A stretch of 36,144 bases of DNA from a virus (taxonomy: Duplodnaviria > Heunggongvirae > Uroviricota > Caudoviricetes). A model generated the notes under the pieces. That model searched no databases and was not told the DNA's origin. It saw only the letters and a program-made list of their open reading frames with translations. How positions within the stretch are numbered: position 1 is the stretch's first letter; each line of letters starts with the position of its first letter. The translations under genes were made by a program, and so were the position numbers. Below are positions 1 through 36,144 of this stretch, piece after piece. Location: positions 1 through 36,144 of the IMG/VR virus record IMGVR_UViG_3300019935_000001; one strand, written 5' to 3'.

Positions 1-90
1 CACTCCGGAGTGAAGTTTTAACCCTCTAAAATCAGTCAGTTAGCAAGCTAATTGGCAGATGAATGCCGGATGATTCTTCGCTCCATTTTA

Positions 91-108
91 TATGTCAGAA
101 CTGACTTA
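91..108. promoter_or_regulatory. Palindromic operator-like site TATGTCAG-AA-CTGACTTA
   Basis: 1 mismatch to TAAGTMAG-NN-CTKACTTA; upstream of terS. Confidence 0.7.
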
Positions 109-174
109 CTTTAGCGGTCCGGGGATGCTCCGGGGTGCCGCTTCTGAACATTTTTTAATCACCGAGGATGCGGC

Positions 175-846
175 ATGAGCCACCCGAAACAAACAACCAC
201 GAAGCGGATGTCACCGTCTGACTACGACAAAGCAAAAAGCATGTGGGCGAGCGGCCGGTTCCGCCTGCAGGACATTTCCGAAAAGTTCGATGTATCGATC
301 ACGGCCCTGACCAAGCGGTTCAAGAAAGACGGCATAAAAAAGGGCCAGGACAGTGATAAGCACCAGAAAGCCATCGACCAGGCCATGGAAAACTCCTTGG
401 TATCCGAGGCCGAAGACACTGCAAAGCTGATCCGCGAGCGGAAAGAGAACGTCCTGCGAGTCAGCGAACAGCTGGAGAAGCGTGCACTGTTCGTCATCGC
501 CAAGGCGACAAAGGAAGAGATGCCGCTGGCAGCCGTTCATGGCGACATCAAAACCCTGCTGGATGCCCAGAAGCTGATCTCCAACGGTTACGACATTGCC
601 TCCCGCGTATTGGGCATTGAGCGTCTGGAAGATCAGGACAAGCCGCTGCCAACCCTGCAGATCCAGGAAATGACGGCTGAGGACATCGCAGAGATTCGTG
701 ATGCTCAAAACCAGCAGCTGGCGGATCTGATCGAAGGTGACTTTGACCAGCTCAATAGCGAAGAGATCGTAATTGCCGAGGCCGAGCCGGACGATGATCG
801 CTACTCGCCTGCCCCTGCCCCACAGGGAGAGGAGGACATGAGCTGA
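175..846 (+). CDS. terS: Terminase small subunit
   Basis: N-terminal HTH-like segment (AKSMWASGRFRLQDISEKFDVSITALTKRFKK), coiled-coil middle, acidic tail; TGATG-coupled directly to the large terminase. Confidence 0.8.
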   Translation: MSHPKQTTTKRMSPSDYDKAKSMWASGRFRLQDISEKFDVSITALTKRFKKDGIKKGQDSDKHQKAIDQAMENSLVSEAEDTAKLIRERKENVLRVSEQLEKRALFVIAKATKEEMPLAAVHGDIKTLLDAQKLISNGYDIASRVLGIERLEDQDKPLPTLQIQEMTAEDIAEIRDAQNQQLADLIEGDFDQLNSEEIVIAEAEPDDDRYSPAPAPQGEEDMS

Positions 847-2120
847 TGGTTTCTGGTGCAGCAGTGCCGATGGGCAACCAGCCGAAGCTCATGATGCACC
901 CAGATCAGGCGGCGGTGTTTCGTGATAAGCACCGCTTCAAGGTAGTGACGGCCGGTCGCCGCTGGGGAAAGACTCAGCTGGCAAAGACCTCTATCGTTGC
1001 CCGTGCAATCATGCCTCGCCGCAAGATCTGGTATGTGGCGCCAACGTATCGCCAGGCAAAGATGATCATGTGGGAAGAGATCAAGCAGGCGATCCCAAAG
1101 CGCTGGCTTGAAAAGGTTCACGAAACCGATCTCACAATCACCCTGGTCAACGGCACAATCATCGCGTGTAAGGGCGCGGACAAGCCGGATACTCTGCGTG
1201 GTGCCGGCCTTCACTTTCTGGTTCTCGACGAGTTCCAGGACTTTAAGCCTGACACCTGGGAGAAGGTTCTTCGACCGACTCTGGCCTCGACCATGGGTGA
1301 TGCGCTGTTCATCGGCACCCCAAAGGGTTACGCGAATCTGTATGAGGTGCACGTAAATGGCAGCGACGATCACGGCAAGCGCAAGAAGGCGTGGAAGTCC
1401 TGGCAGTTCCCTACCCTGTCATCCCCATTCATCCCAGAATCGGAGATCGAGCAGGCAAAGGAAGATATGGACCCCAAGTCCTTCCGACAGGAGTTTGAAG
1501 CCAGTTTTGAAACGATGTCGGGCCGGGTGTACCACCAGTTCGAGCGCCACACCCATGTGGGTAGCTTCCCGTTCAACCCCAAGCTGCCAATCTGGGTGGG
1601 TCAGGACTTCAACGTCGATCCAATGTCCACCGTGATCATGCAGCCGCAGACGAACGGCGAGGTCTGGGTGGTAGATGAAATCTTTCTCCACAACTCGAAC
1701 ACCCAAGAGGTGTGTGACGAGATCGAGCGCCGGTACTGGCGAAACATGGGCGGCAAGCAGATCGTCGTGTACCCCGACCCTGCAGGTGGAAACCGCAGCT
1801 CTGCCCGTGGCGAATCGGATCTCGACGTATTCCGGGAAAAGGGCCTGAAGCGGATCAAATACCGCCGGAAACACCCACCGGTGGCAGACCGTGTGAATGC
1901 CGTAAACCGGATGCTATGTGATGCCGCTGGTAACGTCCGGATGCGCGTTGATAAGAGCTGTCGAAACCTGATCACATCGCTTGAGCAGACCCTTTACAAG
2001 GAAGGCGGGCGCGAAGTTGATAAGTCGGCAGGTGCCGAGCACATGGCCGATGCCCTGGGTTACTGCATCGAGTTAGAGTTCCCAACCCGCCAGGTTCAGG
2101 TGGCTGGGCGCAATCTATAA
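846..2120 (+). CDS. terL: Terminase large subunit
   Basis: Walker A TAGRRWGKT, Walker B FLVLDEFQ, coupling motif IGTPKG, RNase H-like nuclease motifs GQDFNVDP / YPDPAG / HMADALGY. Confidence 0.96.
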   Translation: MVSGAAVPMGNQPKLMMHPDQAAVFRDKHRFKVVTAGRRWGKTQLAKTSIVARAIMPRRKIWYVAPTYRQAKMIMWEEIKQAIPKRWLEKVHETDLTITLVNGTIIACKGADKPDTLRGAGLHFLVLDEFQDFKPDTWEKVLRPTLASTMGDALFIGTPKGYANLYEVHVNGSDDHGKRKKAWKSWQFPTLSSPFIPESEIEQAKEDMDPKSFRQEFEASFETMSGRVYHQFERHTHVGSFPFNPKLPIWVGQDFNVDPMSTVIMQPQTNGEVWVVDEIFLHNSNTQEVCDEIERRYWRNMGGKQIVVYPDPAGGNRSSARGESDLDVFREKGLKRIKYRRKHPPVADRVNAVNRMLCDAAGNVRMRVDKSCRNLITSLEQTLYKEGGREVDKSAGAEHMADALGYCIELEFPTRQVQVAGRNL

Positions 2121-2127
2121 GCAAAAA

Positions 2128-2145
2128 ATAGTCAAGACTTACTTG
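2128..2145. promoter_or_regulatory. Degenerate operator-like site ATAGTCAA-GA-CTTACTTG
   Basis: 4 mismatches; left flank of the terL-portal hairpin. Confidence 0.4.
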
Positions 2146-2171
2146 CAACCCCCCGTATGGCGGGGGTTGCA
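2144..2171. terminator. GC-rich stem-loop between terL and portal (no U-tract)
   Basis: TGCAACCCCC (2144-2153) pairs with GGGGGTTGCA (2162-2171). Confidence 0.45.
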
Positions 2172-2175
2172 TTAG

Positions 2176-2193
2176 TAAGTAAGTCCTGATTTA
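2176..2193. promoter_or_regulatory. Palindromic operator-like site TAAGTAAG-TC-CTGATTTA
   Basis: 1 mismatch; upstream of portal; overlaps TACTAT (2192-2197), a -10-like hexamer. Confidence 0.75.
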
Positions 2194-2224
2194 CTATCGC
2201 GCAAATCCACTGATTTGGCTGTTC

Positions 2225-3790
2225 ATGGACTCAAAGAAACTCTCGAAGCTGATCCAGCGCCGTCACCCGCAGTACAAAACTCTGCTGGGGCATTGGCAGT
2301 TCCTGGAGGCAACCTACTACGGTGGCCGCGGCTGGTTCTCAGAAAACATCTTCCAATACTACAAGGAAGGTAAAGATGAGTACGCAAACCGCGTAGCCCG
2401 TGCGTACCGCTTCAATCACACCCGCGAAGTCGTTGACCTGGTGAACAAGTACCTGTTCCGGGCCAAACCTGCTCGCCGTGAGAGTGCTCCTGAGTCCGTG
2501 AAACGCTTCTGGGAAAAGGCAACCATCTCTGGACTATCGATTGACGAGCTGATGCGTACCGCATCTATTAAATCGTCAATCTTTGGGCGCCCATGGATCG
2601 TTGTAGATTCCTCTGTTCAGGACAATGAGGGTGAACGATCGGTTGCAGATGACCAGGCCGGAGACGGCCGCATCTACGCATACCTGGTGAAGCCGGAAAA
2701 CGTCCTGGATATGTCCTACGACGATCAGGGCAACCTGAACTGGATTCTGATCCGCGAGCAGTTCCGGGATGATGAAGATCCGTTTGAAGATGATGGCTTT
2801 GTTAGCCACCGATACCGCCTATGGACTCGCTCAGATTGGTTCCTGATCACGCATACAGACCGTAAGCGAAAGGCGGTTGAGATTGCAGGTCAAGGCTCCC
2901 ATGACCTGGGCGAAGTACCAGCGATCCCGGTTGATAACCAGATTGGCGACGACAACTACGATTCCCCTGCTCTGATTGCAGACATCGCATACCTGGATCG
3001 TGCGTGCGCCAACTACGCCAGTAACCTGGATGCGATCATCCAGGATCAAACCTTTTCCCAGTTAGCGATGCCAGCTCAGGGGGTGCTACCCGGAGATGAG
3101 GCCCACGACAAGATGCTTGAAGTGGGTACCAAACGTGTTTTCACGTTTGATGGCGAAGGCGGTAAGCCTGAGTTCCTGTCCCCTGACCCACGCCAGGCCC
3201 AGCTGATCATTGAAGCGATCCAGCAGATCATCAATGAGATCTACCACAGCGTTGGCCTGGCAGGTGAGCGCACTAAGGCCGACAACTCGAAAGGTATCGA
3301 TAACTCTTCTGGCGTGGCCAAGAGCAAGGACTTTGAGCGAGTGAATGCTCTCCTTGTCTCAAAGGCTGACAGCCTGGAGCGTGTCGAAAATCGCCTTGTG
3401 CATCTCGTTTCTCTGTGGGCCGGTGAAGCGCCACCTGAGCACGATCTGGTTTCCTATTCGGAGGACTTCGACGTTCGTGAGCTGTACGACGAGTTTTACA
3501 TTGCCATGCAGCTGTCCCTGATCGACACCCCAGATGGTGTGCGCCGGGAGCAGATGAAGAAGGTAGTGGACAAGCTGTTCCCTCACATCGCCGAAGACAA
3601 GCGCAAACAGATGTTGGATGAAATCGAGAATTGGCAGTTCGCAAGTGATCGCGCAGCTGCCGATGCCGAATCCAACGTCAAATCCAAAGTTCAAGAGGAG
3701 GCGAGGCGTGACCGTGATGCCGCTGGAAACAAGCAGGCACGCACGAAGGAGCTGACCTCTGACTCACAAACCCCTGCTTTGACCGAGTGA
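2225..3790 (+). CDS. Portal protein
   Basis: 521 aa between terL and scaffold/capsid; SPP1-like portal features (R..R...NHTREVVD, PENVLD, HDLGEVPAIP, SGVAK). Confidence 0.9.
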   Translation: MDSKKLSKLIQRRHPQYKTLLGHWQFLEATYYGGRGWFSENIFQYYKEGKDEYANRVARAYRFNHTREVVDLVNKYLFRAKPARRESAPESVKRFWEKATISGLSIDELMRTASIKSSIFGRPWIVVDSSVQDNEGERSVADDQAGDGRIYAYLVKPENVLDMSYDDQGNLNWILIREQFRDDEDPFEDDGFVSHRYRLWTRSDWFLITHTDRKRKAVEIAGQGSHDLGEVPAIPVDNQIGDDNYDSPALIADIAYLDRACANYASNLDAIIQDQTFSQLAMPAQGVLPGDEAHDKMLEVGTKRVFTFDGEGGKPEFLSPDPRQAQLIIEAIQQIINEIYHSVGLAGERTKADNSKGIDNSSGVAKSKDFERVNALLVSKADSLERVENRLVHLVSLWAGEAPPEHDLVSYSEDFDVRELYDEFYIAMQLSLIDTPDGVRREQMKKVVDKLFPHIAEDKRKQMLDEIENWQFASDRAAADAESNVKSKVQEEARRDRDAAGNKQARTKELTSDSQTPALTE

Positions 3791-3809
3791 CCGGTCAGGA
3801 GAAGAAGTA

Positions 3810-4709
3810 ATGCCACGTTCACTGTTTTTGCAAAATCAGGCCGCTCTGGCCGGTCGTATGTACATGGCCCCAGCGGGTGACCACGGTTCCGAAGATGGAG
3901 CAGGTGGCACCGGTGCGGGCGAATCCGGAGAAGGTTCCGAAGAAGGCGATGAACAGGGCGATGCTGATGCTGATGCCGATGCTGGCTCTGACGAAGACGC
4001 TGACGGCGATGAAGGCAACAAGCTGTCCGACAGCGAAGCCCGCCTTCTGAAGGACATGATGAAGAGCAAAAACCGTGCGAAGGCCGCCGAAGAAGAAGCT
4101 GGCAGCCTGAAGCAGCAGCTCGAAGCTCTGACCGAATCTTTGGGCGGCAAATCCCCTGAAGACATTGCAGCTCTGCTGTCTGCCGAGCAGGAAAGCGAGC
4201 GCAAAAAGCTGGAAGAGAAAGGCGAGTACAACCGTATCGTCGATCAGATGGCTGAAGAGAACAAATCCATCGTGGACGACCTGAACGTCACCATCGACCA
4301 GCAGAAAACCGAGATTGTCAGCCTGCACGCTCAGATCGAAGAGCTGACAGTCGGCCGTGCCTTCAGCGATTCCCAGTTTGTATCCGATGACCTGACATTG
4401 CCAATGTCTATCACTCGCAAGGAGTTTGGTACTCACTTCGAGCTGGTTGACGGCCAGGTGGTCGGTTTCGATAAGCCACGCGGTTCAAGCGACAGAACTC
4501 CGCTGGTTGATAACCAGGGCGCAAACCTGAGCTTTGATCAGGCTATCGCCCGCCTCGTCAAGGGCCACCCGGAAGCTACCCGACTGCTGCGCAGTAAGGC
4601 AAAGCCAGGCGCTAAGTCCACTTCTCAAGAGAAGCCGGGCATGAAGTCTGACCAGTCTGCAGTGAGCGGCCAGTCCCGTATCGAGCGTGCCCTGAACGGC
4701 AAAAAGTAA
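3810..4709 (+). CDS. Capsid scaffolding protein
   Basis: Acidic Gly-rich linker then long coiled coil (EQESERKKLEEKGEY); immediately upstream of the major capsid gene. Confidence 0.8.
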   Translation: MPRSLFLQNQAALAGRMYMAPAGDHGSEDGAGGTGAGESGEGSEEGDEQGDADADADAGSDEDADGDEGNKLSDSEARLLKDMMKSKNRAKAAEEEAGSLKQQLEALTESLGGKSPEDIAALLSAEQESERKKLEEKGEYNRIVDQMAEENKSIVDDLNVTIDQQKTEIVSLHAQIEELTVGRAFSDSQFVSDDLTLPMSITRKEFGTHFELVDGQVVGFDKPRGSSDRTPLVDNQGANLSFDQAIARLVKGHPEATRLLRSKAKPGAKSTSQEKPGMKSDQSAVSGQSRIERALNGKK

Positions 4710-4734
4710 CTCCGGTTATTTTTACCCAGATAAG

Positions 4735-4752
4735 TAAGTAAGACCTTACTTA
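4735..4752. promoter_or_regulatory. Palindromic operator-like site TAAGTAAG-AC-CTTACTTA
   Basis: Perfect consensus; upstream of major capsid; overlaps TATATT. Confidence 0.8.
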
Positions 4753-4778
4753 TATTTTGTACTTAGGAGAAGTAAATA

Positions 4779-5684
4779 ATGCCACTTTTGCGTACTGTCG
4801 CAGAGAACCTGTCTAACAACGACCTGGTTGCAGGTGTAGTTGAAGAAGTAATCGACCGCGACTCGCTGTTCGCCCTGCTGCCGTTTACTAAAACGACTGG
4901 CAAGGCTTACGTGTACAACCGTGAAGGCACCCTGTCTGAAGGCCAGTTCATTGATGTGAACGCGACCGTTCCAGAAGGCGCGAGCACAGTTGTTGAAGTA
5001 ACCACTAAGCTGCGCGTCCTGGCCGGTGATGTGGACGTTGACAAGTTCCTGTCTGAAACCATGGATGACACCAATGCACAGAAGGCGATCCAGATCGCAA
5101 TGAAGGCAAAAGGTCTGGGCCGTGCATTCCGCCGTGCTCTGATCAATGGTGATTCTACGTCCAACGCCCTGGAGTTCGACGGCATCGACAAGCTGGTAAA
5201 AGACACCAGTAACGAGCTGGTTGTGGGTGCTAACGGTGCTGCCCTGTCTCTGTCCCACCTGGACGAGCTGCGCGACATGGTTCCAAACACACCAGATGCG
5301 TACATGATGCGCTCCGGTACTTTCCGTGCCCTGAAACAGCTGCTGCGTGCCGCTGGCGGTAACACTGCAGAAATGCTGCAGCTGGAGAACTTCGGTAAGC
5401 CAGTTCCAGCGTTCGACGGCGTGCCAATCATCATCAACGACTTCATCCCAGGTGACGTTGATCAGGGTTCCGCAACCGACACCTGCTCTATCTACGCCCT
5501 GCGCCTGAACGAAGTTGACGGCCTGCACGGCCTGTACGGTGGTGACACTGCAGGTATCCGTGTTGAAGACCTGGGCACAGTTCAGGACAAAGATGCTACT
5601 CGTACTCGCCTGAAGTGGTACGTGGGTCTGGCTCTGAAGAGTACTCAGTCCCTGGCTGCTCTGCGCGGTGTAACTAACGTGTGA
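4779..5684 (+). CDS. Major capsid protein (HK97 fold; SSU5-like)
   Basis: 301 aa, AGGAG SD, strongly biased high-expression codons, followed by a terminator. Motifs LSNNDL.GV.E..IDRD.LFA.LPF, LAGDVDVDKF, FDG.PII.NDFIP and KDA.RTR.KWY recalled from SSU5-type capsid proteins. Confidence 0.92.
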   Translation: MPLLRTVAENLSNNDLVAGVVEEVIDRDSLFALLPFTKTTGKAYVYNREGTLSEGQFIDVNATVPEGASTVVEVTTKLRVLAGDVDVDKFLSETMDDTNAQKAIQIAMKAKGLGRAFRRALINGDSTSNALEFDGIDKLVKDTSNELVVGANGAALSLSHLDELRDMVPNTPDAYMMRSGTFRALKQLLRAAGGNTAEMLQLENFGKPVPAFDGVPIIINDFIPGDVDQGSATDTCSIYALRLNEVDGLHGLYGGDTAGIRVEDLGTVQDKDATRTRLKWYVGLALKSTQSLAALRGVTNV

Positions 5685-5689
5685 TAAAG

Positions 5690-5707
5690 TAAGTAAGAGC
5701 TTACTTT
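5690..5707. promoter_or_regulatory. Palindromic operator-like site TAAGTAAG-AG-CTTACTTT
   Basis: 1 mismatch; between capsid stop and terminator. Confidence 0.75.
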
Positions 5708-5709
5708 TT

Positions 5710-5734
5710 AACGGGGGCTAATGCCCCCGTTTTT
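5710..5734 (+). terminator. Rho-independent terminator after major capsid gene
   Basis: AACGGGGGC-TAAT-GCCCCCGTT followed by a T run. Confidence 0.85.
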
Positions 5735-5750
5735 GTATCTGGAGAAAGAA

Positions 5751-6191
5751 ATGCCACACGTAATTCTGAAAGGTAAAGGCTGGGAAGGCTTCAACGGCCT
5801 ATTTGGCCAGTATGAGTTCAAGGATGGTCGATCTGTTGAGGATCTGCCCACCCTGGAGGCGTCCCGGCTGGCGGCCATTGCCCCAATCGAAACAGAAGAG
5901 GGTCACAACCCTTCCCCATCCCAGCAGCTGATCGATATGCGCGATGTTCGGGCGTCTGACAAGCGAACTACAACCCGGCTTGTACGCGATGCGGAATCAG
6001 AGAAAGCCGCTCAGAAAGCAAATGAGTGCGATTCTGCAGTGCCGACTATCACTCGCGAACAGCTCGAAGCAATCGCAGATAAGCGAGGTATTAACGGCCT
6101 GCGTGAGGTGGCCTCCGAGTACGGTGTGACCTCGAAGTCTATTCAGGGCCTGATCGATGGCATCCTGGCAGTAGCCGAGAGCAAAGCCTGA
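5751..6191 (+). CDS. Putative head-associated protein with C-terminal Rho-N/HeH-like helical domain
   Basis: GGAG SD at 5741-5744 supports ATG 5751 rather than 5721. C-terminal TREQLEAIAD..GINGLREVA..YGV resembles small helical domains often found just after capsid genes. Confidence 0.55.
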   Translation: MPHVILKGKGWEGFNGLFGQYEFKDGRSVEDLPTLEASRLAAIAPIETEEGHNPSPSQQLIDMRDVRASDKRTTTRLVRDAESEKAAQKANECDSAVPTITREQLEAIADKRGINGLREVASEYGVTSKSIQGLIDGILAVAESKA

Positions 6192-6949
6192 TGGAAACCT
6201 TCATTGCCGACCGGGATCTCGATGTAGAGATCCAGTACAGCGACAGCGAAGGCACGGCGATCACTCCGGTTTCGGCTTCGTACTCCCTGATCGACGAGAT
6301 GGGCACGGCAATTCTGGATGGGGTCGTACTGGCCCCATCTGCGCCAACGGAGACGATCACGGTGCTGGGGGTCAACAACGCCTTGCTGCCGTCAGCAGTT
6401 CGCGGCTACCGTGAGCTTACTGTTACCTATGTCGATGATCAGGGCAAGGTTCGCGACTTCAACAAGACCTGGTTGATTGAATCCCGCACGACCCTCAGCC
6501 CGGGCCTGACCAGTTTTGCAACTAACGGGAGCATGATCCTGACGGCGGTGGGCCTGGCAGAGGTCGAGGAGTTCCTGAACGCACCGGTCAAGGAGCAGAT
6601 GGTCAGCCTGCATCAGGCGTACCGCAATATCGCTCAGCTGCCGGTGCTGATCACAATCAACGAGAAGGTCTACACCTCAACTGCAGAACTGGATGCACCC
6701 ACCCTCGCCTCTCTGGGCAGGCTCAACCTGGACACCCTGAAAACTGCGCAAGTTATTGAGGCCAACTTCCTCCTGGGCGGCAACCCAATGGAACAGCGCC
6801 GCAGAGATGGGATTCTGTCCGAGTCCATTGGTGAGGTCAGCCAGTTCTTCCGAACCAGTAAGCCCCTAGTGATGCCGGTGTGTCGAGAAGCCGCCCGAGT
6901 CCTGGGCAAATTTATGGCCCCGAGCGCCAAAACCCTGAGACGCGGGTGA
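6191..6949 (+). CDS. Head-tail adaptor/connector-like virion protein
   Basis: TGATG-coupled; position after capsid; C-terminal AQVIEANFLL...GILSESIGEVSQFF is typical of SPP1 gp15-like adaptors (S.SIG..S..F). Confidence 0.65.
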   Translation: METFIADRDLDVEIQYSDSEGTAITPVSASYSLIDEMGTAILDGVVLAPSAPTETITVLGVNNALLPSAVRGYRELTVTYVDDQGKVRDFNKTWLIESRTTLSPGLTSFATNGSMILTAVGLAEVEEFLNAPVKEQMVSLHQAYRNIAQLPVLITINEKVYTSTAELDAPTLASLGRLNLDTLKTAQVIEANFLLGGNPMEQRRRDGILSESIGEVSQFFRTSKPLVMPVCREAARVLGKFMAPSAKTLRRG

Positions 6950-6966
6950 TTGCCTGCGCTCTTTAG

Positions 6967-6984
6967 TAAGTAAGCTCTTACTTT
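6967..6984. promoter_or_regulatory. Palindromic operator-like site TAAGTAAG-CT-CTTACTTT
   Basis: 1 mismatch; upstream of the neck/tail genes. Confidence 0.75.
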
Positions 6985-7012
6985 TGTTTGTAGCTATTGG
7001 TAACATTGCGAT

Positions 7013-7372
7013 ATGACTACGTTTCGATCCACGGAGAAGGCCACTTTGTCGGAGCTGACCGGCTATGACTGGCAGGGCCAGCCCGAGTACGGCACCGAAA
7101 AAGAGGTTCGCTGTTCAGTCATTTACTTTCAGATCGGCCAAGCGGATACATCTATCCGAGCTGACCGATCTGAAACTAAGGGTCGTGCAGAAGAGGCATA
7201 CGGGAAGATCCGCATCCTGGTTGAGCCGAGGGCCAGCATCCAGGCCGGTCAACGGATGAAGCTGGATGGGGAAACTCTGCGGGTGCTGACTGTTTTCCCT
7301 CGCCATGGCCTTGGCGGAAAACTGCATCACTACCAGGTGGACTTAGAAGTATGGCCAGACGAGCAAGAATAG
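7013..7372 (+). CDS. Head closure (stopper) protein
   Basis: 119 aa beta-rich; YG.P.YG start and G.LHHYQVDL end; neck-module position. Confidence 0.65.
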   Translation: MTTFRSTEKATLSELTGYDWQGQPEYGTEKEVRCSVIYFQIGQADTSIRADRSETKGRAEEAYGKIRILVEPRASIQAGQRMKLDGETLRVLTVFPRHGLGGKLHHYQVDLEVWPDEQE

Positions 7373-7863
7373 GCGCGACTTTCAAAGAGAACACCACGGT
7401 GAACCTGGCGCGACTCAACAAAGAGTGCCAGGCCAACCTGTTGGGTGTACTCAAAAAGTCAGCCTACGAACTGCGTGACCTGGCTCGGAGGAACGCGCCG
7501 GTCGATACCGGGGCCACTGAGGACGCCATCGTTGTAGAGGAGCCTCGCCGCAACGGCATCAATGGTGCCTACACATTCAATGTGGGTGTCAATCGCGAAC
7601 TGCACGAGCGACTCGCTTCCGAGCGAAAAATAAACTGGAAGCCACACCCGTACTTTGATGCGTGGCTGCACGAATCGGACTACGAGCTGGGTGAAAAGTC
7701 GAAAGAGAAAAACCGCAGGGTTCGACGGGAAGACCGCAGAGCCCGGGTAGGCAACAAGTTTCTGGAGCGTGCTTCCAACAGCTTGAAACCAAAAATCAGT
7801 CGAGAGGCCAACCGGGTGGCCAAACGCGCCATTGAGCGAAGAAAGGCCGGAGGAACGAAGTGA
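7351..7863 (+). CDS. HK97 gp10-like tail completion protein
   Basis: A...ARRNAPVDTGA.E.AI and GNKFLERA motifs; basic C-terminus. Confidence 0.75.
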   Translation: MARRARIGATFKENTTVNLARLNKECQANLLGVLKKSAYELRDLARRNAPVDTGATEDAIVVEEPRRNGINGAYTFNVGVNRELHERLASERKINWKPHPYFDAWLHESDYELGEKSKEKNRRVRREDRRARVGNKFLERASNSLKPKISREANRVAKRAIERRKAGGTK

Positions 7864-8249
7864 ATCTCGAACCGCTGGTTGATTACCTGGCTGCGCAGGG
7901 GATCGGCATCAAAGGGCAGACGTTGTTTGCTCAGGCGATGCCAGCCCGGGTGAAGTCTGGCGTATTAATTGTGACCAACTCCCCTATCGAGATACACCCG
8001 TATCAGCGCGGAAGACTGGACGGCACTTTTCAGGTGATCGTCCGGGGCAGCAGGTACGACCAGATTCATGACCTGGCCAGTCGGGTGCAGAATCTGTTTT
8101 ACGTTGAAGGGTTGGTTCTGGAGCAGATGCGCTTCCAGGTGATTCGTCCGCTACATCAACCCCTGATTTATCCACGCGCTGAAGGCGGCCAGCTGGAAGC
8201 GTCAGTCAATTTCAATTTCACATACGTTGATGAAGGAGTAACCCCCTAA
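7860..8249 (+). CDS. Tail terminator protein
   Basis: GTG start overlapping the upstream stop; FQVIVRG..Y..I..LA..V pattern; directly before tail tube. Confidence 0.7.
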   Translation: MNLEPLVDYLAAQGIGIKGQTLFAQAMPARVKSGVLIVTNSPIEIHPYQRGRLDGTFQVIVRGSRYDQIHDLASRVQNLFYVEGLVLEQMRFQVIRPLHQPLIYPRAEGGQLEASVNFNFTYVDEGVTP

Positions 8250-8776
8250 TGGGAGCTGAAAACATCAGTCTGGGCACCTGCAAGATTTCATACGATGGCG
8301 CTGATCTGGGCCTGACTGCAGGTGGTGTAGAGGTAGAGGTGACCACTTCTACTCACGAAACAAAAGTCGATCAGCTGGGCGAGTCCGTTGTTGATGAGTT
8401 CGTGACTGGCCGAAACGTGACAGTGCGAGCACCACTGGCCGAAACCACCATCGACAACCTGGTTAAGATCATGCCTGGCGCGTCCAAGGTGGTTGATAAC
8501 GTCGATGCAAACAAGATCCGTGTCGATGTAACGACTGGCATCGGTACATCCCTGCGTGACAATGCGAAAGAGTTGATCCTGCACCCGATTGCGTTGCCGG
8601 ACTCTGACGTTAGCGAGGACTTCATTGTTCCTCTGGCCGGTGTAGCTGGCGCCCTGAACTTTGCCTACAAGCTGGATCAGGAGCGTATCTACAACGCCGA
8701 GTTCAAAGGCTACCCGGATGAATCAAAAGCAGGCCTGATCTTCCAGATCGGCGACAAAACTGCGACCCCTGCTTAA
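8249..8776 (+). CDS. Major tail tube protein
   Basis: 175 aa; LG.C.I.YDG.DLG.T.GGVEVE...KVDQLG and ERIYNAEFKGYPD; followed by a hairpin and tail chaperones. Confidence 0.85.
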   Translation: MGAENISLGTCKISYDGADLGLTAGGVEVEVTTSTHETKVDQLGESVVDEFVTGRNVTVRAPLAETTIDNLVKIMPGASKVVDNVDANKIRVDVTTGIGTSLRDNAKELILHPIALPDSDVSEDFIVPLAGVAGALNFAYKLDQERIYNAEFKGYPDESKAGLIFQIGDKTATPA

Positions 8777-8788
8777 CGGCCCTTTAGC

Positions 8789-8806
8789 TAAGTAATATCT
8801 GACTTA
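8789..8806. promoter_or_regulatory. Palindromic operator-like site TAAGTAAT-AT-CTGACTTA
   Basis: 1 mismatch; after tail tube gene. Confidence 0.75.
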
Positions 8807-8808
8807 TA

Positions 8809-8830
8809 AAAGGCCCGCCACAGGGCCTTT
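8809..8830. terminator. Hairpin terminator/attenuator after tail tube gene
   Basis: AAAGGCCC-GCCACA-GGGCCTTT; short T tract on +, TTTT on the minus strand. Confidence 0.6.
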
Positions 8831-8852
8831 CATACACACAAGAGGCAACAAA

Positions 8853-9197
8853 ATGACCATGGAACTGCTGAATCTCGACGAACTGGTATCCGCTAAACGC
8901 ACCGTGACGATCCACGGCACCGACTACACCCTTGCCAGCCAGACCCTCGACCAGATGCTGAATGCCATTCAGGCAACCAAAGCAGCGGAAGAGGCAGGCA
9001 CAGAAGGCTCCCCAGAGGACGTTCTGAAGAGCATGAAAAGCACCTGCATGTCACTGCTGCCGGATTGCCCAGAAGAGGAAATCGGTCGCCTGAGTATGCG
9101 CCAGATGACCGCCCTGATTGAGTTCGCTTCCCAGAGCGATCAGGAGGTGGAAGACGCCGTTTCTGGTGATGCCGCCGAGGGCACAACGGGAAAGTAA
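8853..9197 (+). CDS. Tail assembly chaperone (lambda gpG-like)
   Basis: Between tail tube and tape measure; ends in G GGA AAG TAA slippery site. Confidence 0.85.
   Translation: MTMELLNLDELVSAKRTVTIHGTDYTLASQTLDQMLNAIQATKAAEEAGTEGSPEDVLKSMKSTCMSLLPDCPEEEIGRLSMRQMTALIEFASQSDQEVEDAVSGDAAEGTTGK
9188..9194 (+). other. -1 programmed frameshift slippery heptamer GGGAAAG
   Basis: G GGA AAG in the gpG-like frame, immediately before its stop codon. Confidence 0.88.
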
Positions 9198-9496
9198 CAG
9201 GGCTCGACTTCAAGTACCTGTTTGCTCGCTTCTGCCACTTCTACTCCATGTCCCCGAAAGAGGTTTTGGCCATGCCATGCGACCTCTTCTGGGCCCTCGA
9301 TAGTTGCATCTCTCGTGTCATGGCCGAGTCGGATCTTCGGGCAATCGGAGTCCGTCAGGCAGTTATGAGCGAAGAGGCAGTCCGCGAGCATAAACGCCAG
9401 CTGGTTCTCCAGCTGGGCGAGGTGTACGTGATCAAGCGGGATCGCATCGTCAAAGCGGAGCCCGGTGCGTTAAGCAAACTTCGGGCACTCATGTGA
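9188..9496 (+). CDS. gpT-like extension of the G-T chaperone made by -1 ribosomal frameshift (full product 8853-9496)
   Basis: Heptamer GGGAAAG at 9188-9194 (same as lambda G-T). The -1 frame is open from 9188 to 9496 (GKVTGLDFKYLFARFCHFYSMSPKEVLAMP...). Confidence 0.85.
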   Translation, partial: GKVTGLDFKYLFARFCHFYSMSPKEVLAMPCDLFWALDSCISRVMAESDLRAIGVRQAVMSEEAVREHKRQLVLQLGEVYVIKRDRIVKAEPGALSKLRALM

Positions 9497-9503
9497 GGCA
9501 GTA

Positions 9504-12500
9504 ATGAGCTTAGGCGATATTGAAATCAGGCTGAACCTGGACGCCCGGGACATGGAAACGAACGTGTTCCGGGCGGGGATGCTGATTAAGCATCTTGAAA
9601 AATCAGTCGTGAAGGCGGATCGGTCGATCCAGAGACACCAGAGCAGTCTGTACCGCTGGGGGCGCAATCTTCGTGATGTGTCTCTGACGTTGGGTGCCCT
9701 ACCCTTCGCATTGCAGACCCTCAACACCGCATTCAGTGCGACCATTGGCTATGTCATCCAAGCCAACGCTAAAATGGATCGTCTGAATACCCTGATGCTT
9801 GGCATGTCGGTTTCCACAACCGGTATGGCTGACGCACAGAGACAGGCCAACGAACAGATGGAGTACCTGTTCGATCTGGCTCAGCGTACCCCTTACAACA
9901 TCGACGCTCTGACCAACTCCATGGTTAAACTCAAATCCGTTGGCCTTGACCCAATGGATGGTCAAATGGAGGCACTGATTGACTCGGTGGCCCGGTTCGG
10001 CGGTACGTCCCAGCACCTGCAGCGCTCGTCTATTGCCATTCAGCAGATGATTGGTAAGACGGTCGTGTCGATGGAGGAGCTTCGCCAGCAGCTCGGCGAA
10101 GCAGTCCCAGACGCGATGATCATGATGGCCAAGGGCATGAAAATGACCGTTGGCGACCTGACAGCAATCGTCTCTCAGGGTGTTGTGGAAGCAAAGAACG
10201 CTATCGAGGCAATGACCAGTCAGATGTCGATCCAGAACCGAGGCGCTGCGCAAGCGATGTCGGAAACCTGGGATGGCATCATGGGTCGCATCTCGACTCA
10301 GTGGTTCCTGCTGATGCAGGAATTGGGTAACAAGGGTGGCTTCAAGCAGTTGCGGGAGGTTATGAGCGACTTGCTCAATGAGATGTCTGCACCAGGGGCG
10401 GTGCAGGCGTTCTCTGACATGGGTCGCGGCCTCAATGACCTGATGACCATTCTGAGAACAGCTGGCGGCTTTGTCGTCCGCTTTGCAGATGAAATCCAGA
10501 TGGTTATCGCTGCAGCTGTGGCTTGGAAGGTAGCCAACTCGATCCTGAACTCATCGATCACGAAAGGCATCACCGCCAGCGTTGGTGCTGCACATGGTCG
10601 ATTGGTCGAGTACAACGCCGAGCAAGCCAAGGGTCGCGCCGAGCTGGCCAAGCTGGATACCCATATTGCCCGATTCAATGCCTCCCACGGCCACATGGCT
10701 CAGGCGCAGGCCGGGTCTGCAGTTCAAGCGGCGCTGATGAACAAACGGATGGAGCTGCAGCAGCAGATCTCTGGCCGAGCAACATCCTCTGTTTCCTCAT
10801 ACGCAACTTCTGTGTCCAAATCCGCGGTAGCAATGGTCACCGCTCTGGGGCCGATGGCAGCCATGAGCGCAGCGCTATGGGCCATTGGGGCGGCAATTTC
10901 TCATGTGGTGAGTCAGCAGCAGGTTCATAACGAGCTTGTGCGAGAAGGGGTTCAGGCATACGACGCCAGTCGTCTGCAGGATTATCGCGACCACTTGAAG
11001 GGTCTTCAAAAGGATCTGGCCGAGGTAGAGAAGCGAGTACGCTCCGATGGCGGTTCAGCTGGCCCGGGCATGTCCTGGTATAGCAAAAGCCAGCTGGAAG
11101 CGGACAAGCAGCGCATCAATGCCCTGAAGATCGAGATTGCGGACGCAACCCGGAATATTGAGGCGTCCTCTGTATCGATCAATAGTCGCATTGGCGACCA
11201 GCTGTTCCAGCGTACTCAGGTTGTAACCCAGCGCTCCCAGCGCGACCTGGTAAAAGCGTTCTCTGCTACTTTCGACGAGATCTACACCCGCTTCTCTGAT
11301 GGTGCACTCTCGAAGGAAGCCTATGAGTTGCAGTTCAACGGGATTCTCGAATCGTACAAAACAGCCCTGGCCATGCCGTATGTCAAAGAGACTGACCGCA
11401 TGGCAGAAGAGCTGGAGAAGCTGATCGAGAAACAGAAGACCGGCATGGCGTCTGAGGGCGAGATTGCCCGGATGAACCAGCTGACCGTTGCAACCGAGAA
11501 GATGCGGGGCGAGATCGAAAAAATCCTGAAGCTGCAGGGGCCGAAGGATCTGGTACTGGTCACCTCTGACAAAAAGAAGAAGACCGATCTTGAGAGATAC
11601 CTGGATCGCGTCTCTGACAAACTGCAGAAGGTGCAGGCCAAGTCTGTCGATGCGAACCAGGAGCTGGCGCAGTTCGAGAATCGTCTGGCCCGTGGTGACT
11701 TTGAGCAGGTCGATAAGGGAATGGTTGACCGCATTCGGACGATGCTGCAGCAGATCCACGAAATCAACCAGGCCAACCAGCTGCGGAAGAAGGATCTCAA
11801 AGATCTGGAGTCCATGACAAAACAGCTGGCGAACCAGCAGGCCCGGATCGCAACCACTACTCGCCAGATAGCCGAGGGCGAAAACCCGTGGCTGAAGATG
11901 TCCACTGGCACCCGTCAGCTGAATAAAACCATTGAGTCTGTGAACGAGAAGATCGCTCTGTTGCGATCCTCTGGCAGTGATGTCACCGCGGAGGTTGAAA
12001 AGCTTCAGCAGACCATGGCCGATCTCCAGGTGCAGCAGGCACAGATGGACGTGTCAGCGAACATCACGAAAATGGTTTCGGCCACCAAGTCTCTGAACCG
12101 CGAACTGATGACCGAAAGGCAGCAGATCGAAGCCAACCATGAAGAGACGGTTGTTTGGCTGGACGCCTGGCAGGAGAAGCTGGCGCTGACCGGCCAACTG
12201 ACCGATGACCAGATCCAGAAGCTGGCCGAGTACCGGGGCGCGCTGAATCGTGATTTTGTCCGCAAGACCGAATCAGCAACAGGTTCCCTGTTGCGCGAGT
12301 GGTCTAACAAGTCTCAAGCAATGGACCGCGTCTGGGCTCGCTCCATGCAAAACATGAGTGGCACCCTGACCGACTTCCTGGTTAAGGGCAAAGGCGACTT
12401 CGGTTCGTTCCTGGAGGATCTGGCATACATGATCGTTCAGGCGCAGCTGAATAGCCTGATGGCTCAGGCATTCGGCGGTGGCAACATGCTGACCCAGCTG

Positions 12501-12926
12501 GGTAGCTCCATTGCTGGCCTGTTCTCTGCTGGCCCAGCCACAGCTGCAGCAGGCACATCCGTAACCGGTACATCCCCAACGGCCTCGTTTGCCACCGGCG
12601 GGATCATGACCGAGCACGGCAAAGCCACTCTGCGTCAGTACGCCAACGGCGGCATCGCCCACTCCCCTCAAATTGCACTGTACGGTGAAGGCTCCAGACC
12701 GGAAGCCTACGTGCCACTGCCTGATGGCCGGACTATCCCCGTGACCATGAAAGGCGGTGGCGGCGGCGATGTGCAGGTGAACATCATCAATCAGTCCGGC
12801 CAGCAGGTATCTCAGGGTGAAACCGAGAAGCGAATGGACGGCGAAAAAATGATCCTGGATGTCGTCCTGAAGGCGGCCACTCGCCCCGGCGCATTCCGGA
12901 CAGGTATGAAAGGAGCTATGTCGTGA
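9504..12926 (+). CDS. Tail tape measure protein
   Basis: 1140 aa, Ala-rich helical/coiled-coil; tape-measure domain (AQRTPYNI..L...SGG..Q..EELRQQLGEA.P) and C-terminal FATGG/YANGG...GEG..PEAYVPL. Confidence 0.95.
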   Translation: MSLGDIEIRLNLDARDMETNVFRAGMLIKHLEKSVVKADRSIQRHQSSLYRWGRNLRDVSLTLGALPFALQTLNTAFSATIGYVIQANAKMDRLNTLMLGMSVSTTGMADAQRQANEQMEYLFDLAQRTPYNIDALTNSMVKLKSVGLDPMDGQMEALIDSVARFGGTSQHLQRSSIAIQQMIGKTVVSMEELRQQLGEAVPDAMIMMAKGMKMTVGDLTAIVSQGVVEAKNAIEAMTSQMSIQNRGAAQAMSETWDGIMGRISTQWFLLMQELGNKGGFKQLREVMSDLLNEMSAPGAVQAFSDMGRGLNDLMTILRTAGGFVVRFADEIQMVIAAAVAWKVANSILNSSITKGITASVGAAHGRLVEYNAEQAKGRAELAKLDTHIARFNASHGHMAQAQAGSAVQAALMNKRMELQQQISGRATSSVSSYATSVSKSAVAMVTALGPMAAMSAALWAIGAAISHVVSQQQVHNELVREGVQAYDASRLQDYRDHLKGLQKDLAEVEKRVRSDGGSAGPGMSWYSKSQLEADKQRINALKIEIADATRNIEASSVSINSRIGDQLFQRTQVVTQRSQRDLVKAFSATFDEIYTRFSDGALSKEAYELQFNGILESYKTALAMPYVKETDRMAEELEKLIEKQKTGMASEGEIARMNQLTVATEKMRGEIEKILKLQGPKDLVLVTSDKKKKTDLERYLDRVSDKLQKVQAKSVDANQELAQFENRLARGDFEQVDKGMVDRIRTMLQQIHEINQANQLRKKDLKDLESMTKQLANQQARIATTTRQIAEGENPWLKMSTGTRQLNKTIESVNEKIALLRSSGSDVTAEVEKLQQTMADLQVQQAQMDVSANITKMVSATKSLNRELMTERQQIEANHEETVVWLDAWQEKLALTGQLTDDQIQKLAEYRGALNRDFVRKTESATGSLLREWSNKSQAMDRVWARSMQNMSGTLTDFLVKGKGDFGSFLEDLAYMIVQAQLNSLMAQAFGGGNMLTQLGSSIAGLFSAGPATAAAGTSVTGTSPTASFATGGIMTEHGKATLRQYANGGIAHSPQIALYGEGSRPEAYVPLPDGRTIPVTMKGGGGGDVQVNIINQSGQQVSQGETEKRMDGEKMILDVVLKAATRPGAFRTGMKGAMS

Positions 12927-13282
12927 AGACGTTTCCGACCCTGACCAGTAAGCCAGACACCCGGCACTACTCGGTTGACCGGGAAGACCCTGCTTTGCGA
13001 AATGAAATGGAGGGTGGCTACGTAAGTAGTCGCCCCCGCTTCACCCGCAAGCCACGCCGAACCTTCACCATCGGTTTCACCAATCTGAGTGACGACGACC
13101 TGAGCACTCTGAATAACTTCTGGGATGAAGTGCGCGGCGGATCTGTCGGCTTTGAATGGGTAAATGGATTCACCGGTGAGACGGTGCAGGTTCGATTCAA
13201 AAGCCACTGGGCAACAAAGTACACCGGTCGCGGAACGCACCGTGTATGGGATGTGACCGGTATCCAGCTGGAAGAGATGTAA
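12923..13282 (+). CDS. Distal tail protein (lambda gpM-like)
   Basis: 119 aa after TMP; EMEGGYV..RPR, L.NFWD.VRGG..GFEW motifs. Confidence 0.8.
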   Translation: MKTFPTLTSKPDTRHYSVDREDPALRNEMEGGYVSSRPRFTRKPRRTFTIGFTNLSDDDLSTLNNFWDEVRGGSVGFEWVNGFTGETVQVRFKSHWATKYTGRGTHRVWDVTGIQLEEM

Positions 13283-13905
13283 TGCCAGAACTTATCAGTA
13301 TCGAGACGGCTATCGAGAAGAACCTGGTGTCGTCAGAAAACGTCATATTGATCGCGCTGGAGGTGTCAGTAATTGACCCATCTACGGGCCAAGAGGCAGA
13401 GGTTCTGCGACTGGTGCGAAACAACGAGCCGATCACCTGGCACAACAACCTGTACGGCCCGGTTGACTTTGAAATTGAGGTGAAGCACTCGGCGGGTGAA
13501 GTCCCGTCAGTCTCCCTGAATATCTCCGACTACACCCAGGCCGTTCAGCAGAAGATGCAGGAATACGGCGGTGGCGTGGGTTTCGGGGTGAAGATGATCG
13601 TCATCAACACCGGGAACATGCTGCAGCCGCCTGAGCTGGTCGAAACATTCATAGTGACCGGGGCATCTGCTGCCAACTACAAGGTGTCCTGGGCACTGGG
13701 GGCGCTCGATCCCAGCCGTCTGCGGTTCCCGCGCAGAACCCAATGGCGAGATCGCTGCAGCTGGCGCTTCAAGAGTGCCGAATGCGGCTACACCGGTACA
13801 GCTCCGTCATGTGATCTCACCCTGCAGGGCGACAACGGGTGCGGAGTAAAGGGCAACAGCCGGAACTTCGGTGGCTGCCCGGGCCTGGCGCGGAGATTTA
13901 AATGA
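13282..13905 (+). CDS. Tail tip protein (lambda gpL-like)
   Basis: TAATG coupling puts the start at 13282; C-terminal four-Cys pattern C.W.FKS.ECGY.G...C..T...C......NFGG.PG like the gpL Fe-S domain. Confidence 0.85.
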   Translation: MPELISIETAIEKNLVSSENVILIALEVSVIDPSTGQEAEVLRLVRNNEPITWHNNLYGPVDFEIEVKHSAGEVPSVSLNISDYTQAVQQKMQEYGGGVGFGVKMIVINTGNMLQPPELVETFIVTGASAANYKVSWALGALDPSRLRFPRRTQWRDRCSWRFKSAECGYTGTAPSCDLTLQGDNGCGVKGNSRNFGGCPGLARRFK

Positions 13906-14279
13906 GTTATTCCGACCTGATTGGAGCCCCTTTCCGCTACGGCGGGAGGGGGCCTGACGTATTCGACTGCTATGGCTTGGTTCGATTCCTGTACTTCCAG
14001 CGCACAGGGGTTTGGCCTGTCGATCACATCTCACCAGAAGACGGCTGTGGGGCAAAGATCACCGCGATGATGGTCGGCGATCTGTACCTGTGGGAAGAGT
14101 GCCAGCTGGAAGCCGGTGCCGTCCTTCTGTTCAAAGTACCCGGCAACCTACATGTGGGCACCTACATGGGTGACGGGCGATTCATTCACACCTGGGAGAA
14201 GTCTGGGGGCGTAACTATCGAGCGCCTGGAGGATTGGGAAAAGCGTTTGATGGGGGTATACGAATATGTTGGCGACTGA
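13902..14279 (+). CDS. NlpC/P60 tail tip protein (lambda gpK-like)
   Basis: LIG.PF.YGGRG...FDCYGLV, HVG.Y.GDG.FIH catalytic Cys/His pattern. Confidence 0.9.
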   Translation: MSYSDLIGAPFRYGGRGPDVFDCYGLVRFLYFQRTGVWPVDHISPEDGCGAKITAMMVGDLYLWEECQLEAGAVLLFKVPGNLHVGTYMGDGRFIHTWEKSGGVTIERLEDWEKRLMGVYEYVGD

Positions 14280-17200
14280 AAATGGCCAGTTCAATGTGAT
14301 TGTGATTCGCAATCCATTTGATGTATCTGATCGTGCCATTCTGACTGCCGATTTTGAGATGAAGAGCGTTGCCCAGCTACTGAGTAGCGCCCGATCAGAA
14401 GTGGTTGCCTCACTTAATGGCGGCGTGGTGCCAGAGAGTGCTCTGTCCAGCACCTACCCGAAGCCGGGCGACAGTCTGGTTATTTGCCCTGTGCCACAAG
14501 GTAGCGGCGGAAAGAACATTCTGCGCCTGGTGGCAGTGGTCGCGTTGTCGGTGGTATCCGGCGGTATTGCGGCTGGGGCAGCTTGGGCATCAGGTATCAC
14601 CGGCGTGGTGGGAACCGGTGCGATGTCTGCGGCAATGGTGCAGATCGGTGGCACCCTGCTGATCAATGCCGTACTGCCTCCGGCCGCTCCAGATGCGAAC
14701 GCATTCAAATACAACAATGCGGACGACAGCCCGACATATGGCGTAGACGGCGCAAAGAACACCTCTGTAGAAGGAGTACCCTTTCCTCTTTGTTACGGCG
14801 AACATCGGATGGCTGGCAACATTGTGGGCCTGTTCACAGAGAACGTAGAGGACGATCAGTACCTACACATGCTGATCAATGCAGGCGAGGGTGAAATCGA
14901 AGGGATCCACAACATCCAGCTGGACGACCAGCCACTGAGTTACTTCACTGATGTAGAGGTTCGCACCCGAACAGGTACGGCCGATCAATCCTCAGTTGGC
15001 TGGTTCAACCGAACGGTTATCCCGCAGAGTGTCGGTGTAGAGCTGACGCAGGACTACGTGTCCCGGAACACAACCTCTGAGGTCGATGCGATCCGATTTG
15101 ACATAGTTGCCCCAGCGGGCCTGTTCCGGATCAAGGATAGCGGCAACCGTGGTGAGCATTCGGTCGAGATCGAAGTTGTTGTTGAGTCCCTGGATCTGCC
15201 CACACCGCACTCAGAGGTGAAGTCGTACACGCTGGCAGCCAAGACATCCAGCGCACTGCGCCGATCTGTGATGATCGACAATCTGCCTGAGTCGCGGTAC
15301 GCCTGCAAGATTCGCCGACTGAGCGAGAACTCCGAAGATACCAAGATCAGCGACAACGTTTCTGTTTCAGACATCAACGGGATCATTGAAGACCCTGTGA
15401 CGTACAAGCACACCGCCCTGCTGGCTCTGCGAATGCGGATGACAAACCAGCTGAGCCGGGTGCCGAATGTGTCGTTTCTGCATCAGGGCATCAAGGTAAA
15501 GGTCTGGAACGAATCAGCGCAGACATGGGAGATGAAGGCTTCCAAAAACCCAGCCTGGATTGCATATGACGGGATGACCAACAACCGGTACGGTGGCTCC
15601 ATTCCCGAGGTATCCATTGATCTGCCAATGTTTAAGCGCTGGGCCAAATTCTGTGACCAGGAGGGTCTGGAATTTAACGGTGTGATCGATGGAAACAATG
15701 GCCTGTGGGATGCGCTGCAGCCGGTGATGCGAGTTGGCCATGCCAAGCCTGTGATGATGGGAACCCGGTACTCTCTGTCTATTGAGATGCCAGACGAGCC
15801 TGTGATGATGTTTTCCCAGGCAAACATCATTCAGGACAGCTTCAACATCAGCTGGCTTGGCGTTGAAGATCGCGCCAATGAGATCGAGGTGTCCTACTAC
15901 GACCGCGACGACAACCACCGTCAGCGTGCCGTTCGACTGTACGATGATGACGCCTTGGCAAAGGGTGAAGTTCAGCGATTGACCTCCTTCACGCTCCTGG
16001 GGTGCACCAGTGAAGAGCAGGCCCACTACGAAGCCGAGCTGGCGCTAAACATGAACAAGTACATCACCCAGACGGTGACATTCGATGCCTTTATCGATGC
16101 CATTGCCTGTCGAATTGGTGATGTGGTGTACGTACAGCACGACATGCCCCAGTGGGGATACTCTGGCCGCGTGAGTCCGGGCTCGACAGTATCGAAGCTG
16201 CTGATTCAAGAGGAACTGGGAGACTGCGACACGGTGCTGGTTCGCAGCAGCGCCCAGAAGCGCTACGATGTGTCTGTAGCGTCCGTTGCTGGTGAGATCG
16301 TGTATCTGAGCGGGTATGACGGCGCGAAGCGTGTACGGCGTCTGAAGACACAGGGCGGGGACGATATTGGCGTCCTTGAGCCGATCTACACAGCAGGTAA
16401 GGGCTGGGGTGTCATTCTGGAAGCAGAGCACGCTTTTGCACTGACCCAATCTGTCGAGCTGTGGGATACCGACATTATGGAATCCCGCGATTGCTGGGTC
16501 GATGCTGACGGCAACATTAACCTGTACCAGCCCCTGGAGAACCAGCCCGAGGATTACGCGGACTACATGGCGGGCCGCGGCACCAAGGTCAAAAAGCCAT
16601 TCCGAATCCTGTCGATTTCAGGTAACGGGGAGATGATTCGTACCATCTCTGCTATCGAGTACAACGAATCCATGTACTCGAAAAACATCCCGTTCAAGAA
16701 GACTCCAAACTACGCCGATCTGGACAGCCTGCAGCACTCGTCGATAACCGGTGTAGAGGAGTCACTTCTGAGCCTGTCGGCCGGTGTGGATACAGAGATC
16801 ACGGTTCTGGTTGAGAATGATGACAGTGAGTACCTGGATACTCTGGTCGAGTTCTCGAAGGATGGCGGAAAGACATTCTCGGTGGCAGGCACAGCACGAT
16901 CCGAAGTGTCGTTTATGGCATCCACCGGTGATGTTCTGGTGATCCGAGCCACTGCCCGCAGTATTCTGGGCCAGGCCGCCAGCGTAGTGACTGCGCCGAC
17001 CACAACATACAGTGTGCAAGGTAAGGCAGCGCCTCCTGGCAATGTGCAGAACCTGGCATGGCGCGTGGTAATGGGCGGCATGGAGCTGACCTGGGACGCA
17101 GTGCCTGACATCGACGTTCGTGGGTACATTGTGAAGCGCGGTGCCAGCTGGGATGACAGCCGGTACGTGAACGAGCTGGTTCAGACAACAAACCTGTTCG

Positions 17201-18390
17201 TGCCGCTGACGGAAGAAACCAGCGGCACATACCACCTGCGTGCTATCGACCTGTCGGATGTGATGTCTGAGGGTGTTACCAGTGTCGCAATCGGTATGCC
17301 GACCCCTGACACCGTGACCGGATTCAATGCTGTCCGAAATGGCCCCCAGATTAATATCGTCTGGTCTGCTCTGCAGGATAGCAACGTGATGGAGTACGAG
17401 ATCCGGGAAGGCGTGTCCTGGCCAAGTTCTGAGCTGGTTGCCAAGATCGCGGGAACATCGCACATTGTACCAACCTTGGGCGTGGGGAACCGCACATTCT
17501 GGATCAAAGCTCGCCACCACTCTGGCGCCGAGTCGAACCTGGCGTCCTTCTCGGTAGTTGGCGAGCACATCCAGCAGCTGCGCAACGTGATCATGACTCA
17601 GGATCACAAGGGGCTGAGCTGGCCGGGAGTGAAGAAGGGAATTATCGAAGGCTCTGGTGGTTCCGACATTCACATGAAGCCAAACACCCAGTTCTCCGAA
17701 TACATTGCGACCGTAACGCTACCCAAAGAGTATGTGGCAAGAAACTCTGTAGAGGCCAATCTCCTGGCGGTGTCCGGAAACTCTGAAGCCTTTGATGATC
17801 TTGACTACCCGTTCGATGATCCACGCGCTGCTGTGGCATTTAGTGGAACATCAGACGCCTCGTCCGTGTCGATGACCAAGTTCATTGCTAAACGGGATTC
17901 TGCTCACCAGCGGGGCTTCCATGACATCTCCCTGCAGTCTGATCTGGGGGATCTACAGGGCTCACTGACAGCCGTGGCACACGGCATATCTCACGAGCCC
18001 GGTCGCGTATTGAATGGTGTCAGAATGAGACCAACGGCTCAGGCTTCATGGGAGGTAGGTCTACCCTCAACCTTCAACCTCACCGCGTGGCATACATTTA
18101 AGGATGCCTCGACAGAGGGGGAACTACTGATCTGGAAGGTTGAGTGCGGATCTGGCCACATGACTCTGAAGTATCTACCTGCTACTCACTTCTGGGTGCT
18201 GGAAGGTTCAGACGAAAACAGCGTCGCTGTGACTCTGAAGGCAACCGTTGGTACCGACCTACTCGTTGGCATTGTCCAGACAGTAGGTCAGCGAAAGCTG
18301 ATGGTCGGCGGTATGTCCGGGGAGTACGCATACGGCGTGACAGATACCGGGACGTTAGGGCCTGTTACCAAGGTCATTATGGGCTATTGA
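14266..18390 (+). CDS. Central tail fibre / host-specificity protein (gpI-gpJ-like fusion)
   Basis: N-terminal gpI-like segment (CPVPQGSGGK..ILR.VA), J motifs (P.PLCYGE.R.AGN, SKNPAWI.YD, FNGV.D, RANEIEVSYYD), two C-terminal FN3-like repeats (PP.NVQNL; P..VTGF). Confidence 0.9.
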   Translation: MLATENGQFNVIVIRNPFDVSDRAILTADFEMKSVAQLLSSARSEVVASLNGGVVPESALSSTYPKPGDSLVICPVPQGSGGKNILRLVAVVALSVVSGGIAAGAAWASGITGVVGTGAMSAAMVQIGGTLLINAVLPPAAPDANAFKYNNADDSPTYGVDGAKNTSVEGVPFPLCYGEHRMAGNIVGLFTENVEDDQYLHMLINAGEGEIEGIHNIQLDDQPLSYFTDVEVRTRTGTADQSSVGWFNRTVIPQSVGVELTQDYVSRNTTSEVDAIRFDIVAPAGLFRIKDSGNRGEHSVEIEVVVESLDLPTPHSEVKSYTLAAKTSSALRRSVMIDNLPESRYACKIRRLSENSEDTKISDNVSVSDINGIIEDPVTYKHTALLALRMRMTNQLSRVPNVSFLHQGIKVKVWNESAQTWEMKASKNPAWIAYDGMTNNRYGGSIPEVSIDLPMFKRWAKFCDQEGLEFNGVIDGNNGLWDALQPVMRVGHAKPVMMGTRYSLSIEMPDEPVMMFSQANIIQDSFNISWLGVEDRANEIEVSYYDRDDNHRQRAVRLYDDDALAKGEVQRLTSFTLLGCTSEEQAHYEAELALNMNKYITQTVTFDAFIDAIACRIGDVVYVQHDMPQWGYSGRVSPGSTVSKLLIQEELGDCDTVLVRSSAQKRYDVSVASVAGEIVYLSGYDGAKRVRRLKTQGGDDIGVLEPIYTAGKGWGVILEAEHAFALTQSVELWDTDIMESRDCWVDADGNINLYQPLENQPEDYADYMAGRGTKVKKPFRILSISGNGEMIRTISAIEYNESMYSKNIPFKKTPNYADLDSLQHSSITGVEESLLSLSAGVDTEITVLVENDDSEYLDTLVEFSKDGGKTFSVAGTARSEVSFMASTGDVLVIRATARSILGQAASVVTAPTTTYSVQGKAAPPGNVQNLAWRVVMGGMELTWDAVPDIDVRGYIVKRGASWDDSRYVNELVQTTNLFVPLTEETSGTYHLRAIDLSDVMSEGVTSVAIGMPTPDTVTGFNAVRNGPQINIVWSALQDSNVMEYEIREGVSWPSSELVAKIAGTSHIVPTLGVGNRTFWIKARHHSGAESNLASFSVVGEHIQQLRNVIMTQDHKGLSWPGVKKGIIEGSGGSDIHMKPNTQFSEYIATVTLPKEYVARNSVEANLLAVSGNSEAFDDLDYPFDDPRAAVAFSGTSDASSVSMTKFIAKRDSAHQRGFHDISLQSDLGDLQGSLTAVAHGISHEPGRVLNGVRMRPTAQASWEVGLPSTFNLTAWHTFKDASTEGELLIWKVECGSGHMTLKYLPATHFWVLEGSDENSVAVTLKATVGTDLLVGIVQTVGQRKLMVGGMSGEYAYGVTDTGTLGPVTKVIMGY

Positions 18391-18403
18391 TCCGCCTGTT
18401 AAT

Positions 18404-18421
18404 TAAGTAAGCCCTGACTTA
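18404..18421. promoter_or_regulatory. Palindromic operator-like site TAAGTAAG-CC-CTGACTTA overlapping TATAAT
   Basis: Perfect consensus; TATAAT at 18420-18425; extra half-site CTTACTTT at 18431-18438; upstream of the side-fibre module. Confidence 0.8.
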
Positions 18422-18457
18422 TAATTTGGGCTTACTTTACTAATCTTCGGACAAATA

Positions 18458-18904
18458 ATGATCAACGATACTATGCGGATGCACGGCGCTGCCACCCTGC
18501 AACTTATCAAGGCCAACGGCGAAGTTGAAGTGACCCACAAGGACAATCTGATCGTAGATGTGGGGTTTGATTTCATCGCCGACTGTATCGGGAAAAGCTC
18601 CGGCCGCCCTGCCATTATGAAGTACGTTGGTATCGGTTCCAGCTCTGCTGCAGTTTCTGCCTCCAACACGGCTCTGGGCTCTCAACTTACTCGTCGTTCT
18701 GGTGCATATTCGCACACAGCAGGGACGAAGACTTTCACCATTGTTGAGACCTTCCCGCCCGGATCTGGCACTGGCGCCATCCAGGAGGCTGGTGTATTCA
18801 ATGCCTCGTCTGGCGGCACCATGTTTGACCGGGTGACCTTCCCTGTGATCAACAAAGGGAGCGACGACACCCTGACCGTGACCTTCACGTTCACGATGTC
18901 CTGA
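18458..18904 (+). CDS. Putative tail collar / fibre-attachment protein
   Basis: NLIVD.G...IGIGS..A..A.NTAL...EAGVFNA..GGTMF.R..FP.INK pattern resembles tail-collar fibre N-terminal domains. Confidence 0.6.
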   Translation: MINDTMRMHGAATLQLIKANGEVEVTHKDNLIVDVGFDFIADCIGKSSGRPAIMKYVGIGSSSAAVSASNTALGSQLTRRSGAYSHTAGTKTFTIVETFPPGSGTGAIQEAGVFNASSGGTMFDRVTFPVINKGSDDTLTVTFTFTMS

Positions 18905-18905
18905 T

Positions 18906-19988
18906 ATGACCACTGTCACTTCATCATTGGATAGAGCTGTCACCTGGGGCGAAGTGACGGACACCTGGGGCGGCAGTACGGTCCTGATGGGTCGTACATG
19001 GGGTCTGTTTGGTTCTAACCTAATTCAGTTGGGCCTTACAGACGGCCTGTCGGTTTCTGACACCTACACGGACCAAATCGGATACCTGCTGGGCATTCAC
19101 GAGTCCCTATCGGTCACTGATGCTGCTGCCAACATGGCCGCAATCAGTCTCGAAGAGCTGGTGACAATGGTGGATGCACAACCGGTTCATAGCGTAACCC
19201 GGTCGATTCATGAGGCCTTGAATGTGGCTGACCCTATCGACTTTACCGCGGATTACCACCGACTGTACCAAGAAGCTGTAGGCATTCTGTCGGTCAATGG
19301 CAACCATACAGAGCGCTCATTTGATAGCAGCTTTGGCATGGGTGGCGGCCAGGTAGCATCTCATATCCAGCCCAACTTTATTGAGTCCCTGCAGGTTGCG
19401 GACATTATCGGTCGAATCGCATCTTTTAGTATCTCTCTCAAAGAAGGTGTGGGAGTCAACAGCGCATACGGGAGCGCCATGACGCTCCCAGTAGCTGAGT
19501 CTCTCAGCATAGCCGATGCGTACCTTCGCAATGCCGACACGGTTGTCAGCGACCTGATTCTCAGCGCTGGCGACATATCAGAGGATACCTTCCTACAGTT
19601 CATGCGGCGAGCGAGCCCGGTGGGGTTCACCGAGTACGCTGAGTTCGTAGAGGGTGAGTACGAGTACCAGGAGGCCCTATTTCGAATCGTCATGGAATCG
19701 GCAGCCGAAGACCGTGCACTGGTTGACTCTCTGAAGATCCATATCGATGTCCCTGATGTGAATGAGGCAGGCAAGGTGACCGTCCCCGCCACATCAGGCG
19801 GCGCTACGGTGGCCTTCCAGCGTCACTTCAATGCAGAGCCGGAAGTAACTGTAACTCTCAAAGGCGGCACAGTTCTGGCTCTACCCAATGTGACCTCCTC
19901 TGATCAGAACGGCTTCACAGTCACACTCAAAGATACCAGCGGCAACCCGGTTTCGGGTACTGTCAGCTGGGTAGCACAAGGTTATTGA
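18906..19988 (+). CDS. Virion structural protein with repeated E.L.V.D motifs and C-terminal beta-sandwich (H-lectin/gp53-like)
   Basis: Repeats such as IHESLSVTD, IHEALNVAD, FIESLQVAD, VAESLSIAD; C-terminus V.FQRHF...P.V.VT...GFTV...VSWVAQGY. Confidence 0.55.
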   Translation: MTTVTSSLDRAVTWGEVTDTWGGSTVLMGRTWGLFGSNLIQLGLTDGLSVSDTYTDQIGYLLGIHESLSVTDAAANMAAISLEELVTMVDAQPVHSVTRSIHEALNVADPIDFTADYHRLYQEAVGILSVNGNHTERSFDSSFGMGGGQVASHIQPNFIESLQVADIIGRIASFSISLKEGVGVNSAYGSAMTLPVAESLSIADAYLRNADTVVSDLILSAGDISEDTFLQFMRRASPVGFTEYAEFVEGEYEYQEALFRIVMESAAEDRALVDSLKIHIDVPDVNEAGKVTVPATSGGATVAFQRHFNAEPEVTVTLKGGTVLALPNVTSSDQNGFTVTLKDTSGNPVSGTVSWVAQGY

Positions 19989-21068
19989 ATGCAACAATAC
20001 ACATCTATCAACGGGGCTACGCTGATCACGCAGGCTCCGGGTAAGCTGATGGCGAACATCGATACCCTGCTGTCGAGCAATGAAGGTACGGTGTTCCCTA
20101 GCTCCAACAATGTGATGGGCCGGGTCTGCTACCGCAGCGACCAGAAGAAGCTGTATCTGATGACGGATGATAGTCCTGCCACCTGGAAGCTGATCTCTGA
20201 CTTGTCCAAAACCTACGTGACGTATGAAGACTGCAACACGGACTTCATCAACAAAAGCAAGGTTACCAGTTCACTGACCGACACCAGTACATCGAAGGTG
20301 GCATCAGCCAAGGCTGTGAAGACTGTCCAGGACAATCTGAACAGCCACACCACAGCATATGCCGACTTCGTTGGCCAGATCTCCAAGTCATCGGCTTCGT
20401 ACATCTTCTCCAACAACATCTCGCTGGTTCGGGATGCCGCCACCCTGACAGTCCAGGGCGGTGCAGTTGGGGCGGACAATGGCGAGCGAACGTCTGCCCT
20501 GCAACTGGGCCGTTCCAACTCCCGAGCCTTTAACGTGGTGACTCACGGCACAGGGTATACATTCTTAGGGTCAGGCGGCCTGACTTCCTCGCGTTTGCCC
20601 ACTCACAACGCCATGCGCTTTGCCTATGGATCGAACTCTGTGCTGTTTTACGGAACGGTGGATGTGAACGGCAGGCTGGATGCGAACTCCGGTCTGAATG
20701 TGAATGGCTCGACCGGCATGGATGGCAACGTGACCGTTGACGGCACCGTGGCGGTAACCGGCCAGATTTCATCGACAGGCAACATTACATCTGGCGGAAC
20801 AATCACGATGGCATCCGATGCCCGACTGAAGAGTGATATTGAAACCATTGAAGGGGCGCTGGACAAGGTAACTGGGATGCGCGGCGTGATGTACACGCTC
20901 AGGTCATCGGGCGAGCGCCGCCCTGGAGTCATTGCCGACGAGCTTGAAAAGGTACTTCCCGAGGCTGTTGATCGCTCTGGCGAATACAAGTCCGTTGCTT
21001 ACCAAAACCTGGCAGGGTTACTGATCCAGGCCATCAAAGAGCTTAATGACAAGGTGGAGGCCCGATAA
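19989..21068 (+). CDS. Tail fibre 1 with C-terminal peptidase S74 intramolecular chaperone
   Basis: SDARLKSDI cleavage motif, GVIADELEKVLPEAV, VAY..L.GLLIQAIKEL. Confidence 0.88.
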   Translation: MQQYTSINGATLITQAPGKLMANIDTLLSSNEGTVFPSSNNVMGRVCYRSDQKKLYLMTDDSPATWKLISDLSKTYVTYEDCNTDFINKSKVTSSLTDTSTSKVASAKAVKTVQDNLNSHTTAYADFVGQISKSSASYIFSNNISLVRDAATLTVQGGAVGADNGERTSALQLGRSNSRAFNVVTHGTGYTFLGSGGLTSSRLPTHNAMRFAYGSNSVLFYGTVDVNGRLDANSGLNVNGSTGMDGNVTVDGTVAVTGQISSTGNITSGGTITMASDARLKSDIETIEGALDKVTGMRGVMYTLRSSGERRPGVIADELEKVLPEAVDRSGEYKSVAYQNLAGLLIQAIKELNDKVEAR

Positions 21069-22996
21069 TGGAGGCGTACCAAAATATTGCAAGTTCTGAC
21101 ACGGTAAAGGATAGCCGTAACGTTATTAACAATAATATTCTTACAGCGATCAGCCAGTCTGCTGCGACTTCGTTTCCAACCACTCATGTGCTGGCGGGCC
21201 GTACCTGCTACAGGACTGACGAGCTGATGCTGTATATCTGCAACGACGCGGACCCTCAGTCGTGGATGCCAATGTTCGACCTGGGCTCAGGTAAGTCGCC
21301 GAATGCGCAGAAGCTGGACGGGTACGACTACACCGCTTTTTTGCGCAAGGGCGACACTGCTGATCAGAATCTGGAATCCGACCGTATCACGTTGGGCGGC
21401 AGCGCTGTGGATGGCATGCGCCGCAGTACCGAAGGGGTCCATATTGAGCAGCACTCTTCCAGCTCGAAGCGGCTGTACATCAATTCCATCGGTAACGTGG
21501 ATCTACAGGCGGACTCGAACGAGAACGGGTCTGGCGGCGTAATCCGGTTCCATGTTGGTGCCAACCAGCTGGCCTATATCGACTCCAGTTACTTCACCTT
21601 TGCAGGCAAGTCGGGCTACGTCAAAGCCCGATTTGGGGCCGCCGGTTCTGACGACACATTCGTGGAGTTTCGGGACAACACTTCCGATACCTGGCGCCAC
21701 TTTGGCTTCGACGCCTCGGCTCAGGACTGGTACGCAGAGATCCCAGGCAATCGCTGGAAGCTGTGGCACCAGGGTAATGATGCTAACCTGGTGAAGAAGG
21801 ACCAGAAGAATGTGATTGTTGTCCCGGACTCCGTAGCCAACCAGACGATATATGCCAACAGTATAGAGATGTACCCTACAGGATCGGATACGCTAACTGC
21901 CGACCACTCTCATATAGGGAATCGAGTATATATCGCCTCAGATGCTTCAGGCGGGGATGCTGTAAACGAGCACCGCCTCTACGGTTCTTACACATATGTG
22001 GTCGCCAATGGGGACTCGGACATTGTTTACGGTACTTACAGCTACGGTCGCAGCAATGTGCCAGCTGGCGAGTCCTGCTCCGACGTTAGAGGAGGCTACA
22101 ACGTCGGTGTCGGAGCTGGCGAGGGCACTGTTAGCAATATTTATGGCTGCGTGAACTACGGCATCTCATCTAACATAGGTCCGGTTGGCAGCCTATATGG
22201 GTCTCACAACCGGGCTCAAGTTACCTCGGTAGCAACCGGATCTGTGACTTCGGCATACGGGGTCTACTCAGAGGTGGAGGTTGATGCGGCAAGCGTCAAC
22301 AACATCTATGGGGTTCGATCCGTCATAGACATTGATGGTGGAGCCACCGACAACGCTTACTTGTTTCACGGTGAATATCAAGGTTCCCTCTCTCCCGATT
22401 CCTACGGGATCTACATCGACTCTAACGTTGAAAACCATCTGGGGGGCAACCTACTGGTAGAGAATGGAATCCAAGTTAATGGCTCCGATTGGAACCGCAA
22501 CTTCCGCATTCGTGGTCCTGCTCCATGTATCTATTTTGATCAGGACGATGACTCAAATGACAAGGCAATGCTGGGCCTAAATGGCGAAGAGTTGTACCTA
22601 CTGGCAGACAAAAATGCAGACGGGGTATTTGATTCCACCTCTCCGTTCCCGATGCAGGTCAATATCAACACCGGTGTGGCTCTGTTCAAAGGATCAGTTG
22701 GTCAGGCATCCGATGAACGCCTGAAGGAAGATATTCAGCGTATTCTGAACCCGGTCGAGAAGATTCGACAGCTGGGTGGTTACACGTATACCCGTATTGA
22801 CACCGGTGAGCGCCAGACAGGTGTACTGGCTCAGGAAGTGAAACAGGTGTTGCCAGAAGCTGTGCGCCAGTTCGCAGATGACGGAATGATGACCGTTGCG
22901 TATGGGGAAATGATTGGCCTGGTTCTGGAAGGCGTTCGGGCACTGGACGAGCGGATCACCGCTTTGGAGGAGATAAATGTCACTCAAGGCCAATAA
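21068..22996 (+). CDS. Tail fibre 2 with C-terminal peptidase S74 intramolecular chaperone
   Basis: SDERLKEDI motif, GVLAQEVKQVLPEAV, VAYGEMIGLVLEG; N-terminus paralogous to fibre 1; internal YG repeats. Confidence 0.88.
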   Translation: MEAYQNIASSDTVKDSRNVINNNILTAISQSAATSFPTTHVLAGRTCYRTDELMLYICNDADPQSWMPMFDLGSGKSPNAQKLDGYDYTAFLRKGDTADQNLESDRITLGGSAVDGMRRSTEGVHIEQHSSSSKRLYINSIGNVDLQADSNENGSGGVIRFHVGANQLAYIDSSYFTFAGKSGYVKARFGAAGSDDTFVEFRDNTSDTWRHFGFDASAQDWYAEIPGNRWKLWHQGNDANLVKKDQKNVIVVPDSVANQTIYANSIEMYPTGSDTLTADHSHIGNRVYIASDASGGDAVNEHRLYGSYTYVVANGDSDIVYGTYSYGRSNVPAGESCSDVRGGYNVGVGAGEGTVSNIYGCVNYGISSNIGPVGSLYGSHNRAQVTSVATGSVTSAYGVYSEVEVDAASVNNIYGVRSVIDIDGGATDNAYLFHGEYQGSLSPDSYGIYIDSNVENHLGGNLLVENGIQVNGSDWNRNFRIRGPAPCIYFDQDDDSNDKAMLGLNGEELYLLADKNADGVFDSTSPFPMQVNINTGVALFKGSVGQASDERLKEDIQRILNPVEKIRQLGGYTYTRIDTGERQTGVLAQEVKQVLPEAVRQFADDGMMTVAYGEMIGLVLEGVRALDERITALEEINVTQGQ

Positions 22997-23240
22997 CACC
23001 GAGGTTATCGGTGCTGATGGAAAGATTCACTGGGGCCGTCTGAAGTCAGTACCCGGTCTCGTGCAGGATGGGCAGATCCGAACCCAGGAGCCACCGTACC
23101 AGTACAACTGTGAGGGCTCCGGTACTTCGATCACCTACCGGACCACCGGTATGGAGTACATGCCCGGTAATAAGTACCGACTTCGCCAGATCAAGGTGAA
23201 GTCCACTTCTAACTGCAACTGTAACTGCGGGAATTTCTAA
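22977..23240 (+). CDS. Small protein ending in Asn-Cys repeat (STSNCNCNCGNF); candidate modification substrate
   Basis: Strong SD GGAGGAG at 22966-22972, overlap with fibre 2 and TAATG coupling to the next gene support a real gene. NCNCNC is encoded at 23211-23228. Confidence 0.8.
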   Translation: MSLKANNTEVIGADGKIHWGRLKSVPGLVQDGQIRTQEPPYQYNCEGSGTSITYRTTGMEYMPGNKYRLRQIKVKSTSNCNCNCGNF

Positions 23241-23971
23241 TGCTTCAGGTCGCGGTAACACCCGTAAAGGGCTATGGGAAAGGCGTCCGGTTATCGACTG
23301 ACGGTAACGGTCTGCTGGTTGAGGCGGTTGACGAAAACGGGGATCTGACCGCCAGTAACTATTTGAGCGAAGCGATTGTGCGTGGCTCGATGGGCCAGAA
23401 GGAGATCTCTGACGCCTCGAATATCTATGTGCGTGTACGGGACGATGGATCGGTTCATAGCATGTACAACAAGTTGGTGAATAGCTTCGATAGCAAGGAC
23501 TCCGGGTTCGTGCACATTGCAAAAATGGGCCATAAGGTGGGCGGGCAGATTCACATCCCCTACGCCGACAGTCCGCTGAGCGAGTGGGGGCTGCGCGTGA
23601 ACTATGATGCCGACGCTGGCGCAATTGCGGGGCCAGGTGTTGAGCTGATTGAGGTTCCACTGGGGGAGGATTCGTTCCATGCGCTTGCAAATCAAAACCT
23701 CCCCACGCTCAGGGTTTCTGATGTGGAAACTCAGGGGGATCACTATCGTGTGACGGTTCAAGTTGTGCGTTCAGGGAACGACGACAAGCGCTCTGGTGTA
23801 GCTATCTACGCGAAGAGTGATTCAGGATACATTGCTCAGAGAAAACTGCTCACAAACGAACTGGGGCGGGCACAGTTTAAGTGTGCCAGGTTACTGCTGG
23901 AGGACTCTGAAGAGTTCGTTGCAGAGTTTGGCTTCAAATTTTTGTCCAACATCACCAGTGTAAGCCTTTAA
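23240..23971 (+). CDS. Hypothetical beta-rich protein with probable C-terminal Ig-like (Big-1-type) domain
   Basis: TAATG-coupled. C-terminal VTVQVV...GVAIYAKSDSGY.....LTNELGRAQF pattern resembles bacterial Ig-like domains. Confidence 0.55.
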   Translation: MLQVAVTPVKGYGKGVRLSTDGNGLLVEAVDENGDLTASNYLSEAIVRGSMGQKEISDASNIYVRVRDDGSVHSMYNKLVNSFDSKDSGFVHIAKMGHKVGGQIHIPYADSPLSEWGLRVNYDADAGAIAGPGVELIEVPLGEDSFHALANQNLPTLRVSDVETQGDHYRVTVQVVRSGNDDKRSGVAIYAKSDSGYIAQRKLLTNELGRAQFKCARLLLEDSEEFVAEFGFKFLSNITSVSL

Positions 23972-23985
23972 TCGCCCTGCTATAG

Positions 23986-24003
23986 TAAGTATCTGCTTAC
24001 TTA
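23986..24003. promoter_or_regulatory. Palindromic operator-like site TAAGTATC-TG-CTTACTTA
   Basis: 2 mismatches; preceded by extended -10-like TGcTATAGT (23978-23986); upstream of hydroxylase and rSAM genes. Confidence 0.7.
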
Positions 24004-24016
24004 GCAAGGTATAGAA

Positions 24017-24814
24017 ATGCTTACTCTATTGGATGCAGCAAAACAGAACCTGGACTGGGGAGGCGCAACCGAAAGGTTGAACCCGGCCAGGTTCGATCCC
24101 AACCTGACAATTCCGAACCTGGATACGCGCGGCCTTTCCGAAGCGGTCACGGCTCTGACTGAATCCCAACCTTGCATTCCATGGCAATCCGCTCGGAACT
24201 CCAGCCTGTACGGCATGGGCCTGACATATGACCCGTCCAGTGGAAAGCCATACCTCGATTGCTTTGGCGATCCTTACTACCTTCGGTACTCCACCGATGA
24301 ATACTTCGATGCTGTAGAGGCTGACGACAAGCAGAGGGTTAGAGGTGGCTATCTGGACTGCCTACGGTACGACACCCTGACTCCAGCGGTATATGCCAAT
24401 CCACGACTGAGGCAGCTGTTCGAGAGCTTCCGGTTGCCTGTAGTGCGCAGCTCGTTGCGAATCATTGACGGCAATGCTGTTAGCCCATCCGCACCTTCGG
24501 GAGGCTACCACTGCGACGAGAGTCCTTTCGATTGCCTCCGGCTAAATATCTGCGTGGACACAAACGACAGTTTTGGCCTGCAGTATGAAGGGCGACCGCC
24601 AATGTTCCTGTCCGCTGGCGACCACCGGATCGTGATGACTCACAAGCGGCACCGGGCGTTCGTCGTTCGCCAGTCTGATTTTCAGCGAATCCATATTGTG
24701 ATCAGCGTGGTGCCATGGCTGAAGAAAACCCAGAGCGGCAACTGGGTACCAAACGAATACTTCGGGGAAATCCACCCCTTCGATATGGTCAAAGAGGGCC
24801 TTCTTCTGAAATGA
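24017..24814 (+). CDS. Fe(II)/2-oxoglutarate dioxygenase, aspartyl/asparaginyl beta-hydroxylase-like
   Basis: H165-x-D167 (YHCDE), R.NI.V.TN, distal H212 (HRA) and R224 in RIHIV match the Asp_Arg_Hydrox-type facial triad and 2OG-binding Arg. Confidence 0.78.
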   Translation: MLTLLDAAKQNLDWGGATERLNPARFDPNLTIPNLDTRGLSEAVTALTESQPCIPWQSARNSSLYGMGLTYDPSSGKPYLDCFGDPYYLRYSTDEYFDAVEADDKQRVRGGYLDCLRYDTLTPAVYANPRLRQLFESFRLPVVRSSLRIIDGNAVSPSAPSGGYHCDESPFDCLRLNICVDTNDSFGLQYEGRPPMFLSAGDHRIVMTHKRHRAFVVRQSDFQRIHIVISVVPWLKKTQSGNWVPNEYFGEIHPFDMVKEGLLLK

Positions 24815-26091
24815 AATACCAACTCAAGATGGAGGCCCCTGATGGCCGCCATGAATATCTCGACTTCGATTCAAAGCTGGGTACGCTGACACGCAATGGT
24901 GTGCCGTTCGATACCTCAGATCTGCGCCAGTCCAGCCCCAACCCAGAGCAGATTCACAAGGTAAGTCCGGATAGCCCAGGCCGAAAGGTGAGCGCACCGA
25001 AGGTTTTGAAAATCCAGCTGGGGCTGAAGTGCAATTACTCTTGCTCCTACTGCAACCAGGCCTCAGAGGTACCCGGTGCCGTGGTTACCAACAAGCGTGA
25101 TGCCGTTGAGTTTCTGGCAAACCTGGACAGCTGGCTGCAGGAGCCTCCGGAGAGAATTGAGCTGTGGGGTGGCGAACCGCTGGTGTACCTGTCGAAGCTG
25201 AAGGTTCTGGTGCCAGAGATCCGCGATCGATTCCCGGATGCCCAGATCGGCATGATTACGAATGGCAGCCTGCTGAAAGATGAGACGGTTGACTTCATTA
25301 TCGATCACCAGATCAACGTCGGTATGTCACATGACGCATATGGCCAGGCACAGCGCGGAGATGATCCCCTGCAGGATGATCGGGTGCTGGCAGCAGTGCA
25401 CCGCCTGGTTGCAGAGCATGGCGATCGCTTCTCTATCAATTCGGTGATCACCGGTTCGAGCCTGGATATGGCCTCAACCATTCGGTACTTCCAGGCCATT
25501 TTCGGGCCAGGCGTTCAGGTGCTGTTTGAAGACGTTGTGAACTACCACGACGATGGCGCCATTGATTCTAACCAGATGACGAGCCAGCAGCTGGCCGAGC
25601 TGTCTGACAATGTGTTCTATGGTGTGGCCGGTGACAATCTGCTGGAGAGCCCAGGCGTCCAGTCAAAGATCGTTCGCTTCCTGGCTGGCCTGAATAGTGG
25701 CTTCTCCATGGATCAGGCGTATTCCAAATGCGGAATGGATCGGCCAGACCATATTGCGTGCGACCTGGCCGGCAACATCGTCACTTGTCAGAACGTGGGC
25801 GCCAGCGGCAGACATCTGGTTGGCAGCGTATACAAGATGGAGGGTGCCCGACTGACCAGCTCCCTGCACTTCTCACATCGAAAGAACTGCCAGGACTGCC
25901 CGGTGCTTCGCCTTTGTGGCGGCGGCTGCATGTACCTTCACGGCGATCACTTCCAGGCCAGCTGCAAGGCTCTTTACCAGTACAACATGGGTTATCTGCG
26001 AGCAGCACTGTACCTGTTGACAGGTCTGGCCCTGGTTGAAGTGACCCAGATCGGTCAGCCATCATTAATTCCTTGCATTTCTTCCGAATAA
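24811..26091 (+). CDS. Radical SAM / SPASM-domain protein
   Basis: ATGA overlap gives start 24811 (426 aa). CNYSCSYC (CxxxCxxC at 25030-25053), WGGEPL, ITNGSLL, and C-terminal SPASM cysteines (KCG...ACD..GNIVTCQ...CQDCPVLRLCGGGC...C). Confidence 0.93.
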   Translation: MKYQLKMEAPDGRHEYLDFDSKLGTLTRNGVPFDTSDLRQSSPNPEQIHKVSPDSPGRKVSAPKVLKIQLGLKCNYSCSYCNQASEVPGAVVTNKRDAVEFLANLDSWLQEPPERIELWGGEPLVYLSKLKVLVPEIRDRFPDAQIGMITNGSLLKDETVDFIIDHQINVGMSHDAYGQAQRGDDPLQDDRVLAAVHRLVAEHGDRFSINSVITGSSLDMASTIRYFQAIFGPGVQVLFEDVVNYHDDGAIDSNQMTSQQLAELSDNVFYGVAGDNLLESPGVQSKIVRFLAGLNSGFSMDQAYSKCGMDRPDHIACDLAGNIVTCQNVGASGRHLVGSVYKMEGARLTSSLHFSHRKNCQDCPVLRLCGGGCMYLHGDHFQASCKALYQYNMGYLRAALYLLTGLALVEVTQIGQPSLIPCISSE

Positions 26092-26109
26092 TAAGTAAGG
26101 ACTGACTTT
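26092..26109. promoter_or_regulatory. Palindromic operator-like site TAAGTAAG-GA-CTGACTTT
   Basis: 1 mismatch; immediately after the rSAM stop, upstream of the lysis genes. Confidence 0.75.
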
Positions 26110-26150
26110 TATATAAGGGTCTGTGTGCGATACATTAGGCGCTCTGTTAC

Positions 26151-26480
26151 ATGGAGCTGAAAATGTCGGAAGAACAACTTGCCGCTCAGACCACCCTGCA
26201 GTGGACAAACGGGACATTTTGGAGTGTCGCGTTGATGTTCATTGCAGGCACTATCGGGCGTTCTCTGGTTAGCTCCGAACCGTTCTGCGCAAAGAAATTC
26301 TTTGGCGAACTGATCCTGTCCGGCTTGGCAGCGGTCGTACTGTACTCATTCAATGTCATGCAGGGCATGTCTCCAATCCAGATCGTCTTCTTTGGCGCCC
26401 TGGGTGGAATGGGTGGTATCCGCGTTGTCGAGTGGGTCATCAAATTTGCCAAAAAGTGCAGAGCCTCTGGAGTGCTGTAA
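26151..26480 (+). CDS. Holin (LydA/lambda-like, multi-TM); the start may be ATG 26163
   Basis: Three hydrophobic segments, basic C-terminus (KFAKK), directly upstream of endolysin; GGAG at 26153-26156 positions the second ATG. Confidence 0.75.
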   Translation: MELKMSEEQLAAQTTLQWTNGTFWSVALMFIAGTIGRSLVSSEPFCAKKFFGELILSGLAAVVLYSFNVMQGMSPIQIVFFGALGGMGGIRVVEWVIKFAKKCRASGVL

Positions 26481-26903
26481 ATGGAAAACCACTACTCACG
26501 TATTTCTCGCCAGCGCCTGGACACCTGTCATCCTGAACTGCAGCTGCTGTTCGAGACTGTCCTGGAGTTTTTCGACCACTCGATCTACTCCGGGGCTCGT
26601 TCTCGGGAAGATCAGGAAACTCTGTTTCAGGAGGGCTCGTCCAAGCTGCGCTGGCCCGAGTCAAAACACAATAGCGTACCTTCCATGGCGGTAGACGCCG
26701 GGCCGTGGATCGAAGGTGTAGATCGGTGGGATGAACCCCAGTGTCGCCTGTTCGCAGGCTTCGTAATGGGTGTGGCAGCAATGCTCAAGGAATCCGGTTC
26801 CATGACCTACTCCGTGCGCTGGGGTGGCGACTGGGATCAGGACTGGAACATTCACGACCAGACATTTAATGACCTGGTTCACTTTGAACTTGTGGAGGAC
26901 TGA
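26481..26903 (+). CDS. Endolysin, peptidase M15 (L-Ala-D-Glu endopeptidase-like)
   Basis: S...L..CHP.LQ, G.RS...Q..L, SKH......AVD, WGGDW, D..HFEL zinc-peptidase motifs; no signal peptide. Confidence 0.92.
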   Translation: MENHYSRISRQRLDTCHPELQLLFETVLEFFDHSIYSGARSREDQETLFQEGSSKLRWPESKHNSVPSMAVDAGPWIEGVDRWDEPQCRLFAGFVMGVAAMLKESGSMTYSVRWGGDWDQDWNIHDQTFNDLVHFELVED

Positions 26904-27355
26904 TGAACCCACTATTGATCTCGCTCGGCAGTACCCTGATCGACCGCATCTTGCCAGATGAAGCAGCGAAGGCCACCGCAAAGGCTGAGCTGATGCGGGC
27001 CGAGCAGGATGGTGACCTTCGTGAACTGGAGACGCGACTGCAGGTGATGCTGGCAGAAGCAAAGTCTGCAGATCCGTGGACATCCCGAGCCCGACCAACC
27101 TTTATGTACGTGTTCTACCTGATCCTGCTGGCGAACTGTTTCGTCATCCCAATTCTGGGACTGATGGTGGAGCCAGAGATATTGGTCGCCTACTACGCGA
27201 ACCTGGCCACTGGGCTTCAGGCCCTGCCGACCGAGCTATGGGTACTGTTCGGCACAGCCTTCACCGGCTATACCGTGTCCCGGTCGTATGATAAGAAGCA
27301 GGTGCTGCAGGGAGGGGCATCGACTGTTGAAAAGGTATTAGGGCGACTCCGGTAA
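26903..27355 (+). CDS. 3-TM holin family protein (GTA_holin_3TM-like)
   Basis: LID.ILPD...K..AK, D.WTSRARP.F.Y, LP..LW.LFG....GY...RS.DK signature. Confidence 0.85.
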   Translation: MNPLLISLGSTLIDRILPDEAAKATAKAELMRAEQDGDLRELETRLQVMLAEAKSADPWTSRARPTFMYVFYLILLANCFVIPILGLMVEPEILVAYYANLATGLQALPTELWVLFGTAFTGYTVSRSYDKKQVLQGGASTVEKVLGRLR

Positions 27356-27364
27356 TCGATGATT

Positions 27365-27389
27365 AAGGGTGCTAAGGCACCCTTTTTTT
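27365..27389 (+). terminator. Rho-independent terminator after lysis cassette
   Basis: AAGGGTGC-TAAG-GCACCCTT followed by a T run. Confidence 0.88.
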
Positions 27390-27403
27390 ATGCTGTGTTA
27401 TTT

Positions 27404-27459
27404 ATAGACTAAATTTATGATAAATCTATATTGAGTTTATCCATAAACATGACTAGGCT
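27404..27459 (+). promoter_or_regulatory. Candidate sigma70 promoters for the moron gene
   Basis: TAGACT-16-TATATT (27405-27432) and TTGAGT-17-TAGGCT (27431-27459) in an AT-rich tract. Confidence 0.5.
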
Positions 27460-27495
27460 GTATGCAACTTCAAAGATGCTATTAAGGAAGGCGGA

Positions 27496-28005
27496 ATGAG
27501 CGACACTACAGATACGGTTATGGTCTACACCAGCAAAATGAAGCCAGTGATATTCTCAGAAGGCGGGAGCGGAGATTGGGCTGCAAATCGACAACGACTT
27601 TCGGCGTGCCAGTATGTTGTAGCTACAAAGAGCGATGCGCTGGCAGAACACTTCGGTGTGGATTACAGCCTAGAGCCTGGTGAGGGATTTCTGATTGGCA
27701 GAGTATCCGGAGTAGACGAAGTGCCGGAGTCAGGGAGATACGTCATCCGGTTTGAAGAGTACGCAGAGATCAACCTCAAGGACGCATGGCCGGGCAACCG
27801 GAACCCTGTGGCCTATGTGAAAATGTCCAACCTTGAGCGAGATCACCAGTTTGCCATTGAAGACCTTGAGTGGCAGTCATTTCCAACAGATCTGATTCAG
27901 GAAGTTGACAACACTCCGGCTCTGACTGTTGACCAGGCCAAGCGTGGCCTGGCAAAGAAGTTGGGAATAGACCCGGACTGCATCGAAATTCGGATTAACG
28001 CATAG
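27496..28005 (+). CDS. Moron-like hypothetical protein
   Basis: AAGGAAGG SD; own AT-rich promoter region and terminator; C-terminal LTVDQAKRGLAKKLGIDPDCIEIRI motif. No function recognised. Confidence 0.75.
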   Translation: MSDTTDTVMVYTSKMKPVIFSEGGSGDWAANRQRLSACQYVVATKSDALAEHFGVDYSLEPGEGFLIGRVSGVDEVPESGRYVIRFEEYAEINLKDAWPGNRNPVAYVKMSNLERDHQFAIEDLEWQSFPTDLIQEVDNTPALTVDQAKRGLAKKLGIDPDCIEIRINA

Positions 28006-28024
28006 GTTGGCCGCATATATTCCG

Positions 28025-28043
28025 AGGGTGCTAAGGCACCCTT
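28025..28043 (+). terminator. Second copy of the AGGGTGCTAAGGCACCCTT terminator, after the moron gene
   Basis: 19-bp exact repeat of 27366-27384, followed by CTTTC. Confidence 0.75.
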
Positions 28044-28234
28044 CTTTCATGCCTGTCATCCGGCGTCAGAGTAGGATCGAATGCGGCAGTTTCCAAGAAG
28101 ATCTCTATATAATAACAATCACATTAATAATAACTTATATAAAGAAAGAGAATCGGCGAAAAACTGCCGCGCTCACTTCCTACTGGCAAAGTCTCCGGGT
28201 TAGTTTCAATTCCGGATAGTTCTGTTACTATAAG

Positions 28235-28252
28235 TAAGTCAGTTACAACTTA
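28235..28252. promoter_or_regulatory. Degenerate operator-like site TAAGTCAG-TT-ACAACTTA
   Basis: Perfect left arm, 3 mismatches in right arm; preceded by TACTAT (28226-28231); upstream of the replication operon. Confidence 0.55.
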
Positions 28253-28268
28253 CATACAGGACAGAGCA

Positions 28269-29057
28269 GTGAAAGAGATTTTCTTCGACTCACTCGAATA
28301 CGACATTGTGGCGATCTCCAGTATCGACCCAAAGTTGCTCGTGTGTGAGCCTGACCTGTATCAGACGAAGTGGTGGGACTACCGACTTCTGCACCCGGCT
28401 CAGGCGACATATCTATTTGCTGACGCATATACAGAAGCCGCCCGCGCATACGCCCAGCGCAACATCGATTTGGAATACGGAAAAGTCTTCAAGCCCTACC
28501 CGGGCCGCGATCTCTTCAGTAAGCCACAGCTGATGCTGCGTAAAGACGGCACCCCGCGCAAAGAGAAGGGAAAGGACAAGTACACAAAAGCTCCAGCGAA
28601 AACGACCATCGCTGGAATGTGGAAGGCTCGACAGATGTCAGATCGCCACGGTATCCCCTACCGCTTCTACTGTGACGCAGCAATAGAGTACACCGAAAAG
28701 GGTATCTGGCACCGACTGCCCGGCCCTCAGCAGCTCTACTCCACTAAAGTCAGCGAAGCTCAGGCGGACTGGCGAGAGGAGTCAATGGTGGACTTTATCG
28801 TTCGTCGCTGGAAAGAGTATTGCCAGAGAACCATCGTCTTCTCAGACAACCCGTACTTCCATGCTGACCGCAACACTAATGCTATCGACCAGGTACGGCA
28901 CCGGGCGAATCTGATGGGCCAGATCAAAGCCAGGCCTGATCCGAAGCTCGGACTGTCTCATGCCCTGTACGAAAAGCAGGTGCTGATAGAGGCAGAGTGC
29001 ATACGGTTCTTTGGTGAAAACATGGTTGAGAAGGCAAAGCGCTTTTCCAGTTACTAA
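28269..29057 (+). CDS. Conserved hypothetical protein heading the replication operon
   Basis: GTG start; TKWWDYR.LHP.QATYLFA and W.ARQ..D..GIPY.FY motifs, recalled from SSU5-like elements upstream of DnaB. Confidence 0.7.
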   Translation: MKEIFFDSLEYDIVAISSIDPKLLVCEPDLYQTKWWDYRLLHPAQATYLFADAYTEAARAYAQRNIDLEYGKVFKPYPGRDLFSKPQLMLRKDGTPRKEKGKDKYTKAPAKTTIAGMWKARQMSDRHGIPYRFYCDAAIEYTEKGIWHRLPGPQQLYSTKVSEAQADWREESMVDFIVRRWKEYCQRTIVFSDNPYFHADRNTNAIDQVRHRANLMGQIKARPDPKLGLSHALYEKQVLIEAECIRFFGENMVEKAKRFSSY

Positions 29058-29072
29058 GTAATAGCTGACTTA
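29055..29072. promoter_or_regulatory. Palindromic operator-like site TAAGTAAT-AG-CTGACTTA
   Basis: 1 mismatch; starts on the upstream stop codon; TATAAT at 29075-29080; upstream of the Hfq-like and helicase genes. Confidence 0.78.
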
Positions 29073-29116
29073 TATATAATCATTCTACACACATTGAGAC
29101 ACACCGGAGACAGATC

Positions 29117-29416
29117 ATGACCTACGAAAACCGCCCTGCTGATAAGCCAGCTCACTCCCCGCGCCGCAAAACGTTCATCAATAAGAACCGCCCCAGCGGT
29201 CAGCGCCCCAAAGCGACCTTTTCGCACGACAGTGCGCTGAACGATTTGGTCGGTCAGAAGGTTCTGATTGTAACTATGTCCGACGCAGACATTACCGGAA
29301 CCCTGAAGGGCTACGACGCCTTTACTCTGACTGTGACAGGCGGTGATGGCAGCGACCACACGTACTTTAAGCACGCCCTGGAATCCTTCGGCAAAGCCCC
29401 GGCTGAGAAGCACTGA
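29117..29416 (+). CDS. Hfq-like Sm-fold RNA-binding protein
   Basis: GGAG SD; Sm1-like ITGTLKGYDAFTL and Sm2 YFKHAL (Hfq consensus [Y/F]KHAI); basic disordered N-terminal extension. Confidence 0.8.
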   Translation: MTYENRPADKPAHSPRRKTFINKNRPSGQRPKATFSHDSALNDLVGQKVLIVTMSDADITGTLKGYDAFTLTVTGGDGSDHTYFKHALESFGKAPAEKH

Positions 29417-29424
29417 GGCGCATC

Positions 29425-30879
29425 ATGAGTACAGCAGTAGCTACAGAGACAACCCAGCAAATTGAGCAAAACATGGTTGCAGCTCTGGGCGATGCGATGT
29501 CAGGAGGTGGCGCTGCCGCCTCCGCTGACTCAGCTTCGCTCCAGCTAAACGAGTGGGATCAGGAAGGGGCTGCGTTCGACTTCGACGAAGACTTCCAGGA
29601 CAAGATCGCCGCGCTGACAGTTTGCGACCCGAACTTTATACGCCGTACCCGCGAGTGCGTGGAGCCCGGCCACTTTGAGAATGTCGGCAACGCCCTGCTC
29701 GTGAACCTGGCGCAGTCGTACTTTGATCGGTACAGCCGCCTGCCCGGCTCCAAAGCTGTTTGGGGTCAGGTAATACGTGAGGCAATTGTCAGTAAGCAGA
29801 TCCGTGCAAACTTCAAAGACGAGGTTGTGTCTGCGCTGAAGCGTCACGTTGGTTCTGACGTATCCGAGCCAGAATACTTTATCGATCAAATCAGCGCGTT
29901 CAGCCGTCACCAGGACATCATGGCCGGCTTAAACGAGTGTGTCGATCTGGCATCCCGCGGCGAGTTCGCTGCCATTGAACGCCGAATGCAAAAGGCATTT
30001 CTGAAAGGTGCGAAAGGTGAGTACCGGGAGTCCGATTACTGGGATGATCGTGATAAGCGTACCCAGACTCGTAAGGACAAGGCATCAGGTCTGATCAAGC
30101 CGTCCGGCATCCCGCTGGGTATTCCGAAACTTGACAACCTTTTGTATCACAAAGGTATCGGTCGCCGGGAAATGACGGTGCTCATGGCGGGTGCGAAGAA
30201 GGGTAAATCGATGGGCCTGGGCGACTGTGCCCTGCGCATCAACCGTCAGGGCTATAGCGTCCTGTACGTGACCCTCGAAGTATCGGTAGAGATCATCACG
30301 GACCGAATGGACGCGAACATTTCGCGTACTGACATGGACGATCTCGATCACCGCATCAACGATGTAGATAAGAAGATCGAGAGCGAGGCCAAAAAGAAGC
30401 GCGGCCATTTGAAGGTCGTCGAGTTCCCATCCGGATCTCTGACCCCGAACGCCCTGCAGTCCCTGATTGAGCGGTACAAAGCAGATGGCATCACGTTCGA
30501 TGCTCTGGTTGTTGACTACGCCGACATCATGGCTCCGGACATCTATACCAACAGCGAGACTGAGAACTCCAAGCAGGTATGGCTGGGTCTGCGAGCTATT
30601 GCCTCACGCGAGGATGTGGCTCTGCTGACCGCTACTCAGACCAACCGTGAAGGCTTTAAGTCTGATACGGCAAAGGCTGAGCACGCTGCAGAGGACTTTA
30701 ACAAGATCCGTATTGCCGACCTTGTTATCTCTATCAACCGAACCGATGAAGAGCGCGCTCGTGGTGAAGCCCGTCTGTTCTTCGCTGCCTCCCGCAACCA
30801 GTCCGGGGAGTTCACGATCCACGTTAAGCAGGACCTGGCGAAGATGTCGTTCATCGAATCGATCATAAAGATAGCCTGA
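29425..30879 (+). CDS. DnaB-like replicative helicase
   Basis: Walker A AGAKKGKS, VTLEVS, Walker B VVDYAD, ATQTNRE, AEDFNK...ADLVI, arginine-finger SRNQ. Confidence 0.93.
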   Translation: MSTAVATETTQQIEQNMVAALGDAMSGGGAAASADSASLQLNEWDQEGAAFDFDEDFQDKIAALTVCDPNFIRRTRECVEPGHFENVGNALLVNLAQSYFDRYSRLPGSKAVWGQVIREAIVSKQIRANFKDEVVSALKRHVGSDVSEPEYFIDQISAFSRHQDIMAGLNECVDLASRGEFAAIERRMQKAFLKGAKGEYRESDYWDDRDKRTQTRKDKASGLIKPSGIPLGIPKLDNLLYHKGIGRREMTVLMAGAKKGKSMGLGDCALRINRQGYSVLYVTLEVSVEIITDRMDANISRTDMDDLDHRINDVDKKIESEAKKKRGHLKVVEFPSGSLTPNALQSLIERYKADGITFDALVVDYADIMAPDIYTNSETENSKQVWLGLRAIASREDVALLTATQTNREGFKSDTAKAEHAAEDFNKIRIADLVISINRTDEERARGEARLFFAASRNQSGEFTIHVKQDLAKMSFIESIIKIA

Positions 30880-31265
30880 TGAAGTCCAGATTTATCTGGT
30901 TACTGGCCCTGGTCATCTTGGCCGGGTGCGACCAGTTCAACAGTGAGCGCTCTGGTCAGGAATCAGAGCGCAATTACCACATCTGCTCAGACGACCCTAA
31001 CGAGATCGAGATCTGCGATGAAGATGGCAACGAGATCATCGACATCGATTTCGACCCGCCAACAAGGCCCGTGCGCAAATCGATGTCGAAACAGATCACG
31101 CGGGCCAAGCCGGTTAGCACTGTAAGGTCGCGAGTAGTAAAGCCATCGAGCAAAGTCAGGAAGCAGAAGAAAGATGCGATTGGACAGAGAGAGAGAAAGA
31201 AACGAGTTGGACGAGCTGTTCGACTTCATCGAAATGGAAGACTACCTCAGCGTAGAGGGCATTGA
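30879..31265 (+). CDS. Small lipoprotein
   Basis: MKSR + hydrophobic stretch + LAG-C17 lipobox, Asp at +2; TGATG-coupled to the helicase. The C-terminal end is uncertain because it overlaps primase. Confidence 0.7.
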   Translation: MKSRFIWLLALVILAGCDQFNSERSGQESERNYHICSDDPNEIEICDEDGNEIIDIDFDPPTRPVRKSMSKQITRAKPVSTVRSRVVKPSSKVRKQKKDAIGQRERKKRVGRAVRLHRNGRLPQRRGH

Positions 31266-32295
31266 TTACAAAGTGACACCAGGTACGTCCGGTGTTCAGC
31301 TTAACCTGCGAGAGTGCCCGCGCTGTGGCGGTACGTCCTGGAAAGTCTACTTAAACATGGACACAGGCTTTGGCAATTGCTTCCACGGTGCCTGTGTAGA
31401 CGAGCCAGGGTTCAGCAAGTTCACCTTCATCAAGAACCACCTTGGTGTAACCAACGGCGAAACCATTCGCCACATCAAGCAGTACGTGGCCACCGTTGGC
31501 TGGAAGCCGAAGCGCTCCATCACGGTTGAGACTCAGAACACCCGAGAGATTAAGCTGCCAGCTCACTACCCGATCCCTATCCACGACGAGCACAACCTGA
31601 AGTACCTGTCTCAGCGACACATTCCTACCGAAGTATCCAAATACTTCGGGTGGCTCTACTGCCTGAGCGGCGGATTCGAGTACATCGCACCTGACGGCGA
31701 AACCCGAACTCAGGATTACAGCAAGCGGGTGCTAGTTCCGGTATACGACCTCGAAGGAAATCTGGTTACTTTCCAGGGTCGAGACATCACCGATGAGGCT
31801 AAACGCAAGTACCTGTTTCCACCTGGCCTCGCAGGCACTGGCCGCTATCTCTACAACGGACATAATTGTGTTGGCATGAAGAAGGTCGTTATCAACGAGG
31901 GTGCGTTTGATGTTGCAGCAACAAAGATGGCACTCGATACCGAAGTAGACCTGCGAGATGTAGGCGTGATCGGTACGTTCGGAAAGCACATTTCGGATGG
32001 CGAAGGCCAAAGTCAAACCAGTGCTCTTCTGGCGCTGAAAGCGGCCGGTCTGAAAGAGATCACCATGATGTGGGATAGCGAACCGAAAACCCTGGATGAC
32101 GCCTGCAAAGCAGCCAAGCATTTGAAGTCACTCGGGTTCAAAACCTTCCTTGCGATTTTGCCCCCCGGTCGTGACCCGAACGAGTGTGAGGCTCATGAGG
32201 TAGTGAGCGCGTTCAGGTCTGCAATGCTGTGCACATCGACCAATCTGACGAAGTTGCGCATCGGAATACTGCGTGGTTCTCCCGCAACCATCTGA
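31174..32295 (+). CDS. DNA primase (Zn-finger + TOPRIM)
   Basis: CPRCGG...NCFHGAC zinc finger, FQGRDI, KYL, TOPRIM INEGAFD / MWDSE / GRDPNE. Exact start uncertain. Confidence 0.9.
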   Translation: MRLDRERERNELDELFDFIEMEDYLSVEGIDYKVTPGTSGVQLNLRECPRCGGTSWKVYLNMDTGFGNCFHGACVDEPGFSKFTFIKNHLGVTNGETIRHIKQYVATVGWKPKRSITVETQNTREIKLPAHYPIPIHDEHNLKYLSQRHIPTEVSKYFGWLYCLSGGFEYIAPDGETRTQDYSKRVLVPVYDLEGNLVTFQGRDITDEAKRKYLFPPGLAGTGRYLYNGHNCVGMKKVVINEGAFDVAATKMALDTEVDLRDVGVIGTFGKHISDGEGQSQTSALLALKAAGLKEITMMWDSEPKTLDDACKAAKHLKSLGFKTFLAILPPGRDPNECEAHEVVSAFRSAMLCTSTNLTKLRIGILRGSPATI

Positions 32296-32363
32296 TACTT
32301 ACCTGACGCAGATCAATAAAATTATCGCAGTTGATCAAAGCACAGACAGCAGAGAGACAGAAT

Positions 32364-32855
32364 ATGAAAGCTCAGAAAGTGCGCTTCGTGGTTGAGTGCG
32401 TCACGCTAACTTTGAAATCTACTGGCAAATTCGCTCGATTCACCGGGATCGAGGCAATGACTGATATACCGAGACACAAAGACAAGAGCCAGCTGTTTTG
32501 CTTATCGGTTACAGAAGGTGTGCATGGCGAAACAGACCACATTGACTGCACCACCAACGCTCATGGGGCAAACACATGGAAGCATTTCGCCCGCATGGAG
32601 AAGTCATATGTTCAGTCAGGCTATGAGATAGATAGTCGGACCATCTCTCAAAACGCGCACTCCGTAGATGACCTGGTTGATACGCTTCGCACGAGACACG
32701 ATTTCTATACGCTCGCCAGCAGCGACGAAGAGACTGTTGCGCAGATCCGGAAGGCAATGTCTCACCTCGATACAGAGGCAGAAGAGCCCGCTATCCAGCT
32801 CCCCGACATGGCAGATCGATACGGTCACATGGCAGACGGGGGTGCATTCGCATGA
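32364..32855 (+). CDS. Hypothetical protein
   Basis: Open frame in operon orientation, ATGA-coupled to the next gene; ATG 32364 preferred over TTG 32331. Confidence 0.6.
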   Translation: MKAQKVRFVVECVTLTLKSTGKFARFTGIEAMTDIPRHKDKSQLFCLSVTEGVHGETDHIDCTTNAHGANTWKHFARMEKSYVQSGYEIDSRTISQNAHSVDDLVDTLRTRHDFYTLASSDEETVAQIRKAMSHLDTEAEEPAIQLPDMADRYGHMADGGAFA

Positions 32856-33493
32856 GTACCCAGATCCCCGCCGTTAACCTGGACATCTACGAAGAACCAA
32901 AAGAGAAGCCACCGTACCCGCTTGAAGCGAGTTCCTGGGGCACTAATTCATTTTGGCACCGCTGCGATCATACCGAGCAGAGCAGGAACTTCTCACTGTG
33001 CGTCATGGTTATGAGCATGGTTCAGGACGGCAAGAAGTGCAGACCGGGGTATGAAGATTGCTGGAAAGCAGTGGAGCAAGGTAGTTGCCCCGCTATTGCG
33101 ATGCGCCAGGAAGAAGTTGCTGCTGGGCAATCCCTGTACTACCTGCCCCGACTCAAGGTTAAAGCAGTAGAGCCATTAACGAAACGGTCACGGCCCGCAA
33201 CCTTCAGCTCAATGATGAAGCAGACCTCTGAGCCTGCACCCGACCCGAAGCCCGCTGTTAAGAAGCCGCAAGGCATTGTCAGTCTGGACATGAGCGAAGT
33301 GGTGAACGACCTGATGAAAGAGGAGGTAGCGGCAAAGTCCAAACCTGCTCGGTCTGAGGCAGCGAAGCCAGCTCGACCACCCAAAGAGAAGAAGGCAGAA
33401 GACAAGCCTGTCACCCAGCAACCAATCAAGCGACTGCCCGGTGAGACTCCACTGCAGTTCGTCAGACGCAAGAAAGCGGCTCTAGCCGCCTGA
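32852..33493 (+). CDS. Hypothetical protein with Cys-rich N-domain and Lys/Pro-rich tail
   Basis: HRC...LC...C...C...CPA cluster; low-complexity basic C-terminal half. Confidence 0.65.
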   Translation: MSTQIPAVNLDIYEEPKEKPPYPLEASSWGTNSFWHRCDHTEQSRNFSLCVMVMSMVQDGKKCRPGYEDCWKAVEQGSCPAIAMRQEEVAAGQSLYYLPRLKVKAVEPLTKRSRPATFSSMMKQTSEPAPDPKPAVKKPQGIVSLDMSEVVNDLMKEEVAAKSKPARSEAAKPARPPKEKKAEDKPVTQQPIKRLPGETPLQFVRRKKAALAA

Positions 33494-33512
33494 ACACACA
33501 CTGGAGACAACA

Positions 33513-34868
33513 ATGAACCAAATGACCAATCCACTGGTAGCGACCAGCTCCGAAACAGTCTTTGACTGGCTGGAGCAGATCGCAAGTACCTCCTCAAAGA
33601 ATGCGAAGGAAGAGCTGCTGCGCCAGCACCTTGAGAACGATGCGTTCCGCATACTGATCAAGCAGGCTATCGACCCGTTTGTGACCTTCGGGGTAAAGAA
33701 GCTGCCGAAAGCCGAGCCGACCGGGGGAGAGCTGTTTGATAATCGCACGTTAGCGCTCTTAATCGATCTGAAGAGCCGCAAGCTAACCGGCAACGCAGCT
33801 CAGAGCGCTATTAAAGAAGAGCTGACGCGGCTACAGCCGAAGTCGGCGGAACTGCTGACCCGGATTCTGAAGAAGAGCCTGAAGGCCGGCTTCACAGCGA
33901 GCACAGCGAACAAGGCACGGCCGGGTCTGATCTACGTATTCAAATGCCAGCTGTCCCACAAGCTGACCGACTACGAGCACCAGGTCACAGCCAGCGAGCA
34001 AGAGCCGTGGTTCGCGGAGATGAAAGAGGATGGTGTTCGCGGATTTGCGCTGCAGCACCAGAACCCGGATGGTGAATTTTTCAGTCGATCCGGTAAGCCC
34101 CTGAATGCGAGCGAGGAGCTGAAGCAGGAGGTTCGCTTCTTCTATTCTATGTGGGCAGAGCACTGGGGTACGAAAGCAGGTGTCGTGATCGATGGCGAGC
34201 TGGTCGCATCTGAAGGGCTCTTCAATGATGTAGTTGGCGATGTTCACCGCAAGAGTGTGGGCGACACGATGGCCCTGAAGGTGATCGACCTGATTCCTTC
34301 TGACGAATTTGATAAAGGGCAGTCCGAGAAGGCTTACACGGAACGCCGCGAAATGCTGGAGCAGTTCCTTCTTCTATATAAGGACAAGTTTCCGCGAATC
34401 AGTATTATTGAGCGCTGGCCTGTCACCTCAGTGTCGGCAGCGTTCGAGCTGGCCCACGAGCTGATCGACCAGGGCCACGAGGGCATCATTCTAAAAGACC
34501 CTAACGGTCGATGGGCGAACAAGCGAACCAGTGCGTGGCTAAAAGTGAAGGACATCAATACTGCCGATCTGGTGGTCACATCTGTCGCCCCAGGTGAAGA
34601 GGGCAAAGAATTTGAGCATTGCATGGGCTCGGCCTTCGTAAATTTCGATTCGGTAGATAAGGACGGCAACCCGGTTACAGTTGAGGTGTCAGTCGGGGGC
34701 GGCTGGAAGTTGTCGGAGCGAGAGCACTACTGGCAGCACCCTGGAGATCTGATTGGCCAACTGATTGAGGTCGAATACCACATGTTGACGCCAGACGGCT
34801 CGATGCGCCACCCGCGGTTCAAGCAGATCCGCACGGACAAGCCAATCGAAGATGGCCAGGGCTGCTAA
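33513..34868 (+). CDS. ATP-dependent DNA ligase
   Basis: Motif I EMKEDGVRG, III IDGELV, IV EGIILKD, V WLKVK, VI RHPRFKQIRTDK; T4-like N-terminal DNA-binding domain. Confidence 0.95.
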   Translation: MNQMTNPLVATSSETVFDWLEQIASTSSKNAKEELLRQHLENDAFRILIKQAIDPFVTFGVKKLPKAEPTGGELFDNRTLALLIDLKSRKLTGNAAQSAIKEELTRLQPKSAELLTRILKKSLKAGFTASTANKARPGLIYVFKCQLSHKLTDYEHQVTASEQEPWFAEMKEDGVRGFALQHQNPDGEFFSRSGKPLNASEELKQEVRFFYSMWAEHWGTKAGVVIDGELVASEGLFNDVVGDVHRKSVGDTMALKVIDLIPSDEFDKGQSEKAYTERREMLEQFLLLYKDKFPRISIIERWPVTSVSAAFELAHELIDQGHEGIILKDPNGRWANKRTSAWLKVKDINTADLVVTSVAPGEEGKEFEHCMGSAFVNFDSVDKDGNPVTVEVSVGGGWKLSEREHYWQHPGDLIGQLIEVEYHMLTPDGSMRHPRFKQIRTDKPIEDGQGC

Positions 34869-34879
34869 GGGGATTTACG

Positions 34880-35197
34880 GTGATCGCGCCAACTTCACGA
34901 AAGGCGGGTAAGTCAGTTAAAGGCTCCGCCACCAGGAAAGGGCACGCGACAATCTTCAAATCATTGCTTCGGGCTGGCGCCCGGGGCATGACCCTTGAAG
35001 AGCTTTCCATCGACACCGGGATGAAACTGCAGACCTGCTGCGCACGAAGGAACGAGCTTGGTAAAAAGCATTTCGTCATCGACAGCGGAACGCGCCGCCC
35101 AACGAACAGTGGCAGAACAGCAACAGTATGGGTGATTCCGAAAGGGGTAATAGTTGCCCTGAAGAAGCGTAGGGGCCTGGTCAAGGGCCTGGCGTAA
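34880..35197 (+). CDS. Winged-helix DNA-binding protein
   Basis: G.T.EELS...GM..QT..AR..EL.....V.DSG.RR.T.SGR.A.VW, a typical small phage wHTH; GTG start with AAGGGG SD. Confidence 0.7.
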   Translation: MIAPTSRKAGKSVKGSATRKGHATIFKSLLRAGARGMTLEELSIDTGMKLQTCCARRNELGKKHFVIDSGTRRPTNSGRTATVWVIPKGVIVALKKRRGLVKGLA

Positions 35198-35234
35198 GTA
35201 TAAGCTCCGCAGCATTACAGAGTAGGAGACAGAA

Positions 35235-35837
35235 GTGATGCTGGTACGTGAGCTGGAAGGACTTTATCAACAGAACTTCGCCGGTGACTTGGCTCAGATG
35301 CAAATCTGGAATCAGGAAGTCGGCGAAATATCAGGCATCAAATTGACAGCGGCCTTCGCTCAGTTGAAGAACCGCATCGGGCAAGAGAGAGCAGCTCACG
35401 CAATGAGATACCTGACACATGCGATTCGTCGCGCTGTGTATTTTGGGTATGCAGAGGACAGAGAGGTTTGCTTTGAAGAGCGCAAACCAGTGCTGTCCCT
35501 TGCTAAGTTTACCTGCCATCTTGAAGCCATGAGCACCATTGAAAAGCGCATGTTCCTGTTCGCCCTCGGAAGCAACATGAGTATCCGGGACGTAACCGGG
35601 CTCACATGGAGCAGTGCTCTGGCCATGCAGAGATCCCGTAAGCTGAACCACATTGCGAATGACATTCTCAATACGTCCGTGCGGCACATGAAGCTGAATC
35701 TGGTCTTTTGGGTTACAGCCACCGGGGGACGGGCAATACCATGCTACGACGCAGACAACTCGATTCTCGACATAATCGATTCGGACTGGGAAGAGTACGC
35801 AAGCCAGTTTGCCAGTCTGCCACACCGGCCCTTTTGA
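35235..35837 (+). CDS. Degenerate tyrosine-recombinase-like protein (catalytic residues not found)
   Basis: AGGAG SD; core-binding-like helix (RYLTHAIRRAVYFGY) and box I-like FALGSNMSIRDVTGLTW with Ser in place of the catalytic Arg; no HxxR or Tyr box. Confidence 0.45.
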   Translation: MMLVRELEGLYQQNFAGDLAQMQIWNQEVGEISGIKLTAAFAQLKNRIGQERAAHAMRYLTHAIRRAVYFGYAEDREVCFEERKPVLSLAKFTCHLEAMSTIEKRMFLFALGSNMSIRDVTGLTWSSALAMQRSRKLNHIANDILNTSVRHMKLNLVFWVTATGGRAIPCYDADNSILDIIDSDWEEYASQFASLPHRPF

Positions 35838-35846
35838 GGAGCGTAG

Positions 35847-36144
35847 ATGTACAACACCGAAGTAAACACGATGTTCATGGACTCGGCTCAATGCTGGCCA
35901 GTCACCGCACAATATCACTTTGCGGGCGAGCATCAGTTCTTCCTGTTCAGTAACTGGGCTGACGGGGAGGATCTGTCTGGCGTCAAAGTCGGCTACTCGC
36001 AAAATGCTGAGTCGATCAACCTCGCTATCGAAGTGGCCGGCCGATCCATGTCCACACCGTATTGCTCGATCCGGGGGATCACCGGTGATCTGATTGCTTC
36101 TGCCAACATGCGATTCGTGTTTGTGAGCAACCAGAACGGGATGA
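35847..36144 (+). CDS. Hypothetical protein, truncated by window end
   Basis: GAGGAG SD at 35836-35841; frame MYNTEVNTMFMDSAQCWPV... is open to the last base (my translation; not in the ORF track). Confidence 0.7.
   Translation, partial: MYNTEVNTMFMDSAQCWPVTAQYHFAGEHQFFLFSNWADGEDLSGVKVGYSQNAESINLAIEVAGRSMSTPYCSIRGITGDLIASANMRFVFVSNQNGM

Follow-up and report, generated by a model that had tools for sequence, protein, structure and literature searches.

We lean towards reading the four genes that separate the last tail fibre of this virus from its lysis genes as a maturation cassette for the tip of a phage fibre, with the C-terminal tail of an 87-aa protein as substrate. In a more general form, there is about an even chance that phages use a dedicated radical SAM enzyme, usually together with an Fe/2OG oxygenase, to cross-link and hydroxylate covalently the C-terminal tip of the fibres with which they recognize hosts. 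What was observed directly is the set of genes, their linkage in genomes, and the folds and catalytic motifs of the products. The set recurs in well over a hundred phages, and for this reason phages probably modify their host-contact fibres chemically; we found no paper describing such modification by a phage cassette of this kind. If this is correct, an enzyme-installed, RiPP-type post-translational modification would be known for the first time from a structural protein of a virus, and about a thousand phage lineages would carry it.

Organization of the locus

All four ORFs were present on the plus strand of the window (the whole stretch analysed, 36,144 nucleotides of IMG/VR record IMGVR_UViG_3300019935_000001) at the positions given by the initial annotation. 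Their placement between the last tail fibre and the holin was confirmed, with two Peptidase_S74 fibres upstream and a holin/endolysin/holin cassette downstream.

19989-22996, plus strand: two side tail-fibre genes (359 and 642 aa), each with a C-terminal Peptidase_S74 domain (PF13884, PHROG)
22977-23240, plus strand: 87-aa mini-fibre or fibre-tip protein, the presumed substrate (ORF, Shine-Dalgarno site and start read directly)
23211-23237, plus strand: Asn-Cys repeat N79 C80 N81 C82 N83 C84 (23211-23228) and GNF tail (23229-23237), read directly
23240-23971, plus strand: 243-aa near-core partner protein (predicted fold, occurrence across loci)
23986-24003, no strand: intergenic palindrome TAAGTA-N6-TACTTA, between the 243-aa and 265-aa genes (motif count)
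24017-24814, plus strand: 265-aa Fe(II)/2-oxoglutarate oxygenase, AspH/Cpz10/proline-hydroxylase fold (AF2 model, structure comparison, invariant residues)
24811-26091, plus strand: 426-aa radical SAM/SPASM enzyme, counted from the ATG within the ATGA overlap (PF04055, TIGR04085, phrog_1802, Cys motifs)
26151-27355, plus strand: lysis cassette of holin-like protein, endolysin and GTA-type 3-TM holin, the end of the late operon (Pfam, PHROG)

The two upstream fibres matched PF13884 at 3e-13 and 2.4e-15 and belong to PHROG tail-fibre families; the Peptidase_S74 domain that ends each of them is a self-cleaving chaperone. Residues 2-66 of the 642-aa fibre were 35% identical to the N-terminus of an NC-tailed fibre from another locus (L099, E 8e-10), and an N-terminal attachment domain is common to the upstream fibres and the NC-tailed fibres of other phages.

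The genes are closely packed. A GGAGGAG Shine-Dalgarno site lies 5' of ATG 22977, within the 3' end of the fibre gene, and TAATG forms the junction of the 87-aa stop and the 243-aa start. The proposed coupling of the radical SAM gene to the oxygenase gene was borne out by direct reading of the overlap, ATGA being the junction of the oxygenase stop and the radical SAM start. The palindrome TAAGTA-N6-TACTTA matched 12 times in the window, against 0.23 expected; a second copy occurs at 26092-26109, after the radical SAM stop, so that two copies bracket the oxygenase and radical SAM genes.

The radical SAM/SPASM enzyme

Sequence models place the 426-aa enzyme in the radical SAM superfamily and the SPASM subfamily. 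It scored above the cut-offs of PF04055 (33.9, cut-off 29.5) and TIGR04085 (30.3, cut-off 27), and matched phrog_1802 at 5e-50. The CX3CX2C motif (C74, C78, C81) was invariant in an alignment of 58 family representatives. The 7-Cys SPASM motif, taken as C-x9-15-G-x4-C, gap, C-x2-C-x5-C-x3-C, gap, C for two auxiliary clusters, was complete (C307, C326, C360, C363, C369, C373, C385), with its Cys and G321 invariant or nearly so among the same representatives. No RRE was evident in the N-terminal extension, which is only 73 residues long.

The initial annotation had allowed that the enzyme might cluster with DNA-modification or cofactor-synthesis families. It groups instead with SPASM enzymes that mature peptides or proteins: PapB, nif11, SCIFF/CteB and QhpD. 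The best solved sequence relative was CteB (5wgg, 3.6e-8). Scores against PapB (NF047865, 62.8 bits over residues 66-375, cut-off 340), SCIFF (TIGR03974, 50.7, cut-off 425) and QhpD (TIGR03906, 47.8, cut-off 453) were far under the curated cut-offs, as were those against every other named maturase family, and membership in these named thioether maturases was rejected; at best the enzyme functions in their manner.

On these data we slightly favour the installation of Cys thioether cross-links in the tail. Thioethers are no more than the best guess, since SPASM enzymes also produce formylglycine, epimers, and C-C and C-O links. All named families gave similarly low scores, and the reaction type is therefore not readable from sequence. 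It seems unlikely that the enzyme acts on the Asn-Cys tail by another chemistry, such as conversion of Cys to formylglycine or dehydroalanine in the manner of anaerobic sulfatase-maturating enzymes (anSME), epimerization, or C-C or C-O cross-linking, with the oxygenase then processing the product. The homologue in phage JWF is labelled 'anaerobic sulfatase-maturating enzyme' in GenBank KP202971.1 (its RefSeq copy, only 'radical SAM domain-containing protein'), and the anSME model TIGR03942, though a weak match (35.8, cut-off 349.45), spans the full length (residues 69-375). Like anSME, the enzyme has no obvious RRE and would work on a folded protein. However, the anSME motif C/S-x-P/A-x-R was absent from all tails, which together with the score under cut-off led us to reject identity as an anSME. 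Moreover, thioethers are what the top-scoring families and the closest solved relative form, and Cys alternates strictly with N, D, A or Q, which suits donor-acceptor pairs as in NxxcB (PMC9389541).

The Asn-Cys tail and its linkage to the enzyme

The 87-aa protein had been described as ending in NCNCNC. The repeat is present, but not at the extreme end: the C-terminus reads ...SNCNCNCGNF, with three residues after the repeat. The protein consists, in order, of a fibre-like N-terminus, an NCEGSG and beta-hairpin region, and this C-terminal tail, with an extra, fourth NC at residues 44-45. A small NC protein from a Rhodoplanes prophage shares 47% identity with the N-terminal 34 aa, and 20 other small NC-tailed proteins could be aligned with the 87-aa protein, with three Cys invariant.

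Of the 114 radical SAM homologue loci having at least 3.5 kb of upstream sequence, 88 had, upstream on the same strand, an ORF with ([NDAQ]C)x3 or more at its end; this count, like the other locus counts here, does not represent independent events because many loci come from related phages. Across 163 loci, 120 same-strand ORFs carried the motif and none of the 4854 on the opposite strand did, which is far above chance. When the search was reversed to start from the motif, the enzyme lay downstream of 31 of the 32 C-terminal NCNCNCNC ORFs with downstream room, and of only 1/19 ORFs with an internal motif. The linkage between enzyme and tail is thus strong both ways, and the concern that homologous enzymes might not be linked to NC-repeat genes did not materialize. 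Co-occurrence of NC-repeat and oxygenase genes across phages, suggested as a further check, was also found: all four parts were together in 53/87 full-context loci, and the cultured phages RSP15 and JWF carry the cassette inside their fibre modules.

Prediction of a complex between the enzyme and the 87-aa protein gave 0.60, compared with 0.00 for the best control; of 80 solved complexes 58 reach the mark, as do 2 of 110 mismatched pairs. The model lends weak support to the pairing, the partner's own fold being uncertain (pLDDT 41-45). We consider it very probable that the tail of the 87-aa protein is the substrate.

In most loci the Asn-Cys tail is the C-terminus of a true tail fibre, with 9/10 long NC-tailed proteins matching PHROG tail-fibre families. 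In 9/10 cases of an internal repeat, the sequence directly after it is the start of a Hint self-cleaving domain, so the mature C-terminal position of the repeat matters. Judging from its homologues, the 87-aa protein is reasonably likely to be part of virions. These observations bear on the idea of a secreted phage peptide or leader-core RiPP: since the tail is mostly the C-terminus of true fibres, maturation of a virion protein is favoured. We regard it as very improbable that the 87-aa protein is the precursor of a RiPP-like peptide or effector released late in infection. It is small and has its own gene, two or three tandem small paralogues occur at some loci (L068, L080, L036, L091), as in RiPP clusters, and a radical SAM enzyme with an oxygenase is a typical RiPP tailoring set. 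Nevertheless, in most loci real fibres carry the tail domain at their C-terminus, the N-terminus of the small proteins resembles a fibre attachment segment, the 87-aa gene overlaps the end of a fibre gene, and no leader peptidase, exporter or immunity gene was found in the cassette from the ORF list, Pfam and PHROG. A RiPP biosynthetic cluster has a leader-core precursor recognized via an RRE, a leader peptidase and usually an exporter; with fibres and lysis genes as neighbours, no protease or transporter, and precursors that are mostly full-length fibres, this classification was rejected. Of the protein-modification system first proposed, the linkage of enzyme and NC repeat, the SPASM class and the AspH-like fold were upheld, while the leader-core RiPP and the secreted peptide were not.

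Across loci, the residues beside Cys in the tails were N (63%), A (15%), D (13%) and Q (3%). Such X-C alternation in a beta strand puts all Cys on one face, a geometry that, judging from known fibre structures, would suit axial metal sites in a trimer; some tails also have extra Cys-rich ends, e.g. CGCC or CC. The Cys ladder could then be a metal or Fe-S site on the axis of the fibre-tip trimer, like the His-x-His iron of T4 gp37, and the radical SAM enzyme would contribute only indirectly, for instance by delivering a cluster or making one priming modification. We think this improbable. A metal site needs no dedicated, translationally coupled, motif-complete SPASM enzyme, yet one is found in >100 loci; exposed thiolate-metal sites would be prone to oxidation on a particle that is extracellular and has aerobic hosts; and the recurrent oxygenase partner argues for covalent tailoring.

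The oxygenase and the 243-aa partner protein

The 265-aa protein had no Pfam match at E<=0.1, and hence no sequence match to PF05118. Its AF2 model (pLDDT 90.9) has a 2OG-oxygenase fold, closest to Cpz10 (7v4m, Z 17.1, rmsd 2.3 A, 164 aligned), then human AspH (Z 12.5) and L-proline cis-4-hydroxylase (Z 11.9); the nearest structures were all in the Asp/Asn beta-hydroxylase family, at an identity of only 10-20%. Fe(II)/2OG oxygenases have a double-stranded beta-helix in which an HxD/E...H triad holds the metal and a basic residue holds the 2OG carboxylate. H165-x-D167, H212 and R224 were invariant in an alignment of 15 sequences, and the model assigns the protein to this superfamily, in agreement with the HxD...H...R motifs noted earlier.

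Only 10 homologues were found among 5.8 billion proteins, indicating a tiny, phage-linked family. An oxygenase nonetheless adjoins the radical SAM gene in 63/87 full-context loci and is a near-core component; the slot is usually filled by a PF13759-like type, whereas the AspH-like type of this window is rare, occurring at no fewer than three (>= 3) separate places on the radical SAM enzyme tree. N or D was present in the tail after the last Cys in 10/13 cases with the AspH-like oxygenase and 27/130 without it (p 7.5e-5, taking no account of phylogeny). The association is loose, because those 27/130 tails carry N or D with no AspH-like oxygenase nearby. The target of the AspH-like enzyme may lie not in the repeat but beyond the last Cys, in the N/D-containing tail. 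That it hydroxylates the fibre-tip tail at all we propose tentatively, at slightly under an even chance.

The 243-aa protein, previously called Ig-like, deserves that description only in part. In its AF2 model (pLDDT 94.6), residues 155-243 matched intimin and invasin with Z 10.5 (intimin 1f02, rmsd 2.3 A over 84 residues), and residues 154-243 are modelled as a Big_1/intimin-type Ig-like domain. The N-terminal part is a phage-specific beta domain. Pfam and PHROG gave no match to the protein. Its family occurs in 85/114 enzyme loci and comprises 1256 50%-identity clusters at E<=1e-3; it is a near-core partner and not a bystander.

Proposed maturation of the fibre tip

In the pathway that we favour, the radical SAM/SPASM enzyme would bind the free C-terminal tail, and an auxiliary Fe-S cluster would activate the Cys thiols. 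Hydrogen would be taken from the neighbouring Asn (in other phages Asp, Ala or Gln), so forming Cys-S-to-carbon thioether bridges within one chain or among three fibre chains. Cross-links of the latter kind may lock the three chains together. The bridged tip would be rigid and insensitive to redox conditions and proteases. The AspH-like oxygenase would make a second, oxygen-dependent modification on the 87-aa protein, most likely beta-hydroxylation of Asn/Asp in the repeat or the GNF tail, with S-oxygenation possible. The 243-aa Ig-domain protein could act as a substrate-presenting or assembly partner.

Comparison with known systems

Virion structures are reinforced or capped in HK97 by the capsid chainmail, in T4 by the gp37 His-x-His iron sites, and in T2/S16 by the gp38 tip adhesin. 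Like the 87-aa protein, gp38 is a small tip protein with its own gene on a chaperone-processed fibre. The cross-links in these systems are autocatalytic or metal-mediated, and we know of none with a dedicated radical SAM enzyme or oxygenase.

Among ranthipeptide maturases, PapB (freyrasin) and CteB (SCIFF) are the best NCBIfam and PDB relatives and have the same three-cluster architecture, but their substrates and gene context differ, and the phage case has no leader peptide. The 265-aa protein resembles AspH, Cpz10 and L-proline cis-4-hydroxylase in its double-stranded beta-helix and HxD...H triad with Arg. Cpz10, described as a beta-hydroxylase nearest to the Asp/Asn beta-hydroxylases (PMC9814697), differs in acting on a small molecule and in also oxygenating Met sulfur.

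QhpD (on QhpC) and CrpC (on CrpA) are SPASM enzymes that cross-link proteins by several Cys thioethers, with Asp or Glu as acceptors (PMC13692751). TIGR03906 was among the better matches of the phage enzyme, but at 47.8, far below 453, the enzyme lies outside the QhpD family. Both QhpD and CrpC rely on an RRE and on an N-terminal region resembling a leader, neither evident in the phage case. What they modify is an enzyme subunit and a Cys-rich protein of the cell, whereas the presumed phage substrate is a virion fibre.

The streptococcal RaS-RiPP enzyme NxxcB, likewise of the radical SAM/SPASM type, forms a thioether from Cys-S to the Asn beta-carbon, and it can use Ala, Gln or Asp as acceptor too (PMC9389541). 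We liken it to the phage enzyme by chemistry only. Its substrate NxxcA, a short peptide of leader and core, is controlled by quorum sensing and has N-x-x-C spacing, while the phage tails have N-C-N-C spacing at the extreme C-terminus of fibre proteins, encoded in a structural operon. The likeness lies in the Cys donor and Asn acceptor, and in the acceptors N, A, Q and D, which are the residues that alternate with Cys in the phage tails.

Gene organization of the tail-fibre cassette

The window covers the first 36 kb, from the left end, of a 102.7-kb virus record that is complete and has direct terminal repeats. Its late operon is of siphovirus type and encodes terminase, portal, scaffold, major head protein, tape measure, the central fibre J and the side fibres. 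The four plus-strand genes of the cassette lie downstream of two side fibres and upstream of the lysis cassette. Comparison of this region with 50,697 phage records by blastn gave no match.

Tail fibres, cassette genes and repeated palindrome in the window
19989-21068, plus strand: side tail fibre 1, with a C-terminal Peptidase_S74 self-cleaving chaperone domain
21068-22996, plus strand: side tail fibre 2, with the same C-terminal domain
22977, plus strand: start of the 87-aa gene, preceded by a GGAGGAG site within the end of the fibre gene
24017-24814, plus strand: 265-aa protein of the Fe/2OG oxygenase family
24811-26091, plus strand: 426-aa radical SAM/SPASM enzyme
2176, 4735, 5690, 6967, 8789, 18404, 23986, 26092, 28235, 29055: copies of an 18-nt palindrome

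The stop codon of the 87-aa gene and the start of the 243-aa gene overlap as TAATG, a gap of 45 nt separates the 243-aa and 265-aa genes, and the stop of the latter overlaps the radical SAM start as ATGA at 24811. It is this start, and not one at 24715, that the N-termini of 57 homologues match. The idea that the 87-aa ORF continues the fibre gene after a frameshift was rejected: the fibre gene closes with an intact self-cleaving S74 domain, and the ORF has a Shine-Dalgarno site of its own.

The palindrome TAAGTA-N6-TACTTA was matched 12 times in the window with up to two mismatches, against 0.23 expected, and the copies checked against the ORF map were intergenic. Those at 23986 and 26092 flank the oxygenase and radical SAM gene pair, so both enzymes may be regulated separately from the 87-aa and 243-aa genes.

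Elsewhere in the window, the N-terminal third of the tape measure (9504-12923) also matches endolysin phrog_1768 (8e-36), a sequence match that suggests a cell-wall-degrading domain inside this protein. At 26151-27355, two different holin-like genes stand on either side of the endolysin. The second belongs to a GTA-type 3-TM holin family (PF11351, 2e-22), consistent with an alphaproteobacterial host.

Genomic linkage of Asn-Cys tails and the radical SAM enzyme

By tblastn, the enzyme turned up in two cultured phages that are unrelated to each other, each time within the tail-fibre module. Ralstonia phage RSP15 has the identical four-gene set and order, and its 290-aa 'side tail fiber' ends in ...NTNCQCGN. 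In Achromobacter phage JWF, fibre gp028 carries NCNCDCNCNCS with a Hint domain immediately after it. A wider sweep provided 80 viral and 80 bacterial-genome loci, the latter being prophages, chiefly of alpha- and beta-proteobacteria. Several cassette contigs came from taxonomically odd MAGs, namely L100, L132 (Akkermansia), L160 (Collinsella), L150 (Saccharimonadales) and L143 (cyanobacterial). These may be mis-binned phage contigs, or the system's host range may be wider than Pseudomonadota.

Linkage was examined in both directions. In the forward test, loci with at least 3.5 kb upstream of the enzyme (n = 114) were scanned for same-strand ORFs up to 4 kb upstream, a hit being three or more [NDAQ]C units ending within 12 residues of the stop. 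The expected association of Asn-Cys repeat genes with the enzyme was borne out: 88 of the 114 loci had an upstream ORF with the C-terminal motif, and 96 had the motif anywhere on the enzyme's strand. None of 4854 opposite-strand ORFs carried it. The reverse test began with viral contigs picked out by a DNA pattern encoding NCNCNCNC; some of these contigs are shared with the forward set. A same-strand enzyme was found for 31/32 ORFs with a C-terminal motif and at least 4.5 kb downstream, and an enzyme for 1/19 ORFs with an internal motif. Among 87 loci with full context, 75 had the Asn-Cys protein and 53 the complete four-part set (Asn-Cys protein, 243-aa family, an oxygenase and the enzyme).

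Carriers of the Asn-Cys tail

The initial annotation described the 87-aa protein as ending in NCNCNC. The repeat is present but is not the very end of the protein; the C-terminus reads SNCNCNCGNF, with three residues after the repeat, and a further NC occurs at residues 44-45. No family in Pfam, PHROGs or NCBIfam matched the protein, and its look-alikes in the ESM Atlas all scored below 0.9 and serve as leads only. Across loci, the repeat has 3 to 12 X-C units, where X is Asn (63%), Ala (15%), Asp (13%) or Gln (3%). It is often preceded by a conserved NC-(Y/E)-GSG segment and a beta-hairpin-like stretch, also present in the window's 87-aa protein.

Carrier length varied between 72 and about 620 aa. 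Of ten long carriers, nine matched PHROG tail-fibre families, and one of these, at locus L099, has an N-terminal attachment domain in common with the window's own fibres. Where the repeat was internal, weak but consistent Hint-domain matches started at the very next residue in 9/10 such loci (L030:3772-5220, which is JWF gp028, and L103, L048, L054, L057, L022, L040, L042 and L004), the first Hint residue being Cys. With the Hint domain so placed, self-cleavage would leave the repeat C-terminal, which implies that autoproteolysis may expose internal repeats, perhaps through a thioester intermediate at the repeat end. The common denominator of the carriers is a free C-terminal Asn-Cys tail.

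At four loci, two to four tandem paralogous small proteins with such tails (78-120 aa) precede one radical SAM enzyme (L068:3512-4421, L080:3567-4419, L036:3894-4970 and L091:4571-5341). This arrangement looks like that of multi-precursor RiPP clusters, or like a set of alternative fibre tips.

The radical SAM/SPASM enzyme and its predicted complex

Invariant in 58 family representatives were the CX3CX2C motif (C74, C78, C81) and all seven Cys of the SPASM motif. The closest named relatives in NCBIfam were the peptide and protein maturases nif11, PapB, YhhB, SCIFF and QhpD, and the closest solved structure by sequence was CteB. All named-family scores fell far below their cut-offs, and the enzyme is thus assigned to a separate family, phrog_1802. 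At loci L099:4797-5816, L110:4965-5984 and L157:4155-5873, another radical SAM enzyme, distinct from the main one and 340 or 573 aa long, is encoded just upstream of it. No oxygenase was detected at L099 and L110, where the fibre tails end in GDN and GDG.

For complex prediction, the 87-aa protein was folded jointly with the enzyme, which was supplied with SAM and three 4Fe-4S clusters. The scores were 0.32, 0.65 and 0.60 (best control 0.00), which the tool rates as weak support; the median was 0.60, and passes at or below this value are wrong more often than right unless the pair is already likely. In calibration, the mark was reached by 58/80 solved complexes and 2/110 mismatched pairs. Partner pLDDT was 41-45, with contact agreement between runs of at least 49%.

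Two oxygenase families in one slot

The 265-aa protein matched nothing in Pfam, PHROG or NCBIfam, and ten homologues only were found among 5.8 billion proteins. Its family profile gave insignificant cupin matches only against PDB sequences (E 0.12). The model was confident (pLDDT 90.9) and superposed best on Cpz10 (Z 17.1, rmsd 2.3 Å over 164 residues), then on human AspH (Z 12.5), proline cis-4-hydroxylase (Z 11.9) and proline 3-hydroxylase (Z 11.4). Residues H165, D167, H212 and R224 are invariant in the family. The authors of the work on Cpz10 regard this 2OG-dependent beta-hydroxylase as nearest to the Asp/Asn beta-hydroxylases; the enzyme also oxygenates methionine sulfur (PMC9814697).

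This AspH-like family was rare, occurring in 13/163 loci of the first set and seven of the second. Far commoner was a second family, related to PF13759 (2OG-FeII_Oxy_5) and with two invariant His, which in 101/163 loci was encoded no more than 3.5 kb from the enzyme and on its strand (for example L044:7367-8493, L003:3032-3661, and L091:3850-4563 and 5354-5971). All 135 hits to it were same-strand. Its gene often abuts that of the enzyme (-4 to +5 nt) and sometimes occurs as two tandem copies; six loci had both oxygenase types. Three or more changes are required to place the AspH-like label on the enzyme tree, and the relatives closest to the window have the PF13759-like type. The use of two unrelated families in one slot argues that an oxygenase step is part of the pathway.

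AspH-like loci tended toward Asn or Asp after the last Cys (GNF, GNG, GN, GNN, GD, STDC). A rule pairing G[ND] tails with this oxygenase fitted the first set but broke down in part in the second (STDC and SK tails), and was therefore widened to N or D in the tail. This loose association covered 10/13 unique tails with the AspH-like type versus 27/130 (odds ratio 12.7, p = 7.5e-5, kinship ignored).

The 243-aa partner family

The 243-aa protein, for which Pfam, PHROGs and NCBIfam gave no match, was modelled with a pLDDT of 94.6. Its C-terminal part (residues 154-243) folds as a Big_1-type Ig domain like those of intimin and invasin (Z 10.5). Structural searches of PDB, BFVD and the ESM Atlas with the N-terminal domain gave nothing informative. 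The family was present in 85/114 loci, mostly between the Asn-Cys and enzyme genes. A search of 1.84 billion representatives gave 1256 clusters at 50% identity (E ≤ 1e-3), which belong to no Pfam family and roughly approximate the size of the whole system.

Proposed mechanism and comparison with known systems

The genes and their coupling, catalytic motifs, folds, two-way genomic linkage and the fibre identity of most carriers, all observed here, are the basis for the following proposal. The radical SAM enzyme would take the free C-terminal tail and, by analogy with NxxcB, PapB and QhpD, may join Cys sulfur to a carbon of the adjacent Asn, Asp, Ala or Gln. The acceptor of NxxcB is Asn, with Ala, Gln and Asp tolerated (PMC9389541). 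The oxygenase would hydroxylate an Asn or Asp in that phage protein, or oxidise a thioether, and the Ig-domain protein could be a substrate presenter or a tip component. Bridges could form within a chain or among the three chains of a fibre.

Fibre tips determine a phage's bacterial targets and the survival of the particle outside the cell. If the tip is stapled enzymatically, virion biochemistry would gain a layer that current structure predictions and host-range models ignore, and radical SAM/SPASM chemistry would gain a new, very large class of protein substrates. The simple Asn-Cys motif could be used as a portable tag. The recurrent pairing of oxygen-sensitive and oxygen-dependent enzymes on one substrate would be unusual in itself.

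In the literature on phage radical SAM enzymes and tail-fibre modification, we found no description of the system; one cyanophage paper simply lists a radical SAM 'antibiotic synthesis' gene. Cross-linking by SPASM radical SAM enzymes is already known in kind: their substrates are Cys-rich peptides and, in QhpD/QhpC and CrpC/CrpA, proteins (PMC13692751). The window stands out for its AspH-like oxygenase and for the free 87-aa form of its presumed substrate. New in the system as a whole are the proposed substrate class, virion tail-fibre tips, the location of an N-C-N-C motif at a free C-terminus, and the regular pairing of the enzyme with both an Fe/2OG oxygenase and a Big_1 protein.

What the first reader, a model, noticed from the sequence alone, without database searches (positions are those of the whole stretch)
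22977..23240. NCNCNC-tailed protein may be a fibre-tip adhesin rather than a classical leader-core precursor
Seen: a strong SD inside fibre 2, an N-terminus (LKANNTEVIGADGKIHWGRLKSVP) that reads like a tail-fibre fragment, a fourth NC in YNCEG, and no double-Gly leader, exporter or protease nearby. Established: in T2/S16-type phages a chaperone-cleaved long fibre (gp37) is capped by a separately encoded adhesin (gp38). Inference: this protein caps fibre 2 and displays a modified Cys/Asn tip. Speculative extension: beta-hydroxy-Asn/Asp and Cys are metal ligands, and beta-OH-Asp is the Fe(III) ligand of many marine siderophores, so the tip could bind iron and mimic a ligand for a TonB-dependent receptor ('Ferrojan horse' idea).
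Basis: inference. Interest (0 to 1): 0.75.

Follow-up and report, generated by a model that had tools for sequence, protein, structure and literature searches.

The report
Enzyme-modified cysteine-tailed phage fibre accessory protein
A small phage protein ending in Asn-Cys-Asn-Cys-Asn-Cys belongs to a previously unrecognised family that always sits beside self-cleaving tail fibres and a radical-SAM enzyme, so it is probably a chemically modified piece of the phage's host-recognition fibre, which I found described in no paper.

Summary
In detail: 22977-23240 is a real 87-aa gene with a strong ribosome-binding site, overlapping the end of fibre 2 and coupled (TAATG) to the next gene. It ends in NCNCNCGNF.

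It is not an orphan. It belongs to a family of small phage proteins with three shared parts: a conserved N-terminal motif (MAYKxGxTxVIDxxGxIxWxRIxxxP), a beta-hairpin body and an (xC)n tail.

In 108 non-redundant loci holding relatives of the adjacent radical-SAM/SPASM enzyme, 24 carry this family, and all 24 also carry an S74 self-cleaving fibre. Only 11 of the other 84 do. In other phages the same tail ends true tail fibres (T7 gp17 type) or is followed by a self-cleaving Hint domain.

The protein is very probably the radical-SAM substrate, and probably a fibre-associated virion part rather than a secreted peptide. Physical capping of fibre 2 is not shown. The iron/TonB idea has no support here.

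This scan has flagged the wider class (phage fibre Cys repeats with radical-SAM maturases) before on other DNA. I found it in no paper. New here are the small-protein family, its strict link to S74 fibres, and tandem triads of paralogs in relatives.

The parts
21068..22996 (+). Fibre 2 (642 aa). It has a C-terminal Peptidase_S74 self-cleaving chaperone domain at residues 548-600. This is the partner fibre type that always accompanies the small-protein family.
   Evidence: Pfam PF13884, E 2.4e-15. PHROG tail-fibre families. 13 of 14 fibres upstream of family members carry S74.
22966..22972 (+). Shine-Dalgarno GGAGGAG, 4 nt before the ATG of the 87-aa gene, inside the fibre 2 coding sequence.
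   Evidence: Read directly from the sequence.
22977..23240 (+). The 87-aa gene: a small Cys-tailed protein of the 'MAYK-motif' family and the presumed radical-SAM substrate.
   Evidence: ORF list. phmmer hits to locus ORFs: L126 1.3e-8, L111 3.7e-8, L117 4.7e-7. Family alignment A3. Single copy in the 102,731-bp virus record.
22977..23069 (+). N-terminal conserved motif (residues 1-31, MSLKANNTEVIGADGKIHWGRLKSVPGLVQD). Candidate docking or recognition element.
   Evidence: An HMM of this motif finds 50 distinct ORFs in related loci, some of them tail-less paralogs. The AF2 monomer shows a beta-hairpin at residues 3-11, block pLDDT 76.
23106..23111 (+). N44-C45, the 'fourth NC', just before the conserved G-S-G turn. 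Not conserved in the family.
   Evidence: Alignment A3.
23211..23228 (+). The (Asn-Cys)3 tail, N79-C84, followed by Gly-Asn-Phe and the stop codon.
   Evidence: C80 and C84 are invariant and C82 at least 90% conserved in A3. Tail statistics over 102 substrates.
23240..23971 (+). 243-aa partner protein, translationally coupled to the 87-aa gene. It has an N-terminal domain without a known match and a C-terminal Big_1 (intimin/invasin-type) Ig-like domain.
   Evidence: AF2 pLDDT 89, pTM 0.84. Residues 154-243 match intimin 1f02 at Z 10.3, rmsd 2.5 A over 84 residues. 89 distinct family members lie beside related rSAMs. Full-length fold matches are only to uncharacterised phage proteins.
24017..24814 (+). 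265-aa Fe/2-oxoglutarate oxygenase-like protein, Asp/Asn beta-hydroxylase-like by fold. An accessory enzyme.
   Evidence: No Pfam hit. Atlas structure matches to PF05118 clusters, TM 0.56-0.63. H165, D167, H212 and R224 are invariant in 6 homologs.
24811..26091 (+). Radical SAM/SPASM enzyme. The likely true start is the ATG at 24811 (ATGA overlap with the oxygenase stop). The longest ORF starts at 24715.
   Evidence: Pfam Radical_SAM. NCBIfam SPASM-maturase families hit far below their cut-offs. C106, C110 and C113 plus the seven SPASM cysteines are invariant or near-invariant. Homologs align from query residue about 30-35.

Best explanation
The 87-aa protein is the substrate of the adjacent radical SAM/SPASM enzyme. 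It is a stand-alone 'tip module' of a widespread phage system that puts an enzymatically modified (Asn/Ala/Asp-Cys)n tail at a free C-terminus of the tail-fibre apparatus.

Proposed sequence of events (inferred):
1. The protein is made late, coupled to fibre 2 and to the 243-aa Ig-like partner.
2. The rSAM/SPASM enzyme modifies the three tail cysteines. The most likely product is Cys-to-Asn thioether cross-links; NCNC contains the N-x-x-C spacing used by NxxcB.
3. The Asp/Asn-hydroxylase-like oxygenase optionally hydroxylates tail residues.
4. The protein, probably as a trimer, joins the virion through its conserved N-terminal motif, most likely on an S74-type fibre whose own C-terminus is removed by self-cleavage and therefore cannot carry such a tail.

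Shown: family membership, gene linkage, and the position of the tail at a free C-terminus.
Inferred: the chemistry, oligomeric state, virion incorporation and attachment site.
For: 1. Cassette conservation. RSP15 and many metagenomic loci share the same four genes: Cys-tailed protein, 243-like, oxygenase, rSAM.
2. Substrate linkage. A C-terminal CxCxC ORF lies upstream of the rSAM in 72 of 107 non-redundant loci and downstream in 0 of 86. With a looser criterion it is 109 of 143 loci.
3. Free C-terminus. Of 102 distinct substrates, 87 have the tail within 8 residues of the C-terminus and 10 have it followed by a Hint self-cleaving domain (Pfam Hint hits).
4. Structural context. The tails end true fibres: L015 has Phage_T7_tail, collagen and CBM5/12 domains, and JWF gp028 shares the window fibres' N-terminus.
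5. The 87-aa protein has real relatives. phmmer gives 1e-8 to 5e-7, and 2e-5 with the tail removed. The N-motif HMM finds 50 distinct ORFs.
6. Link to S74 fibres. Family and S74 together in 24 loci, family alone in 0, S74 alone in 11, neither in 73; Fisher p = 6e-16. Pfam S74 is present in 13 of 14 upstream fibres, and the small gene is often immediately downstream.
7. Tail-less paralogs keep the N-motif. That fits a docking motif better than a RiPP leader.
8. Enzyme type. The rSAM has all three-cluster cysteines. Its nearest solved relatives are the thioether maturase CteB (5wgg) and anSME.
9. Chemistry lead. Asn dominates the first three x positions of the tails: 83, 77 and 63 of about 101. 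NxxcB makes Cys-Asn beta-thioethers and tolerates Ala, Gln or Asp as acceptor (PMC9389541).
Against: - There is no direct evidence that the protein is in virions or touches fibre 2.
- No fused form joining this module to a long fibre was found (weak evidence).
- Small size, a conserved N-terminal segment and tandem paralogs in relatives are also what RiPP precursor families look like.
- The N-motif matches no known fibre family.
- The AF2 monomer is of low confidence, pLDDT 60.
- The rSAM scores far below every curated maturase cut-off, so the chemistry is open. Formylglycine or another Cys modification is possible.
- The locus counts are not phylogenetically independent.
Confidence: 0.55

Rival explanations
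1. It is a true RiPP precursor. The conserved N-terminal 30 residues are a leader read by the rSAM (or the 243-aa protein). The modified C-terminal peptide is released at phage lysis, so no exporter is needed, and it acts as a diffusible signal, toxin or metal binder.
For: The protein is small. The N-segment is conserved while the middle varies. Relatives have two or three tandem paralogs. The enzyme resembles rSAM/SPASM peptide maturases and has an N-terminal extension of about 95 aa. Lysis genes lie immediately downstream.
Against: The family always accompanies S74 fibre genes, 24 of 24. Homologous enzymes act beside tails that are the C-termini of 300-700-aa fibres. Tail-less paralogs keep the 'leader'. 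No leader peptidase and no Gly-Gly site were found.
Confidence: 0.15
2. It is a virion protein but does not cap fibre 2. It forms its own short fibre or whisker attached elsewhere (baseplate, J protein or fibre 1), or it works together with the Ig-like 243-aa protein as a separate adhesin.
For: The conserved N-motif could dock anywhere. The window has two S74 fibres. In several relatives the small gene is separated from the fibre by the 243-like and oxygenase genes. The 243-aa protein has an adhesin-type Big_1 domain.
Against: The small gene overlaps fibre 2 in the window. It directly follows the S74 fibre in L126, L030, L024, L124 and L003.
Confidence: 0.13
3. It is an assembly factor, as T4 gp38 is for gp37. 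It helps fibre folding or trimerisation and is absent from the finished particle.
For: Genes downstream of fibre genes are often chaperones. In T4 gp38 is a chaperone, while in T2 and S16 it is an adhesin (PMC10175313).
Against: S74 fibres already carry their own folding chaperone. An elaborate enzymatic modification of a transient helper is hard to rationalise. In other phages the tail is part of the fibre itself.
Confidence: 0.1
4. One reading: the hydroxy-Asn/Cys tip binds iron and mimics a siderophore for a TonB-dependent receptor.
For: Alternating-residue metal sites exist in fibre tips: the T4 gp37 His-x-His iron needle (PMC10175313) and marine-phage iron-binding fibre proposals (PMC11705849). 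Oxygenases recur in these cassettes.
Against: The AspH-like gene is present in only 8 of 108 related loci. The window tail has Asn, not the Asp whose hydroxy form chelates Fe(III). Thioether formation would consume the thiols. No TonB-related signal was found.
Confidence: 0.05

Closest known systems
Ranthipeptide / sactipeptide radical SAM-SPASM systems: NxxcB/NxxcA, PapB/PapA (freyrasin), CteB/SCIFF. Also QhpD, which acts on the QhpC protein subunit.
   Same: A SPASM-type radical SAM enzyme with three Fe-S cluster motifs sits next to a Cys-rich C-terminal target. Asn, Asp and Ala sit beside Cys as likely thioether acceptors. NCNC contains the N-x-x-C spacing.
   Different: The enzyme scores far below every curated family cut-off: 62 bits against 340-519. 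There is no leader peptidase or exporter. The targets include 300-700-aa virion fibres. The system sits in the phage tail-fibre module. The chemistry is untested.
T2/S16 gp38 adhesin on the tip of the processed gp37 long tail fibre.
   Same: A small protein is encoded just after the distal fibre gene, and that fibre loses its C-terminus by processing. The proposed role at the distal tip is the same.
   Different: There is no sequence or motif relation: no GP38 Pfam hit and no glycine-rich motifs. The protein is 87 aa, against about 250 aa for gp38. It carries an enzymatically modified Cys tail. Binding is not shown.
T4 gp37 needle with His-x-His iron sites.
   Same: An alternating-residue repeat (x-His there, x-Cys here) sits at the very distal end of a trimeric fibre.
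   Different: The ligand residues differ. The T4 needle needs no modifying enzyme. Here a dedicated rSAM implies covalent chemistry rather than simple metal binding.
Phage fibre Cys-repeat plus radical-SAM cassettes noted earlier by this scan (CXXX-repeat, alternating Cys and Hint-fused forms).
   Same: The same logic applies: an rSAM/SPASM enzyme, a helper protein, and a Cys repeat on or beside tail fibres. Hint-fused variants also occur.
   Different: This report defines a distinct small-protein family with an N-terminal MAYK-type motif. It shows the family's strict association with S74 self-cleaving fibres and its organisation as single genes or triads.

Membership tests
Phage Cys-tail / radical-SAM fibre cassette (unpublished class seen by this scan) | An rSAM/SPASM gene lies within a few kb downstream on the same strand. 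| tested here: met
   Gene at 24811-26091.
Phage Cys-tail / radical-SAM fibre cassette (unpublished class seen by this scan) | An alternating (xC)n run lies at the extreme C-terminus or before a Hint domain. | tested here: met
   NCNCNC lies 3 residues from the C-terminus. The family pattern is shown.
Phage Cys-tail / radical-SAM fibre cassette (unpublished class seen by this scan) | A 243-like Ig-domain partner gene is present. | tested here: met
   Window 23240-23971. BLAST E 1e-28 to 1e-34 to partners in L002, L006-L014. 68 of 108 loci have one upstream.
Small 'MAYK-motif' Cys-tailed protein family (defined here) | The N-terminal motif, a G-S-G turn and a terminal Cys run, with significant similarity to other members. 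| tested here: met
   phmmer 1.3e-8 to L126, and 2.3e-5 to L119 with the tail removed. Alignment A3.
Small 'MAYK-motif' Cys-tailed protein family (defined here) | Co-occurrence with a Peptidase_S74 fibre. | tested here: met
   Fibre 2 and fibre 1 both carry S74. 24 of 24 loci with the family have S74.
Ranthipeptide/sactipeptide RiPP precursor | The maturase belongs to a curated family (PapB, SCIFF, Nif11-rSAM and others). | tested here: not met
   Best NCBIfam scores are 62 bits, against cut-offs of 340-519.
Ranthipeptide/sactipeptide RiPP precursor | A leader with a cleavage site, plus a leader peptidase or exporter. | tested here: not met
   No Gly-Gly dipeptide. No peptidase or ABC transporter in the window by Pfam.
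Ranthipeptide/sactipeptide RiPP precursor | Thioether cross-links in the product. | not testable with these tools
   This needs mass spectrometry or NMR of the co-expressed protein.
T2/S16 gp38 adhesin | Sequence or domain homology to gp38 (glycine-rich motifs, GP38 family). | tested here: not met
   No Pfam or PHROG hit at E 0.1 / 0.01. The sequence has no Gly-rich motifs.
T2/S16 gp38 adhesin | Binds the distal end of the mature, C-terminally processed fibre. | not testable with these tools
   This needs a pull-down, cryo-EM or virion proteomics. Only gene linkage is shown.
Asp/Asn beta-hydroxylase (PF05118), for the neighbouring 265-aa protein | A match to the family profile. | tested here: inconclusive
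   No Pfam hit. Structure-level matches to PF05118 clusters, TM 0.56-0.63.
Asp/Asn beta-hydroxylase (PF05118), for the neighbouring 265-aa protein | An HxD...H iron triad and a 2OG-binding Arg. | tested here: met
   H165, D167, H212 and R224 are invariant in 6 homologs.

The most novel reading that the evidence does not exclude
Phages with self-cleaving (S74) fibres add a separately encoded cap, built from one protein (probably as a homotrimer) or from a triad of paralogs (as a heterotrimer). The C-terminal Asn/Cys strands of the cap are covalently cross-linked by a phage radical-SAM enzyme into a rigid, chemically unusual 'stinger' that makes the actual receptor contact. This would be the first enzymatically cross-linked adhesin on a virus particle, and it would blur the line between RiPP natural products and virion structural proteins.
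Probability: 0.3. Interest if true: 0.9.

Novelty: new variant of a known kind. Interest (0 to 1): 0.72.

Why it matters
Tail-fibre tips decide which bacteria a phage can infect. All known tips are plain folded protein, sometimes with bound metal.

A dedicated radical-SAM (and oxygenase) modification of a fibre-tip protein would be a new layer of host-range determination. The enzyme family is present in at least 541 viral contigs and at least 227 metagenome stretches, so this would also be a large unexplored source of radical-SAM chemistry acting on whole proteins.

It would matter for predicting and engineering phage host range. Such fibres would not be functional when expressed without their enzymes.

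The strict pairing with self-cleaving fibres gives a concrete, testable assembly model.

Tried and rejected
- **Homolog searches with the 87-aa protein alone.** The word-index search, phmmer against 1.84 billion representatives and tblastn against 50,697 phage records found only the protein itself. Relatives appeared only after loci were fetched through the rSAM.
- **The 243-aa protein by word search.** Only itself was found.
- **megablast of 21000-26200 against phage records.** No match.
- **tblastn of the N-motif (32 aa) and of the L126 relative against phage records.** Nothing meaningful. No cultured phage with this small family was identified.
- **Profile search for longer, fused forms.** Three hits. 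Two look like frameshifted fragments and one is an unrelated protein with internal SNCNCNCN repeats. No Rosetta-stone fusion was found.
- **Complex prediction of fibre 2 residues 425-547 (x3) with the 87-aa protein (x3).** Score 0.22, below the 0.32 mark, so there is no verdict. This is neither for nor against binding.
- **AF2 monomer of the 87-aa protein.** pLDDT 60, too low for a fold search.
- **Fold searches of the 243-aa model (PDB, VIA wide, BFVD, AFDB clusters).** Only the C-terminal Ig domain and uncharacterised phage proteins matched. No function emerged for the N-terminal domain.
- **A frameshift fusion of fibre 2 to the 87-aa ORF.** Considered and rejected. Anything fused behind the S74 domain would be cut off with it.
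- **The literature library.** No paper links radical SAM/SPASM enzymes to Cys tails on tail fibres.
- **The genome search 'relatives'.** Not available for a virus record.
Full report
**1. The observation**

The ORF at 22977-23240 exists as described. It encodes 87 aa and is preceded by GGAGGAG at 22966-22972. It overlaps the last 20 nt of the 642-aa fibre 2 gene, and its stop overlaps the start of a 243-aa gene (TAATG).

It ends N79-C80-N81-C82-N83-C84-G-N-F and has one further Asn-Cys at residues 44-45. It has no Gly-Gly dipeptide.

The surrounding window is a siphovirus-type structural module (terminase, capsid, tape measure, J-like protein). Two S74-type fibres follow, then the four-gene cassette, then holin and lysis genes and replication genes. 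Pfam finds no ABC exporter or leader peptidase. The record is a complete 102,731-bp viral genome with terminal repeats and carries a single copy of the gene.

**2. The cassette**

| Gene | Finding |
|---|---|
| 458-aa ORF (true start probably 24811) | Radical SAM/SPASM enzyme. The CxxxCxxC and SPASM cysteines are invariant or near-invariant. |
| same | Resembles thioether-forming peptide maturases (PapB, SCIFF, Nif11-rSAM, QhpD), but at about 62 bits against family cut-offs of 340-519. |
| same | Nearest solved relatives are 8vpo, CteB (5wgg) and anSME, at E about 1e-14. |
| 265-aa protein | No Pfam hit. Structurally nearest to Asp/Asn beta-hydroxylase clusters (TM 0.56-0.63). H165, D167, H212 and R224 are invariant. 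|
| 243-aa protein | Folds confidently (pLDDT 89). The N-terminal domain has no known match. The C-terminal domain is an intimin/invasin-type Ig domain (Z 10.3). |
| same | Full-length fold relatives are only uncharacterised phage proteins. |

**3. Relatives of the cassette**

The 87-aa protein alone finds nothing in very large databases. The rSAM does.

- Achromobacter phage JWF and Ralstonia phage RSP15 have homologs next to tail-fibre genes.
- RSP15 ORF048, annotated as a side tail fibre, ends ...SNTNCQCGN. It is followed by homologs of the 243-aa, 265-aa and rSAM proteins.
- JWF gp028 has the same N-terminus as the window's fibres. It carries NCNCDCNCNCSC directly followed by a Hint self-cleaving domain.
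- Profile-based scans found at least 541 related stretches in viral contigs and at least 227 in metagenomes.

Linkage between enzyme and tail:

| Measure | Result |
|---|---|
| ORF ending in CxCxC within 8 residues of its C-terminus, upstream of the rSAM (non-redundant loci with enough flank) | 72 of 107 |
| The same, downstream of the rSAM | 0 of 86 |
| Distinct substrates with the tail at the very C-terminus | 87 of 102 |
| Distinct substrates with the tail followed by Hint | 10 of 102 |

Substrate length runs from 55 to 704 aa. Some substrates are true T7 gp17-type fibres, with Phage_T7_tail and collagen repeats.

The x residue is Asn in 55%, Ala in 19% and Asp in 13% of positions. Asn dominates the first three repeats. 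NCNCNC is therefore the canonical form of the motif.

**4. A family for the 87-aa protein**

Within the ORFs of the fetched loci the protein has significant relatives: L126 1.3e-8, L111 3.7e-8, L117 4.7e-7. With the Cys tail removed, L119 still scores 2.3e-5.

The family (alignment A3) has four parts:
- a conserved N-terminal motif, consensus MAYKVGxTxVIDDxGxVDWSRIxNxP;
- a variable linker;
- a G-S-G turn followed by beta strands;
- the Cys tail.

An HMM of the N-motif finds 50 distinct ORFs. Some of them are 55-60-aa paralogs that stop exactly where the tail would begin.

Loci carry either one gene (the window, L126, L117, L114, L111 and others) or three tandem paralogs (L003, L024, L025, L030, L109, L119, L124, L127, L137). 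The triads are often two tail-less genes plus one tailed gene.

The 'fourth NC' of the window protein sits before the G-S-G turn and is shared by only 4 of 24 members.

**5. Link to self-cleaving fibres**

The fibre upstream of these small genes carries Peptidase_S74 in 13 of 14 cases, counting the window.

Cross-tabulation over 108 non-redundant loci:

| | S74 fibre present | S74 fibre absent |
|---|---|---|
| Small family present | 24 | 0 |
| Small family absent | 11 | 73 |

Fisher p = 6e-16. The loci are not phylogenetically independent.

In the window, L126, L030, L024, L124 and L003 the small gene follows the fibre gene directly or overlaps it.

This gives a simple logic. A fibre that discards its C-terminus by S74 self-cleavage cannot carry a C-terminal Cys tail. 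In these phages the tail sits on a separate small protein. In others it ends the fibre itself, or it is exposed by Hint cleavage.

**6. Reading**

I consider it very likely that the 87-aa protein is the rSAM substrate. I consider it more likely than not that it is a fibre-associated virion component rather than a secreted RiPP.

The most probable chemistry is Cys-to-Asn (or Asp/Ala) thioether cross-linking. NCNC embeds the N-x-x-C spacing on which NxxcB forms beta-thioethers, and NxxcB also accepts Ala, Gln or Asp as acceptor (PMC9389541). This is inference. Other Cys chemistry is not excluded.

Oxygenases recur in these cassettes but come from different families. The Asp/Asn-hydroxylase-like type occurs in 8 of 108 loci, and 2OG-FeII_Oxy_5 occurs in many others. 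Hydroxylation is therefore accessory.

Capping of fibre 2 is plausible from gene linkage. It parallels T2/S16 gp38, which attaches to mature gp37 (PMC10175313). There is no homology to gp38 and no physical evidence.

The iron/TonB idea has nothing in its favour beyond the analogy with His-x-His iron needles.

**7. Rivals**

- **A lysis-released RiPP.** Small size, a leader-like N-motif and tandem paralogs fit this.
- **A separate mini-fibre attached elsewhere on the virion.**
- **A non-structural assembly factor.**

All three remain open and are scored in the rival list.

**8. Novelty**

I found no paper describing radical-SAM modification of phage fibre Cys tails. This scan has noted the broader class before on other DNA: 196 notes in at least 110 genomes.

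Added here: the small-protein family, its strict association with S74 fibres, the single-gene versus triad organisation, tail statistics over 102 substrates, and a confident model of the 243-aa partner.

Noticed in passing
L003 3394-5227; L024 3631-4225; L030 3461-4084; L109 3888-4510; L124 1904-2565; L119 4200-4981; L127 3659-4985; L137 2735-3489; L025 3622-4417: Relatives carry the small family as three tandem paralogs, often two tail-less genes of 55-60 aa plus one Cys-tailed gene. The recurring number three suggests a heterotrimer. I did not test this.
   Followed up: partly
L001 (phage JWF) 4772-6223; L003 4373-5227; L017 2726-3946; L031 298-1146; L087, L094, L127, L135, L178: In about a tenth of the substrates the Cys run is followed directly by a Hint (intein-like) domain. 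The last Cys of the run is the Hint nucleophile, so self-cleavage would leave the Cys tail as the new C-terminus, possibly as a reactive thioester.
   Followed up: partly
L126 1781-8489 (viral contig of 105,962 bp): This is the closest analogue of the window. It has the same fibre N-terminus, an S74 fibre, an 83-aa family member and a 243-like gene. It also has two rSAM genes, two 243-like genes and two 2OG-FeII_Oxy_5 oxygenases. The contig size is similar to that of the window's genome.
   Followed up: partly
L017 (Halomonas sulfidaeris chromosome) 1980-7158: A decayed prophage copy of the system. The rSAM is split into three frames, and the fibre gene is frameshifted before an NCNCDCTC-Hint segment.
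   Followed up: no
window 24715-24814: The longest rSAM ORF overlaps the oxygenase gene by 100 nt. Homologs align only from residue about 33, so the real start is probably the ATG at 24811 (ATGA overlap with the oxygenase stop).
   Followed up: partly
P0005 (236 aa, metagenome protein): This protein has four internal, spaced SNCNCNC(NC) repeats rather than a terminal tail. It may be a different substrate architecture of the same chemistry.
   Followed up: no
L025 82-2031: A 649-aa fibre upstream of a triad ends in its own irregular Cys-rich tail (...TACTCSNLKETTCACGENPTCACET). This locus may have both fibre-borne and separate Cys tails.
   Followed up: no
window 18906-19988 and L001 4238-4711: The C-terminal 150 aa of the window's 360-aa protein is 35% identical to JWF gp027, the gene between the J protein and the Cys-tailed fibre. 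The fibre-attachment context is therefore shared between the two phages.
   Followed up: no
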